Notes under the pieces: model-generated
What the model saw: the letters and a program-made list of their open reading frames with translations, nothing else
Databases searched by the model: none
Told to the model about the DNA's origin: nothing
Shown: piece by piece, positions 1 through 64,000 of the stretch
How positions within the stretch are numbered: position 1 is the stretch's first letter
Layout of the letters: every line of letters begins with the position of its first letter
Translations under genes and position numbers: made by a program
Assembly: GCF_037042905.1 (NCBI RefSeq)
Contig: NC_087257.1
Location: forward strand, 13,764,001-13,828,000
DNA from: Lytechinus pictus
Lineage: Eukaryota
DNA length: 64,000 nucleotides
Direction: 5' to 3'

Positions 1-65
1 ATTACAGGTGTTCTCGAGACTCTGTTGCAGGAACTTCTTTTATTTTCAGGATAAATTTTCTAACA

Positions 66-66
<1 letters not shown>

Positions 67-127
<61 letters not shown>
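67..127. repeat. (TA)n microsatellite; others at 2409-2451, 16690-16745, 17812-17858, 18001-18030, 27049-27070 and 30496-30538
   Basis: Seen directly; these tracts generate the YIYIYI pseudo-ORFs in the ORF track. Confidence 0.98.
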
Positions 128-129
<2 letters not shown>

Positions 130-639
130 TGTATATAGATATAATATCTTGCTTTATCAAATATTAGGTTAGGGGAAATATTAAGCCATCTTTATTTTGC
201 TTCTCAAGTTCTGAGATTTAGGTAGATTTTCAGAAATAATTTAGTGTATAATAAACATGCCTTTCAGTGAATCTACTTTTCTCTGCGTCTTTATGTCCAG
301 ACTGGCGAAATAAAGAACGAAGCTCGAGACTGCTTGGGTCTGGTGGTCGATGATGACGGTTCATTCACTCTCAGTGTACATGGCTGCGATGGACGAGCCA
401 GTCAACGATCATGGCAGTTCAACATGAAAGAATGGGACTTCAAGAAACACTTGCGATGACGAAAACTGAAGACGATGGTGCAACGGCAAGATAACCATGA
501 AATATGAGTTTTATCTCGAGTGGGCGGCCATCCACGAACTTTCGCGGATTTTTCGCCATTGAAAGCCGATTAGCGCTTCGCGTTTGTGATACAGCATGGC
601 GACTGAATGTTATAAACATAATTTCACCCCCACATATTA

Positions 640-700
640 GGGAAGCCGTGGTCTCGATTCCCTGGCCGAGTTATACCAAAGACTTTAAATGTAATAATTG
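640..700 (+). mobile_element. tRNA-derived SINE fragment
   Basis: B-box-like GGTCTCGATTCCCTGGCCGAG followed by TTATACCAAAGACTTTAAA; no intact cloverleaf. Confidence 0.4.
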
Positions 701-1626
701 GCCATTTAGCCTTCAATCTTCACTGTAGACCATGCAGTCGGCAGGAAATAGAGATGGAAATAATACGATAATGATATCCAGGGCATGCGAGATACAGCTG
801 CACAAGATTTAGTAGCTATTGTGGTTGCATAAGAATCTTTATCATTGTTGTAATTATCATGATAGTAATTATTCTCGCATCCTATCAAGGGTAGCTCTCA
901 AGAATTATACTCGAGCTCATTGCGGAGGTTACGCCAGAGCTGTAACCAGGTTGCGGCGACGAGCAATTTGAAGGATTTGAACAAGACTAAATATCATATT
1001 TATCACGTTTGAGAATCGGAGGTTATGTAAGCGCGTCGCGTATAAAGTGCTCGTGCCTACCGGAAAATATGTACATACCTCGATACGCTAATCGCTCCAA
1101 CGGTGTACCCCGGATGGAAATTGAATGACGGATGGATGATTACTTTAGTGCTACTCCTGGGTGATGAGTGGCAAATGCTGATTTGCGACTTGCCAAAAGC
1201 TGCGGGACTCGCTTCAATTGGTATCAAATGCATTATCCATTCCGAATTTAGAAAAGGATGACTTTACTTGCGACACAGATGCTCTATAATAATAGCATAT
1301 TGAAGCATAAAACAATCGCCTGAACATAGAAAACAATGAAATAATTCAAGATTTATTTTTGCACTGTATGCATGGTATGAACTCATGAAATGTGCCTTTT
1401 CTTGACATTTAAAAATATCATTTGCTCTTTTGTGTTTGTCAGATTGTAACAATTGTTGTTTTGACATGTATGAGAAGCAGATGATATTGTAACAATTGTT
1501 GTTATGAGAAACAAATAAGAACGGATTGACTATTATATGCCCTTTTCCTCAAGATATACAATATTTTTTATGCAATTAATAAATCTTACGCCTAGTACTC
1601 TCAAGTGGAAATCAATGAAAATCTTA

Positions 1627-2157
1627 AAGACCAAGGCCACCCCTACTAAAAGTTGATTTGAATAAATAGACACCACAACAATGGTGATTTCATCAAGATC
1701 GGATGTGAAATAGGAAAGATATGACAAATTAGATTTCTCGCAAATTTACGCAAAACAGTTTATGGACAACGTTGTGGTATGCATATTATGTCGCACACTA
1801 ATTATTTTGTATAGGAGAATATTTAAATGTTTGGATATTGGACGATAAGGAAGCTCTATATTTACTTTAATATTCATAATCATAATTATTTAGGGAGGGT
1901 CAAACTTTGATTTACCTTATAATGAGGTAACACTGGTATGTAATACAAAACATACAAAGATACAAAAAGTAGTGGTGACGTCAAAGGTTGTCCCCATTTT
2001 CATTTTACCGACAAAGGTGTATGTTAGTGTTTTGTGAATTAAACCATTTTTTTTTAAATGTCAAAACTTACATCTGATTTTGATGAATTGTTCAGAATTG
2101 CGCTCGCTTTTCTCTTTATGTATTCAAACCACTTTTATAATTATAGGTGGACTTGGA
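1627..2157. mobile_element. Old, degenerate copy of the Kolobok-type element
   Basis: TTAAAGACCAAGGCCACCCC...AAGTTGATTTGAATAAA...GGTGGACTTG, weakly collinear with 5307-5907. Confidence 0.55.
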
Positions 2158-2407
2158 ATCTATACATATATTATTCATTCGTGTTGTTGTTGTAGTTGTA
2201 CATAACGTGATGGTTAATTTATATCTTCACGAAGAAATGACATTCCTTTCCCATGTTAGTATGTGTGTGTATACTGTTTATAATGTAATTATAATTAGAT
2301 TTAGAGATATCAAAACTCTCCCTGATTTATTTGCTGTGATAACAAACAGAGAGGGGATATGGGTGGCAAGATATTTTATTATTGTATCGTCCGAAACTTC
2401 CTTAAAA

Positions 2408-2453
<46 letters not shown>

Positions 2454-2820
2454 TTCCTCCCATGACAAGGCATTGCATATGGACGTTCTATCTGTAAGAA
2501 AAGGTCTTGCAAAATCAAACATGCCAAAGTACAGCATTTACTATTGGAAAACATTATCTCTTTTAATGGTGCCATTGAATGTATTATTTCTCGATGGGTT
2601 TGTATCGATATGGTCTGCTAAGACTGCTACCCATTTAGCCTCATGGTTTGGTCCAGATATCGTCTAATATTCACTTTGTCTACTTATCATTTTCCAAAGT
2701 GGATGCAGACCAAATGGCTATTTAATTTTCAATGGTAGTCATTTCATGTCAAAGGATTGATTCGGTGTTTAGGTACATGTACGAGATCCGAGTTTGCATT
2801 TGATCTATGTTCAGTTCCTG

Positions 2821-3045
2821 CACTGCAAAAACTCCGGTGTTGATTTAACACCAGCCCGGAATCTATATATGTCTACACCAGAGAAATACTGAAACAACAC
2901 CAGTTTGGAATCAAACCGATGCTGTTTTAGTACTAATCTGGTGTTAGACCAAAACGAAACTGGTGTTGTTTAACACTTCTCTGTTGTGGACATAATTATA
3001 TAGATTCCGGGCTGGTGTTAAATCAACACCAGAATTTTTGCAGTG
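2821..3045. mobile_element. Fold-back MITE with CACTG termini (CMC/EnSpm-like)
   Basis: ~65-bp TIR CACTGCAAAAACTCCGGTGTTGATTTAACACCAGCCCGGAATCTATAT; 2-bp TSD TG; a decayed relative lies at ~10051-10230. Confidence 0.85.
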
Positions 3046-4778
3046 TGTAAAGTAATTTTATTTCTACTTATGAAGGTACATGTACATCGCTGAATATTAT
3101 GATATCCTTCGATGCAACAGATCGCGCTGTTGATGATTGTGTGTATTCATATGTTTTTAATAAAAGTAAACGAGTAGAAAACGGCGTTTTATGCATTATT
3201 CAGAAATACGAAAATTCTTACATAAAAAATGTTTGGAAAGGATAGCTAGGAAATGTTGAAACTCTTGGTTCAGTGATGATGATAGTGGTGGTGGTGGTGA
3301 TGATGATGAAGTTGATGATGATGACGAAGATAAAGATGAACGTAGTAAAATTGCAAATTACCTGACTGTACTTGTAAAGAAAAAGAAAATCAAACATACG
3401 ATGAAGAACAGTAATCAACATCGCAGAAAGTGATAAATATGCGCAAAAGGACTTTCCGAATCTGTCTGCTATACTCCAATTATTATTTACCTCTATCTAA
3501 ATATATAGTTTCACAATAAAATTAATAATATATATATCACCAAGAGAAAGAGAGAGGGGGTGGGGGAGGGAGAAAGAAAGAAACAACGAGCCAAGAAACC
3601 AAATGGCAAGTTGATCTGAGTAATAAAACTATCAGATTTTCATATTTAGAACTCTCGCTTCCCTCTTAGTCCTCAATCGATAATAAACTTCGAAACTTCC
3701 AATTTAAATTTATTCATAGAAGAATTTCAACACAAGATTTTTTTTTTTAAATTGGAGTAAAATATATTTTTTTTATCTCAAACAATTGCTCATCTATTTC
3801 TTAGATCTGAATATGTAATTCTATTTTGGAACGAAGTTCACGAACGGTTGAAGGCCAAGCAAATTAGAACTACTAAATTCAGAGACATTGAAATTCGTTT
3901 TGGAGTTATAACTCTCAATAACTTTCATCTTACCACTTTGTGTTGCTTGCAAAATATTTCATTTATTTATGTAAATACAACAATATCAAACCCACCTATG
4001 CTCACTCTATGCTTGGGTAGGAAAAATAGAAACAACCGAGAGAATTATTGCTTTTAAACGTAATTCAATGAACGTGTAGCATTACTAGGACAGTACTTGA
4101 ACTGCATGATGATCCTAAGGACTGTTTGAATACATTGAAATTTGTGAGATATTTCCTATTTTGAGCAAGCGCCATGAGCGCCCAGCTGAGGCGGATACCG
4201 GCGCTTCACAAGAACCCATCATCATCATCATCATCAAGTGCATCGAAAAAGTCAAATATTTTGTATAAATAGTGAACTATTTATTTGGATTTGTTTTAAA
4301 ATTTAGGCTTAAAAAAAATTACAACGAATCTATGCTGACTGTGCATGTGATACTTATGCATGGAATCAGTTGAGAAATAAAACAAATCTTGAAAAAAGAT
4401 TTAAAAAAAAAAACAGAGGGGGAGGGGAAAAGGAGAAAGAGAGAGTGATCGGGGGGGGGGGAGATACCATACCATATCGCTGATAATCAATTTTTCCAGT
4501 GACTGGTAACTAGATTTCTTGACCCTTGACTAGCGATGGGTATATTGATAATATGTTAAAAAAGATGGGGTTGCTTGGCAACTAATACACTAGCTCTGCC
4601 CCATTTAGTCAGCCATGCGTAGGTTGTAATGATGTAGTTAGTGACTGGACCTTCAATCTAATTTGGATGGACATCGTGTCTTTTTTTAACAATGTAGGTC
4701 ACTTTTATATACATACTGGGTATTGGTTACTATCTGGTGAATCGTAGTATCAGGGAACTAGCAATAAAGGGGGGGGGG

Positions 4779-4944
4779 CAGTGGCGTACCTAGGATTTTC
4801 GTCAGGGGGGGGGGGCAAAAAGGTCTTTCAAGCTCGTCAGGTGGGGGCAGGGATACATGCATGGGTGGTGGCTTTGAATGGGTGGTGGCTCGTCAGGGGG
4901 GGGGGGCAGACTGCCCCTCTGCCCCCCCCGTAGGTACGCTAGTG
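4779..4944. mobile_element. hAT-like MITE inserted in a poly-G run
   Basis: TIR CAGTGGCGTACCTA / TAGGTACGCTAGTG, with G-runs on both flanks. Confidence 0.7.
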
Positions 4945-5306
4945 GGGGGGGGGGGGTTAAAAAAGAAAGTAGGGTACAAAAAGAAAGGAAGTTTGAGCGA
5001 TATATTAGCTAGCCCTGTTATGAACAATTAACTATTCTCTGATATCATTATGAAAGAGCTTTTACGTGATTAACCAACGCATGGCCCAACCTTCGTCGAT
5101 TTTACTTAAATAGTCCTGATTATTTAATGAATTCACCTCAGACAAATTGAATGTACTATCCGACCCTAAATCACCTATTCTGTAATATTAAATATCAACG
5201 TTTTGTTTTTTCGTTCATTATCATCTTCGTGTGTCATATCCAGCGACGGTGATGTAATACGTTCGTTCAACTCTGCTTCGGACTGTTAGCAATTATCTTT
5301 TTTTAA

Positions 5307-5907
5307 AGGACAAGTCCACCCCAACAAAAAGTTGATTTTAATAAAAAGAGAAAAATACAACAAGCATAACACTAAAGATTTCATCAAAATCGGATGTAGA
5401 ATAAGAAAGTTATGATATTTTAAAGTTTCGCTTAATTTCACAAAACAGTTATATGCACATCCTGGTCGGTATGCAAATGAGGAGACTGATGACGTCATCC
5501 ACTCACTATTTCTTTTGAATTTTATTATATGAAATGTGAAATATTCTAATTTTCTCCTCATTGTCAAGTGAAACAACGATTAATTCCTCCCTGAACATGT
5601 GGAATTAGCATTGTTTAATATTATATGGTTTAGTAAAGTTGGTCCGTATTGTCAAATTTGTAAAAAATGAAATATTGTATAATTCAAACAATAAAAAAAA
5701 AAGAAATAGTGAGTGGTGGACATCATCGACTGACTCATTTGCATGTCACTGAGTTGTGCATATCACTGTTTTGTGAAAAATAAGCGAAACTTTAAATGCC
5801 ATAACTTTCTTATTTTACATCCGGTTTTGATGAAATTTTCAGCATTATGCTAGTTTGATTTTTCTCTATTTATTCATATCAACATTTTTCTGGGGTGAAC
5901 TTGTCCT
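5307..5907. mobile_element. Non-autonomous TTAA-targeting DNA transposon (Kolobok-type)
   Basis: TIR AGGACAAGTCCACCCCA / TGGGGTGAACTTGTCCT with TTAA on both sides. Confidence 0.85.
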
Positions 5908-6742
5908 TTAAAGAGGATTGATACAAATTACTTTATTTCAAATTTGCAGCAGTGTCACAAAGTAAAATCAACAGCACTAGGGATATTGTACAAATACACC
6001 CGTTGAGATTTTCATGACACAACAATTTTAGCTCCGACAATTTTTCGCTCTAAGCTTATCAGATTCAATTTCAATAGCATAAAGTAATTGGTTAAATGGA
6101 AAATGAGTTTCATGAAATGGTTCTATGTTTACTATTATATGTTCCATAGGCGGATACAGCTTTTGGCGAAAGGGGGGGGGGGGGGCGCACTACCGAGCGG
6201 CGCACATATTTCTGCACTTCACCGGCGCCATAAAAGAAAATGTTGAAAAAGGGGTAAAGTCTGACCCTGTCAAATGCTCTTTTCAAAATGTAGGATTTCC
6301 AGTCATGCCATTTTGCATGACCACACGCAGATAATATTACCGGGGGGGGGGGGGGGAAGACTCGAAAATTTGGTGCACATCTCACATTTGCACATTTTTC
6401 ATAGTTTTCATGAAATGTTAAGGAAAAAAATTGTTTTTCACAACAGCAGATCGCGAATGTGCCCCCCCTTCCCCCTTGCTGCGTACGACCATTCCCTGAA
6501 GTCCACTTCATATCTCATTATAACAGAAAATATACATCAATTTAAACATATAATCTTTCTAAAACATATATAGAGAGATTGAAAAACTTATTAAAGAAAG
6601 AAACAAGCAAGAAGTAACACAAAATTCTGCATGTTATGTGCGATTTCAAAATCTCGTGTATTAACCCTTTTATTGCGATGAGGCCAATACTTTTGTATAT
6701 TAATAGAGATACAATTTTTTTTTTACTATATGAATATATACA

Positions 6743-7440
6743 CAGGGGCGTCGATCCTTTTTTTAAGATTTGGGGGGCAAAATCATGAATCAACTTTCCA
6801 AAGGCGCTCGATATCACACAAACAAACAAACTCACACAAACACACATATGCATATATATATATGACTCATGAGATAAAAACACATATCTCACCAACAAAT
6901 TAATGCGAGCGCGAAATTTTTTCGTATACTGACCTGAAAACAGGAAAAGGGTGCCTGTTTAGGATTGTTTGTAGTAACTCATGAGGAGGATACATATCTC
7001 ACTACACAGATAATGCGAGTGAAGAGGGCGAGCTGAAATTTCTTTATATTCTGACCAGAAAGCTTGATATTCTATGCATTTTTGGTACCAATGAGTAAGA
7101 TGGGTATCTAAAAAAAACAATAGATGCGAGCGCGAAGCGCGAGCTTAAAATTTTGATATTTCGATCTGAAAAAAATGACAGTTTAATGGACGTTTGTAAT
7201 AAAGAACAAGATTATATCCAGCAAAAGATTATTGCAAATCGAAGCGGGAGTTCTTTTGACGTTTAGTCCTGAAAAGGGACATTCTATTCACCTAATTTAA
7301 TCATGAAAAGTATGGGGTTTTGCTACAGAAATGATAAGAGCGCGAAGCGCGAGCTGAAAATTTTTATATTCTAATCTGAGAAACGGATAATTTAAGCACG
7401 ATTTTAAATAAAGAACGAGTTGTGTAGCTCAATCTCAATA
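6743..7440. mobile_element. DNA-transposon remnant with ~110-bp hairpin-containing tandem repeats
   Basis: Starts CAGGGGCGTCGATCC; variants of GCGAGCGCGAAGCGCGAGC at 6905, 7015, 7126, ~7239 and 7338. Right end uncertain. Confidence 0.6.
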
Positions 7441-7799
7441 TACGACTGGTTGCGTAATTATACACTCCCGGTACTAGCAACGGGTTTTAGCAAAGTTTTG
7501 GGCTAAAATATCGAATCATCTTCATAAAACACTATATAGAAGCTGTCTTAAACTAAAGGCCATAGAGGTGGCACAATGTGGAATGTGTAAAGAAGAAAAG
7601 TGACTGACCTTCTTTTTATTAAAGCATTGGAAAATAAGATCAAAATTAAAGGATTTGCGCTACGCTTTTGTATGATTCTGGGATTTTTTAAATAAACATC
7701 TGTCATTCTGTGGGCAACTGCCCCGCCCTAGTCCACTCTGTAAGGGCATGCGATAAGCTTTGTTATGACCATTCAACAATAAAATGTATAACCAGCTAG

Positions 7800-8578
7800 G
7801 TGCTGCTGATCATTCTTGACCGGCGCCTATTTATTGGAACCACGGGACGCTGATTATTCTTGACCGGCGCCGATTTAGAACAAGTAGTGCTGATTATTTT
7901 TACCGACGTCACGTAAGATTCAGGCAGCGGCAATTCATAATTGACTGGCGCCGATTTAGAACCAGGAGGCGCCAATTATTCTTGACTGGCGCCGATTTTT
8001 AACCAGGTGGTGCTGATTATTCTTGTCCGGCGCCGATTATGATTTAGGTGGAGCTGATTATCCTTGATCGGCGCCGGTTACGAACTCAGGCAGCGCCGAT
8101 TTTTCTTAACCGGCGCCGATTTATAACCAGATGGCGCCGTTTATTCTTGCCCGGCGCCGATTTAGATTTAGGTGGAGCTGATTATTCTTGATCGGCGCCG
8201 GTTAAGACTCTGGCAGCGCCGATCTATAACCAGATGGCGCTGATTATTCTTGTCCGCGGCCCCGCTGATTATCCTTGATCGGCGCCGGTTAAGAACTCAG
8301 GCAGCGTCGATTTTTTTTTGTACCGGCACCGATTTATAACCATATGGCGCCGATTTTTTTTATCTGGTGCCGATTTAGATTTAGGTGGCGCAGATTATCC
8401 TTGATCGGCGCCGGTTAAGACTCTGGCAGTGCCGATTTTTCTCGACTGGCGCCAAATTATAACCAAATGGCGCTGATTATTCTTGTCCGGCGCCGATTTA
8501 GATTAAGGTGGCGCTGATTATTCTTGATTGGCGCCAGTTATATGCAGGCAGCGCACTGCTGATTATTTTTAGCCGGCG
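7800..8578. repeat. GGCGCC-rich minisatellite, ~41-bp unit with ~122-bp higher-order repeat
   Basis: Recurring GGCGCCGATT / GGCGCTGATTATTCTTGACC cores, about 19 units. Confidence 0.85.
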
Positions 8579-11511
8579 AAGTTGTTGGGAAAAGGGTAGT
8601 TAAAAGAAAAGATAAGGAAGATGATATGATTGTGCTTTGCTGGGGGATAGTCTTTCCTTACTGTTGCTGATATCATATCAGTGTATATTTTTTTTAAGCG
8701 GCGCCTTTTCTTTTCTTTTCTTTCCTTTATTTTTTCAAGCAGCGCCTTTTCTTTCTTTTACTTTTTTTTTTGAGCGGCGCCTTCGGCGCCGCTCAAATAT
8801 TAGGGGGGGGGGGGGGGCGCGCCCCCTGCGCCACCCCCTGGATCCGCCACTGTATGTATTCCTACATACCATTTATTTAATAGGTAATTCTTCGTATCCT
8901 GAAACCATGCCATGAGCTTGTAAGACGTAGCAAACAGTAATGCCAGTACATCATATTCCAAGTAGACCAAAAGCATGTAGCTTGTGCATTATTTAAATGT
9001 TGAATTAATACTCTTTTACTTGGTTCCAATAAAATAAACATAAGAATTATCATTGGTAAGCCGGTCGTCGCCTCCACAGAGCATCACTGCGTTCTTTACC
9101 TCTACGGACGTAATTGTGGCTAAAACCCGTCGCAGATTCGACCGCAGATTCGACGCTTGCGTTAGCAAGGCTGCTTCGATAATATTAACGCACGAACCGC
9201 ATATATTACGTCTGCGTTGAGTTTGCGAAAAAAAATTAAACATTCCATGATACAAATAGTGATTTCAGTTAGTAATGTTATAAGCTACGTAAGTCATTGC
9301 TTCTGATTGGCTCAGAGCAAATCAATATGTGGAAGTCACTTACTAAATGGCTTCATGAAACGCTCCCGAGAATACCAAAATCAATATCGCCAAGAATTTT
9401 TCAATTTGATCATCAAATTATCGATCATGATAATATCAGAAAATTTGATCAGGTGCTCATTCTGTTTCATGTTTCTGTATCTCTGACTCTCACTCCTTCC
9501 TCCCCCTCCGTCTCTTCTTCATCTAACCCCTCTCTTCCTCTATCCGTCTTTCTGTCTCTCTCTCTCCTCCCCATTCTCTCTCTCCCCGTCTCACATTCTC
9601 CGCATGTGCCTACTTCCCCTCCCCCTTTCTATCTCCCCGATATGCTCTCACTCATGTTTACCTCCAGTAATTGATGGGACCAATATATAGGTCTACCATG
9701 ATTGCCTTCTATTCATCACAACTCCTCGATTCAATTATCTGATTATATCAACCATTCCCATTATAATGTTGACATTTGGAGCAGATTGTCTTTGGCAGAA
9801 AATTCCCGATGTTTTGGGAGATACATTTTACTCTCACTGACTAAAGGCAAGTTGGGGGTGTCCTAATCAAATTTTGAAAAACACCTTACCATGCTTACTG
9901 AAATATACAAAAATAAAATAAAAATGAAAAAAAGGTATAAGAAAAAAAAAATAATTTCATCAAAGAGACTGATACGACTCACTCCTAAACATAAAGCAAT
10001 AAATGACCCATAAGCCATAATTATACATTTCAGTAAATATAGACCTACAACACTGTAGAGACATAAGGTGTCAATTTAACACCAGCTCGGGAATACACGA
10101 AAGAAGTGTTGAAACAGCACCAGTTTGGCTTTGAGCTAACACCAGATATAGGCATGTATACAACCTGTGTTAAAATTGCATTGAATTGATTCTAAATTGG
10201 TGCTGATTCAAAACTTCTATGGCATGTCTGGGGTTTCCTTCATTTGCATTATTCCCGCCATTTTTTTTAACCAAACTGAGATAAAGGTCATAACATACTG
10301 CAATTTTGTAACCCTTAATAAATAACTAATTTTGGACTGAAAAAAAAAACGAAGAAGAAAAGTAAACATTGCTGCATTTATTGATTTGTATATCATCAAA
10401 CGCTAAATTACGTGGCACTGGAACTGCTGAATGCAAATAATAGACATGGTTAGAAAGAAAATGAAAAAATAAGTATGAGGGAAAGAAAGGAATGATTGAC
10501 AAAAATGAGGAAAAGGGAGAGAGACACAAAAAAGAGGCGCAAAAAATTATAAAAATGGTCAGATGGTATGATAAATTTTTCATTAATCTAAACTCAGAAA
10601 AAAGTAGCAACATATCTTCATAAATTATGTCCTGTAATCATTATTAATATTATTTCAAAGCAGGTGCAATAGACCGAGGAGCTTCAAACTGTGTTTGAGG
10701 TTCCTTGATTGGACATGACAATTGTGATCAATAGTGGCAAAATGAAATTAAAGCCAATAAATCAGGTCATTATTATTATCTTGATAAACTTCGGCAAATG
10801 TAAATACATGTAAGACGTGTACTACGGATTGAAAAGAAATCAAGCAAATACGTAGACAGAGGAAGAGCGGAAAGAGAGAAAGAGAGGGTGAGAGAGAGAG
10901 AGAGGGAGAGAGCAGAGAGGGATGACAAAATGACCACAATGCATGAAGGGGCATCTGAAATGATTTGTCAATGTCAGTACGTAGAACTACCTCATACATT
11001 AATCATCCCATGCCTTAACTAAGTCATGAAGGGTGTGATGAGGATCGAAGGGGTTACTTTATTCTTTTTCAACGATGCTGCCTCGTGACGCAAAACAGAG
11101 TGCATGCTAACGCAGCAAGGAAAAATTAGAGAACACGGAATTTCGGGTATCACCATTTTCACATCTCACTTAGATGAGTGCAGACGATGTGAAACGGGCG
11201 CCGAATTCGTGTGTGCATTCCACGGTCACGATTGCTGTGTGTAAGCCTACAGGTGTGTGTCGGGTTTCGGGGTAGCGAGGAAGGAGGAGAAAGCGACGAA
11301 TTTGCGAATGTTTGATTTACTTAGGGTAGCATGTTGAGGTCTGTTTACAAAGCACACGCTGAATTTCACGCGTGTAAGCAAGAATATTAAACCACTCTGG
11401 ACATACCCAGATAGCGGAAAGAAGCAGTTGCATATTTTATCCCACAAGGCTGCAGGGAAGCATGCGAGGATAACAGGATACGTTTTATTGTCTTTTGTAT
11501 GTAAATGCAAC

Positions 11512-12023
11512 ATGGACGGCCATGGCGACCATGAAGTGGACATGCCAAACGGAGACGCGACCACGCCGCCAGCTCAGGGGGAGGACAACGGTCAAGCAGC
11601 GGCTGAAGGTGGACTCAATAACCTACCACCAGCTCAAACGGGTCTCGCCTACTACCTCTCCTTCTTCACCGGAAATGTGAAGCCCCTCAGTGACTGGGCC
11701 TATGACAAACCGATACCTGTTCGGTTCCCGATAGCTTGCACTAGAGCCTTAGGACAGCCCCTTTTCGTGAACAACCCGTTCAGCGGACTCCTGATCCTGG
11801 TCGGACTGTTTGTGCAGAGTCCCTGGCGGACTATCTGCGGACTCTTGGCCATGTTGTCGGCCCAGACTACGGGTCTAGTCCTGCATCTAGATCGCGATGG
11901 CTTGGACAACGGAGCGTTCTCGTTTAACGGTCTCTTAGTTGGATATGTGTTGGCATCAAGCTCTGCTGCGGGGGATTGGTATGGGTACCTGGTTTTCCCC
12001 GTGGCCATCTGTGGTATGTTTAG
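11512..12023 (+). CDS. SLC14A: Urea transporter coding exon 1
   Basis: ATG in context CAACATGG at 11512; translation MDGHGDHEVD...FVNNPFSG...PVAICGMF; donor AG|GTAAGC at 12023/12024. Confidence 0.93.
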
Positions 12024-15000
12024 GTAAGCATAATTTTCGAGTTTATTGAATATGTATGCCTGATAAAGCTACAATATTGAGGATTTATGATTAAGATTGA
12101 CATATCAGCTTATCTCTGGAATCTGAAATGCATGGATTTGAAATAAATCCTTATATACAAACATATATAATATATATAAATATTGAATGAGATTTTTAAG
12201 AATAACACTTTAAGATTCAAATTAAACCCAAAATTCAATCTTGATTTGGAACAAAAAATAAACTGCAGCAATCTAGAGCGTAAAAAATTAACCTCTTACG
12301 ATTGCAGATTTTTTTAGATTTTAATTGTGTGTGACTATGATTTCATGTTTACTTTGCATATTAATTTATTCAGAATCATGAACTTCAATTACTTGGTAAT
12401 GGCAATATTTGATTTACCTTTTGCCCACGAACAAAAAAAAAAGATTCCTAAAAAGGATTGATTGATAAAAAAATATTACAAAGGATCGTTTGAGGGCATC
12501 TCGCCCTTCTTTCCCATTCCTGTAGAAGTTACACTGTTAGAAAATTTCTACTTAAAAAACCCCAAAAATTCCTGCAGCAGAGTTTCGAGAATAGCTGTAA
12601 TCTTACTGCACTGTGTGATCTTACCTGCAATTGTGTAACATTATAGTAAATTTGTATTTGGTGCATGTAACCTTACAAATTTATTGTAATAAAACTGTTT
12701 CCCCATTTTTAAAAACAGACCGGTTCTTTAAAATATTAAAAAATCTTTCCTGTTATAAAAAATTACAGAATGATTTGATTATTTCTTTCTGTAAAATCGG
12801 CTTTTTAATTCTTCTTCTGTACAATCTCCTGTTTTTCTAACAGGAGATTGTGTATACCATATGCATTTTTTGGCAATTTCACAGGTCTTGTAAAGGAGAC
12901 TGAAAATTACTTAGCTATATGCAAAATCATAAACCATAATCAATAATAATCGTACGGGAACTTCTATTACACTGTTTCCCTGGTTTTCTTTCCCCTTCCT
13001 TTCGAGGCCTCCATCAATTTCAAGCTCTAAGCTTAAGATGGAGGTCTCCCACATTTCAAAATGTATTATGTCGACATAGTATATATATTTTATCTGCCAT
13101 GTGTTTCAGTAATTGAAAAAGAAATAAATTTATCAGGTATGATTATATTTCAATTAGAATGTTAGAATGTATGTATGCATACATTATTCATTATGTCATT
13201 TGCTTACTTATATGTTATGCTAAAAAAAATGATAACACTTGTATATACATTTGTAATTGGGATATGGAAATAAATAAATCAAATCAATCAAACTAACAAT
13301 CATAAAACACAGATGACATATCATAAAAAGTTGATCTGTACGAAATGGACTTGATTAATAATCAAACAGTCAATTGCGATTAGCCTACCATTTGTGATAA
13401 AAGAAAAAAATATGTGCCCCAAAATGTAAATAATGGAAATACACAAATGCGAATGGAAAATTTAAAGTACGCGACAAAAAGAATGCCTCTTAAACTTACA
13501 CCACGATGTTGTATTGTGTTACATGTATATTGTTGTATTCAGTAATTTGATAAAAAATTAAATAGTAGAAATTCTTCCAACAAGCGTATTTTAGTTTTGA
13601 TAACCCCGCCAGAGAGCTGACCTATAGTACTGAATTTGAAGAGAAAATGTAGATTTATTCAGCTTTAAAACTAGACACGTGGTTTGATGTGTTTATTCAT
13701 CGCGTTAAAAGCAGGTGCAGAGTCGGGTGCGTGAAAACGACATCTTCCGCGCTCAGAGTAGATTGATGAACAGTAATTCATTCTTAATTTGTTTTTATCC
13801 TCTCGATATAATTGACGTATTTGTGTGTCTCGGGATGTTGCCTGGGGGTAAACAAGTCTGAAACAATAAAGCCGATCTCCTTAACATGAACGGTAGAATT
13901 GCAAATAAAAGGAGACGAGCCAGAATGATATTACGGGGATAACTCGGAGCGGAAATAAGACTTGATAAGATAGATGGAGAGAGATAAATGAATAGAAAGA
14001 GAGGGAGAGGGGTTGGGGGGGGGGGGAGAGGGGTGAGAGAAGTAGGGGGTGGGGGAGGCGATACTGTTCAACTTGAATTATTAGAAACCCAAACGTGAAT
14101 CCGAGATTCGAAACACGAAAAATTTACCATGATTTCACAGACACACAGACACGCTCACCCTCAAAAACACACTCACACCCATCACACACATGGACACCCT
14201 CACGCACACACACTCTTGCCAACCATTACACGCAATAAAGAGAATATGTGTTCATGAGCGTTGGGGTTTGTGCGTATGTGTGAGAGACATCAAACATGGT
14301 TAAAAAGCGATAGAAAGAGAGAGAGAGAGAGAGAACAGAAGGGGGGGGGGGAGAAAGAGCAGGAGAGAATTTATGTGAGAAAAAGTGAAATGGAAATAGT
14401 CAGATATGAAAAAGGCATTTCTGAGATAAAGACGATATGGATCTCGGTAATACTAATGATAAAATTACCATTATGACTGGAATCAATTAGACACTCCACA
14501 GAATAAAGAGAAAAGAGAATTGGGAATAGAATAGGCTGCATCGGAACTAAGAATTACCCGATTTTCATCTTTTGCTCCATTCATCGATTTCCAATTTTAT
14601 TTTACAAAGGTCTATGTGACAAAAATCGTAACGGGGACGAAGCTTTTAAATGATACACCAGACCATTTTTATCACGTGATCAGCAATCTTCATTAAAATA
14701 CCTGGCTCCCGTTGCATGAAAGTTACTATTGTATGGTAACTACCATGGTAACGATGCTCAACAGTCAATCAAATTCGAGGATTCCATGATAGTTACAATT
14801 TGATGGCAAAGTTACCATAATGGTTACTTTCATGCAAAGGGCACTGATCGTAAATTACGATTTAAGAATAGCTAATATCATAAACAGATTGATAGTACAT
14901 TGTATGATGAAATTCCAATGTGGTATAATTTTTACAGTGAAATAAAATAGAAGCGAATATGATAATTTTCATATTGAAATTCCCCCCACGAATCCAGCCG

Positions 15001-16693
15001 ATGTTCATCCTATTTTTTCTAGATGTATCCCCCAAACTGCCTATGGTGAATTGATAGTAGATCTCAATCTTTTTTAATACGTAAATTCAGTGAATATAAA
15101 AGTAGAACTAGCAGAAATACCTCCTCCGCTCTTTGAATATTCGATATTTTTTGGAAAGATCTGCAATGTTTTTTTTCTTCAATGACCTTGTTTAAAATAC
15201 ACAACCAACCAAATCTGACGATAACATAAAATAAAATACATGCAGATATTTTGTTTGTTGTTTTGGCGCAAAAAAGAAGGAAATGAGATAAAGAATCTAT
15301 GTTAAATAGCTGTCCCACAACCATGGCAACAGAAGCAAGCATAATACCTAAGATTAATTGACTGTCGCATTTTGAGTGGTTATTGAGAGGATCTTCTGAC
15401 ATTAAACTCGGACAAGCGACGTGTTTCGACGTAATATTATCACAATTTATGTTGAATGTTATGAATACTGTCAATCTCTTGTGGTTTTGATATATGGTGA
15501 GGCGAATAGGGATGAGCGAAATTCAAACCGATGAAGATATTATAAACATGCCTTTTGGTTAAAGAGCAATACAAGGCTTATATAAATATGCTTATTTAAA
15601 ATTTAATACAAAACTAATACAAAATTCTTTATAAATCACGAGTAATTAAAGAATATATGCATCTTTTCTTTTGAAAAAGCTAATGGATATCCTGTTAGCA
15701 GAACAATGGAATGATATCAAAACTGCCTCGCTTCTTAGATTTGTTTAAAATAAATTAAAAAATGTTATATAAAGATGATTTGTAAATCAAGATTAATGTA
15801 AAACTATATAAATTGCTTCTGAACAAGCTTATAGAAATCCTGAAAGTATAACAATGATATCTAAACACCCTCGCCTCTATGAAAGAAACATATACAAATT
15901 TTACCGCAAAATTTATTACTTTATTCTTCTCTGAATAGCTCACATGAAATATTGAAATAATAAATTGAATTTTATATAATCGCAAACTTAAAGTGTCTAG
16001 GCCCATATGTGCATTTTAGCATTTTGATTGCGCTTTACCTGAATTTATGTCATTCTTTTTTATTTTTCTATTTTATCTTCGAACGAGAGCGATATTGATG
16101 GAAACTGCACCATATGTTGCGATGAACAGCAGTGATAAATGTGCATTTGTTATCTCAACCAGACTGCTTCATGATGTGATTTATCACATTTTTTCAATAA
16201 CAAATGTTACAAACTACTTAAATCCTTGCATCCAATTGGCTGAGATAGCATTTCTACCTCATAAGATGCTTCGTATATACATGATAAATGACTCCTCTGT
16301 CTCCCAATTCTGCCATGTAATATTCAGCAGATTTAGAGGAGTATTTTGTAAGATATAATTTTAAAGCCCATTGTGACTTTTACCTCGTGTCATGTATTCA
16401 GCGAATAACAATAAGGTTGGTGATGATAATGATGACGATATAATAATAATAATAAAAATGATGATAATAATAGACCCTAATAATGATAATGATAATAATA
16501 ATTTAAACACGATGAATAGAAAATGTAAAAACATGAAATGTAATTACAGGTCATCCCTTTTCATAATTCAGATGTAGAACGTATATAAACTGAACAAATA
16601 GGATTGTCATTTTTAATCAGGGCCATCCGAAATAGCTCATATTTAGATATGAATTCTAAAAATATAGCTACTACTCTCAGACAAAAGGCATAC

Positions 16694-16736
<43 letters not shown>

Positions 16737-17808
16737 TATATATATACATTTCATTTAGGCTTATAAAACCATTAAAATACATGTAGCACAATGATAATTG
16801 CAAGTTGCCTTTGAAACCTTTCTCATGTCACGCATCTCTAAAAGTGCTCGAATTGTGGTCGGGCATTCGATGTCCGTAGTATTATCATATGAATAATGTG
16901 ATCATGTGTACCTTATAAACACTATCCTTTTAGTTCGATTGTGTGGTTTTTCATGTGCATGATTTTCATCACCTATACTGATTCGTTTCCTTTGGCTATT
17001 AAGTAAACAATTAAAAAGTGCATCTAAGGAAATCAAAATGGGCAAGATGGGGAAATAAAATACTTAAAGGAAGTAAACATGATGAATATTTATTTGAAAT
17101 GGTACTTCTCTCATTCTTAATTCCCTCCCGTCCATTAAAAGCATATATATATATATAATATCAGTAACAGTAATCAGTATGTTGATTCCTTCGAATTATT
17201 TTACCAGACTCTAGTAAATAATTTGACAAGATTATCGTATCGTATCACACGTGTTAAATGATTAGACTGAATAGATAAAGTACCCAAGAAGAAAAAAACA
17301 TGTTGATGAATGAAAAATGTTTTGGGTATTCTTAAGCATTACACCTGCGACGGCCCTTTCAAAGGTAACGAGTTCGGGTAAATATTATAATGCAAAATGA
17401 TGTTTATTATATTTTTTATAGGATAGCGATGTGAATCATTATTGGTTGATAAACCATCCTAATATCATAAACATGACCGGCTAATAGAACTAGTCATTAG
17501 TACCACTTATTAGCCAATTTTAATGTGAGATGAAATAAATAACTGATCACGTGTTAGATTTCAACCAATCATGTGATTAGGATCCGTGTCATAGTTTCAT
17601 GAAAATAATATTTTATAAAGATAATTAGTTCACATCTACTGTGGATGAATGGCGGATTAAACTATGGGTCAATACGGATTAATATGAGAAAATAAAATGA
17701 GCGAAGTTCGATGATCATTGCTATGATAATAACTTTGAAGATGATAACACGAAGGTGCTTCCAATTCCCAAGCTCTTGGAAGAGTAGAAAATATACTAAG
17801 ACACAAAT

Positions 17809-17865
<57 letters not shown>

Positions 17866-17989
17866 CCAAAGGGTAGATAGCTCTGGGGAACCTTGATTTA
17901 AGCTACGCCTACCATTGTTCTCTTCATCCATTTCTTTACAATATTTACAAATAAAAAGAGTTGCCAAAGCTGTTGTACATGTATAACTT

Positions 17990-18038
<49 letters not shown>

Positions 18039-21000
18039 CTTTGAATAGTTACAGATCATTATTTCTTTAACAGCAAAGGCAACCAAAAACAAATGTCTCT
18101 ACAAAGTCTCCTTGGTTGGATAGAATTATAATTGATCTTATCGTTGTTTCTTTCACTGAGTTTTCATATTACACAACTATACTTCTACAAATGTATACAT
18201 CAAGTTATTGCTATCATGATCATATTATGTCATAGTAATGTTTACAATATAACAATTATCACTCACCGAAACCTAGAATTTTCAAAGAAAGGTGGCGTCT
18301 TTATGTTTCCCTATATACTCAGACAACCATCAATTACATGGCTTGAGCAGCTTATCTGCAGTACGCCTAGACAAGTTCATAGGTGTGCCTCTCTTACCAC
18401 CGTCACCCTCGTTCAGCAACTACTGTACACGCATAGGTCTATACAAAAAGGGGTACAAAATGCCAAGGTTTTTTAACAATTGTTAATACCTTAATGTCAT
18501 ACCAGTTCCTTTTCATTGTTAGGCATGAAGCATTACACACAATACAGTTAGCACTCAACTGAACACTAAGTATCTGGACAGATTACTCAACCGTCAATGG
18601 CACATTCTCTCTGTCTCTGTCTCTGTCTACCCCCCCCATGACTCTGTCTCTCTTTACCTTTGGTGTTACAAAACTGCACGCCTCACTATTTGTTTTGGTG
18701 AAATAAAATACATCCATTTGATAAACTACTTTTCTTGCATTTATTTTCAACATGAGAATATCTATATCAGAGGAAAAGAACAACAGCAACCAAAAATAGT
18801 TCGGAGCAAAATATTGACAAATTAATGATTGACGTTTCCAACAAGCTAAAGATCGAGAATAACGATTCTAATCAATTATTGAAGGACGCTCATTTTCTAC
18901 CAAGCTAACAATGCCGTAGAGACTCATTCATGCAGCAAATACATTTAGAAAGTAGAGCTAGATGTCTTTCCTTAATAGTCCGATCATTACAATATTGGGG
19001 GCTTCCAGAATAGTTTGACAGGAATTAGATGTATATGTGTTTATTTGTAGGGTGGAGGTCATTTTGTTCATATTTTTTGGAGGATATTGGTGTATCTACT
19101 AGGAAAACATTTTTTTTTAATTAGCAGAAGATAATTCTATATTCTATATAAATCGAATAATGAATTTCAATTTATCGATAACAATAATTTAGCTGCTACT
19201 ACCATGACAACTGCTGAAACTGAGCCTGATACAACGATATGCAACAGCTTAAATAGGCAGAACGGTTTAAAGCAAGACGACCGGAAGATGACGTCGTACT
19301 TTTTTTATCAACGGAATTAAAGGGTGTGGCTAAGTTACGCGACCAATACAGTTCTCTTTTCTCTTTCATTATATTCTTCTTCCCCTATCTCCCTTTTTTC
19401 ATCTTCTTTTCACTACTTGAAAATCATGGGGGAGGCCGCGATACCCATTGTCAAATTTTTCCCTGATCAAAATCATCTTAATTTTGTAGCTGACCCCTCT
19501 CCATTTGTTTTGCTAGTCAAAGTTAAACCGGCACCCCTCCTAATAAATCGTTCCCAGGGGCCCTGGCGTCAGGCGTCGCCCCTGCCTAAATTGAGTTCCT
19601 AATACTCCACAGGATGTATCTATAGATACATCTATCACTATGTTTTAGGATTAGAAAGCCAGGTCAAGGTCGATTCCATGCAGAAATTTTAGTAGTGTGT
19701 AAGATCATTTATGCTTATTAAGACATGGATATTAATATTACCTCACCTTAGCGTATGCATGTGCAAAACTCCATGAGTAATATTGCATAGATTAAGGGAA
19801 GGGGGGAAAAGGAGAGAATGACGGGGAGGGATGGAGGGGAAGAAACAAAGGAAGAGGGCAGGAGGAAGGAGAGAGAGTGGGGGACAGAGAGGAGGGGAAA
19901 CGAGAGATAGAGGATGGAGAGATAGGGGAGGAAAGGGGGAAACAGAAAAAAAAAGATTTAAAAAAAAGAAAGAAAGAGAGAGAGAGAGGAGAGAGAGGGG
20001 GGGGGGGGTAAGAACGTAGAGGGAACAAAAAAATAACTGGCCATACTATCACACAGACAGGAATTCCAGGAACTATAACAAGGTATTTCCAGCGACTGTG
20101 ATGAAGAAACCACACATTCTCACAAGCGACGTCTAATTTTACCTAGTCACCTTTTAAGTTTCAGTGGTGCCTTGTGGACATGGGTGTCGATCGGTATTCT
20201 TGGTTGGGGGGGATGATTGACACAAATGTTCTTGTGGATGGGGATCTTTCAACATTACCCCCACTAAAATCACAAGTTAGGACATTCGGGAGTGGTTGAT
20301 ATGCATGGTGTTCTTGCAGTGGCGTACCGTGAGTCACGGCATGGGGGGGGGGGGTACCAGCAAATTTTTTTAGTCACTTAGTGAGCGCGCGAAGTTGCCA
20401 GGTATACTGACCTAATAGGGACATTTTAAGGACAGTGCCATTAAACGGATATGTATCTCACTGCTCAAATAATGCGAGCGCGAAGCGCGAGCTGAAAATT
20501 TTTGATATGCAGACCAAAAAAGGACATTATAAACAAATTTTTGTAATCATGATACATACCTGTCTCGCTAAACGAACAATGCGAGTGCGAAGCGCGAGCT
20601 GAAATTTTTGTAAATATTTACCCCAAACAAGGACATGTTAAGGACTATATTTTAGGAATCCATTAAGAGTATACATATCTCACCATAGTCATCTAATGCG
20701 AGTGCAAAGCGCTTGCGGATTTTGCTACATCTAAACACATGAAGCACTTTTTGTAGTCATTGTAATCATGATAATACGCATCTCACTCATCAAATATTGC
20801 GAGCGCGAAGCGCGAGCTGAAAATTTAGGATATTCAGACCTGAAGAGAGGCATTCTAAGGCCTGTTGTAAGAATTCACTAAGACCATACGATACGTATTT
20901 CACTAAACAAATGATGCGATCGAAATTTTTTGATATTCAGATCAGAAAAAGGGACATTTTAAGGACTGATTTTTAGGAATTCATGAAGAGCAGTCATATC

Positions 21001-24000
21001 TCACCAATCTACTAGTGCGAACGTAAGCACGGACAGGAAATGTTTTATATTAACACCTTAAAATGGGGCAATCACTTAAAGTAGTCATGAAAAAGAACCA
21101 TATGTTACTACATAAAACAATAATAAGTCGAAGTGCGAGGAAATATATTTGGTGTATATTGACTTAAAAACGTTAAACAGACAATGCGAGTACCGGGAAC
21201 AATGAAGAAATCTAGGCCTGAGCAAAATAAAGTTATGAAAAAAATGTTTCTTATGTATTATATCATAACATTATTATAATATAACATTATAATGAACAAT
21301 AATTTCTTCATTCCCACTACGTTTCTCTTCCTTTCTCCTCTTCCAAGTTTTTTTTTTGGCCAGCCGATTGGGGGGGAACCTCCACCCTTCTGTTTAAAAG
21401 TCCTGGAAAAGAATGTTTTTATTTAATAACAATTATACACAAATTGCGAGGGAAACAAACTGATTGATGGCATACTATAATCATCACTATAATCATCATG
21501 ATCAAACCTTCACATTTTTTCATCATCATTATTATAAATTTTCTACCCTAAATTATTGGGGGGGGGATGATAATACAGGCCATCCCCCCACTTGAAATAT
21601 TGGGGGGGATATATCCCCCCCATCCCCCCCGTGATCGACACCCATGCTTGTGGACATCATTTGAGAATGCTATTATTGGCATAAAGCTCCATTATCCTTC
21701 CATAGGGAGTATTTAACACAAACCCTTTGGGATATACTATGATCGACGCGAACATTTGACTCTTAATCATCATCAAATTTGACATCATGATAATAATTTA
21801 TGTACACGAAGGCGCATGGCTAAATAGGCATTGCCCCTTTCCGGCAAAATACGTTTTGCAGGTCATTAATATAAAAGCGGATCATTAGGCATAAAATTTA
21901 ATATCGTAAAAGTTCTCACCATACAACATCAAAATAGGGGAATAGGAGAAGTAATTATGATTGTTTCATGGCACTTTGTTTCTATAGTGTGTCAGGTTAA
22001 ATACGCCGACTAAAAAACTGATCAAAGATGATTTTCAATATCATACAATCGGTAGTTATGGAGTCGCTTTGGATTTGGAGGGTGTAACTGTGACATTATG
22101 TTTCCATATAGGCCTATATGACATGCCATCCACTTAAATTAGGCTGCGTTTATGCGACCTCAAGCCAGAATCATGATTTGATTCATGATTTGAATCATGA
22201 TTCAAAACACAAACATGAATCACGATTTCACAGAATCAGCGTTTAGACGACCGTCATTCCAATGCTGTTTCTACTCAGATTCGGGCCAATCCAGTGCGCA
22301 TCACTAGTGCGCAGTTTGACAGAGGAAGTTTTTCGCACGTGTTTCGGCTCTCGAAAAATCTTTTGCTTCCAGAATTCAACCTAATTTTGTTTACTTCTAT
22401 CATATAAGGTCCATATGCTTCTATTCATCTTGTTAGTTAATCCAAAATGGTGTTCGGAAGTGAATTTCAGCGTAGATCCAATTTAATATTGACACTCTAT
22501 ACTCATCATTGTCTCCAGTTAATTCATTTACTAGAACTTGAAGTTGAAGACATGACCAAAAAATGAAAAGTAGTGGACGATGCGAAGACCAACACAGAAC
22601 TTGAACATGACAAGAAATGCATGCAGAGTAATCATGTACATACAATGAGCATAAGCTTGGCAAGAGTCAAACCGAAAGCCGTAGCCCGACGACACAGTGA
22701 GGTCATATAATCATGATTCAAATCACGATATCGTTTATTCGAACATTTTCGTACGTGATTCTGCAGAAACGTCTTTCCAAACGCCCCTTTTTTCGTGTTT
22801 CATGTTTGTGATTCTAATCATGATTATATTCAATTTCGACTAAACGCAATCGTGATTCTGCAGAATCATGATTTGAATCATGATTCAGATCATGATTCTA
22901 GGGTGAAAAAGTGGCGGATAAACGCACCCTTAGGCGCATAAAGGCGACCGCACATGCACCTTGCGATTGGTCTGCGACTCAATTTTGGAATAAAACGTAG
23001 TAGAATTTAATGCTAATATTGAGACTTGGAATATCTTACTGTGTAATGTTCGAAATCATCGTACGAATACCTATGTTGAAATCTGTGACTATGCTATCAT
23101 CCTTCTTGAAATAGAGTAAAGCAAATTTATTATCTAGTCGTAATGACGTCATAGCAGTCGTACGATTTGCTACGATTTGAAACTAATTTGGCCTTTACTC
23201 CAAAATAAAGGCTTACAATCCTACAAAATGGCTACATAAGTATTCTATCAATTAACTTTAACATAAAAAAAAATAACGTGTTCCATTCACATTTTCAGAA
23301 AATGAGCAAAATGCGATTTGTTCTAAAATCGGATCGCGGACAGTGGTAAGGTGTGTGATGGCCTTTCACTTTCCTTAATGGTTTGATGTAGCACAGACTC
23401 ACATCGTTCAAATATTACGCATGAATGACTTTGGGTGCCTGTAATCAAATTTCGTTCCATTTCATTCATTTAGTTTATTTCCATTTCCAACGATTACAAC
23501 ATCATGTTGTTTTCGTACATCTTGATATAATAAGCAATAAAACATATATAAAATTTCTATGTAAAGTATTATGATCAAGACTTTCATACAGATATGTTGG
23601 GAATGGAGAAGGCTGCTAATAAGAAAGAGTGCAGCCTCCGATTAAAATATTCTGAAAGATATCTTAGACTAAAAGAACAAAGTACAACAACAACTACAAA
23701 ATAAAACCAGCAAAAATTAATATACAAAAAAGAAAGAGTAAATAAGAAAGAGTGAGAAAGACATTAAAAGACTTCAGATTCATGCCCCTGCACTCACAAT
23801 TAAATTTATTTGGCAAGAATCACAGAAAGAAACGTTAACATAAAACTTGATTATTTAGGGGAGCGGGGATCAATTGCAGCTTTTTCCTCTTTTAAAGACC
23901 ACCCACCACATATCGTAGATCAGTGGGTTTGACCTAGGAATAAAAGGAAAACCATGTTATAATTCTACATATCCAAACTAAAAGAAGGCACGTTGTATCT

Positions 24001-27000
24001 ATGCCTGATTGAGGTCATCGTTGCGTTTAATAGAAATCTTCTGATTAAGTTATAACGGAACGCCTTTTAAACGCATCTCTTTAGCCAGCGTTTTATCTGT
24101 GCGACGTGAAAATCCGTGTTTACGACTGTCAAAAAGTTGATCAAACCAGCTTCTGAAATAAACGTGTTAGAAAACGGAAATTCATCGTTAAAAAGTATCG
24201 ATTAAACCTTTCACAACAACCCTCTCAATATTGAGATGACCACCACGATTTATAGAAAAAAGTCCTTGACCTGAGAAGAAAAGGGTTGTCACCTTCTATC
24301 TTCTATTTTGTTCGATAGACATGGCAAAGCACAGCAAAGGATTCAATCTTAATGAGCGACTGGTGTCAGGGGAACATCAGATTTAATCGATATATTGCTT
24401 AATAATATTTTTGGGTCATTTTTTGTCAATGATATAGCACACACATAGCTTGCAAAATAGGACATTGGAGTTGATCAGTAGCGGCGAACAATCTTCGAGT
24501 CTTTGGAAATGCACTAATGAACATCTTAATGCCTTCTCTTGCTAGCCCTCAAGAAATAGAGCTCAGTAGCTTCATTCCTTGACATGGTGAATTAAACGTA
24601 AACTCTAGCTGTGGTAACCCAGGGCGCAATGGTATTTTATTTGTGGGGGGGGGGGGCATTATGCCGTAAATTCAATTCAAGGTTTATTAGAAACATGAGC
24701 CACTACTTAGGACATGAAAATAGATATACATAAGATGATGAGGAATTGGTAATATAAGAACAAAAACAAACAAGCAAGTTGTAAAAGATCATTGAAAATA
24801 TATGGATATTAAATAAAAGTGTTGCTTTCCTCATCGATTAAAAAGAATAATATTGCAAATATGGTATTGCTTTCAGAGGAGTAATTGGTTCAGTATTGAC
24901 TGGGCATGTCTTTATGCAGGAGATGTACAAAACATGTTATGGGGCTATTGCGGAATCGATTTATTTTACATTTGTATTGCTAATATCTAGGAGTATGTCG
25001 GAGATTGATGGTTAAGGATTTTTTGGAGGAAGTAACAGGGCACTAAATTTGGGATGTTTGGCTATAAAGGGTATTAGGGTCCAGTTTAGATTTCACGCCA
25101 CTCGTCGACGTATTGACTCTGTGAGAATTAATGAAAAATGAATAAATAAATATATATATATATATCCTAAACTGATTATGTTTTAGATCAACAGTAAAGT
25201 GCAGTAATCAAAGACCCTTTTAAGCCTCATATCTGTTGGAAAAGGTTGTTTACCGGGAGAATATAATGTATATTTAGTTGTTTATATTTTAGACGTTAAA
25301 TAAAACGGATGAAACATTTGATTAGAAAAAGCGATAATTGTAACGTCCCTTGTCATCAAATTATATCGTTGGGCATGTAGATTACCTTGATTATGATCAG
25401 ATTTGTATATCAGATCACTAATCAAGTTACATGAAATAATAATAATAATAATCAAATTATCAATTATGAATAATATGTGAACAAAATCGCCGCAATATAT
25501 TTTATTCAATAATTTCATCATTTCGTCTTTAGTTTGGACGAATTCTGGATAGTTTTCATCAATATTTTATCTTCTGACATGTCAGATCCAACAACCTGCC
25601 TTGATTTTGATTGAATGAGAAAGACCTGCGTCTGAGTGTTACAAAGGTACTTGTCGGATAAACTAGACTCTGTCTGACAAGTCCTTTCCATCATATCAGT
25701 TGAATGCTCGCCGACTTCCGTAATTATTTGGTCAACATAGATTTAAAAAAAGATCGACATTGGAAAATATAGTATTATCTTTTCGGATGGATGAGAACAA
25801 GCACGTCGTTGATATTTCAAAACGTGAAAAAAAAAAAAGAATAATTAAAAAACAACAAAAGGAAGAAATGAGAATAAAGAGCATTAAAACATTTGTTAGC
25901 CGTGTAACCCAACATTTAACCTGTAATTCCTTTTGCAAAGAGGTCGTTTTGCCCCCTATCTAATGGAATCCCACAATGAAAATACATCTGAAATTCGTAT
26001 CGCATTCCATTTGATAATTCTTGTGTGAACGTCTCTTACGGTTTTACATTTCACCAACCATTGGCAAAGGGTGGCAAAGTAATGTATTAGGCATGTTTGG
26101 AAGGAAAGGAAAGAAAATAAACTCCATCGAAGCCCAAAGGCATCACTCAAAGACCACTCATTTTCATATAGCCACTCAATTAAGCTTCTATTCCTGGTTG
26201 TGAGATTTCACATTATCATAATTGATGAAGGTGGTAGTAACTTGAAACCTGTTTTCTACATATGTTCCTAGTCCGGGTTTTATTCATGAATCAAATGTAA
26301 TTGAATTGGTACATCCGTCGAAAGAATTAACCCTCTCGTGACTGTTTTGAATTTCCTAAAAAAGGGAACCTTTAAACACCTACTTTGAAAATTTAGAGAT
26401 TTGATATCAAAAAGCTATACTTAACCCAAACAACAACAACACAATAAGAAGACAAAAATACATGCATAATTTCTTTTAATCATTCACCAGATCAAATTAA
26501 TAACATTGAATGTTTCAATGATTTTTTTTCAAAATATATAAATAAAATGTGTTTAAAATGTATATTACATAAAATATATAGCAAAACCCATACTCATGAA
26601 AAGATAATTAAAATCATGATAGATATTTATTAGAATACACGTTCCTGGAAAATCGCAAAATACATAATAAAACACGTTTTTTTTCATACCGTCCAAACAA
26701 TTTAGCTTTAGAATGTTTAGGACGTGGGTGTTTACATAATGTATCAAATGGAATACTGATCATCAGGAAGATTATGACAGTCAATACAGGTTCTATTTAA
26801 TTGTGCTTGCGATTTATAGAAAATCCTAGAATGAGGTTTCAAAAGGTGACCCACAATATTGCTTCTCCATTTTCATCGAATCTTGACAATAAATTAAATT
26901 CCTGTCATCTGCCTTCGATAGATGTCTCCCTGTTCTTAATTGGCGTGATCTATCTGATGCGATACGGCGTCTTCGCCAGAAATCCTAGTTCACAAGGCAA

Positions 27001-30000
27001 TGTGACGAAAGGATATTTGGAAAAAGAAGCATGGGGCCAAGATGAAGACTATATATATATATATATATATTTATATCCCTCTTATGAATATTCATGAGCA
27101 TTCTAGATAAACGATTGGTCAATACGCGATCATGTGACAAAGTATAATTCAACAGAAAAGCATATCGCTGCAAGTTTTCTTCTAGCTCCGTATATTTTTC
27201 GATATACTTTCATGGGGAGAACTGCGCATGCTCATGCTCGATATGTTCCCTAAAAGTTGAACCGCGCATGCTCCCTGACCCGATATCCGCAAAAATAAAT
27301 AAAATAAAATTAGATACAAGTTCTTGCTCAAATTACTTACCGACAATCTGAAAAAACAGTGTGGAATCGGGTCTAGATCATCATGTAGACAATTTAATTC
27401 CATGACGGCCCTCCATACAGGATTATTCAAATAATACCGAACAAGGTGAGTCAGGATCTGACTGAATTAGCCTGCGCGTTTACAATTTGATGGCAACTGC
27501 AGCGGCGCAGCGCAGCGGACCTCTCATTAACTGCAGTCGGCATGGTCGGGTAGAAGCCGCGCGCAGCCTACCTATAGGAACTGGTTAGCATTAGCTCGAC
27601 AGGCCTTTATTGTAGGACTAGGTCTAGGGATATAAAACAAATATATCAGGCTTTTCCTCCGAAAGCATAGTGGGAATTATTAATCCTCGGTTGGACTGGC
27701 AATAATAACTATTTTTCCTCGGGGCTTCGCCCCTCGGAGAAAATAGTTATTGCCAGTCCAACCTCGGATAAATAATTCCCACTATACTTTCTCAAAGCCT
27801 GATATATTTGTATAATAAATATACAGCTCCATGCCCAATGCTTTATTATTATTATTTTTTTTAACTATTTTTTTTTAAATTTACCCTTACCATATCCACA
27901 ACATGGCTTCTTGTTTTCTCCATTTACAGTACAATACTGAACAGCGCCCTCTCTGTTCTACTTTCTAACTGGGGTGTCCCGTCATTCAACCTGGCGTTCA
28001 ACGTCGTCGCTGTCTCTTTCATAGCAGCCACCGGTCCTCTAAATCCCCACTTTCCCCAGCATGGTGGGGGTCCCAACCCGATCCCTTGGGGAGAGGAAGC
28101 ACTGGACTGGCTCCAGGTTAGTATAAGTTATGGCTTCTGTGTAACACTTCGGGAACTGAAAAAAATACAAATAATTTAAATTGATTGCTCGTGGGAGTAG
28201 AAATGTGTGTGTGTGGGTGGATGTAAGGAAGGTGTGTACGTTTGAGTTTGCTTGGGTAGGCTTACAGGAAAAAGGTGATTTCTGTGGGTAGGAAAAAAAA
28301 TGTGTTACGGGGTGTGAGGGTAGGGAGTGGGTGTGTGTGTGCGAATGAGTGATTAGTTAGTGTGCGTGTGCGTTTTGGGTATTATCCAATTGTGATTTCA
28401 CATTGATGAAATGCGTATGAGGGTGTGTGTGTAAGAGAGAGATTGCGTGTGTGTGTGTGGGTGGGTGGAGTGCAAGAACCAAATCATGCATTAAAACCCC
28501 AATCCCTCTACTCAAAAATTTTCCTGAAGTGATTTCATCTTGGTTTTTACGAATGTGGTCATGCGTATTGCGTGTGAGATGGTGATTAAAGAGTGTATGC
28601 TGTGGGTTTTGGTTGAATTGCACAAACCAAAGATTTTTCCGATTTTATTTCACTTTTATTTGTTGTATATGAGGTGTGTGAACAGAGAGTTTGGGATACA
28701 TTGCATGAACCAAATTATATATTAAATCCCCGTTCCCCTATGAAATATTATACATGTAATAAATGTAACTTAATTTTGATTTTTGAACAAGGCATTTGAG
28801 GGGGTATGTGTGTGTATGTGGGGGGGGGGGCGGGTGAATAAATTAGTGTGATGGATTGACAGTGTGTTTGGTGGGTGTTTGGTTTATTGCACAAACCAAA
28901 TGATACATTCAAACCCTCAATTCTTCTATTGAAATATTATTACGATGTGATTTAACATTGATTATTGATGATGAAGGGTGTGTGTGTGTGTGAGTGTGTG
29001 AGGGATGTTGCATTGGTGTGGGAATGGTTAGCGTGCGTGGTTGGTTTTTGATGGATAGCAAAAACCAAACATTTCATTAAAATCAATGTTTTGTGTTGAA
29101 ATATTATAACGATGCGATTTCACTTTAATTACGATAAATGTATATGAGGGTGTGTGTATGAGGATGTGCGTGTTTGTGGGATAGTGATTGTGCGAGGTGG
29201 TTTCAGGATAGATTGCACAAAGTAAATCATACTCACATTATAGCTCAATTCCCTCTGCTGAAAGATTATCCAGTTGTGATTTCAGTTTGATTATCGATGA
29301 AAATTGCTTATTTTAAGTAACGTACCCGAGGGAAATCAGTAATACCGGTACGGTATCAGCACGATCTTTAATCTAGTCTTTTGCAGCTAGCTGTCATAGC
29401 CGTTTTTAGGTAGGAAGAGGAAAGGGCGGGTTGGGTAATGAAATGCATGGGGCATAATATATTGTTTTAAATTTTGCATTGGAATGCAAATTATGAAATA
29501 ATGCAATTACTTCAGAGAATGCAAGCATTATTCATCGTGTTTTAAAACTTGTCAATTTCTTTGATTCTCTCCTTTCTCCCCACAACCATACCATTTTGTT
29601 CTCTCCTCCCCCTCTCTCCACTTCTCTGCTCCTTCTTCATATTAAGTTCTTTTCTCACCCCTTCCCCCATTTCCCTCCCTTTCTTTTCTCTCTCTCTCTC
29701 CATCTCATCACTCTTCCCATTTTATTGCACAGGTACTAGCAAGCATTCCACGAGGTATAGCCCAATGCTATGGCAGTGACAGCCTCATTACGGGTTGTTT
29801 GATGAGTATTGGTATGCTTATCTGCTCTCCTATTGTTTTCAGTCATTGCCTGCTAGGTTCTACGCTCGGAGCTCTGACAGGTAACTATTCGTTAAACATC
29901 TTGTACTCAGGGGCGGCGACAAAGTTAAGAGCGGGTGGGGGGGGGGGGGACTGCCCCCTCTGATCGTCAAGTGGTGAAAAACAAAAGAAAATATGTTTTA

Positions 30001-30495
30001 AAAGAAGAAGGAAAGTGAAAAAGAAAGAAACACCGCAAAAGTGTTTATAGGACAGATCTGGGCCGTGTAGCTCTCAATTTAAAAAAGTTTGATTTCACAA
30101 TAAAACAAATCCTGGTGCCGCCCCGAGTGTATATTACTACAAATTAGTTTCACATGCATTTCTTAAGAAAAGGCACAAGTGCTCCATTAATATCTAACAT
30201 GTCTAATGTCAGACTTGTATTTATACGTTTCCTGAACTTTATTACCACATTCGTAAACGATCATATCACTGACATCATCGTGCATGTCATGATCATGTTA
30301 AATTTTGAAGAAAAAAAATGGTATCATAAAAAAAAAAAATCCAACTTGAATTGTTTTTTTTTTAGAGTGAGATTTCAGTCTAATGAAGAGGGGGGGGGGG
30401 GGGAGAACATTCCACATGTTGGTTGAGAAAAACCCCAAATATATAATAAAAGAAACACCCGTAAAGAGATTCATCTAATTGGTAGAACTCAAATA

Positions 30496-30541
<46 letters not shown>

Positions 30542-33500
30542 GTGTGAAGTTATACATGTACAACAGCTTTGGCAACTCTTTTATTTAAATATGTTGTGAA
30601 AGAAATGTCATTGTTCAAAACCTACCTTCACCCGACAAAGGAAATTATAATTGGTATAGTGTCGAAAATCTGTCTATCTGACGGTCAATCGGATCGGGGT
30701 CGCCCTAGCCACTAACCCGTCTCTTTGGTCTAGTGGTTAAGGCACCGGCGTTCAAAGCTGGGGGCCTGGGTTCGATTCCAGGCAGAGACATTTTGTCGGC
30801 ATCACCAATTTTTCCAAAGGGTAGATAGCTCTGGGGAACCNNNNNNNNNNNNNNNNNNNNNNNNNNNNNNNNNNNNNNNNNNNNNNNNNNNNNNNNNNNN
30901 NNNNNNNNNNNNNNNNNNNNNNNNNNNNNNNNNNNNNNNNNNNNNNNNNNNNNNNNNNNNNNNNNNNNNNTTTTGATAAATACATGTACGTGTTTGCAGC
31001 CTAAGTGAGTTCAATTCAATGAGTACAAGTCTACTTCAGTTGACAGGTTATAGTAGTGAGAAAGACAAAGTGGATCCCTCAGCTTTTCACTGAGATACCA
31101 TCAACACTACTGCCACACCAAAGTAACCGCCTCTAAACCTACCAGTGATTTTCCATTCGAAACAACGTAATAGCTTTAATCGGACTCGAGTAAGTTTCGT
31201 TGGTATGACTAGAGCATAGTTTGCTGTTCCACTTATCAACACAATGTTACCATGGTTACTGATTAACATGAAGTGGTGCATTTTGAGATTCATTGTGAAT
31301 TTCCTCATTTTCCTCAAAAGTGTTTCGTCGAGTATCTGCCTTTTCAGATTTCCTCGATGATAATCTCTCAAAATATTAACCATCAAGTACTAGATAAAAG
31401 TACGCGTATAAATAAATTAGTTGACATGTGGATAGATCGATGAGAAAAAAGAAGAAATAGATTTGAAAATGTAGACAAATTCATAAATATGGAGATGAAG
31501 AGAGAAAAGGTGAGGAAGAGGGGGGGGGGGGGAGGGGGGAGAGAGAGAAAGGGGGGGGGGGGGGAGTGTGTGTGAAAAGCAAATACAGTTACAAGAAATG
31601 CAAAGTTTTTGAATGGCTATATGCCACCTTTACTGTCCTTATAAAAAAGGTAATACTTTGTCTTCTAGTTTAGGTGAAGTTAAGATTTCACCAAATTGGA
31701 CTATTTCTCGAAATACAAATTATGTCCAAGGGTTTTTAATTCACAAAACCTGGTCCCCCTAAAAAATTGGTTTGTCCGTATGAATTCATAATGTCTTCCT
31801 AACATACCAGCTTGTCCAACGACAACATGTGAGGTGAACTCATTATGAGCAGAGTATGACCCCATTTCCTCCCAAAGTCGAATACCAAATGACAGGATTC
31901 GATTGCATACTCCAAGTTAACACAATGTTACCTATGGCAACAACATGTAGTCAAACATGTAGAAGAAATTGAGAAAAGGCTCTCCCTACCAATTTCCAAC
32001 GATTTATTTCCCCAAGTCTTCTTTTTTACAATCAAGTATTCGTGGCGTGCCATACATATCCTGGCTAATCCAATTTCACGCATTAGATACCGATTCGAAT
32101 GCATGCCTAGGTTTTAATATTCTATTCCTTCAGGCCTTTCTGTATATTTCGAGGCAATATCAGAAGGTGGGAATAAAAAGGAGGATAAAACGAAAGTCAT
32201 TTTTACATATAATTTAATGCAAGAGTTATTATTGTCCGTGAATGATTACATGTAAAACGAAAATCACGGAAGTGTACAGAACTTAGAAATGTAATATGTG
32301 AGATGAAGGGGTCATCGATATGACGTCTACAACAGCTTTGGCATGTATCTCTGGTTTGGGTGACTGAAGAGCATTTCACAAAGAATTTTTTCGGTGATTT
32401 TCACTCATTGCCCTCGGCAAATCGGATGCAAGGATCTCCACCTGTCAGTCAAGATCCCTGACAAAAAAATGTCCATTAAACAAACTAATCATACATGTAC
32501 ATTAAATAAAAAAATGTTAATGGAATTTGTTTCCTGTTTGATAAAAGGGATTAGTTTTTTTGTCTCGCCTGCATAGCAGAGCGAGACTATAGGCGCCGCT
32601 TTTCCGACGGCGGGGGCGGCGGCGTCGTCAACATTGAAATCTTAACCAAGGTTAAGTTTTTGAAATGTCATCTTAACTTAACAAGTGGAACGCCTCTGGC
32701 AGTCTCGCCTGCATTACGCGATTTAATATAGCAGCAGTGCTAACTTTGAAAACTACTATTAAATAATCATTCACAAAAACACCATTCATATAATGACATA
32801 ATACCACGTTCATTGACCATAAATGACATTTGAACGGTGACTTAAGACTTGTCAACTACACCCATGTCCACATTTCATTCACTCTATCCATAAACTTTCA
32901 AAGTTATGATGGCAATTCAACAATTACCCCAACATGGCCTAAGTTTATTGACCTTAACTGACCTTTGACCTTGGTTTTGTGACCTGAAACTCACAGGGGA
33001 TGTTCAGTGATACTTGATTACTCTTATATCCCAAGTTGTATGAACTAGATCCATAAACTGTCAGAGTTAGGATGGTAATTCAACAAATACCCCTAACACG
33101 GCCAAAGTTCATTGACCTTTAATGACCTTTGACCATGGTCATGTGACCTGAAACTCGTACAGGATGCTCAGTGATACTTGATTACTCTTATGTCCAAGTT
33201 TTATGAACTAGATCCATAAACTTTCAGAGTTAGGATGGTAATTTAACAAATATCCCGAACACGGCCAAAGTTCATTGACCTTAAATGACCATTGACCATG
33301 GTCATGTGACCTGAAACTCGCACAGGATATTCAGTGGTACTTGATTAACCTAATGTCCAAGTTTCATGAACTAGATCCATAAATTTTCAAAGTTATGATG
33401 GTAATTCAACAAATACCCCCAACTTGGCCAAAGTTCATTGACCCTAAATGACATTTGACCTTGGTCACGTGACCTGAAACTCAGGCAGGATGTTCACTAA

Positions 33501-36500
33501 TACTTGATTAACCTTATGCCCAAGTTTCATGAACTAGGTCCATATACTTTCTAAGTTATGATGTCATTTCAAAAACTTAACCTTCGGTTAAGATTTTGAA
33601 AATAATTCTCCCAACATGGTCTAAGTTCATTGACCCTAAATGACCTTTGACCTTGGTCATGTGACCTGAAACTCAGGCAGGATATTCAGTAATACTTGAT
33701 TAAGCTTATGTCCAAGTTTCATGAACTAGGTCTATATACTTTCTAAGTTATGATGTAATTTCAAAAACTTAACCTTAGGTTAAGATTTGATGTTGACGCC
33801 GCCGCCGCCGCCGCCGCCGTCGCCGTCGGAAAAGCGGCGCCTATAGTCTCGCTCTGCTATGCAGGCGAGACAAAAAGTAAATGGACCTAGTTCATGTAAT
33901 GAAACTTTTAGACATAAGAATAGTAATGTATCACTGTAGATCCTGCCTAAGATTCAGATCACATCAACAAGGTCAAAGGTCACTTAGGGTCAACGAACTT
34001 TGACCATGTTTGGGGTATTTGTGAAATTGTCATCATAACTTTAAAGTTTATGTATCTAGTTCGTGAAAGTTTGACGTAAGAGTAACCATGTATCCCTGAA
34101 TATCTTGTGTGTGTTTCAGGTCACATGATCAAGATCAAAGGTCATTTAAGATCAATGAACTTTGGCTGTGTTGTGGGTATTTGTTGAATTGGCATCATGA
34201 CTTTAAGTTTATGGATCTACTCATGTAGTTCATGAAACAAAGACATAAGGGTTATCAAGTATTTTTTTTACACGTCTTAAGTCACATGGTTATGGTCAAA
34301 GGTCATGTTGGGTCAATGGACATAGTATTTTAGTATCATATCAGTGTTTTCTTTTGTGAATAATTATTCAATAGCTGCTTTCAATGTCAGCACTGTTGCT
34401 ACATTGAATCGCGTAATGCAGGCGAGACTGCCAGAGGCGTTCCACTTGTTTTTATTACAATGAGAGTCTGTAAATCTGTAATTGTTTGTTTTTAAAGGGA
34501 AAATGTACTACGAACTTACAAAATATATTTTTTAGGAATGCCAGAAGTCAGGGTCTAAAAGCAGGTCGTTAGAATACGCTAATGAGCCTATACTATTCGA
34601 AAGTTTTCACAGCTGTAGACCACCACAAAAGGTTAATGATAATGATTAACTATTGTTAGCCTACAGTTTGACATCTGCTGATATGTACAGTAAAGCAAAT
34701 ATAGATATACATGTATTTAACTGATTGCCTTAAAGAGAATTGAAAAGGGTAGCCGAAACTCCTACACACCGGCACTATATTATTGCCCCCCGCGGACTGA
34801 TATAGACCCTGCATATGAATTTGAAATGGCTGTGCTGGATGCAATTTGATAAACCACGGATTAAAATACATGGTGAGAGCCTCACGAAAGCAAATCGTAT
34901 CAGCTTGCTTCAGTGACAAATCCCGCACTTACTGCACTTTCGACAATGAAATTTGATTAAGTAGAAGCACGGATGATGATCCGTAGAAACCTCATTAGAT
35001 TACAAAAATTATCCATAGTTCATTCTTCTTATTTTACCCTTCTTTCACCTTCAAGGTCAAACCGAAAGGTATGGTATATTTGAATGAATCACAATCGATT
35101 GGTCAGAGGGCCAGAAGGGATAAATTGGTTTTGACGCGCCCGCCTTGAAGGTTTAAGACGAACCGAAAACAAGATTAGAGAGCTGTTTGAAGAGTAACGG
35201 AGACGACATTAACACCAATTCCGGGATGGAATCCGCCCAACAAAATGGCGGCTTTCTTGATGGTTATAGGATAGAGACCACCCGAGGGATTATAGTTCCC
35301 CAAAATACAGTATTTCTTTATGAGTATTGGCATTGTTGTGTGACTATTTGCGCACTGTTTATTCAACTCGGAATCCAATAAGAATAAGATGTGCTATATG
35401 GAGAAAAGTGGAAAGTGGAAAAGGAAAACAGAGAATGGGTGTGCAAGTATCTGTGTTTGTGTGTGAGAGATAAAGAGAGAAAAGGAGAGAACATGCATGA
35501 GTTTGGTGGATGTGTGAAAAGAAGGGTGCATAAATATGAGAGAGACACAGAGGGACAGAAAGAGAGAGGGAGAAGAGAGAGAGATAAAAGGGTGGACAAA
35601 GAGGGTTTGCACTGGATTTGAATACTAAAAAAACAAAACGAAAAAGAAAATAGAACAAGATAACGATGGTTATTTTTTTTTCTAATATGAAAAACACAAC
35701 CCAATATTATTTTCTTTTTTATTTTGAAATATATTTCATTTGTTTTATCATATAAACTTATTCCTAGGTCTTGCTCTTGCAGCACCTCCAGCAGAAATCT
35801 ACAACGGTAGCTGGGGATACAATTCGGCTCTCACTTGTGGGGCCGTAGGGGGCGTCTTCTATGTATTGAATTGGTCGTCACATCTAATGGCACTTATTTC
35901 TGGTAAGTGAAAATTGGTGATATTATTGATAGGAGAATACCAATCAACCAAAGAAATAGAAGGAGATACAGACGAACAAAAACATTCAAAACAGCAAATT
36001 AAATTGGGGATTCGTATTTGTCATTTTTTTTTCAACTCACTCCGTATAAGAAAATGTATTATGCAAGTTATAATTTGGTAGGGTAGTTTACGTAAGTGTG
36101 TTCACGAATTCCGTCTTCGAAACTTATGTTTACAAGATAAACTGCATATGAACTGAACCAAAAAAAAATAGGTTAGGACATTGAATAAAATAGTGCTATT
36201 AGTGACGTATCCAGGTAGGGGCATATCCGGTCAGTGCCCCCCCCCTTTTTTGAGAGACACAAAATACATAGTTTTAGAGGAATACGTCTTGCATGCGCAA
36301 GTGAGGACCTTTTGTTTTGTTTGTCATATTTTTCCTTGAACAAAATACCTCGGTTTTGTGAAGAAAATCCTTTTCTTTTTGCTTGTCAAATTTTTCCTGT
36401 AAAATATGCCCCCCCCCCCTCTGTAGGAAAAAGATAAAAGATATAATTCACGTAAAATCAATGTTAACTTTTAAACCGTTAAGGCTAGAATCCGACATTT

Positions 36501-36794
36501 ATTAGTTTTTCCTTTAGTGACTATAAGTCTTCTTTCTGTTTTCTTTTTTAAACAGCTATTTTCGCTGCGTTGGTGAGAGGGGCGATGGCCCGATTTTTCG
36601 CCGCGGCCCAAGTACCCGTGGTAGCATTTCCATTCTGCATTGTAGCTGCTCTCTTCCTATTGGTGGACAGTAACAGCAAACAGCTTCTGCGCGTGCCCGG
36701 TGACCGCATGACCTACCCGGAAGAACATCGTAAACTTTTTAAGTCGACCACGGTTGGAGTCACAAACGTCCAACCCGACCAAGACCCGACGTAA
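11512..36794 (+). CDS. SLC14A: Urea transporter (SLC14/UT family), 5 coding exons, 406 aa: join(11512..12023,27930..28116,29733..29880,35768..35902,36556..36794)
   Basis: All introns are GT..AG with compatible phases (2,0,1,1); the spliced length is 1221 nt = 406 aa + TAA. UT hallmarks: GQPLFVNNPFSG, G.FSFNGLLVG, NWGVPSFNLAFN, GIAQCYGSD, IYNGSWGYNSAL, VPVVAFPFC, MTYPEEH. Confidence 0.95.
12532..12843. mobile_element. CACTG-terminus MITE; an inverted end of the same family occupies 1-66
   Basis: CACTGTTAGAAAA...TTTTCTAACAG; 12532-12602 resembles the reverse complement of 1-67. Confidence 0.65.
12960..13292 (+). mobile_element. Probable LINE 3' tail
   Basis: Hairpin GGCCTCCATC..GATGGAGGTC, AT-rich UTR, ending AATAAATAAATCAAATCAATCAAA. 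Confidence 0.45.
14703..14846. mobile_element. Short palindromic MITE
   Basis: CCCGTTGCATGAAAGTTAC ... GTTACTTTCATGCAAAGGG imperfect TIRs. Confidence 0.55.
17866..17996 (+). mobile_element. 5'-truncated copy of the same (TA)n-associated element
   Basis: CCAAAGGGTAGATAGCTCTGGGGAACC...GTTGCCAAAGCTGTTGTACATGTATAACTTCACAC with (TA)n on both sides. Confidence 0.7.
20179..21646. mobile_element. hAT-type non-autonomous element (1468 bp) containing a hairpin-repeat array
   Basis: TIR CATGGGTGTCGATC / GATCGACACCCATG; perfect 8-bp TSD CTTGTGGA (20171-20178, 21647-21654); an internal CAGTGGCGTACC at ~20317 suggests a nested element. Confidence 0.9.
22142..22929. mobile_element. PIF/Harbinger-type MITE
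   Basis: TIR GGCTGCGTTTAT / ATAAACGCACCC; 3-bp TSD TTA; subterminal AATCATGATT palindromic repeats at both ends. Confidence 0.8.
22941..23366. mobile_element. Degenerate Harbinger-like MITE
   Basis: AAGGCGACCGCAC..CACCTTGCGA at left; GTAAGGTGTGTGATGGCCTTT at right. Confidence 0.5.
24669..25100 (-). mobile_element. LINE (CR1/L2-type) 3' fragment
   Basis: The minus strand reads KCKINRFRNSPITCFVHLL (ORF2 C-terminus-like), followed by a 3' UTR ending AATAAA-(TTGAA)n. Confidence 0.6.
27631..27817. mobile_element. Fold-back element (~185 bp) with a central GCTTCGC hairpin
   Basis: Arms ACAAATATATCAGGCTTT..TAGTGGGAATTAT..GGTTGGACTGGCAATAA..CTATTTT mirrored about GGGGC-TTC-GCCCC (27721-27733). Confidence 0.8.
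27930..28116 (+). CDS. SLC14A: Urea transporter coding exon 2
   Basis: Acceptor ttgttttctccatttacag; (S)TILNSALSVLLSNWGVPSFNLAFNVVAVSFIAATGPLNPHFP...LDWLQ; donor CAG|GTTAGT. Confidence 0.93.
29733..29880 (+). CDS. SLC14A: Urea transporter coding exon 3
   Basis: Long pyrimidine tract then cacag; VLASIPRGIAQCYGSDSLITGCLMSIGMLICSPIVFSHCLLGSTLGALT; donor CAG|GTAACT. Confidence 0.93.
30541..30840 (+). mobile_element. (TA)n-associated element carrying the TCA tRNA-like gene; runs into the assembly gap
   Basis: Starts right after a (TA)n tract. 30815-30840 matches 17866-17892 directly, and 30541-30607 matches 17929-17996 as an inverted repeat. Confidence 0.7.
30719..30790 (+). tRNA. tRNA-like gene, anticodon TCA (opal/UGA-reading), short variable arm; TE-borne, possibly a pseudo-tRNA
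   Basis: 72-nt cloverleaf: acceptor GTCTCTT/CAGAGAC, D stem GTCT/AGGC, anticodon stem CCGGC/GCTGG with loop GT-TCA-AA, T arm CTGGG-TTCGATT-CCAGG. A box TGGTCTAGTGG, B box GGTTCGATTCC, TTTT directly after discriminator A. Two stem mismatches and atypical G32. Confidence 0.6.
30841..30970. other. Assembly gap (130 N)
   Basis: Run of N. Confidence 1.
32560..34450 (+). mobile_element. Helentron-associated (HINE/DINE-1-like) non-autonomous element, host copy
   Basis: 5' TTTT-GTCTCGCCTGC with a nearby partial inverted repeat, a (GGC)n tract, internal tandem repeats, and 3' GCAGGCGAGAC followed by a short stem-loop and TT; no TSD. Confidence 0.75.
32681..33873 (-). mobile_element. Second complete copy of the same HINE family, inserted inverted in the host copy; ~163-bp internal tandem repeats
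   Basis: Its ends are reverse complements of the host ends (32681-32722 vs 34408-34449; 33770-33873 vs 32560-32665). GACCTGAAACTC recurs at 32981, 33145, 33308, 33471 and 33663. Confidence 0.8.
35768..35902 (+). CDS. SLC14A: Urea transporter coding exon 4
   Basis: Acceptor ttcctag; (G)LALAAPPAEIYNGSWGYNSALTCGAVGGVFYVLNWSSHLMALIS; donor G|GTAAGT. Confidence 0.93.
36556..36794 (+). CDS. SLC14A: Urea transporter coding exon 5 (terminal)
   Basis: Acceptor ttctttttaaacag; (A)IFAALVRGAMARFFAAAQVPVVAFPFCIVAALFLLV...MTYPEEHRK...DPT*. Confidence 0.93.
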
Positions 36795-36877
36795 CTTCAA
36801 AAGCAAAGATGAATACTTCTGAACACTATACGATTTACCTCGAATGGCAAGTTTTATATGCAACAGCGAGTATCGTG

Positions 36878-36940
36878 AATAAATAATGGCTTATGAAAGC
36901 ATATTTTTGAGCCGTTATGTCTAGTTTGGTTCTCAATAAA
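36878..36940 (+). terminator. Candidate polyadenylation signals of the UT gene (AATAAA at 36878 and 36935)
   Basis: Two AATAAA hexamers 84 and 141 nt after the stop codon; the second is followed by GT-rich sequence. Confidence 0.45.
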
Positions 36941-37509
36941 TCTGTGAATACCACTTTTGTGTAGATGAACAAGACGACGTCATAGAATGTGCATAATATG
37001 GATGTTTGAGACATCGACTTTTCTAGATATAAAGTCTTCTTGAATCATTAATTTCGACCTACTATCTCTTCTAACCATCAAATCTGAAATATTGACTAAA
37101 CATCCTTGAACTTGCACTTGGACCACGACTCCGAGTGGTGGAGGGAGGGGGAGGGGAGGGTCTATTATCATAATGATGATCATCATTGTTTATATCATTG
37201 TTGTTTCAATTACTGTTATTAAGTATTATTATATTTCTTATGGTTTTGTTCATCATTAGTTAGCCCTCATCAGCAGTGTTGCAAACAACCACTAATTAAC
37301 ATTTCTACTATTTCTGAAAAGAATAATGAAGGCATCTTAAATTTCAGATGGACAAGACACTCACGATTATCATTTATAATATTTATCATGTTAATCATTG
37401 TTTTAATAATTTTGTTCATACAAGCCGTTTCAAAGCGTTGGAGTAGGGGGAATTACGGGCGGGTATGAATCTCTTTTTCCATTCATACATAATTAAAACA
37501 CACATTTAT

Positions 37510-37662
37510 CAGTGGCCGCGGAACCAAGGGGGAGGGGGGGGTGGGGCTTCAGCCCCACACTTTTCCCCAAAAAAATCATGTTCAAATATGTAAAAATGAC
37601 CATCTAATTGTGATCTTTTTGCATGGTCAGTCCCCATTTTAAAAATCGTTCCGCGGCCCCTG
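37510..37662. mobile_element. hAT-like MITE
   Basis: TIR CAGTGGCCGCGGAAC / GTTCCGCGGCCCCTG; TSD not evident. Confidence 0.65.
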
Positions 37663-37730
37663 GATATAATCTCTGTCCAATTGAGTTTACCGATCGGTCC
37701 CAGGTAGGTAAAGTAAGCTCCTGTCGGGAT

Positions 37731-37841
37731 GGCTTCAGTCACACGCACGAAACGAACTCCAGACCGATCAAAGTTATTACGTTATTTTGAATGGAATATT
37801 ATCTGTCGGTTCGGAGTCGGTTTCGTTGGTGTGACTATGCC
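37731..37841. mobile_element. Palindromic MITE
   Basis: GGCTTCAGTCACAC..ACGAAAC..ACTCC..ACCGA mirrored by TCGGT..GGAGT..GTTTCGT..GTGTGACTATGCC. Confidence 0.6.
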
Positions 37842-38880
37842 CTAGTCACACGAAATACTCCGGCTGTGGCATTAGTCATTTTAATCGAATTAAACTGCTT
37901 TCATTGTGTAGTGATGTCCATGGAAATTTGAAGCGCGTGTAATGATGAAGATGGGGGAAAACGCAACTTTATATATACTTAATTTGCAATATCAGTTGTT
38001 TATTATGCAACAAATTCTTACTGAAATAATGAATAAGAATGATTGGTTGTGGATCAAACTACTTCACCTAATTTCTAGCAATGCTTCATACAATACAGAA
38101 CACAAAGTTGACGTTCGACATAGTTTAAATCGAAGATTTGCTTTGAATGCAACTTTTCACTCGTTTATATTAAATTTTAATAGGCCAAGTTAGAAATGGG
38201 GCACAATTATGACTGGAGTTTAATAGAATCAAACGAATTTTGTTACATGTGAATAACACTTCAAGCAATGGCGTCAATTTTGTTTAAAAATGTATAAATA
38301 TAAACTATTGCTTTAAATAGAAACATTTACAATGTTCGACGTTAAATATCCATCCTACATGATTACAAAAGTGAACAGTTATGCTAAGGGAGTCTTTTTT
38401 TTTTTTTTAAAACAGCCAAAACCGTTATCCTTTTAATCGATATACCTATCATCATTGTCATAATTATATTCAACATGATAAACACCACCGTTACCAATAC
38501 AATTGTCATGGTAACAACCAACATTGTCATCTATCCAGTCATCATCATCATCATCATTATCATCATCATCATCATCATTACCATTATCATTTAATTTCGT
38601 TTCTTTTTCTTCTTCATGGTCATCTTTTTTTCTCCTTATTCTGCTATTGCTTGTTCATGTTCTTCTGTAGGGAATTAAAAAAACAAACCGATTGAAATAC
38701 ATCGATATTTGAGGACGCAAATGCATGTAATTGCCTTCCAGGCGCAGAAGGTGTTCTATATGTTTTGGTAGTAAAAAAAATCCTTTACACCCCAGTCAGA
38801 ACAATTTAGCGCCCTCCCCAGTCCGAAATCCTGGATCCGCCCCTGCATGTTTCATGTCATAGGATTATGTTCCCTCAAAG

Positions 38881-39066
38881 TAGTCTGCACGCACAGACTC
38901 ACATTTGACACTTCAACCAATTAGAGGACTATAGTGAAGACACGACTCCAAAGACTCTGTGTCAAATAAGTAGAGCCAGCCACATAGTGAATATAGTCTT
39001 ACTAATTCAGACTCTGCATTATGCACTATGCAAATTGCGAAACAAAGGGTCTGTGCCTGCAGACTA
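38881..39066. mobile_element. MITE specific to duplication unit A
   Basis: TIR TAGTCTGCACGCACAGAC / GTCTGTGCCTGCAGACTA; flanking direct repeat CCCTCAAAG/CCCTAAAAG; absent at the paralogous site ~47460. Confidence 0.8.
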
Positions 39067-39715
39067 CCCTAAAAGCTATCATGATTTAATACAGCCGTTA
39101 ATAAGTGCCAACTACTTCCTTATACTATCTTAATTCATTTGAATCCTCACAAATCAAGGAGGTTATCTTCGGAAGATATCAACCTCTTATCAATTTTAAG
39201 TAAGATTTTAAAATGAAAATCAATAACACTTTGTCTTTGTGTTTCATATTGTGTCAATTGTCTTGTCCATTTTTGTGACCTTGATGCTAATGATGACTGA
39301 TGGTATTTGCATGGCTTCATTATAGGACCATCAATTTGATTTAAATCATTCGATGGCACAGGAATGACTGGAGAAAAGGTCATATTTTCATAAGAATACC
39401 TCACTTCATAATATGGATCATGTGACGGCCAGTTGCGCCATCAACTTTTTTTAAAGTTGGGGGGGGGGGGGGCGGTGGGTGAAGGGCAAAAGAAAAGTAT
39501 AGGGGGAAGGGCGACTTAGATAAAAAAAAATGGAAGAAAATCTTTTTAGCTCCGAAGAGTGAAAAACGGTTTTTCTTATATAATTTAGTTAGAATACGAT
39601 GCTTGTGACAGCAAATAATTTCTATGTTGAGAGTACTGTACAACTTGATAAAATTATTTTTCCTAATTTCTTGGTGGAATGCCCCCCCCCCCATTGGTAC
39701 CGCCACTCCTGACGT

Positions 39716-39947
39716 CACTGGCGGATCCAGGGGGCACAGCCTCCCCCCCTTTGAGAGGTACAATTAAAATTTGTAATGTAGAAAAATACCCATAAATTTT
39801 GATTAAAACCTTTTTTCTTTTTTTGCTTGTCAATTTTTTTCGTGAACGAAATACTCTTAATTTTCGGTTAAAACCTTTTTTTTTGCTTCTCAAATTTTTC
39901 CTCGGGGAAATGTGCCCCCCCTTCGAAAAATCTTGGATCCGCCCCTG
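39716..39947. mobile_element. hAT MITE specific to duplication unit A
   Basis: TIR CACTGGCGGATCCA / TGGATCCGCCCCTG; perfect 8-bp TSD CCTGACGT; the paralogous empty site has a single CCTGACGT at 49451-49458. Confidence 0.92.
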
Positions 39948-42110
39948 CCTGACGTCATGGTAGTGGATGTGTGTGAGGGTATGGTTGTGTGTAAAAAGAT
40001 GAGGTAGTATGTGTGGAAGTATGAAGAATTGTGTGCGTGTGTTTGTGATTGTAAGGGGTGTGTGAGTTTGTTGGTTTCTGTGTGTCGTTTGTGGGTGCAA
40101 TTAACAGTTAGAAATGTGTGAATGTATATCGTGTGTTTTCGAGTGTGTGTGTATCTAGGACTGGTGTACCTCGTGTGGATGGGTCAGGTTGCGATTAACT
40201 GTGTGTCTCTGAGGGTGTGTTCGGTTGCCTTTGATTATCACATAACAAACGAATAAATATAAACACAATGAAGGAAGTCTGGTCAACGTATATGAGAATG
40301 AACTAAAATTTTAAACTTTTCAAAGTAAAAATCTCAGCTTGTGATTACTGTTGACATGATAATCGGAAATTTATATCATATTTCCCAATGTCTCTTCCTA
40401 AGGGAGTGTGTGAGGGTGTGTGTGTGTATGAATGAATATGTACATATTATGTGAGTGTGTGTACAAACCATTCTACCCAATTTTCTATAAAGGGTATTAA
40501 GAGAAAGCGATGCTTGATAATTTCATGAGGATTATGAGAACGACAATTACAATAATGAGGATGATAATGATAACAACTATAAGTTCATATCATAATAATC
40601 ACATTTTATTTTGATTCTTCCATGAAACCCTGGCTGGGTTGATTGTACACATCATCCCCAGCCGGAACTTTGGACGGATGGGGGAGGGGGCAGTGAAGCC
40701 CCATCCCACCTCTTCCTGCACCCCTTTTCTATACGAATTAATCTCGATTTCGAAGAGCTACAATCACTAAAAAGGTTGATGACATTAACCTTCAGCCAGG
40801 TAGCAAGAGGGAACACATGTTTCATAAATGATAGTAAAAAAAATTGTCCAAAAATGCTGGTTTGAAATTTTGATGTGTAAATTATTAAAAGAGAACCAAA
40901 GTTCGATATTTTACTATATTTCATTTGTGTGGGTGCACGAACAAAAGATATGCAGAGTAGTTTTTTATTGTCATTACGAAAAGTACATATGTTATCTGTC
41001 ATTTTTCATATAAATAGTTCTATTCACAATTTTGAACTGAAACAACTTCATGTTTACATCTTCAATTGAATAAAAAGTAATGACTTCACATGGTATTGTC
41101 AAAGTCAAACATTTGTTTCCAGTTTGTAAGACTTTTTACATTCTTAAACTTTTACTTCAAAAGAACACAATTTTTGTTAAAAAAACTTTAATTATTAAAA
41201 CCAATGCTTCAGAATAAAAAATGAAGATAGCAAGACATTTGGTATGACATATTTATTTAAAACACATATAGCATTGCACAGGCCATGATATTGAAGAAAC
41301 TTACTTGTATATAGATTGTATTTGCGTTGAAAATCAAAATATGAGAGAAATTTTTCCATCTGTTGCCAAATATTATCAAAACGTACCCCTTGGCGCACCA
41401 AGATTTGAAACATATAACTTTTTTAATATTTGATTATTCCAAAGGACTTGACATGCAACATCATCAACAATATAACGAGTAGGCCTATAGGTTTATTCTT
41501 TAACGACGTTACCAATTCCCTAAGGGTGTGGGTGAAGGAGAAATCGTGAACTCTTTCCAGTTTTCGTCCCAACTTCAGTGTTTGTTCAAGTTCAATGAAA
41601 ACCTTTTCGGTTTCCCCCTACAAAGTATCGCCCCCTGTGTGGTGGAACCACTTCAAAAAAAAATTAAAAAAAATTAAAAAAAATGCTAAAACAATAGTAA
41701 GACTAGTGTTCCGATCATATCCAAAAGCATACAATTGAATCCATCCCGAGTATTAACACCCCCGCAATCGAAGATCAATAGTTTCATATTATACAAGGTA
41801 GGACTAAGCAATCATATCGTAACATACTTCGAGATTATAGATATCTGATTGTGTATCAACACTCCACGCCAGGACAAACGTAATTAAATACATGAGATCC
41901 AGCTTCAAGCTTAATACGAAAAGAGCGATTGCTAGTACTGAACTTCGCTTTCAAAGTAAAAAGTAAGAGAGGATTGCCAGTGCTGCACTCGTAGAAACAG
42001 ACAAGAACACCTGTGGTTTCTCAAACATCGCACCTTGAAATGAATACATTGTAAACTCCTAGTCGTTTTCTTTTCGAAGCTACCTTGCAGAATTCAGAGA
42101 CCTGAAAATG

Positions 42111-42117
42111 TATAAAT
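42111..42117 (+). promoter_or_regulatory. TATA box, SMB gene copy A
   Basis: TATAAAT 116 nt upstream of the ATG, conserved in copy B. Confidence 0.6.
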
Positions 42118-42226
42118 TCAGGGCTAGTGGAGCTGGGAAATTCATAGTCAGCGTCGTTTGGGATACTGACAACAAGCAACAAGACATCTTCCAGAGCTCT
42201 GAGCTGATAGCATCATCATCGTCATA

Positions 42227-45167
42227 ATGGAAAGCAGAAAAATTCTAGCCGTGCTCGTTGCCATCTCGGTTCTTGCTGTTTGTGCCGCCCAGGCTCGTAA
42301 GTATAGGCCCTATAGATTTCCCCCCACCTTTTGAGGGTTGCTGAGAAGCTTAAAAGAGCAATATTCACGAGTTTTACTCTTGGAGGAAAATATCAGGGAC
42401 ACCTTGTATTATCGTCAAATAAGGATGCTTTGTTCCTTACCAAAGTTGCTTTGAGATTTCCACTTTAATGCCATAATTATTGCAGGTGAAAAGGTTAATA
42501 GGGTTATTTTAATTTGAAGTAACTATGGAAAAGTAATCAGTTAATTATTGTTTTTTGTTTTATAATACGTAATGGCCATTTTTTTTGGAGTTCGTGGCAG
42601 CCTACGGCTTTCCCTGATAAATGTCTTTAATGAAAAGTTGAATTCCTAGTATAAGCGTTAGAAAGAGACTCACTATTGTAAAACTTTTTGTGACTTGAAG
42701 TGGCATTGTCCATGAATCTCATCTTTTCGGTTTTACAATTGAGCAGCAAATGGATTTCGGCCTAGACCGGGACCAAGACCGAGACCAGAAAACGGCACCA
42801 GTCCTGGACCACGACCGAGACCAGAAAACGGCACCAGTCCAGGACCACGACCGAGACCAGAAAACGGCACCAGTCCTGGACCACGACCGAGACCGGGAAA
42901 CGGCGGAGGAAACCACTCTCAACCTATCAACGGTCCCAGACCAGGCAACCACTCCCAACCTATCAACGACACCAGACCGGGCAACGGCACTGGCAACTAT
43001 TCAAGGGACGGTCATATCGTAAAGCGCCAGACATTTTTCTCTACCTTATCACCCCCATCAGGAAATGGATCTGGAAATCACTCACACCCTCCTCCTCCTC
43101 CTCCCCCAACACCAAGCAACAGTTCTGCTCCACCACCACCACCACCACCACACAACAGCACAGCTCCCCCTCCACCAACCAACAGTTCTCTCGCTCCCCC
43201 ACCCTCAAACAAGAGCCTTCCCCCTCCCCCACCATACAACAGCTCTTTCGCGCCCCCACCCTCGTACAACAGCACCACCCCTCCTCCACCATTAAACAGT
43301 TCTTTCGCTCCTCCTCCCCCGTCCAATAGCTCTGCCCCTCCCCCTACATCAGGAACCAACAGCCCATCGCATCCCCCACCTCCCAGTAGCCCTCCTTCAG
43401 GTGAGTGAACTGTATAATCTTATTTCATACAACATTATTTATCACGGCATATACCACTTCTATATTGACAAGAATAAAGTAAAAGTCCGACGTTGGTGTA
43501 GCTTAGGCGGTAGACGAGTCGTCATAAATCCCGGAGCATTTCAAGAAATAAATTTTCAGCGATTTTCCTTGACGACTATTATGAGCTTCTGAATTCACTG
43601 GATCTGAATGGCTCAGAAAAATGATGAAAATTACAGACTTTTTGCATAATGAATCACTCGTTCGGGCTTCAACCCAAGACGATATTATTTGTTTGTAATA
43701 TTTTGTAATAGAATGTAGTATTACATAAAAAAACAGACCACTTATTTGTGTTTTCGCATTTTACCCCTTTATTCTATGCGCTATATTGCATTTCAAGATT
43801 TATTTTCTTTTTGTAAATGCAATGAATTACCACGTCATTATCATTATCACCAAGGTATAAAGAATGATAAAGCATAATAACAATCAGTCGTGTTTCATTT
43901 TAATTATTTAAATTTCCTAAGTACATGAAGTATGGAGTAGAATGAAGTAAGAACATACGTTGATATGGTTAGAAAGAATAATGATGGGACCTACAATGCT
44001 TGAATACGCAGTTACTGCTCAATAAGGGTCGCCAAACGTATACTAAGAACAAAGAAGCCGGATTTGTTTTCTACATTCTTATTTCAATAAATTTTTATTC
44101 AGAAGTTAAGGGCTTGTAAAAGAGATAGGTTATGCTAACACGTAATAAACTGATATTTCACTTGCGCTCTTACTCTTTACTTGGAGAATAGGGCTATCCA
44201 GTTGTTCGTAAAATTATTGGTGAGTTTCTAAGCATCTTTACAAAACGGCCCCTCTCCACTTTGTAAGATGTAGACCCTTTCACTCTGTGTCATGTCGTGT
44301 GCTCTTCTCCACATTTTTGTTCACATTACAGGCCGATCGTGTAGGGGAAGATGTGGTAACTATAATGGTTCCAGACAGTGCCAATGCGACAATCAATGCA
44401 GGATGTACAGAGACTGTTGCCGTGATCTAGAATCTGAGTGCCAGGTTAGACGAATAATATTTGCGATTTTGTAGACGTATGTGTCGGCCAATATAGACCT
44501 TTTGCAGTGACGTCATCACGCCGCCATCTTTAGAGGCTGAAGTCATTGCCTTGCATGCTTTGTTGATCTGCAGCTGGAGTAGCTCTGAAGGAGGGCGCTA
44601 TGAGCTTATGACGTGATATGCATAATGTCTATTCAAAACTCCGGTTCTCCTTTATTTTTAGTGCCAATTGCGTGCTTTTCCGTGTTTAAGATATTTCGTT
44701 TTTTTCTGTAACATGTCAAATGACATGATAATACAAAACAAAAATAAATCGTAAATAGAGATCATATCTTACCCCAAATAAGTTTTGCACACCTGTATGC
44801 TAAACAATACGAACAGGATTGTTGTGCAAATTTGACAAATCACAATTCGATGTTCCGAATGTATGGTCGCATAATTGTATGGTGAATATTATCATTAAAT
44901 AATCGGATAAAAAATGAAAGAGAATCGAAATCGGAGTTGAGATGTTAAATTCATTGCATCTCAAAGAATGATAGGAGTACAGTGATTACTATGCATTTGG
45001 AAGAATCAATATTCCAAAATTATTCTCATTCCTATCTTTACCACTTTCTAGTGGACTCAACCTTTAAATGCAAATGTAAAATATAATTTTTACCTTTCAA
45101 CATATGAAAACTTATTTTCCACTTTTTGCATTTGTTTTTTTCTGTCCTTATTCAGAACCGGAACTAG
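42227..45167 (+). CDS. Secreted Pro-rich, N-glycosylated somatomedin-B-domain protein, copy A, 282 aa: join(42227..42296,42747..43400,44332..44444,45156..45167)
   Basis: Exon 1 is a signal peptide MESRKILAVLVAISVLAVCAAQA with donor C|GTAAGT. Exon 2 is an open 654-nt frame PNGFRPRPGPRPRPENGTS...HIVKRQ...PPPPSSPPS with donor G|GTGAGT. Exon 3 is an 8-Cys SMB domain SCRGRCGNYNGSRQCQCDNQCRMYRDCCRDLESECQ. Exon 4 is NRN*. Phases 1,1,0 are consistent and all splice sites are kept in the paralog. Exon 4 is the least certain. Confidence 0.85.
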
Positions 45168-47812
45168 GCGGATTCACCGACTCGTTGATTTGACGTTGGA
45201 ATCGGACCAGGAATTGGACAGGGAATACGGATCAGTAAACAAAAGAAAATTACTTAGCTCTTAGGCCTTTAACAAGCCTATGTCTTTTACGATGAATACA
45301 AATAACATATTGAAATTTGATATCAATCAAACTGTTTGATTGTTGATTGATTTGATTGATAAAAAAGTTTTAAACTTTCGTTTTCCCTATATATGTAGGT
45401 ATTGTACAACATGATTTACAAATTAGATGTAGATAAAAAAAAATTGTAGGCATGATACCCCCTCCCAAAAAAAGAGAATTATGACAAAACTATTCTTCTC
45501 TTCTCATAATCTTTGAAATATTAGTATGTCCATTTCTCGACTTTGCGAATTTGAATTCCTTGCTTTCAGAAGTAACGATTCATCAGCACACTAAATCGTC
45601 TTGTTGGAAAAAAAATCAATGTACAGTTCTGATGGAGGAAAGAAAGTCTTGATGGGTTGGCCTAGGTTAGCCTTCTCAGCCTGAGTAATAACGGTCGATT
45701 TTTATTGCTTTCCCGCTATAGCACCGAAATGAAACATTCTTTTAGGTACCAAATAGATTACTGTCCCCAGCAGTCGTCTTAAGTTAAATGAAACATGCCA
45801 ACCTCTTCCTAACGTTGGCTATTTAGGACTATTTATATATCCTACTCTTTCGGGAATCAATCAACATGAATTTCGGCGTCGGGTTTATAGTATAATTTCG
45901 ATAATAAACATTTGCAGAAATCAGAAACTCAAGCGCCTCGTTTTCTTCTTTGGAGGGTCATGTTATTCATTTAAGCTCTCCTTTGATTGCTGGTTTTTAT
46001 ACTTTATCCATGAAGTTAAACAGTAACATTAATTTGTGTGGGTCCAATCATAGTAAAGAAACATTTCGTGTAAGTGTGGAGGTGTGAGTGTATTCGAAGG
46101 GCAATGATACAGAGAGAGAGAGAGAGAGAGGGGTGGGGGGAAGACGCATAAAGTTTGAGCGTGACACCAACAAATTGGGGTGCCATGGTGTAGGTGTGTT
46201 TTGCAATTACCCGCACAGTCAATATATGACTTAAACACGAACTTCACATTTAAATTTCATATTTAAACGAGGACACACAGCGAAAATATGACGCTCTCAG
46301 ATTGTTAATCTCTCCAAATTTTCCCAAACCATACGGATATTATTATGCAGGGAGGGTGTCATTTAACAAGAAATGTAAAAGTACATCTTTGCTTTATGTC
46401 CTCAGTTGTAAGGTGAAACTTTCAAACAATCCTCAGATGACCTGATTCCCACAGGCTCGAAATACTACGGTTATTTTGTGAAGTACTTCTGAAAATCATG
46501 TCCTCAATTGCTGTCAATAATTGTGAGTGTGTTTGTGTGCACAGAAGAAAGAGATAGAAAGGGAGGGTGGGTGGGGAGGGGGGGGTGTTGTGGTATACAG
46601 GTGATTATAGGTCTAATGAAATTATATAGAATATTTGCTTTCTTCTCTCATCTATAGAATCACATCATTATAATTTATAATTACCATTCCTACTTCTCTG
46701 CATGTATTCCTCCCTGTTCCCTCTCTTATTCGTCCTTTTTTTCCCCTCCACACCTTTTCTCCCTGACAGGGTAGAGGCATGGAATGATAAAACAGCCGAC
46801 GGATTGAGTTATCATTTTCGTCGAATTGTAAAGCCTAAAACAATACTGTAAAATTAATCAATAACATATTTTTTCACAATAAGATTTTTTTTTTCTTAAA
46901 AGTGTTTCGATTTTAAAGCCCGTTCACAATTAATTCACAATAACAATTTGACTTACATTAATCGGGTATCCATTCTAACGATTACAGATAGTAAAGATTG
47001 CTGAAAAAAACATTTTTTTTAATACAAATATCCAAAGCCGTCATTATTTTTTATTGCCTTCTTTATTCTGTTCATCTCTTTCATCGTATATTTTTTCGTT
47101 TTTGTTTCTTAATATTTTCAGATTTCCTTCCCGTATTCATTTTCTTACCCTTCTCTTTCACGTACCCCTTCCTATTTTACTTTCTTTTTTTGTCTTCATA
47201 ATCATCTTCTTTTTTCTCGCTAGTCTTCTCTTCCGTTTTCACATTTTTTATCTAAAGAATGTAAAACAAACCGATCAAAACATAGTCATTCCAGAATGGG
47301 AATGCTTGTAATTGTTTTTCATGGGGCAGAAGTTGTTCCAGGTGTTTCGGTAGAAAAAAAAAAAAATCCGTTCCAACCCCCATCGGAACAATTTTGGTAC
47401 CCTTCCCAGTCCGAAATCCTGGATCAGCCCATGCATATTTCATGTCATCAGATTATATTGGAGCTATCATGATTTTAAAATAGTCATCAATCAATGCCAA
47501 CCTGTTAATACTACCTAATGCTATCTTATAAATCCTCACAAATAAAGGAGGTTCTTTTCGGAAGATATCAACCTCATATTGATTCGAAATAAGACTTTGA
47601 AAAAAAAAAATATTTGTCTTTGCGTTTCATAATGTGCCAATTCCTTGTCCAATTAATTTCTAACCTTGATGATGATGATGATGATGGTTAATGGTATTTG
47701 CATGGCTTTATATAGGCCCATCAATTTGATTTAAATCATTCGATGGCCATGGATGATTGGAGAAAATGTCATATTTTCATGAGAATACGCAAACCTCGGA
47801 ACGGTAATAATA

Positions 47813-47929
47813 GGGTCCCGTAACAAAAAGGTTGTCAATCGTACACTAGATTGAAGGACGTTATAGTCAATGGAATCAATCGTAGAAAACTGTTCTACTA
47901 TCATTGTTAAGCTTTGTGTTACGAGTCCT
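47813..47929. mobile_element. Short MITE in a unit-B-specific block
   Basis: GGGTCCCGTAACAAAAAG / CTTTGTGTTACGAGTCC imperfect TIRs. Confidence 0.55.
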
Positions 47930-49824
47930 AGATCTGTGTGCAAAATTCTTTCATGCGACACCACGCTTGTGAGATTAGAAAATCCCGTGCTTTCATGTAC
48001 ATACGACTGGTCATCACAGCATGCCTGCCTGATCCCGGGACTGTACTCTGGCTGCTTGGCTGGAGATATGAGAAACACTCGGCGTACATAGTGTGGTATG
48101 ACATGGATAAGGAAGTGTTTTTTTTTTTTAAACAAATCGAGTATATATTAAGTGAGGAAAACTCACTGAATTAAGGCTAAGTATATATCATTACAGTCCA
48201 TCGAATCGATATTGCATCAAACGTGGATTATTGGGGGATCACTGGCAAAGGCATTGGTCATATTCACCTCTCCAGCTAAACCATCTCGCATGCGTTATCA
48301 GCACAGCAAATATGTCTAAAAACGATCCAGATTTTTTTATTTTGCTGGCTCGATCCCCTACACAAACGGCAAGCCATCTTGCACAAAATGTGAAGGACAT
48401 ATATGCCCCGTGTGCATTGTTGGCATCATGTTTTACTTTCCCCGAAATGGGGATTAGATTTCAAATTCCCGGGGGACCAATTCCAACCAGGCGCGACCAT
48501 GGGGTTTCGAAAAGTACCCTAGGCAAGTCTTTTCCATGTTATGAAAATGTATCCCTTAACAAGTATTGGCGTGTGAAACCCTACCCTTAACAAGTATTGG
48601 AAATTTGACCGTAAACACTTAGCTTTCCTAACAAAATATATACCCTTTTTCAGTTTTTTGTATGGCGTTTTTCACACCCTTCTTACGTTACATGCGTAAC
48701 GTGCCCACTTTTGAAAAATAAATTCCTTTTTACGCGTGGTCGCGCCTGGTATCCACTCGTCAGTGGAAGTGGATCCCCTGGCACCTCGAGCTATAAGAGG
48801 TCAATTGTAGCTCTGGAAACTCATCCTAAATCGGATTTGTCGCTGTCGCAGTCAGAATCATGCACACGAGCCGCAGATTAAATGATACCGTTGTGGATGC
48901 GATAGGTAAATTCTCATGTCACACAACTTGTATTGCAGGACAATCTCTTACGACGGGCCCAAAAGTCTCATCCAAAATCAAATTCGTCGTAAAGGTCCGT
49001 TTGCGCAGCGATAGGTCCGGACTACTGATCACATGACGGCCAGTTGCACTACCAGCATATTTAAAGTAGGCGGGGGGGGGGGGGGGTGGATGAAGGGCAA
49101 GATAAAACGTGTATTTGGGCAAGGGCGACCTAGTAAAATGGAAGAAAATCTTTTAAGCTTTGAAGAGTGAAATATGGTGTGGTTTTTTTTTTGAGAGAGA
49201 ACTTTGTTTGAATATGAAGACGACAAGAACACACTTGTCGAATTTTCGAGATTGGGTGATCCTTTTCAGAACCAATACTTGCCCAAGAAAGATATATGGT
49301 GTACTGTGAAACCTACTACACAATATGATACTTGTGACAGCAAATAATTTCTATGCAGAGAGAGCTGTACAATTTCACAATCATTTTTCATAATTTCTTC
49401 ACGGGGAGAGGGGGATTGGTGCAATGTCCCCCCCTTTTGGTGCCGCCACTCCTGACGTCATGGTAGTGGATGTGTGTGAAGGTTTGGTTGTGTGTGAAGG
49501 TTTGGTTGTGTGTGAAGGTTTGGTTGTGTGTAACAAGATGAGGTTGTGTGTAACAGGATAAGGTAGTATGTGTGGAAGTAGGAAGAATTTTGTGCGTGTG
49601 TTTGTGATTGTGAGTTCATGTATTCTGGTGAGGATGTGGGTGTGCGTGTGTTGGTGTCTGTGTGTCGTTTGTGGTTGCAATGAACAGAAATGTGTGAATG
49701 TATATCGTGTGTTTTCGAGTGTGTGTGTGTTTCAAGGACTGGTGCGCCTCGTGTGTGTATGTCAGGTTGCGGTTAACTGTGTGTCTCAGAAGGCGTGTTC
49801 GGTTTGCCTTTGAATATCACATTA

Positions 49825-50425
49825 AGGATAAGTCCACCCGCAACAATAAGTTGGTTTGAATAAAAAGAGAAAAATCGAAGTTACAAGCATAACACTAAAA
49901 ATTTCATCAAAATCGGACGTAAAATAAGAAAGTTATGGCATTTTAAACTTTTTTAAACTTTCAATATTCACATCCTGTTCGGTATGTAATTAATGAGAAA
50001 ACTGATGACATCATCCACTCACTATTTCTTTTGTATTTCATTACATGGAATATGAAATATTCTAATTTTCTCATCATTGTCATGTGAAACAAAGTCAGAT
50101 ATCTTCCTGAACATGGGTAATTATCATTGTTATAACATTTCTGGTTGAAACAAGAGGGTCCTTAATGCCAAATCTTTAAGAAATTAAATATTGTACAATT
50201 CACACACTAAAAAAAAAAGAAATAGTGAATGAGGGACATCATCAACTCTCTCATATAAATATCACTAAGTTGTGCATATAACTGTTTTGTGAAAAGTAAG
50301 CGAAATTTTAAAATGTCGTAATTCTTTCTTATTTTACATTCGATTTTGATGAAATATTCAGTGTTATGCTTTTTGATTTTCCTCTTTTAATTCAAATCAA
50401 CTTTTATCTGGCGTGGACTTGACCT
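49825..50425. mobile_element. Second copy of the Kolobok-type element
   Basis: Collinear with 5307-5907; ends GTGGACTTGACCT|TTAA; absent from duplication unit A. Confidence 0.85.
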
Positions 50426-51800
50426 TTAAGAGAAAGCGATGCTTGATAATTTAGAACTATTATGAGGAATATGACAATAACAATGACAATAATGAGGATG
50501 GTATGATAACAACTATAAGTTAACATTTTAGTTTGATTCTTCCATAAAACCTCTGGCTGGGTTGATAAATCAAAGTATTAACAATAGTACAAAGAATGCT
50601 GATTTGAACTTTTGATGTGTAAATTATTAAGAGAGAACCAAAGCTCGAGTTTTGACTATATTTTATTTGTGTGGATGCACGAACAAAAAATATGCATGGA
50701 TGTAATAGTTTCTTTATTGTCATTACAAAAATACATAAATTATCTGTTACTAATTCAATTCGTAAAAAAAATTAAACTTTTCATATAAATTCACTATTTC
50801 GGTGGCCAGGGGGGGGGGGGGGGGGGGGCAACAGCCAACAATTTCACGGTCATATCATGGTATGAACAATATTTTTTTATGATTGTCCCCGAGCATTATG
50901 GAGAAGCCCAATGCGTGATAAGTAAAAAAAGAGGGGGCACAGCATAGCGCGCAGGGCAAAAATTCCCGGGCGAGCGAAGCGAGCGAGATAAAAAAAATCA
51001 CATTTTCATGAGAATCTAACTTTCAGATTGAGTTTGACATGGTATTAAGAAAATAACAGATTTTACATCTTCCTTTCCTTTCCTTTTCTCTCATGTTTTC
51101 TTTTTTGTTCTGGGTTTTATAACTTTTGGGGCAAGCGCTATGTGGATCGGGTCCGGGGCATTGGCGGCACTAGGATTTTTAACTTAGGGAGCATGGAGGG
51201 GGGGGGGGGCAAGACAAATATTTTGCCTATTTCACAAAATCGAGCGAGAAGCGCGAGCTATTTTTTTAAATGTAGACCCTCAGGCTGATTTGAAAAGGGG
51301 CCTGTTAAGGACTAGCAGTTTGTAGTGGGTAATGAAGATGATATCTTACCAAATAAATAATGAGATGATAACTGGGCGATCTAAGCACTTTTTTGTAATC
51401 ATGAACTGGATGGCTATCTATTTACACAATTGATGCGAGCGCGTAGCGTGAGCTGAAAACTTTTGATTTATGAAAATTATGAATACGCAGGGTGTGTATC
51501 TCGCTAAAAAGAATAATAAAAACTTTAATCGAGAGAGGCATATTGACTTGAACAATATATTTTTCAATTCAATTCAATTTGCATTTATTTCATTCTCGAT
51601 AAAAACAACTATAAAGCAAGGTATGAGAAACAATATATTTACAAGCAAGAGTAAACAATGAAAATAAAATGGGGAACTGCATAAATAAAGCCAAGTGGCC
51701 TTATGTAAGCGCAGTTCCCAGAACATTGATAACATGACATGGCATAGAGAAACAATAAGATAAAGAATTTTAAACATGATATATAAACAACAAACAAAAA

Positions 51801-52059
51801 TGTTATGATTGGGAAATCATAGTAATACTAAAGTGGAAGGACTTTAGATGATTTCTGTGAAACTTCTTTGTGTGAGACATCACAAGATGATGACTCAGGT
51901 AACCACACATTCCAATGAGATGAAGTACTCTGTACTACACTCTCTATCCATGCTAAAATGAAAGTTAATTGTACAAATGAATTTAGTTCCAATAAAGTAG
52001 TCAAACTATACACACGTGTCTCTCAAGCCTCCTAAATATTGTGTAACTGGAACTCTACA
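51801..52059 (+). repeat. 5' LTR (259 bp)
   Basis: TGTTATGATT...AACTCTACA; identical by eye to 56712-56970; contains TGACTCA (51891) and AATAAA (51991). Confidence 0.97.
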
Positions 52060-52072
52060 TGGTGTCAGAAGT
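52060..52072 (+). other. Primer-binding site, probably tRNA-Leu
   Basis: TGGTGTCAGAAGT directly after the 5' LTR, complementary to a tRNA 3' end ...ACUUCUGACACCA as found in animal tRNA-Leu. Confidence 0.8.
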
Positions 52073-52099
52073 TAAAAAACTGACTGTTATCTAGTGAAA

Positions 52100-55000
52100 A
52101 TGGATGGCATGCGACCACCAGAAGCCTTTTCTCTACAGGGCAACATCACAGATAACTGGAAGAGGTGGAAACAGCGTTTTGAGCTGTATTTAACAGCTAG
52201 TGGACTTGACAAAAAGGACTCAAAAGTACAAACAGCGACACTGCTTCACATTATTGGTGAAGAGGCGTTAGAAATTTACAACACATTTTCTTTCGAGCAG
52301 GTAATTTCATCGTCAGGACAACCTGTAGCACCGACATTAAAAGACTTGCTGGAGAAATTCACTGTACATTTTGAGCCACAGTCCAACGTGACTTTTGAGA
52401 GACATGTATTCAACACAAGATTTCAACACGAAAACGAGTCATTTGACCAGTTCGTCACAGACTTGAAGAAAAAAGCTAAATCATGTGAGTTTGAGCATCT
52501 TCGAGACAGTCTGACAAAAGACAGAATTGTTGTTGGAATTCGTGATGATGGTACCAGAGCACGACTACTCAGAGAAAAAGACTTGTCTTTGGAGAAAGCA
52601 ATAGACATTTGCAAGGCAACTGAGATAACGTCACAACATATTGCAGAGCTGAAGCCCAAACAGAACATTCATGCAATGCAGGCGACATCGATGAATAGGA
52701 AGACATGCCCGAAGTGTGGAAATAAGCATCCACCCAGAAAATGCCCTGCATATGGCAAAGAATGCCATACCTGCAAAAAGAAAAACCATTTCAGCTCCAT
52801 GTGTAGAGATCAGGATCGAGATAATGACAGAGACCGATTATCAAGGAAGGTTCCATTTGGAGGACAAACTCGCAACAAAAAGGGTCATCGCCCCAGCAAA
52901 AGAGGGATCCATGACATCAAACAGGACAGTGAATACAGTGATGCCGACAGTGAAGAGTTCCACGTCGACGCCATCAATGGAGTCCAGCAGAAAGAGGAGA
53001 AATCGAAAAAAGAATGGTATGTCAATCTCACATTTCTTTCTGACAAAAACAGGCATAAAGAAAAAGCAACAACCAACAGTGCTCAATTCAAAATTGATAC
53101 AGGTGCTCAATGCAATATACTGGCTGCTAAGGCTTATAAAAAGCTAGGGATGCCAAAATTTGGCAAGTCAAAAGCAAGATTGATGTCATATACAGAACAC
53201 GTTGAAAAATCACATTTGGGAAAATGTACCCTAACATGTGTGAGGAAGAACAAATTCCATAACATTGAGTTTGAGGTGATTGATAGAGATGCCCAATCCA
53301 TACTTGGACTTGAGTCATCTGAATTACTAGGTTTTGTAAAGAGGGCAGATTCAATCAAAGATGATAATTTGGCAAATCAATACACAGACGTGTTTGAAGG
53401 CCTTGGATGTATGGGGGAACCACAGCATTTAGATGTTGATAAATCAATCAGTCCAACAATCCATCCTCCAAGGAAAGTCCCAGTAGCAATAAAACAAGGT
53501 GTGAAAAATGAGCTCAATAGAATGGAAGAAATGGGTGTGATAGTAAAGCAAACAGAACCAACACAGTGGGTAAGTTCGATGGTCACAGTAGCAAAGAAAG
53601 GGAAAAATAAGGTAAGAATATGCCTAGACCCTAGGGACTTAAATAAAGCAATAAAAAGACCACACTACCCGATGAAGACAATTGATGACATTACTGATAA
53701 TCTAGCCGGCGCACAGATCTTTAGTACATTAGATGCTAATTGCGGTTTCTGGCAGATTCCTCTTGATGACGAGAGTTCAAAACTTCTCACATTTAATACG
53801 CCCTACGGCAGATATAGATTTCTTAGATTACCATTTGGAATCAACTCTGCTAGTGAGATATTTCAGAGAATTATGACCGATATGTTTAGCGACATAGAAG
53901 GTGTAGAGGTTCTGGTAGATGACATTCTAATATATGGCCCCTCAGAAAGTGTCCATGATCAAAGGTTGAAGCAAGTACTAGAAAGGTGCAGAAAAAAATG
54001 CATCAAACTCAACCCAGACAAATGCCATATCAGGCAAACACAGGTCACATACATGGGACACATAGTATCTACAGAAGGACTAAAACCAGACCCAAAGAAA
54101 ATAGAGGCAATCACAAAGATGCCTACCCCACAGAGTAAAAAGGGTGTTCAACAATTCCTAGGAATGGTAAACTACTTAGGCAAGTTTATCCCTAACTTGA
54201 CAGAGAAATCAGCACCAATTAGAGTACTACTAGAAAAAGATGTGGCATGGCACTGGGATGACAAAAAAGAAGCAAGTTTCAAAGCGCTTAAAGAAGCGGT
54301 AACAAATGCTCCAGTGTTAAAGTACTACGATGTAAGTAAACCAGTCAAGTTAAGCGTAGATGCATCGCAAGCAGGCACGGGCGCAGTCCTACTACAAAAT
54401 GGACATCCAGTGGCATATGCGTCAAAAGCATTTACCGATGCTCAGACACGATATGCCCAAATTGAGAAGGAGCTAGCCGCGATTGTATTTGGTTGTAAGA
54501 AATTTCACCAATATATATTTGGACGCACAGTGGATGTAGAAACGGATCATAAACCACTTGAAACGATATTCAAGAAACCACTGCATGCTTCCCCACCGCG
54601 ACTCCAAAAAATGCTCCTCAATCTGCAAAACTATGATCTGCGCGTAACATATGAAAAGGGCGTCAACCTTTTCATATCCGACTGCCTCAGTAGAAATTTC
54701 CTAGCCAATCAAAGTGATGATGTTGATGTGGAAGAGATACCCATATGCATCATTGACAAACTTCCCATCGCAGACGAACGAATGAAAGAAATAAAAGATG
54801 AAACTAAAAAGGATGAAATGCTACAAAAGCTCCGTAAAGCAATCCTAACTGGATGGCCAAATGAAAAAAGGGAAGTCAGTGAAGAAATTCGACAATATTG
54901 GGAGTATAGAGAACTACTTACAGTAGAAGATGAATTAATATGCAAAGATGCGCGAGTGATAATACCAAAATCACTTAGAAAAAAGATGATCGGAAAAGTA

Positions 55001-56059
55001 CATTGTCATGCACACCAAGGAATAGAAAAGACTAAGAAATTAGCGCGAGACATCATGTACTGGCCCGCCATGTCAGCACAAATTGCAGACATAGTTGCTT
55101 CATGTGAAATATGCAACACATATAAGCAAAACAATGCAAATGAACCAATGATTGGTCACACAAAACCAGACCAACCATGGCAAAAAGTAGGCTCAGATAT
55201 CTTGGAATTAAATGGAAAGTACCATTTAATACTGGTAGACTATTACTCTAGTTTCTTTGAACTTTGCGAACTAAAAAACATGACAACATCAACAGTCATA
55301 AAGCACTGCAAAGAGCATTTTGCTAGATACGGGATACCGAACGAATTCGTATCAGATAATGGACCATGTTATGCTTCGAGCGAATTTAAGAAATTCAGCC
55401 AGGAGTATAAATTCAAACATGTAACTAGCTCCCCTGGATATCCCAAATCCAATGGGAAAGCTGAAAGCGCTGTCAAAATAGCAAAAAATTTGCTGCGCAA
55501 ATCTAGCGATATACATCTAGCACTGCTACAATATCGCAACACACCTCTGGAAGGTTTAGACGCTTCTCCTGCCCAACTACTAATGGGACGAAGGACGAGA
55601 ACACCCCTTCCAACAAACAAGAGGTTATTAAAACCTAAAACGCAACAGAACATTAACACAAAGCTCAAGAAACAACAAGAGAAACAGAAAATGTTCTATG
55701 ACAAAACAACACATTCTCTCCCCAACCTGGTTATTGGAGATGTTGTTAGGATGCGAAGTACAAGAAATCCTAAAATTTGGCAAAAAGCAATCGTTGTGAG
55801 GATTTGTAAAGAGCCACGCTCATACATTGTACAAGCTGAAGGCGTAGACTACCGTCGAAATCGTAAAGATCTCAACAAAACAAAAGAAAGTCTGAATCCA
55901 TTACATCAAAATGATGAATACAATAATCAGACTCAAACTTCTCATGACAACCCACCAAATACCCCTCAAAACACATCTCAACGCACAACCCAGCCGAAAC
56001 AAGGTTACACTACCAAATATGGCAGACATATCAAACCACCAGAGAGATATGGGACATAA
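52100..56059 (+). CDS. gag-pol: Gag-Pol polyprotein (1319 aa from the ATG at 52100)
   Basis: Tandem Zn knuckles CPKCGNKHPPRKC and CHTCKKKNHFSSMC (Mag-type); protease IDTGA; RT LPFG and VLVDDIL; RNase H DAS, YAQIEKE, TDHKPL; integrase HHCC, GSD, SDNGP, SNGKAESAV. No stops. Confidence 0.97.
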   Translation: MDGMRPPEAFSLQGNITDNWKRWKQRFELYLTASGLDKKDSKVQTATLLHIIGEEALEIYNTFSFEQVISSSGQPVAPTLKDLLEKFTVHFEPQSNVTFERHVFNTRFQHENESFDQFVTDLKKKAKSCEFEHLRDSLTKDRIVVGIRDDGTRARLLREKDLSLEKAIDICKATEITSQHIAELKPKQNIHAMQATSMNRKTCPKCGNKHPPRKCPAYGKECHTCKKKNHFSSMCRDQDRDNDRDRLSRKVPFGGQTRNKKGHRPSKRGIHDIKQDSEYSDADSEEFHVDAINGVQQKEEKSKKEWYVNLTFLSDKNRHKEKATTNSAQFKIDTGAQCNILAAKAYKKLGMPKFGKSKARLMSYTEHVEKSHLGKCTLTCVRKNKFHNIEFEVIDRDAQSILGLESSELLGFVKRADSIKDDNLANQYTDVFEGLGCMGEPQHLDVDKSISPTIHPPRKVPVAIKQGVKNELNRMEEMGVIVKQTEPTQWVSSMVTVAKKGKNKVRICLDPRDLNKAIKRPHYPMKTIDDITDNLAGAQIFSTLDANCGFWQIPLDDESSKLLTFNTPYGRYRFLRLPFGINSASEIFQRIMTDMFSDIEGVEVLVDDILIYGPSESVHDQRLKQVLERCRKKCIKLNPDKCHIRQTQVTYMGHIVSTEGLKPDPKKIEAITKMPTPQSKKGVQQFLGMVNYLGKFIPNLTEKSAPIRVLLEKDVAWHWDDKKEASFKALKEAVTNAPVLKYYDVSKPVKLSVDASQAGTGAVLLQNGHPVAYASKAFTDAQTRYAQIEKELAAIVFGCKKFHQYIFGRTVDVETDHKPLETIFKKPLHASPPRLQKMLLNLQNYDLRVTYEKGVNLFISDCLSRNFLANQSDDVDVEEIPICIIDKLPIADERMKEIKDETKKDEMLQKLRKAILTGWPNEKREVSEEIRQYWEYRELLTVEDELICKDARVIIPKSLRKKMIGKVHCHAHQGIEKTKKLARDIMYWPAMSAQIADIVASCEICNTYKQNNANEPMIGHTKPDQPWQKVGSDILELNGKYHLILVDYYSSFFELCELKNMTTSTVIKHCKEHFARYGIPNEFVSDNGPCYASSEFKKFSQEYKFKHVTSSPGYPKSNGKAESAVKIAKNLLRKSSDIHLALLQYRNTPLEGLDASPAQLLMGRRTRTPLPTNKRLLKPKTQQNINTKLKKQQEKQKMFYDKTTHSLPNLVIGDVVRMRSTRNPKIWQKAIVVRICKEPRSYIVQAEGVDYRRNRKDLNKTKESLNPLHQNDEYNNQTQTSHDNPPNTPQNTSQRTTQPKQGYTTKYGRHIKPPERYGT

Positions 56060-56711
56060 ACTAAAAAAAAAAAAAAAAAAAAAAAAAAAACATGAAGAGA
56101 GAAGGGAAAGTAAAGTGATTAAAATCATTCAATGAAAGTTTAAGTTCTGCCTGACCCAGCCAAGTTGAGCATTGTTTACTTTGCAGTTCTTAATATTTTA
56201 TGTAATGTAGTATTAGACTATTATTATTTTGTTTCTTAGTTTGGAAATTATTTTGTTGTAAAAATAATGCCTAAATATGTCTGGAAGGAAGTCTGAGTAT
56301 GAGATATTATTATTATCTGAATAGTTTAAATGGACACTGAATTCAGCCATGAAGAACCCTATGGACGATATACAGAAGTTGAAGAAATTTGAACAATAAT
56401 TATTAAGAAGAATAAATTGGACACTGATTAACAAACTTCATCTCAGGATAAATGTATGCATGTTTATGTTTTACCAATGCTATGTTTATATGATTCTTTG
56501 TATTATTATATTGAAGAATAATCTTTTATTGTATGCTCTTTTATTCATCTTGAGTGTACAATCATACAAAATCAAATTTGTTGAAATGAAATGAAATGTT
56601 AATAATCACAGCATCAAATTTCTTTGAAGAAGATTCAACAAATCGTTTCTAAAAACCTTATTGATAATTCTGAATTTTTTAGTTGTGAAAATTCATAACT
56701 GAAAAGGGGGA

Positions 56712-56970
56712 TGTTATGATTGGGAAATCATAGTAATACTAAAGTGGAAGGACTTTAGATGATTTCTGTGAAACTTCTTTGTGTGAGACATCACAAGATG
56801 ATGACTCAGGTAACCACACATTCCAATGAGATGAAGTACTCTGTACTACACTCTCTATCCATGCTAAAATGAAAGTTAATTGTACAAATGAATTTAGTTC
56901 CAATAAAGTAGTCAAACTATACACACGTGTCTCTCAAGCCTCCTAAATATTGTGTAACTGGAACTCTACA
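56712..56970 (+). repeat. 3' LTR (259 bp)
   Basis: Preceded by the polypurine tract GAAAAGGGGGA (56701-56711) and followed by TSD AAAAA. Confidence 0.97.
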
Positions 56971-58912
56971 AAAAACACAAACAGAAAAACCAACAAAAAA
57001 GGTGTCAATCTAGAAGAAAAAAATAACTACATATATTTAAGATATAGGAACTGCTTCAATCTTTCTTGAATGACCTAACAGACTTGCTTTCAATTACATC
57101 TCTAGGGGTGGTGTTCCAAAAGCCTCATGTGAGCAAATAATTTTCTTATCTCAGTCAACATTTACTGCGAGCGCGTAGCGCGAGCGAAATTTTGAATTTT
57201 ATATTATGACATGAAAGATTTGTGTAAGTGAAAAAAAATGTTGGGAGCTAACAGTGAATGGATGAGAAAATTTTCAAAGTGTAAAGAACGAAAATGTTGT
57301 TTTGGAGCATTTTGCAGTTTTAGTAGGATACCTATGACAACATTTACTATACATTTGTTGATGTTTCAAAATTTCGGGGGGGGGGGTGCAATGGGGCAAA
57401 TGCCCCGTGGTTGCCGCTACTGGTGTGGGGCGGAGCCCCCGGAACGTCGTGATGTTTTTAAACATTGCAGATGGCCACTTTTTTTTATCAAATCACGGGT
57501 ACATGCACAACACATTAACAAAATCGCAGAACCGAGCCACAAAATTTTGGCCTTTTAAAATGATTTTGAAAATAAATTCATATTATGTGATAGCATACCT
57601 TTGGAAATTTAGCATGAAGAGTTTTTTTTGCGATAAATCTAGCAAGCATGAAGCTTTACTTAGGTTAGGACATGATATAGGAGGATATCACTAACCCTTG
57701 GCTGAGGATATTACTAACCCTTGGCTAAGGATTTTTTGTCCTGATTGCGACCATTATTGCATAAAATTCAGCAAGCTTAATGTAATAGACGCCATCCACC
57801 TTTCTTCCAGTTCTTTATATTTTTCAATCCTCGGCAGCCCGGTCGTGTTCTTAGGTTCTTTTCCTTTTTTTCTTGTACCTTTTCTTCATGTTCTCATTTT
57901 CCAATTTTGTTTTTGCTCTACTATCATTTCCCTTTTATTTTTGCCTCGGGTCATATCTTTTATTTTATATCTCTCTCTTGATAATCATGCTAATTAATTA
58001 GTATTTCAGGATATTTTGTACTTCCTCACAGTCATGTTCTTCTTTCCTTCCTTTTCCCGCTTTACTTCAATCTTCTCTATTTATGTTCTTTCCCTTTCTT
58101 TTCATTTTCCCTTTTCCCTTTCCTCTTTTTTTCCTTCCCTTTCCTTGCATAGGCAATGCCATTGAAGAAAATTACTTGTATATACATTGTATTTGCGTTG
58201 AAAGATTTGAAACATTTCACATATTATTATTATTTTTTTATAATGTCAAAGGACTTGACATGAAACATCGTCAACAAATATAACGAGTAGGCCTATAGGT
58301 TTATTCTTTAACGACGTTATCAATTCCCTAAGGATGTGGGTGAAGGAGAAATCGTGAACCCTTTCCGGTTTTGGTCCCAACTTCAGTGTTTCAAGTTCAA
58401 TGAAATTCTTTTTAATTTTTCCCTACAAAGCGCCTCCCCTGTGTGGTGGAGCCACTGCAAAAAAAATTAATAAATGAATAAAATTTAAAAAAATGTTGAA
58501 ACAATAGTAAATTTAGTGTTCCGATCATATCCAAGAGTATACAATGGAACCAATCCCGAGTATTAACACCCCTGCAATCGAAGATCAATAGTTTCATATT
58601 ATTCAAGGTAGGACTAAACAATCATATCGTAACATACTTCGAGATATCTGATTGTGTATCAACACTCCACGCCAGACAAACGTAATTAAATACATCAGAT
58701 CCAGCTTCAAGCTTAATACGAAAAGAGCGATTGCTTGTACTGAACTTCGCGTTCCAAGTAAAAAGTAAGAGAGGATGGCCAGTGCTGCACTCGTAGAAAC
58801 AGACAAGAACACCTGTGGTTTCTCAAACATCGCACCTTGAAATGAATACTTTGTACACTCCTAGTCGTATACTTTTCGAAGCTACCTTGCAAAATTTAGA
58901 GGCCAGAAAATG

Positions 58913-58919
58913 TATAAAT
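58913..58919 (+). promoter_or_regulatory. TATA box, SMB gene copy B
   Basis: TATAAAT 116 nt upstream of the ATG, conserved in copy A. Confidence 0.6.
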
Positions 58920-59028
58920 TGAGGGCTGGTGGAGCTGGGAAATTCATAGTCAGCGTCGTTTGGGATACTGGCAACAAGCAACAATACATCTTACAGAGCT
59001 CTGAGCTGATAGCATCATCATCGTCATA

Positions 59029-61974
59029 ATGGAAAGCAGAACAATTCTAGCCGTGCTCGTTGCCATCTCGGTTCTTGCTGTTTGTGCCGCCCAGGCTCGT
59101 AAGTATAGGCCCTATAGATTCCCCCCACCTCTTGAGGGTTGCTGAGAAGCTTAAAAGAGCAATGTTCACGAGTTTTACTCTTGGAGGAGAATATCAGGGA
59201 CACCTTGTATTATCGTCAAATAAGGATGCTTCGTTGCTTACCAAAGATGCTTTGAGATTTCCACTTTAATGCCATAATTATTGCAGGTGAAAAGGTTAAC
59301 AGGGTTATTTTAATTTTAAGTAACTATGGAAAAGTAATCAGTTAATTATTGTTTTTTGTTTTATAATACGTAATGGGCAATTTTTTAGGAGTTCGTGGCA
59401 GCCTACAGCTTTTCCTGATAAATGTCTTTAATGAAAAGTTGAATTCCTAGTAAAAGCGTAAGAAAGAGACTCACTATTGTAAAACTTTTTGTGACTTGAA
59501 GTGGCATTGTCCATGAATCTCATCTTTTCGGTTTTACAATTGTGCAGCAAATGGATTTCGGCCTAGACCGGGACCAAGACCGAGGCCAGAAAACGGCACC
59601 AGTCCTGGACCACGACCGAGACCAGAAAACGGCACCAGTCCAGGACCACGACCGAGACCAGAAAACGGCACCAGTCCTGGACCACGACCGAGACCGGGAA
59701 ACGGCGGAGGAAACCACTCTCAACCTATCAACGGTCCCAGACCAGGCAACCACTCCCAACCTATCAACGGCACCAGACCGGGCAACGGCACTGGCAACTA
59801 TTCAAGGGACGGTCATATCGTAAAGCGCCAGATATTTTTCTCTACCTTATCACCCCCATCGGGAAATGGATCTGGAAATCACTCACACCCTCCTCCTCCT
59901 CCTCCTCCCCCAACACCAAGCAACAGTTCTGCTCCACCACCACCACCACCACCACCACCACACAACAGCACAGCTCCCCCTCCACCAACCAACAGTTCTC
60001 TCGCTCCCCCACCCTCAAACAAGAGCCTTCCCCCTCCCCCACCATACAACAGCTCTTTCGCGCCCCCACCCTCGTACAACAGCACCACCCCTCCTCCACC
60101 ATTAAACAGTTCTTTCGCTCCTCCTCCCCCGTCCAATAGCTCTGCCCCTCCCCCTACATCAGGAACCAACAGCCCATCGCATCCCCCACCTCCCAGTAGC
60201 TCTCCTTCAGGTGAGTGAACTGTATAATCTTATTTCATACAACATTATTTATCACGGCATATACCACTTCTATATTGACAAGAATAAAGTAAAAGTCGGG
60301 CGTTGGTGTAGCTAAGGCGGTAGACGAGTCGTCATAAATCTTGGAGCATTTCACGAAATAAATTTTCAGCGATTTTCCTTGACGACTATTATGAGCTTCT
60401 GAATTCACTGGATCTGAATGGACCAGAAAAATGATGAAAATTACAGACTTTTTGCATAATGAATCACTCGTTCGGGCTTCAACCCAAGACGATATTATTT
60501 GTTTGTAATATTTTGTAATAGAATGTAGTATTACATAAAAAAGAGAGTTATTTGAGTTTTCGCATTTTACCCCTTTATTCTATGCGCTATATTGCATTTC
60601 AAGATTTATTTTCTTTTTGTAAATGCAATGAATTACCACGTCATTATCATTTTCACCAAGGTATAACGAATGATAAAGCATAATAACAATCAGTCGTGTT
60701 TCATTATTTAAATTTCCTAAGTACATGAAGTATGGAGTAGAATAAAGTAAGAACATACGTTGATATGGTTAGAAAGAATAATGATGGGACCTACAATGCT
60801 GGAATACGCAGTTACTGCTCAAGAAGTGTCGCGAAACGTATACCAAGAACAAATAAGCCGGATTTTGTTTTCTACATTCTTATTTCAATAAATTCTTATT
60901 CAGAAGTTAAGAGCTTGTAAAAGAGATAGGTTATGCTAACACGTAATAAACTGATATTTCACTTGCGCTCTTACTCTTTACTTGGAGGATAGGGCTATCC
61001 ATTTGTTCGTAAAATTATTGGTGAGTTTCTAAGCACCTTTACAAAACGGCCCCTCTCCACTTTGTAAGATGTAGACCCTTTCACTCTGTGTCATGTCGTG
61101 TGCTCTTCTTCACATTTTTGTTCACATTACAGGCCGATCGTGTAGGGGAAGATGTGGTAACTATAATGGTTCCAGACAGTGCCAATGCGACAATCAATGC
61201 AGGATGTACAGAGACTGTTGCCGTGATTTAGAGTCTGAGTGCCAGGTGAGACGAATAATATTTGCGATTTTGTAGACGTATGTGTCGGCTAATATAGACC
61301 TTGTGCAGTGACGTCATCACGCCGCCATCTTTAAAGGCTGAAGTCATTGCCTTGCATGTTTTGTTGATCTGCAGCTGGCGTAGCTCTGAAGGAGGGCGCT
61401 GTGATCTTATGACGTTATATGCGTAATGTCTATTCAAAACTCCGGTTATCCTTTATTTTTAGTGCCACTTGCTTTTCCGTGTTTTAGATATTTCGTATTT
61501 TTCTGTAACATGTCAAATGACATGATAATACAAAAAATAAATCGTAAATAGAGAACATATCTTACCCAAAATAAGTTTTGCACACATGTATGCTAAACAA
61601 TACGAACAGGATTGTTGGGCAAATTTGACCAATCATAATTCGATGTTCCGGAACAATGATTGCATAATTGTATGGTGAATATTCATTAAATCATCAGATA
61701 AAAGATGAAAGAGAATCGAAATCGGCGTTGAGAAGTTAAATTCATTGCATCTCAAGGAATGATAGAAATACAGTGATTACTATGCATTTGTACAAATCAA
61801 TAGTTTACGCTTACTATTCCAAAATTATTCTTATTCCTATCTTTAACATTTTCTAGTGGACTCAACCTTTAAATGCAAATGTAAAATCTCATTTTTACCT
61901 TTCATCATATGAAAACTTATCTTCCACTTTTTGCATTTGGGTTTTTTTCTCTATTTATTCAGAACCGGAACTAG
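59029..61974 (+). CDS. Secreted Pro-rich, N-glycosylated somatomedin-B-domain protein, copy B, 285 aa: join(59029..59098,59548..60210,61133..61245,61963..61974)
   Basis: Same exon structure as copy A, offset ~16.8 kb. Differs by 8 substitutions (K5T, D>G, T>I, P>S and 4 silent) plus 3 extra Pro codons; the frame is intact. Confidence 0.85.
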
Positions 61975-63788
61975 GCGCATTCACCGACTCATTGATTTGA
62001 TGTTGGAATCGGACCAGGAATTGGACAGGGAATACGGATCAGTAAACCACCCCCCAAAAAATAGCTCTGAGGCCTTTAACAAGCCTATGTCTTTTACGAT
62101 TAATACAAATTAGATATTGACATTTGATATCAATCAAACTGTTTGATTGATTTGATTGATACAAAAGTTTTAAACTGTCGTTTTCCGTATGTAGTTATTG
62201 TACAACATGATTTACAAAATAGATGTAGAGAAAATATTGGTGGGCAAGACCCCCCCCCCAACCAAAAAAAAAAAAAAAAAAACTTGATAGTTATAACAAA
62301 ATTATTCTCCTCTACTCCCAATCTTTGAAATATTATCATGTTTGTTTCTCGACTTTGCGAATTTGAATTCCTTGCTTTCAGAAATAACGATTCATCAGCA
62401 CACTTAAATCGCCTTAAAAAAAAAAAAAATCAGTGCACAGTTCTTCTGGAGGAAAGTCTTGATGGGTTGGCCTAGGAAGCCTTCTCAACCTGAGTAATAA
62501 CGGTCGATTTTTTTTTTCTTTTCCGCTATAGCACCGAAATGAAACATTATTACAGATACCAAATAGACAATTGTCCCCAACAGTCGTCTTTAGTGTCCAC
62601 ACGCCCACTTCTTCCTAACGTTGGCTATTTAGGACTATTTATATATCCTACTCTTTCGGGAATTAATCAACCTGAATTGCAATCGGCATCCGGTTTTTCG
62701 TATGATTTCGATAATAAACATTTGCAGAAATCAGAAACTCAAGCGCCTCGTTTTCTTCTTTGGAGGGTCATGTTATTCATTTAAGCTCTACATAATTTGA
62801 TTTCTGTTTGCGACTTTATCCATGATGTTTACGGTAATATTAATTTGTGTGGGTATTGGTGGCATAGTAAAGAAACAGTTACGTGTAGATGTGTGGAGGG
62901 TGTGAGTGCTTTCGAAGGGCAAGGATGTGTAATTGAATCGGATTACACACATATAGAGAGAGAGAGAGAGGGGGGGGGGGGACGCATAAAGTTGGAGTGT
63001 GATACCAACAAATTGGAGTGCGATGGTGAAGGTATGTTTCCGCAATTACGCTACCATGGACCTACTATATAGGTCCATGCCCGTACAGTTTTAAACACGA
63101 ACTTCTCATCTAAAGTTCACATTTAAACCAAACGAGGACAGACAGTGAAGAGAGGACGTCCTCGGATCATTGCTCACCACAGACTTTATCAAACCACACT
63201 ATGGAGAGAAGATGTCCTTTAACAAGATATGTTAAAGGACATCTCTGCTTAAGGACATCTTTGCTTAATGTAAAGATGTCCTCAGTTATAAAGTGAAACT
63301 TAAATTCATATGATACTCAGTTGACCGCTTAAAATCATGTCCTCAAATTCTGTCATTAATTGTGTGTATGTGTGTATGCAGAAAATGAAACTGAGAGGAT
63401 GGGCGAATACAAAATACGTGATCATGGGTCTAATAAAATAAATAGAATGATATTTGCTCTCATCTCTCACCTAAAGAATCAAATCAACATTATTTATGTC
63501 CCATACTCCATCCGTTTTTATTAACCTTTCTACTTCTCTGCATTGTAAAAAAATTCATCCTCCCCCTGTTCCCTCTCCCATCCATCCTCTGTTTTATCCT
63601 TCCACACCTCTTCTCCCTGAGAGCGTAGAGGCGCGGAATGATACAATAGCGGACGGATGAAAATATTATCTTGTTGAACTGAAAATTTAAATGCAATACT
63701 TCAGAATTCATCAAAAATAAGATTTTTTCAAAATAAGAATTTGATGGTTTTTTTTCTTCAAAAAGTGTTTTGCACGTCTTTGTTAATC

Positions 63789-63814
63789 CATGGACCTACT
63801 ACTCTAGGTCCATG
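63789..63814. mobile_element. 26-bp TIR-only remnant with 7-bp TSD (probable excision footprint)
   Basis: GTTAATC|CATGGACCTA-CTACTC-TAGGTCCATG|GTTAATC; a sister 25-bp remnant lies at 63055-63079. Confidence 0.7.
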
Positions 63815-64000
63815 GTTAATCTTACATGTCATTTTCTGTCTGGGTGCCCCTTTCGTTTTTTAATACCATAAACATGATAATAGCAGGTATTTTTGCTGGT
63901 TATGATACCTTATTTAGTTAATTCAATTGACAAGACATTACGAGAAGTCAAAAGACACAGACGTCGCCCTCTCTCTCACACACACACACATACACACACA

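Follow-up and report, generated by a model that had tools for sequence, protein, structure and literature searches.

Penelope-like retroelements of the Naiad type show 5′ truncation, an inverted 5′-truncated copy at the 5′ end and microsatellite targets, and they are without hammerhead ribozymes (PMC8557442). In rust fungi, all the predictions of tRNA-Sup-CTA derive from Helenus elements (PMC10886601). In the literature we found neither a tRNA-bearing non-autonomous partner of Penelope-like elements nor a description of the tRNA-bearing sea-urchin family considered here, one copy of which lies at 30541-30840 of the 64,000-nt stretch of Lytechinus pictus DNA that we analysed (the window). We consider this copy to be probably a dead, 5′-truncated fold-back copy of a non-autonomous, Penelope-style sea-urchin retroelement, in which the tRNA is a kept module and not a decoder of UGA.

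A tRNA-shaped gene at 30719-30790

ARAGORN called a single tRNA in the 64-kb window, a 72-nt tRNA-like gene at 30719-30790 on the plus strand, with the anticodon tca at position 34. The general tRNA family of Rfam (RF00005) matched this gene over model positions 1-71 with 41.7 bits, above the gathering score of 29, and the gene is thus a member of that family. The isolated 72-nt RNA folded with -30.6 kcal/mol (z = -3.1), a value equalled by 0 of 200 shuffled sequences. One 20-nt piece of it is present a single time in the window, against a chance expectation of 0.01.

Both parts of the internal Pol III promoter were found on the plus strand: the A box at 30726-30736 (TGGTCTAGTGG, tRNA positions 8-18) and the B box at 30769-30779 (GGTTCGATTCC), which is undamaged in the copy at 30541-30840. 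The anticodon TCA (30752-30754, plus strand), called by ARAGORN and read in the sequence, is set between G32-T33 and A37-A38, so that the whole loop reads G32 T33 T34 C35 A36 A37 A38. The discriminator is the A at 30790; it is followed by TTTT at 30791-30794 (plus strand), a run that the family letter T at 30795 extends to six T's, and by a second run of five T's (30809-30813) 18 nt beyond TTTT. Two pairs of the cloverleaf are mismatched, T.C at 7:66 and G.A at 51:63. An earlier note on this DNA had described a 72-nt cloverleaf with A and B boxes, U33, TCA, A37 and a TTTT terminator, and had listed the same two mismatches; ARAGORN, the Rfam score and direct reading agree with it, and the mismatches are seen in the sequence. 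The presence of a tRNA-shaped gene with a stop-codon-reading anticodon is therefore confirmed.

The label tRNA-SeC that ARAGORN gave to this gene rests solely on the tca anticodon. In true tRNA-Sec the fold is 9/4, the extra arm is long, the D stem has 6 bp, position 73 is G and the length is ~87-90 nt. In the gene at 30719-30790 the acceptor/T fold is instead 7/5, the variable region has four bases and the D stem 4 bp, position 73 is A and the length is 72 nt; these features rule out tRNA-Sec, as the earlier note had held; Rfam placed the gene in its general tRNA family, and only the anticodon matches. The D and T arms presumably resemble those of Glu/Gly-type tRNAs. A single substitution separates TCA from, among others, Gly-TCC, Arg-TCG and Trp-CCA, and one contig from another species has a related loop reading TCC.

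The repeat family and its insertion into (TA)n tracts

The copy at 30541-30840 is located within an intron of a urea-transporter gene, in sense orientation, and is set in a (TA)n microsatellite. Precisely, the tract at 30494-30540 (pure run 30503-30538) directly adjoins the left insertion end and is the presumed target. The first part of the copy, 30541-30606, is on the minus strand and is an inverted copy of the 3′-terminal ~66 nt of the family, a fold-back made at insertion: in blastn, 30541-30607 matched 17995-17929 on opposite strands with 91% identity, and such opposite-strand joints at 30606/30607 were also present in the contigs of other family copies. On the plus strand, 30607-30718 is the upstream body of the family (and the left arm of the hairpin described below), which is 5′-truncated in this copy; the contigs of other copies extend leftward beyond 30607 with a different, common sequence. 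Downstream of the tRNA, 30795-30840 (plus strand) continues the right hairpin arm into a masked stretch, and its last 27 nt, 30814-30840, are 100% identical to 17866-17892 (blastn). The remaining 3′ part, if present in this copy, falls within the run of 130 N's at 30841-30970. No reading frame of the element is longer than ~46 codons. The tRNA had been placed ~180 bp inside the element; this ~180 bp is not uniform, for 30541-30606 is the inverted 3′ end, and only 30607-30718 is a true upstream part.

A second, strongly 5′-truncated family copy is at 17866-18001 (plus strand); it consists of the last ~135 nt, without the tRNA and with a (CA)n end, and is flanked by (TA)n tracts on the left (17812-17865) and on the right (18002-18031). 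(TA)n adjoins both copies of the window yet makes up 0.48% of it, as expected of an element with microsatellite targets. Truncation at the 5′ side, as in 17866-18001, and an inverted 3′ end such as that of 30541-30606 are described for Penelope-like elements (PMC8557442), and the 3′ terminus common to the two copies is ~160 nt downstream of the tRNA. Together, (TA)n targets, truncation and fold-back are the insertion signature of Penelope-like retroelements. No Penelope-like ORF was found in the 64-kb window, the sole long ORF of which is a Ty3/Gypsy-type pol, and permissive Rfam scans of the two copies to E = 10 gave hits only to the (TA)n tracts, which are artefacts, and none to a hammerhead or another ribozyme. 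The best explanation of these data is a very abundant, short, non-autonomous element that inserts into (TA)n microsatellites. Searches of metagenome, viral and prokaryote genome collections for other copies, with exact patterns leaving the anticodon loop free, with the acceptor/T-arm end and with the conserved downstream 27-mer, gave none.

The data on the family came from the contigs of four runs and three species, which are depth-weighted assemblies and not single copies or raw reads. In one DNA run we counted 3127 contig pieces of the family, which is thus highly repeated; this bears out the earlier suggestion of a module borne by a transposable element, the tRNA being part of one copy of a high-copy repeat. 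In the family majority the cloverleaf is fully paired, the A and B boxes are present and six T's come right after the discriminator; the majority tRNA sequence is identical in the contigs from the three species. It has no CCA, which points to a tRNA gene, or else a primary transcript of Pol III, as its source and not to a mature tRNA.

When compared with family letters at >98% of depth, the copy at 30541-30840 differs only at 30725 (T>G, from copy to family), 30767 (T>C), 30780 (A>C) and 30795 (G>T). The family letters restore G:C at 7:66, a C:G and a G:C in the T stem, and the six-T run. With them the canonical cloverleaf has -29.6 kcal/mol, against -18.4 for the copy, which pays 11 kcal/mol for its changes. 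The 78 nt of tRNA and terminator contain every one of the four private changes, and the remaining 156 nt of the body are free of them (p = 0.012). Three of the changes harm the tRNA itself and the fourth makes the terminator shorter, so that this copy is decaying. It had already been suspected of being degenerate, and in fact the 7:66 and 51:63 mismatches and the short T-run are private to it. G32, listed as a further defect of this copy, is present, but it is also the family letter, with no variant reaching 5%. A private mutation to TCA had been named as a possible refutation; TCA is the majority anticodon of the family, and no variant of 30752-30754 was found at 5% of depth or more in the four runs and three species. 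The anticodon is, on the other hand, no better conserved in the contigs than the other 69 positions of the tRNA.

In these contigs, which reveal only variants common to many copies and in small counts, variant sites at 5% of depth or more were 14 of 112 in the upstream part and 1 of 50 downstream; the 72 positions of the tRNA had none (p = 0.001). The tRNA is spared by the variants common among subfamilies, an observation newly made here, and its uniform conservation could partly reflect the young age of the family. We weighed whether the tRNA is a pure passenger: a single event of template switching would have captured a tRNA gene or pre-tRNA, which would be conserved only through the youth of the family and functionless for element and host. 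Penelope-like elements do retrotranspose host sequences in trans (PMC8557442), the copy at 30541-30840 decays freely, with its four private changes, and the uniformity that includes the anticodon would fit; moreover, the tRNA-less, 5′-truncated copy at 17866-18001 inserted normally, so that the tRNA is dispensable in cis for insertion. Against a passenger are the difference between the tRNA and the sequence just upstream in common variants and the sameness of the majority tRNA in three species, and we regard this origin without function as unlikely.

The hairpin predicted for the element RNA

As a single-sequence prediction, the RNA of the element body folded with -86.6 kcal/mol (z = -4.95) and 77 pairs between two arms, the minimum-energy fold pairing 30607-30718 with 30726-30839. 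With the letters of this copy, even the best fold in which the cloverleaf is retained is 28 kcal/mol less stable than the hairpin; for the family letters the hairpin has -95.2 kcal/mol, against -72.3 when the cloverleaf is kept. The minus strand gave a weaker fold (-72.9 kcal/mol, z = -2.64). The long hairpin is predicted to hide the tRNA in the element RNA, a feature also newly noted here.

Left-arm C's paired to G have a common C>T change at 7 of 22 sites, which keeps the pair as U.G, while a common, pair-breaking G>A change was found at 0 of 15 left-arm G's paired to C (p = 0.028 against C>T). Overall, 5 of the 10 common variants at paired sites would break the pair. The right arm has none of the pair-preserving C>T changes tolerated in the left arm, which is a further point against a pure passenger. 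At the DNA level the likeness of the two arms is not significant (54 of 1000 shuffles did as well, p about 0.05); for this reason we do not claim an ancient inverted duplication of the arms, and speak only of complementarity at the RNA level. Rfam did not recognise the left arm as an antisense relic of a tRNA.

The transposing RNA does not come from the promoter of the tRNA, because 112 nt upstream of the tRNA are in the copied unit and the tRNA is followed by T4/T6 and T5 runs. We propose that a longer sense RNA (plus strand), made from a promoter other than the tRNA's own, would form a rod-like hairpin. In it the acceptor, D and T arms would be paired with the upstream arm, so that neither RNase P nor RNase Z would have access to the tRNA. 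A reverse transcriptase/endonuclease, presumably of the Penelope type, would then start synthesis from the 3′ terminus, which ends in (CA)n, within a (TA)n tract. Premature termination would give the 5′-truncated copies, and strand switches the inverted piece. Masking of the tRNA in a hairpin would be a testable explanation of why a sense tRNA in a transposition intermediate survives the action of RNase P and RNase Z.

The opposite role for these enzymes has to be weighed too. RNase P and RNase Z could excise the tRNA from tandem or multimeric transcripts, so that the tRNA would be a processing signal standing in for the hammerhead of Penelope-like elements and retrozymes. A Penelope-type insertion with no ribozyme in Rfam would suit this role, and retrozyme RNAs are likewise short, highly paired and tandemly arranged (PMC7229834). 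The common 3′ terminus is, however, ~160 nt downstream of the tRNA and not at its border, the best-supported ends of the other copies (contigs) are not at 30718/30719 or 30790/30791, and the predicted hairpin would conceal the tRNA. Furthermore, the ends left by RNase P and RNase Z are not joined by RtcB, the ligase used by retrozymes. We rank a processing signal as very improbable because the ends of the element do not coincide with the borders of the tRNA.

The tRNA module and known systems

If intact copies were transcribed by Pol III, matured and charged, the tRNA might act as an opal suppressor for a partner element with an in-frame UGA. The fully paired cloverleaf of the family majority, its undamaged A and B boxes, its six-T terminator and a TCA that is fixed across three species in the contigs would all allow this. 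The sequence A36-A37-A38 is the context of i6A37-modified tRNAs reading UNN codons, with which the loop agrees, and charging by TrpRS would be compatible with A73 and G1:C72. A canonical suppressor anticodon loop has a pyrimidine at 32, U33 and a purine at 37; here U33 and A37 are present, but position 32 is G also in the family, and a purine at this position is rare in working elongator tRNAs. In addition, in so highly repeated a family an active suppressor would be harmful or costly, and the tRNA is predicted to be masked in the element-length RNA. Naiad elements with UGA-containing ORFs had been proposed as a parallel; Naiad selenoproteins, however, depend on SECIS elements and the normal Sec machinery with tRNA-Sec, and the reports of them concern clams and spiders and not echinoderms (PMC8557442). 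Predictions of suppressor tRNAs derived from transposable elements are, moreover, a known class of artefact (PMC10886601). A working UGA suppressor is not supported by these data, and we hold it to be extremely improbable.

A role in trans could also be imagined for a two-state parasite of Penelope-like elements, which would alternate between the rod hairpin that hides the tRNA in the transposing RNA and a free, Pol III-made tRNA-like RNA acting in trans; we think this distinctly unlikely. The free RNA might serve, for example, as a weak Trp-type UGA suppressor or as a cofactor of the partner's telomerase-like reverse transcriptase.

We prefer to see the tRNA as a kept module of the retroelement, one that, in our reading, successful element lineages must retain. 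It would most plausibly serve as a gene unit that binds Pol III/TFIIIC, a role that we infer, and as one arm of a structured RNA. If it does not decode UGA, the UCA anticodon can be read as a frozen accident of the tRNA that was captured.

With eukaryotic tRNA-Sec the family tRNA shares the UCA anticodon and the A36-A37-A38 loop. Helenus, Ajax and Cassandra (TRIMp3) are, like the family, non-autonomous retroelements with a captured small-RNA gene, the Pol III boxes of which are kept, and they inflate tRNA counts, including "suppressor" predictions (PMC10886601). They are, however, LTR elements that have primer-binding sites, make target-site duplications and bear the small-RNA genes in their LTRs, and most of their tRNA-like parts cannot be folded as tRNAs (PMC10886601), whereas the family has no LTRs and its majority sequence folds as a perfect cloverleaf. 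Automatic annotation of sea-urchin genomes will report the family as suppressor tRNAs, an error that its identity as a repeat module prevents.

The tRNA-derived SINEs (SINE2) are, like the family, short, non-coding and high-copy, with a tRNA-related part carrying A and B boxes; they too are copied from the 3′ end by the reverse transcriptase of a partner and often give rise to false tRNA predictions. The internal A and B boxes are common to both, but the family does not have a 5′ tRNA head without a terminator before the body. It has a complete, fully paired tRNA with the terminator directly after it and at least 112 nt of copied sequence upstream, and it differs also in its (TA)n targeting, its fold-back, its heavy 5′ truncation and the lack of a LINE-type or poly(A) tail. 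The earlier argument from an arrangement unlike that of a SINE head is weakened by the position of the tRNA 5′ end, which is not an arbitrary one within the element but the centre of a hairpin-like unit.

The metazoan retrozymes (PMC7229834) and non-autonomous Chlamys elements such as MRC1 (PMC8557442) are non-autonomous partners of Penelope-like elements and share with the family a short non-coding unit and a strongly self-paired RNA. The insertions of the family have the architecture of Penelope-like elements, with 5′ truncation and an inverted 5′-truncated copy at the 5′ end, and its microsatellite target is like that of Naiad. It differs from retrozymes and MRC1 in having no hammerhead and, in its place, a whole tRNA gene. 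If it depends on Penelope-like elements, the family would be a hammerhead-free, tRNA-bearing counterpart of the animal retrozymes, and a tractable one in which to ask how carrying a complete Pol III gene benefits a retroelement.

The tRNA-like gene and the family sequence

When ARAGORN was run on the whole 64-kb window it returned one tRNA only, at 30719-30790 (+) with anticodon tca, and the Rfam general tRNA model matched the same 72 bases end-to-end with 41.7 bits (gathering score 29). The isolated RNA of these bases was predicted to fold with -30.6 kcal/mol (z = -3.1). Read from the sequence (+ strand), the A box is at 30726-30736, the B box at 30769-30779, the anticodon loop is G32 T33 T34 C35 A36 A37 A38, the variable region has four bases and the discriminator A (30790) is followed by a TTTT run (30791-30794); two mismatches, T.C at 7:66 and G.A at 51:63, are also present. 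These are the details listed in the earlier note, and the tRNA-shaped object is confirmed as real and correctly described. A tRNA-Sec identity, already excluded in that note, is ruled out by the 7/5 fold, the absent long extra arm and A73.

The gene is carried by a repeat copy at 30541-30840 (this copy). Contigs of four public runs (two DNA runs and two guessed RNA, three coded species) were placed on this region at 80% likeness, and the majority sequence was considered as the family sequence. The family is highly repeated, with 3127 contig pieces from one DNA run alone. Only at four positions does this copy depart from a letter that has over 98% of the family depth. Precisely, the family letter at 30725 (T in this copy, G in the family) restores G:C at 7:66, those at 30767 (T, C in the family) and 30780 (A, C in the family) restore a fully paired T stem, and that at 30795 (G, T in the family) lengthens the TTTT to six T. 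The canonical cloverleaf has an energy of -29.6 kcal/mol with the family letters vs -18.4 kcal/mol in this copy. All four private changes fall within the 78 nt of the tRNA and its terminator and none in the remaining 156 nt of the element body (p = 0.012, post-hoc test). This decay of the tRNA bears out the earlier note's suspicion that the copy may be dead: 30541-30840 is a dead repeat copy carrying a tRNA gene.

Probably by coincidence, the bases at 30767 and 30780, the two private changes of the T arm, form a pair in a shifted register; there the canonical T arm gives way to a hairpin (30764-30783) of 7 bp with 6 nt in its loop.

At the anticodon (30752-30754) variants at or above 5% of depth are absent in every run, so the family itself carries TCA in each of the three species. 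The earlier note named as refuting its reading a family anticodon that differs or drifts; neither was seen in these contigs. At 30724 one contig of run X10, from another species, continues into a related anticodon arm with loop TCC (a glycine anticodon), which may hint at the ancestral tRNA or at a sister family.

Insertion architecture and promoter

This copy sits in sense within an intron of a urea-transporter gene, whose exons (27865-28176, 29646-29960, 35728-35907 and 36552-36791, all +) were recognised by their Pfam UT match. These four exons cover profile positions 78-291, and a second Pfam UT piece, an exon-like ORF at 11428-12027 (+), covers positions 3-94; the two places may be one gene with very long introns or two neighbouring copies. 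In the same intron, within 1.7 kb around the insertion, the + strand has G runs of 13-16 at 29937-29949, 30390-30403, 31518-31530 and 31552-31565. Elsewhere, an uninterrupted 1321-codon ORF (52094-56059, +) with protease, reverse transcriptase, RNase H and integrase domains looks like the intact pol of a Ty3/Gypsy-type LTR retrotransposon.

The left end of this copy adjoins a (TA)n tract (30494-30540) and its right part runs into 130 N (30841-30970). Just right of this N run, a stretch of ~97 nt (31114-31210) has an inverted repeat 6.5 kb off, at 37737-37833 (-), with 77% identity; it is an unrelated repeat. A second copy of the family (17866-18001, +) consists of the last ~135 nt only, lacks the tRNA, ends with (CA)n and has (TA)n on both sides. 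Since (TA)n tracts are only 0.48% of the window, the location of both insertions (2/2) in such tracts is not chance.

The family 3' end is visible in the second copy, and on this basis we recognised the fragment 30541-30606 (-) as its reverse complement. The earlier note had placed the tRNA ~180 bp inside the element; these ~180 bp are not one uniform element body, 30541-30606 being an inverted 3' end and not upstream sequence. In the contigs, many 'opposite strands' joints at 30606/30607 belong to other copies, and left of 30607 the other copies continue with a different sequence common among them; therefore, the 5' truncation of this copy lies at 30607, where an inverted piece of its own tail caps it.

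The copied unit includes 112 nt or more on the upstream side of the tRNA, which is followed by the immediate T4 (T6 in the family) and, 18 nt further, by a T5 run, so the copied RNA must start upstream, from another promoter, and the tRNA's own promoter cannot make the transposing RNA. Within the element the tRNA forms an internal module in sense orientation, dispensable in cis for insertion because the second copy, truncated without it, inserted.

At sites 30644, 30645, 30699 and 30710, alternative letters reach ~90% or more of depth in run X19 (guessed RNA) vs 5-31% in X1, a DNA run of the same species; this may reflect preferential transcription of one subfamily or a difference between the individuals.

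Predicted hairpin and shared variants

The RNA of the 234-nt body (30607-30840, +) was predicted to fold into a single long rod-like hairpin (-86.6 kcal/mol, z = -4.95), in which the left arm (30613-30719) pairs with the right arm (30726-30839) through 77 pairs (37 G:C, 31 A:U and 9 G.U); the minus-strand fold is weaker (-72.9 kcal/mol, z = -2.64). In the predicted structure the left arm forms 9-bp helices against both the D arm and the T arm, and the anticodon stem-loop, as a side branch, is the sole part of the tRNA that is kept. Forcing the cloverleaf on the body RNA costs 28 kcal/mol with this copy's letters and 23 kcal/mol with the family letters (-95.2 vs -72.3), and the ensemble pairing probability is ~0 for the acceptor, D and T stems. 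The likeness of the two arms at the DNA level is not significant; hence we claim RNA-level complementarity alone, and not an ancient duplication as their origin. If this hairpin is real, it would keep RNase P and RNase Z off the tRNA in the transposition intermediate, and the cloverleaf could arise only where Pol III transcribes the tRNA by itself as a short RNA.

In depth-weighted contigs a variant is visible only if many copies have it, so these variants are subfamily differences. Sites with such shared variants are 14/112 in the upstream arm (30607-30718), 0/72 in the tRNA (p = 0.001) and 1/50 downstream. Of the 22 left-arm C's paired with G, 7 have a shared C>T change, which keeps the pair as U.G, and of the 15 left-arm G's paired with C none has a shared G>A change, which would break it (p = 0.028); at CpG sites, the pair-preserving partner is mutated and the pair-breaking one is not. 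As counter-evidence, half of the ten shared variants that fall on paired sites are transversions that would disrupt the pair. With small numbers and from contigs, these observations point the same way, suggesting that the lineages that succeeded retain the + strand pairing and hold the tRNA half more constant than pairing by itself would require. This speaks for a module needed by the element rather than a pure passenger. Conservation of the anticodon is no higher than that of other tRNA positions, and the variant pattern carries nothing specific to it.

The suppressor question and known elements

The earlier note proposed a UGA-suppressor-like tRNA or a tRNA-derived RNA module, possibly allowing read-through; a suppressor role is unsupported. 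For this copy any RNA signal would be confounded by the sense intronic position, and all the runs are contigs, blind to mature RNA. In the anticodon loop, A36-A37-A38 is the usual context of tRNAs reading UNN codons; G32, which speaks against suppression, is the family's letter. A73 with G1:C72 would be no obstacle to TrpRS, and by its majority sequence the family has a flawless tRNA gene followed by a strong terminator; together with the loop context, these points keep alive a small probability of a suppressor role, although the high copy number of the family would make an active suppressor costly and the long RNA is predicted to hide the tRNA. Also against suppression, the UGA-containing Naiads mentioned in the earlier note, which are reported in clams and spiders, rely on SECIS and the Sec machinery (PMC8557442), and 'suppressor' calls derived from repeats have a precedent in rust fungi, in which all the tRNA-Sup-CTA calls come from Helenus elements (PMC10886601).

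A literature search found no description of this tRNA-bearing family, which merits a proper genome-wide and RNA-level study. It behaves like the non-autonomous partners of Penelope-like elements; the latter, notably the Naiad clade, are described as heavily 5'-truncated, as having a 5'-truncated copy in inverted orientation at the 5' end and as inserting into (TA)n, and the Naiad clade is also without hammerhead ribozymes (PMC8557442). Permissive Rfam scans found no ribozymes in either window copy, whereas retrozymes are defined by the hammerhead (PMC7229834). The promoter boxes are like those of tRNA-derived SINEs, but the layout is unlike, as the earlier note had recognised, since the tRNA is not 5'-terminal and a terminator directly follows it. 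Helenus, Ajax and Cassandra also carry a small-RNA gene, but the family is without LTRs. We regard the family as an unusual form among the known kinds of non-autonomous retroelement.

Follow-up and report, generated by a model that had tools for sequence, protein, structure and literature searches.

The window, a 64,000-nucleotide stretch of Lytechinus pictus DNA, carries two copies of one gene, A (42227-45167) and B (59029-61974), both on the + strand and each with four exons. These are two real, transcribed and tandemly duplicated sea-urchin genes, and we consider it reasonably probable, at roughly 60%, that they encode an extracellular "stalk and knob" glycoprotein. A first-pass annotation had delimited a hidden gene pair at 42227-61974, and under the four-exon model this range runs exactly from the ATG of copy A to the stop codon of copy B. 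The coordinates are collected in Table 1.

Table 1. Features of the two gene copies and of the duplicated segments (positions in the window).
Feature	Position	Strand	Description	Method
Duplicated segment A	41400..46210	+	4.8 kb; spans copy A entirely, plus flanks of 0.8 kb (5') and 0.3 kb (3')	blastn, window against itself
Copy A TATAAA box	42111..42116	+	kept in copy B; about 30 bases ahead of the first transcript coverage	read from sequence
Copy A exon 1, coding	42227..42296	+	signal peptide MESRKILAVLVAISVLAVCAAQA; ends in phase 1	translation; joint 42296>42747 in an X9 contig
Copy A exon 2	42747..43400	+	654 nt, phase 1-1; PGPRPRPENGTS x3, GNHSQPIN repeats, KR site, polyproline/N-x-S/T repeats	
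Copy A exon 3	44332..44444	+	somatomedin-B (SMB) domain, 8 Cys	PF01033 match; joints 43400>44332 and 44444>45156 in X9 contigs
Copy A exon 4	45156..45930	+	codons N-R-N, stop 45165-45167 (coding part 45156-45167), 3'UTR, AATAAA 45903-45908; 3' end approximate	
Duplicated segment B	58202..63049	+	holds gene copy B	blastn, window against itself
Copy B exon 1, coding	59029..59098	+	signal peptide; K5T relative to A	
Copy B exon 2	59548..60210	+	663 nt; proline runs longer by 3 and 6 nt, and D97G, T118I and P->S, relative to A	
Copy B exon 3	61133..61245	+	SMB domain; protein identical to copy A	
Copy B exon 4	61963..62740	+	N-R-N, stop 61972-61974 (coding part 61963-61974), 3'UTR, AATAAA 62713-62718; 3' end approximate	

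All of the introns in both copies are of the GT..AG type. The true frame of exon 2 is open for 221 codons and contains no ATG, GTG or TTG, so that a list of open reading frames gives only other frames there; the first-pass annotation had recognized this, describing an exon without ATG in which only shadow frames were reported. Contigs of one public run, X9, contain all three exon joints in copy A coordinates, and the protein that results carries every motif the annotation had listed when it predicted the splicing. The last coding exon of copy A, 711 bases 3' of the SMB exon, contributes Asn-Arg-Asn only, followed by the stop codon and the 3'UTR, and thus does not extend the product into a known larger protein. 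No further coding exon was found 3' of the AATAAA signal, X9 coverage ending shortly past it. An open frame that continues through the SMB exon into intron 3 (…QVRRIIFAIL*) was rejected as the main end of the protein because it is covered at intron-level depth only.

The record of X9 bears no RNA label; that the run is RNA is inferred from its spliced contigs and from the depth profile, in which the exons lie at 38-56 and the introns at 2-7, a difference of about 10 times. Depth rises from 0 in 41901-42100 to 37.7 in 42101-42300, and over exon 4 it stays at 27-43 up to 45900 and is 2.5 in the following bin (45901-46100). The run contains 97% of the sampled words of copy A exon 4, which is mostly 3'UTR, and its A-type 3'UTR contigs show 0 differences over 45264-45833, a region in which A and B differ by about 10%. 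B-specific letters are also present in X9: at the position matching 42240 in exon 1; at those matching 42969, 43032 and 43060 in exon 2 (depth 44.8); at those matching 45184 and 45194 in exon 4 (a contig with 24 of the depth of 56); and in contigs of intron 1. Both copies are therefore transcribed. Expression is restricted, being strong in X9 and little or none in the remaining runs of that study: the share of gene words is 0.73-0.97 in X9, about 0.5 at depth 1-2 in X10-12, and 0.00 in X24 and X25, which belong to the study of X9. The raw RNA runs X14 and X15 yielded zero reads on the gene.

The protein has 282 residues in copy A and 285 in copy B, and its parts follow one another in the order signal peptide, three PGPRPRPENGTS repeats, GNHSQPIN repeats, a single KR site, a polyproline/N-x-S/T region and a C-terminal SMB domain. 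Proline accounts for 73 of the 282 residues (26%), and there are 19 N-glycosylation sequons, with an overall pI of 10.2. The signal peptide is of the n-h-c type and alone in exon 1. No 19-residue window outside it is strongly hydrophobic, which rules out a membrane- or GPI-anchored surface protein; neither a second hydrophobic segment nor a hydrophobic GPI-type tail was found in the spliced product, whose C-terminus (…ESECQNRN) is hydrophilic. The earlier statement that it has no transmembrane segment or GPI signal is thus borne out. The product of exon 2, about 218 residues long, is non-globular, very basic and proline-rich, and contains 18 of the 19 sequons. It matched no Pfam family, and a model built from the single sequence is without secondary structure (pTM 0.12), a low confidence that, for one sequence, is a weak sign of disorder. 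Tandem units of 36 nt, at 94% and 86% identity, and units of 27-57 nt in the polyproline part suggest that the stalk is an orphan sequence grown by internal repeat expansion.

The C-terminal domain is assigned with more detail. PF01033 matches it once, at 35 bits against a gathering cutoff of 23.1 (E 1.8e-8, profile positions 2-38 of 40), which confirms the single SMB domain of the first-pass annotation. All 8 cysteines satisfy the spacing C-x3-C-x8-10-C-x-C-D-x2-C-x5-C-C-x-D-x4-C and, in an alignment of 21 SMB sequences, they fall in invariant columns together with D19 and D31, D27 being nearly invariant. Against the vitronectin SMB it scores E 3.6e-6, and each of the 8 Cys has its counterpart in the alignment. 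The AlphaFold model of the domain (pLDDT 90) has as its best PDB match the vitronectin SMB (1oc0_B, TM 0.86, rmsd 1.1 A), followed by the SMB domains of autotaxin and ENPP1/3; being just 37 residues long, the domain reaches a Foldseek E-value of only 7e-3. Residues F13, D22, L24, Y27 and Y28 of vitronectin, which we take to be its contacts with PAI-1 and uPAR in the 1OC0 and 3BT1 complexes, correspond here to Y, D, Q, M and Y (two identical, one conservative, two changed), and since the contacts are kept only in part, the partner of this SMB is not predictable from them. The other SMB exons in the genome include pairs of the ENPP/ENDOU kind. The nearest of all these other exons is only 51-53% identical, so the present one was not recently copied from any of them.

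Word-index searches of the searchable protein collections with the stalk sequence returned no protein with a similar stalk, a full protein scan with the SMB domain gave no similar architecture among its matches, and a literature search found no paper on such a protein. These results agree with the first-pass annotation, which did not recognize the architecture. The SMB domain is known; its arrangement after a proline-rich sequon stalk is unmatched in the proteins searched. Vitronectin shares the SMB domain with its 8 Cys, CxCD and DCC motifs and fold, as well as secretion, but its SMB is N-terminal and followed by RGD and hemopexin repeats, whereas here it comes last, with neither RGD nor hemopexin. 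Lubricin (PRG4) is also secreted and combines SMB with a long, proline-rich, heavily glycosylated (here predicted) and non-globular region, that is, a brush with a binding end. However, PRG4 has two N-terminal SMBs and ends in a hemopexin domain, and its O-glycosylated mucin region, of the KEPAPTT type, runs to several hundred residues, in contrast to the one C-terminal SMB and the 218-residue stalk with N-x-S/T sequons of the urchin protein, and no similarity was found outside the SMB. Membership in the vitronectin/PRG4 family was rejected because the protein stops three residues past the SMB and has no hemopexin domain, and no Pfam family in exon 2. ENPP1-3/autotaxin and ENDOU share the fold (TM 0.66-0.79), but their SMBs form tandem pairs that precede a catalytic domain; this type was likewise rejected, given the single SMB exon and the lack of a phosphodiesterase or XendoU coding exon downstream. 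Small secreted proteins with the SMB at the C-terminus are known from elsewhere in sequence space, as many metagenomic, bacterial-looking proteins end in one. These, for example P0105, P0111 and P0121, are short and secreted-looking and 46-63% identical over the domain, but they mostly have several SMB copies and no PRPRP or polyproline-sequon region, and are not orthologues. Extensins and pherophorins, the hydroxyproline-rich rods of plants and algae, resemble the urchin protein in their rod-and-knob design: runs of polyproline are interrupted about every 10 residues by a short glycosylated motif, and the rod is attached to a globular end. The urchin protein is encoded by an animal gene without homology to them, lacks Ser-Pro(3-5) and Tyr cross-link motifs, and has N-linked rather than Hyp-linked sites.

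Our preferred interpretation of these features is that the protein is secreted after removal of a cleavable signal peptide and that its polyproline/N-x-S/T part would be drawn out into a hydrated rod or brush, rich in glycans. The SMB knot, by analogy with vitronectin and the ENPPs, may bind a protein partner in a matrix or on a surface and so hold the brush in place. Glycosylation, secretion and partner binding are predictions from the sequence, and the roles that the first-pass annotation listed (lubricant, adhesive, egg coat, biomineral matrix, immune effector) are conjectural. The strong presence in a single run, with little or none in the others of its study, fits the role we would propose, that of a coat or matrix constituent confined to a certain tissue or stage. 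In evolutionary terms, the orphan proline-rich part was probably combined with an SMB exon that is old and has been shuffled.

The two duplicated segments, 16.8 kb apart from start to start, are 91.4% identical over 4912 columns, and the only N run in the window is at 30841-30970. A search of the 812-Mb genome with exon 2 and with the SMB exon and its flanks identified exactly two copies. Introns are present in both, so that the intron-less joined form does not come from a processed DNA copy. The first-pass annotation described the family as expanding in tandem; the tandem duplication is real, but with two copies in the whole genome "expanding" overstates it. The flanks of the copies differ by 9-13% and the introns by 3-7%, indicating that the copies are not very young. 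One could envision that the locus is transcribed but functionless low-complexity DNA, or that two alleles were placed in tandem by the assembly. A dN/dS of 0.34, derived from only 8 changes, is not significantly below 1 (p = 0.12), the coding indels, all multiples of three, could reflect simple triplet slippage, and two alleles would also account for the occurrence of both A- and B-type letters in a single run. We find this hardly credible, however, because the 282/285-codon frame, the signal peptide, the 8 Cys, the splice sites, the TATA box and the AATAAA signal are intact in both copies; the coding exons, at 1.1%, are four times less diverged than the introns, at 4.4% (Fisher p = 1e-6); 12 kb of gap-free unduplicated sequence separates the copies; and the duplication covers only 4.8 kb, unlike a haplotype placed twice. 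The low coding divergence could in part be due to gene conversion rather than selection; over one stretch of 300 nt (43130-43429) the copies match at 100%.

Three further readings accept the genes and differ as to what the product does. In a host-defence peptide precursor, cleavage at the K-R (…GHIVKR/QTFF…) would free an N-terminal Pro/Arg/Gly-rich part of about 94 residues, leaving the polyproline-SMB portion as carrier or pro-region. The fragment contains 23 Pro and 14 Arg in its 94 residues (pI 12.0), its PRP/PRPRP motifs and strongly basic character recall proline-rich antimicrobial peptides (PR-39, Bac5/7 and apidaecin types), the four PRPRP motifs lie in near-identical 36-nt repeats, copies A and B both retain the KR, and sample-restricted expression would suit an inducible or cell-type-specific effector. 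Known proline-rich antimicrobial peptides are about 15-60 residues long and un- or O-glycosylated. The urchin piece, whose release is putative, is far longer, and with an N-G-T sequon and a Glu in each repeat it would be bulky, glycosylated and less cationic; moreover, the KR lacks Arg at P4 and hence is not a good furin site, and no sequence relatives were found. We regard this reading as unlikely. It is very unlikely that the protein is a secreted precursor with two purposes, peculiar to sea urchins, from which a glycosylated Pro/Arg-rich defence peptide is released at the KR while an extensin-like polyproline N-glycan brush is tethered by the SMB; if true, no proline-rich antimicrobial peptide would have come from an echinoderm before, and the brush coat would be a design not described in animals. 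It is quite unlikely that the protein belongs to the organic matrix of the calcite skeleton (test, spine, tooth or larval spicule), with basic repeats that bind mineral or matrix as in the SM50 family. Its N-terminal repeats (P, G, N, Q, R; pI > 10) do resemble the basic spicule-matrix proteins, which have repeat regions of similar composition. On the other hand, no exon encodes a C-type lectin domain, on which ground SM50/SM30-type membership was rejected, or any other matrix-protein domain; the sea-urchin skeletal proteome papers searched do not mention somatomedin; the locus lies outside any matrix-gene cluster, next to urea-transporter-like genes; and the gene is absent from X14, X15 and other runs of the species. 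Equally doubtful is a lineage-specific, fast-evolving and gonad-only glycoprotein of egg coat, jelly, testis or seminal fluid. Genes of this kind are typically orphans of low complexity, recently duplicated and expressed in very few samples, as is seen here, but the two proteins differ by just 4 substitutions and 3 extra prolines, which gives no sign of diversifying selection.

The preferred reading, a stalk-and-knob glycoprotein, would make the pair a case in which a well-known SMB binding module and a newly grown repeat exon gave rise to a lineage-specific secreted glycoprotein. Views based on open reading frames overlook such genes because the main exon lacks a start codon and contains long shadow frames; no protein like this one was found in the searchable collections, so the pair may be missing from public annotation. 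For now the product stands as one orphan secreted protein among others. Lytechinus pictus is genetically tractable, and with both members of the family within 20 kb, one deletion could remove the two genes together and probe the function of an N-glycan brush built on polyproline and ending in an SMB.

A direct-repeat and blastn comparison matched 41400-46210 with 58202-63049, both on the + strand, at 91.4% and an offset of about 16.8 kb, and found no other duplicated sequence between or beyond the two segments in a search that included 10 kb past the window end. Each segment carries one four-exon gene, copy A upstream and copy B downstream. The frame of exon 2 holds 221 open codons and no ATG, GTG or TTG in copies A and B alike; because the true frame is devoid of a start-type codon, the ORF list shows at exon 2 only "shadow" ORFs in other frames or on the opposite strand. 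The first-pass annotation had described exactly this situation, and its gene model proved correct to the base. Since the end coordinate of that finding is the exon-4 stop of copy B, the fourth exon had evidently been recognized.

Features of the two gene copies and of their surroundings (SMB, somatomedin-B domain; X9, a coded public sequencing run)
Feature	Position	Strand	Remarks
Copy A exon 1	42227-42296	+	ATG at 42227; ends in phase 1; donor gtaagt
Copy A exon 2	42747-43400	+	654 nt; phase 1 to phase 1
Copy A exon 3 (SMB)	44332-44444	+	end fixed by X9 joint 44444>45156
Copy A exon 4	from 45156	+	AAC CGG AAC TAG (N-R-N-stop), then about 760 nt of 3'UTR; AATAAA at 45903-45908
Copy B exon 1	59029-59098	+	structure as in copy A
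Copy B exon 2	59548-60210	+	structure as in copy A
Copy B exon 3 (SMB)	61133-61245	+	structure as in copy A
Copy B exon 4	stop at 61972-61974	+	arrangement as in copy A
TATAAA	42111-42116	+	kept in copy B; about 30 bases ahead of coverage start
Identical stretch, A/B	43130-43429 and 59940-60239		300 nt
Dispersed repeat	44493-44590		intron 3 of copy A; also at the matching site of copy B
Short repeat	47864-47898		35 nt
LTR retrotransposon	51801-56970	+	in the spacer between the copies
Retrotransposon frame	52094-56059		1321 aa, uninterrupted
Urea-transporter-like frame	11428-12027	+	199 aa

Transcripts were sought by a k-mer search for exon-2 words in coded public sequencing runs, and X9 and X10, together with the raw RNA runs X14 and X15, were mapped on 41901-47900. 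Of the exon-2 words, 53-73% were present in four runs from a single 2024 study of this species. Contigs of X9 showed all three copy A joints, each with GT..AG ends (42296>42747, 43400>44332 and 44444>45156; coordinates given after +3 shifts), and the depth of this run was 38-56 on exons and 2-7 on introns. Its coverage begins within 42101-42300 and drops from 33 to 2.5 past 45900. The run type of X9 is not on record; the genome holds exon 2 and the SMB exon with its flanks in two copies only, and because both keep their introns, the joined contigs must come from spliced RNA. What follows the SMB exon is not a set of downstream exons of a known larger protein: exon 4 adds N-R-N, a stop codon and the 3'UTR. 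Reading the SMB exon on to …VRRIIFAIL and a stop (ORF 44292-44474, ending …QVRRIIFAIL) does not give the main form, as X9 splices at 44444, where the joint has a depth of 56 versus about 3 within intron 3. The dispersed repeat of about 95 nt in intron 3, which has more than 50 genome copies at 82-91% identity, accounts for a spurious high RNA depth in the bin 44501-44700 and for loose ends at 44614 and 44748.

Copies A and B are both expressed. Every "other letter" in X9 is the copy B base at the aligned position; such letters are present in exon 1 (42240), in exon 2 (42969, 43032 and 43060) and in intron 1, and the mixed A/B sites at 42183, 42191, 45184 and 45194 follow the same rule. Two X9 contigs represent the copy A 3'UTR, with 0 differences over 45264-45833, where the copies diverge by about 10%, and 97% of the sampled words of copy A exon 4 (mostly 3'UTR) are present in this run. 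Expression is very sample-specific. The depth on the gene was 1-2 in X10-X12, which belong to the study of X9, and none of the gene's words were found in two further runs of that study or in three 2023 runs of the same species. Zero reads on the gene were obtained from X14 and X15 (2026; about 6% of each run read), a result that signifies little or no expression in those samples and nothing more. All reads of these two runs fall on the 35-nt repeat, which has a very high depth in every run (1611 in X9, 733 in X10 and about 120 raw reads in each of X14 and X15). Reads at this repeat continue into unlike sequence on both sides; the 35 nt are part of some abundant repeat or RNA.

The translated products are 282 aa (copy A) and 285 aa (copy B) long, and both display the order that had been deduced at first sight: a signal peptide, a threefold repeat, GNHSQPIN units, a Lys-Arg (KR) pair, a polyproline region and a C-terminal SMB domain. 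The proposed absence of a membrane anchor also agrees with the translations, in which the only strongly hydrophobic windows lie in the signal peptide MESRKILAVLVAISVLAVCAAQA. Cleavage of the signal probably takes place around residues 20-23, presumably between VCA and AQ rather than between AQA and P, in keeping with the −3/−1 rule and with Pro being disfavoured at +1. The N-terminal repeats are three exact PGPRPRPENGTS units and a fourth, degenerate one, followed by GNHSQPIN-type units and by the only KR, at residues 116-117. About ten polyproline units, each with an N-x-S/T after it, then lead to the SMB domain and the terminal NRN. The protein contains 73 Pro, 39 Ser, 27 Asn, 26 Gly and 23 Arg; its pI is 10.2, and the segment before the KR has a pI of 12.0. 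Of the 19 N-x-S/T sequons, none has Pro directly after it, and one lies within the SMB domain. The exon-2 DNA is built of 36-nt units at 94% and 86% identity and, in the polyproline part, of 27-57-nt units; because proline uses all four codons, this repeat is not a plain microsatellite. No Pfam family matched exon 2, and a single-sequence model of it had no secondary structure (pTM 0.12), which is weak evidence alone and is as expected because the stalk is one-third proline.

The SMB exon scored 35 bits with PF01033 against a cutoff of 23.1 and aligned to the human vitronectin SMB domain with 8/8 cysteines in register (E 3.6e-6). When the domain was aligned with 20 further SMB domains, the invariant columns were kept, and the AlphaFold model based on that alignment had a pLDDT of 90. 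It superimposed on the vitronectin SMB domain of 1oc0 with a TM of 0.86 at 1.1 A, the next-best structures being the SMB domains of autotaxin and ENPP1/3. Among the vitronectin residues that form the PAI-1/uPAR contacts, two are kept, one shows a conservative change and two are changed, a mixed pattern that points to no particular partner.

Exon 2 has two copies only across the 812-Mb genome. The next SMB exon in the genome is 51-53% identical, and other SMB exons occur in ordinary contexts (for example, in pairs or in a long multidomain frame), where the 1.5 kb around them contained no proline-rich exon; on these grounds, it is ruled out that the SMB exon was recently copied from a different gene of this genome. 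In word-index searches with 8000 scored candidates each, neither the whole of exon 2 nor residues 1-118 (non-polyproline) had a protein match at E <= 0.001 or 0.01. Although words of low complexity may take up much of the candidate list in such a search, an identical annotated protein would still appear, and because not even this surfaced, the gene is apparently absent from the searched protein collections. An ESM Atlas feature search paired exon 2 with the mucin-like region of a viral glycoprotein G (best score 0.77), a resemblance below a meaningful level that reflects composition only. When the SMB domain was compared with 1.84 billion representatives in a full HMMER scan, 131 proteins matched, the best at 63% identity over the domain; the 20 inspected were bacterial-looking, mostly had several SMB copies and were devoid of a similar stalk. 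Full-text literature yielded no paper in which somatomedin-B domains were connected with proline-rich proteins, matrix proteins or proteomes of sea urchins. The product is a new architectural variant on a known domain. In the closely related organism A (X1-X8, X13 and X20-X23), runs guessed to be RNA held 4-20% of the exon-2 31-mers, and DNA runs held 4% of the 3'UTR words; an orthologue probably exists in this organism and may be transcribed.

The identity between copies A and B is 99.2% in exon 2, 98.2% in exon 3, 93-97% in the introns, 90% in the 3'UTR and 87-91% in the flanks. Substitutions are four times rarer in coding sequence (9 of 837 sites) than in introns (92 of 2071; Fisher p = 1e-6), and dN/dS is 0.34, a value that rests on 4 + 4 changes (p = 0.12). 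The three-base and six-base indels sit in runs of proline codons, where slippage gives multiples of three anyway. A stretch that runs from the last part of exon 2 into intron 2 is 100% identical in the two copies, while the flanks differ by about 10%; it is a probable gene-conversion tract, and gene conversion may therefore add to the apparent constraint. The pair is a single, not very recent duplication. The first-pass interpretation holds for the architecture and the tandem duplication, whereas its description of a family "expanding in tandem" was overstated, given two copies genome-wide, no further one within the 10 kb that follow the window, and flanks that are 9-13% diverged.

The gene product is a precursor of the secreted type that has no anchor. 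Its middle part is non-globular, basic and rich in proline, with densely placed sequons, and the chain ends in an SMB knot. We infer that it functions outside the cell as a stalk-and-knob glycoprotein. Polyproline segments favour an extended polyproline-II conformation, and the sequons, spaced every 9-12 residues, together with the many Ser/Thr beside Pro as possible sites of O-glycans, would turn the stalk into a hydrated brush. Folding and protein binding would be confined to the SMB knot, which would tether the brush to a partner. Lubricin is the closest functional analogy, but the SMB domain is the only one among the domains tested that the product shares with the lubricin family.

Other roles can be envisioned for such a precursor, to which we assign lower odds than to the stalk-and-knob glycoprotein. 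One is that it is the source of a Pro/Arg-rich defence peptide, which would be freed at the KR; others are that it serves as a skeletal matrix protein or as a gamete-coat or reproductive protein. A functionless locus is unlikely. So is an assembly artefact in which alleles were placed in tandem, given that the duplication spans only 4.8 kb and that the copies are separated by 12 kb of unique sequence with no gap.

Two further elements were observed in the window. The LTR retrotransposon has a Ty3/gypsy-type domain order and is complete, with 260-nt LTRs that are 100% identical, TG..CA ends and an AAAAA target-site duplication, and its frame encodes protease, RT, RNase H and integrase domains; the element seems to have inserted very recently. 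The urea-transporter-like open frame includes the sequence …NNPFSGLLILVGLFVQSPW….
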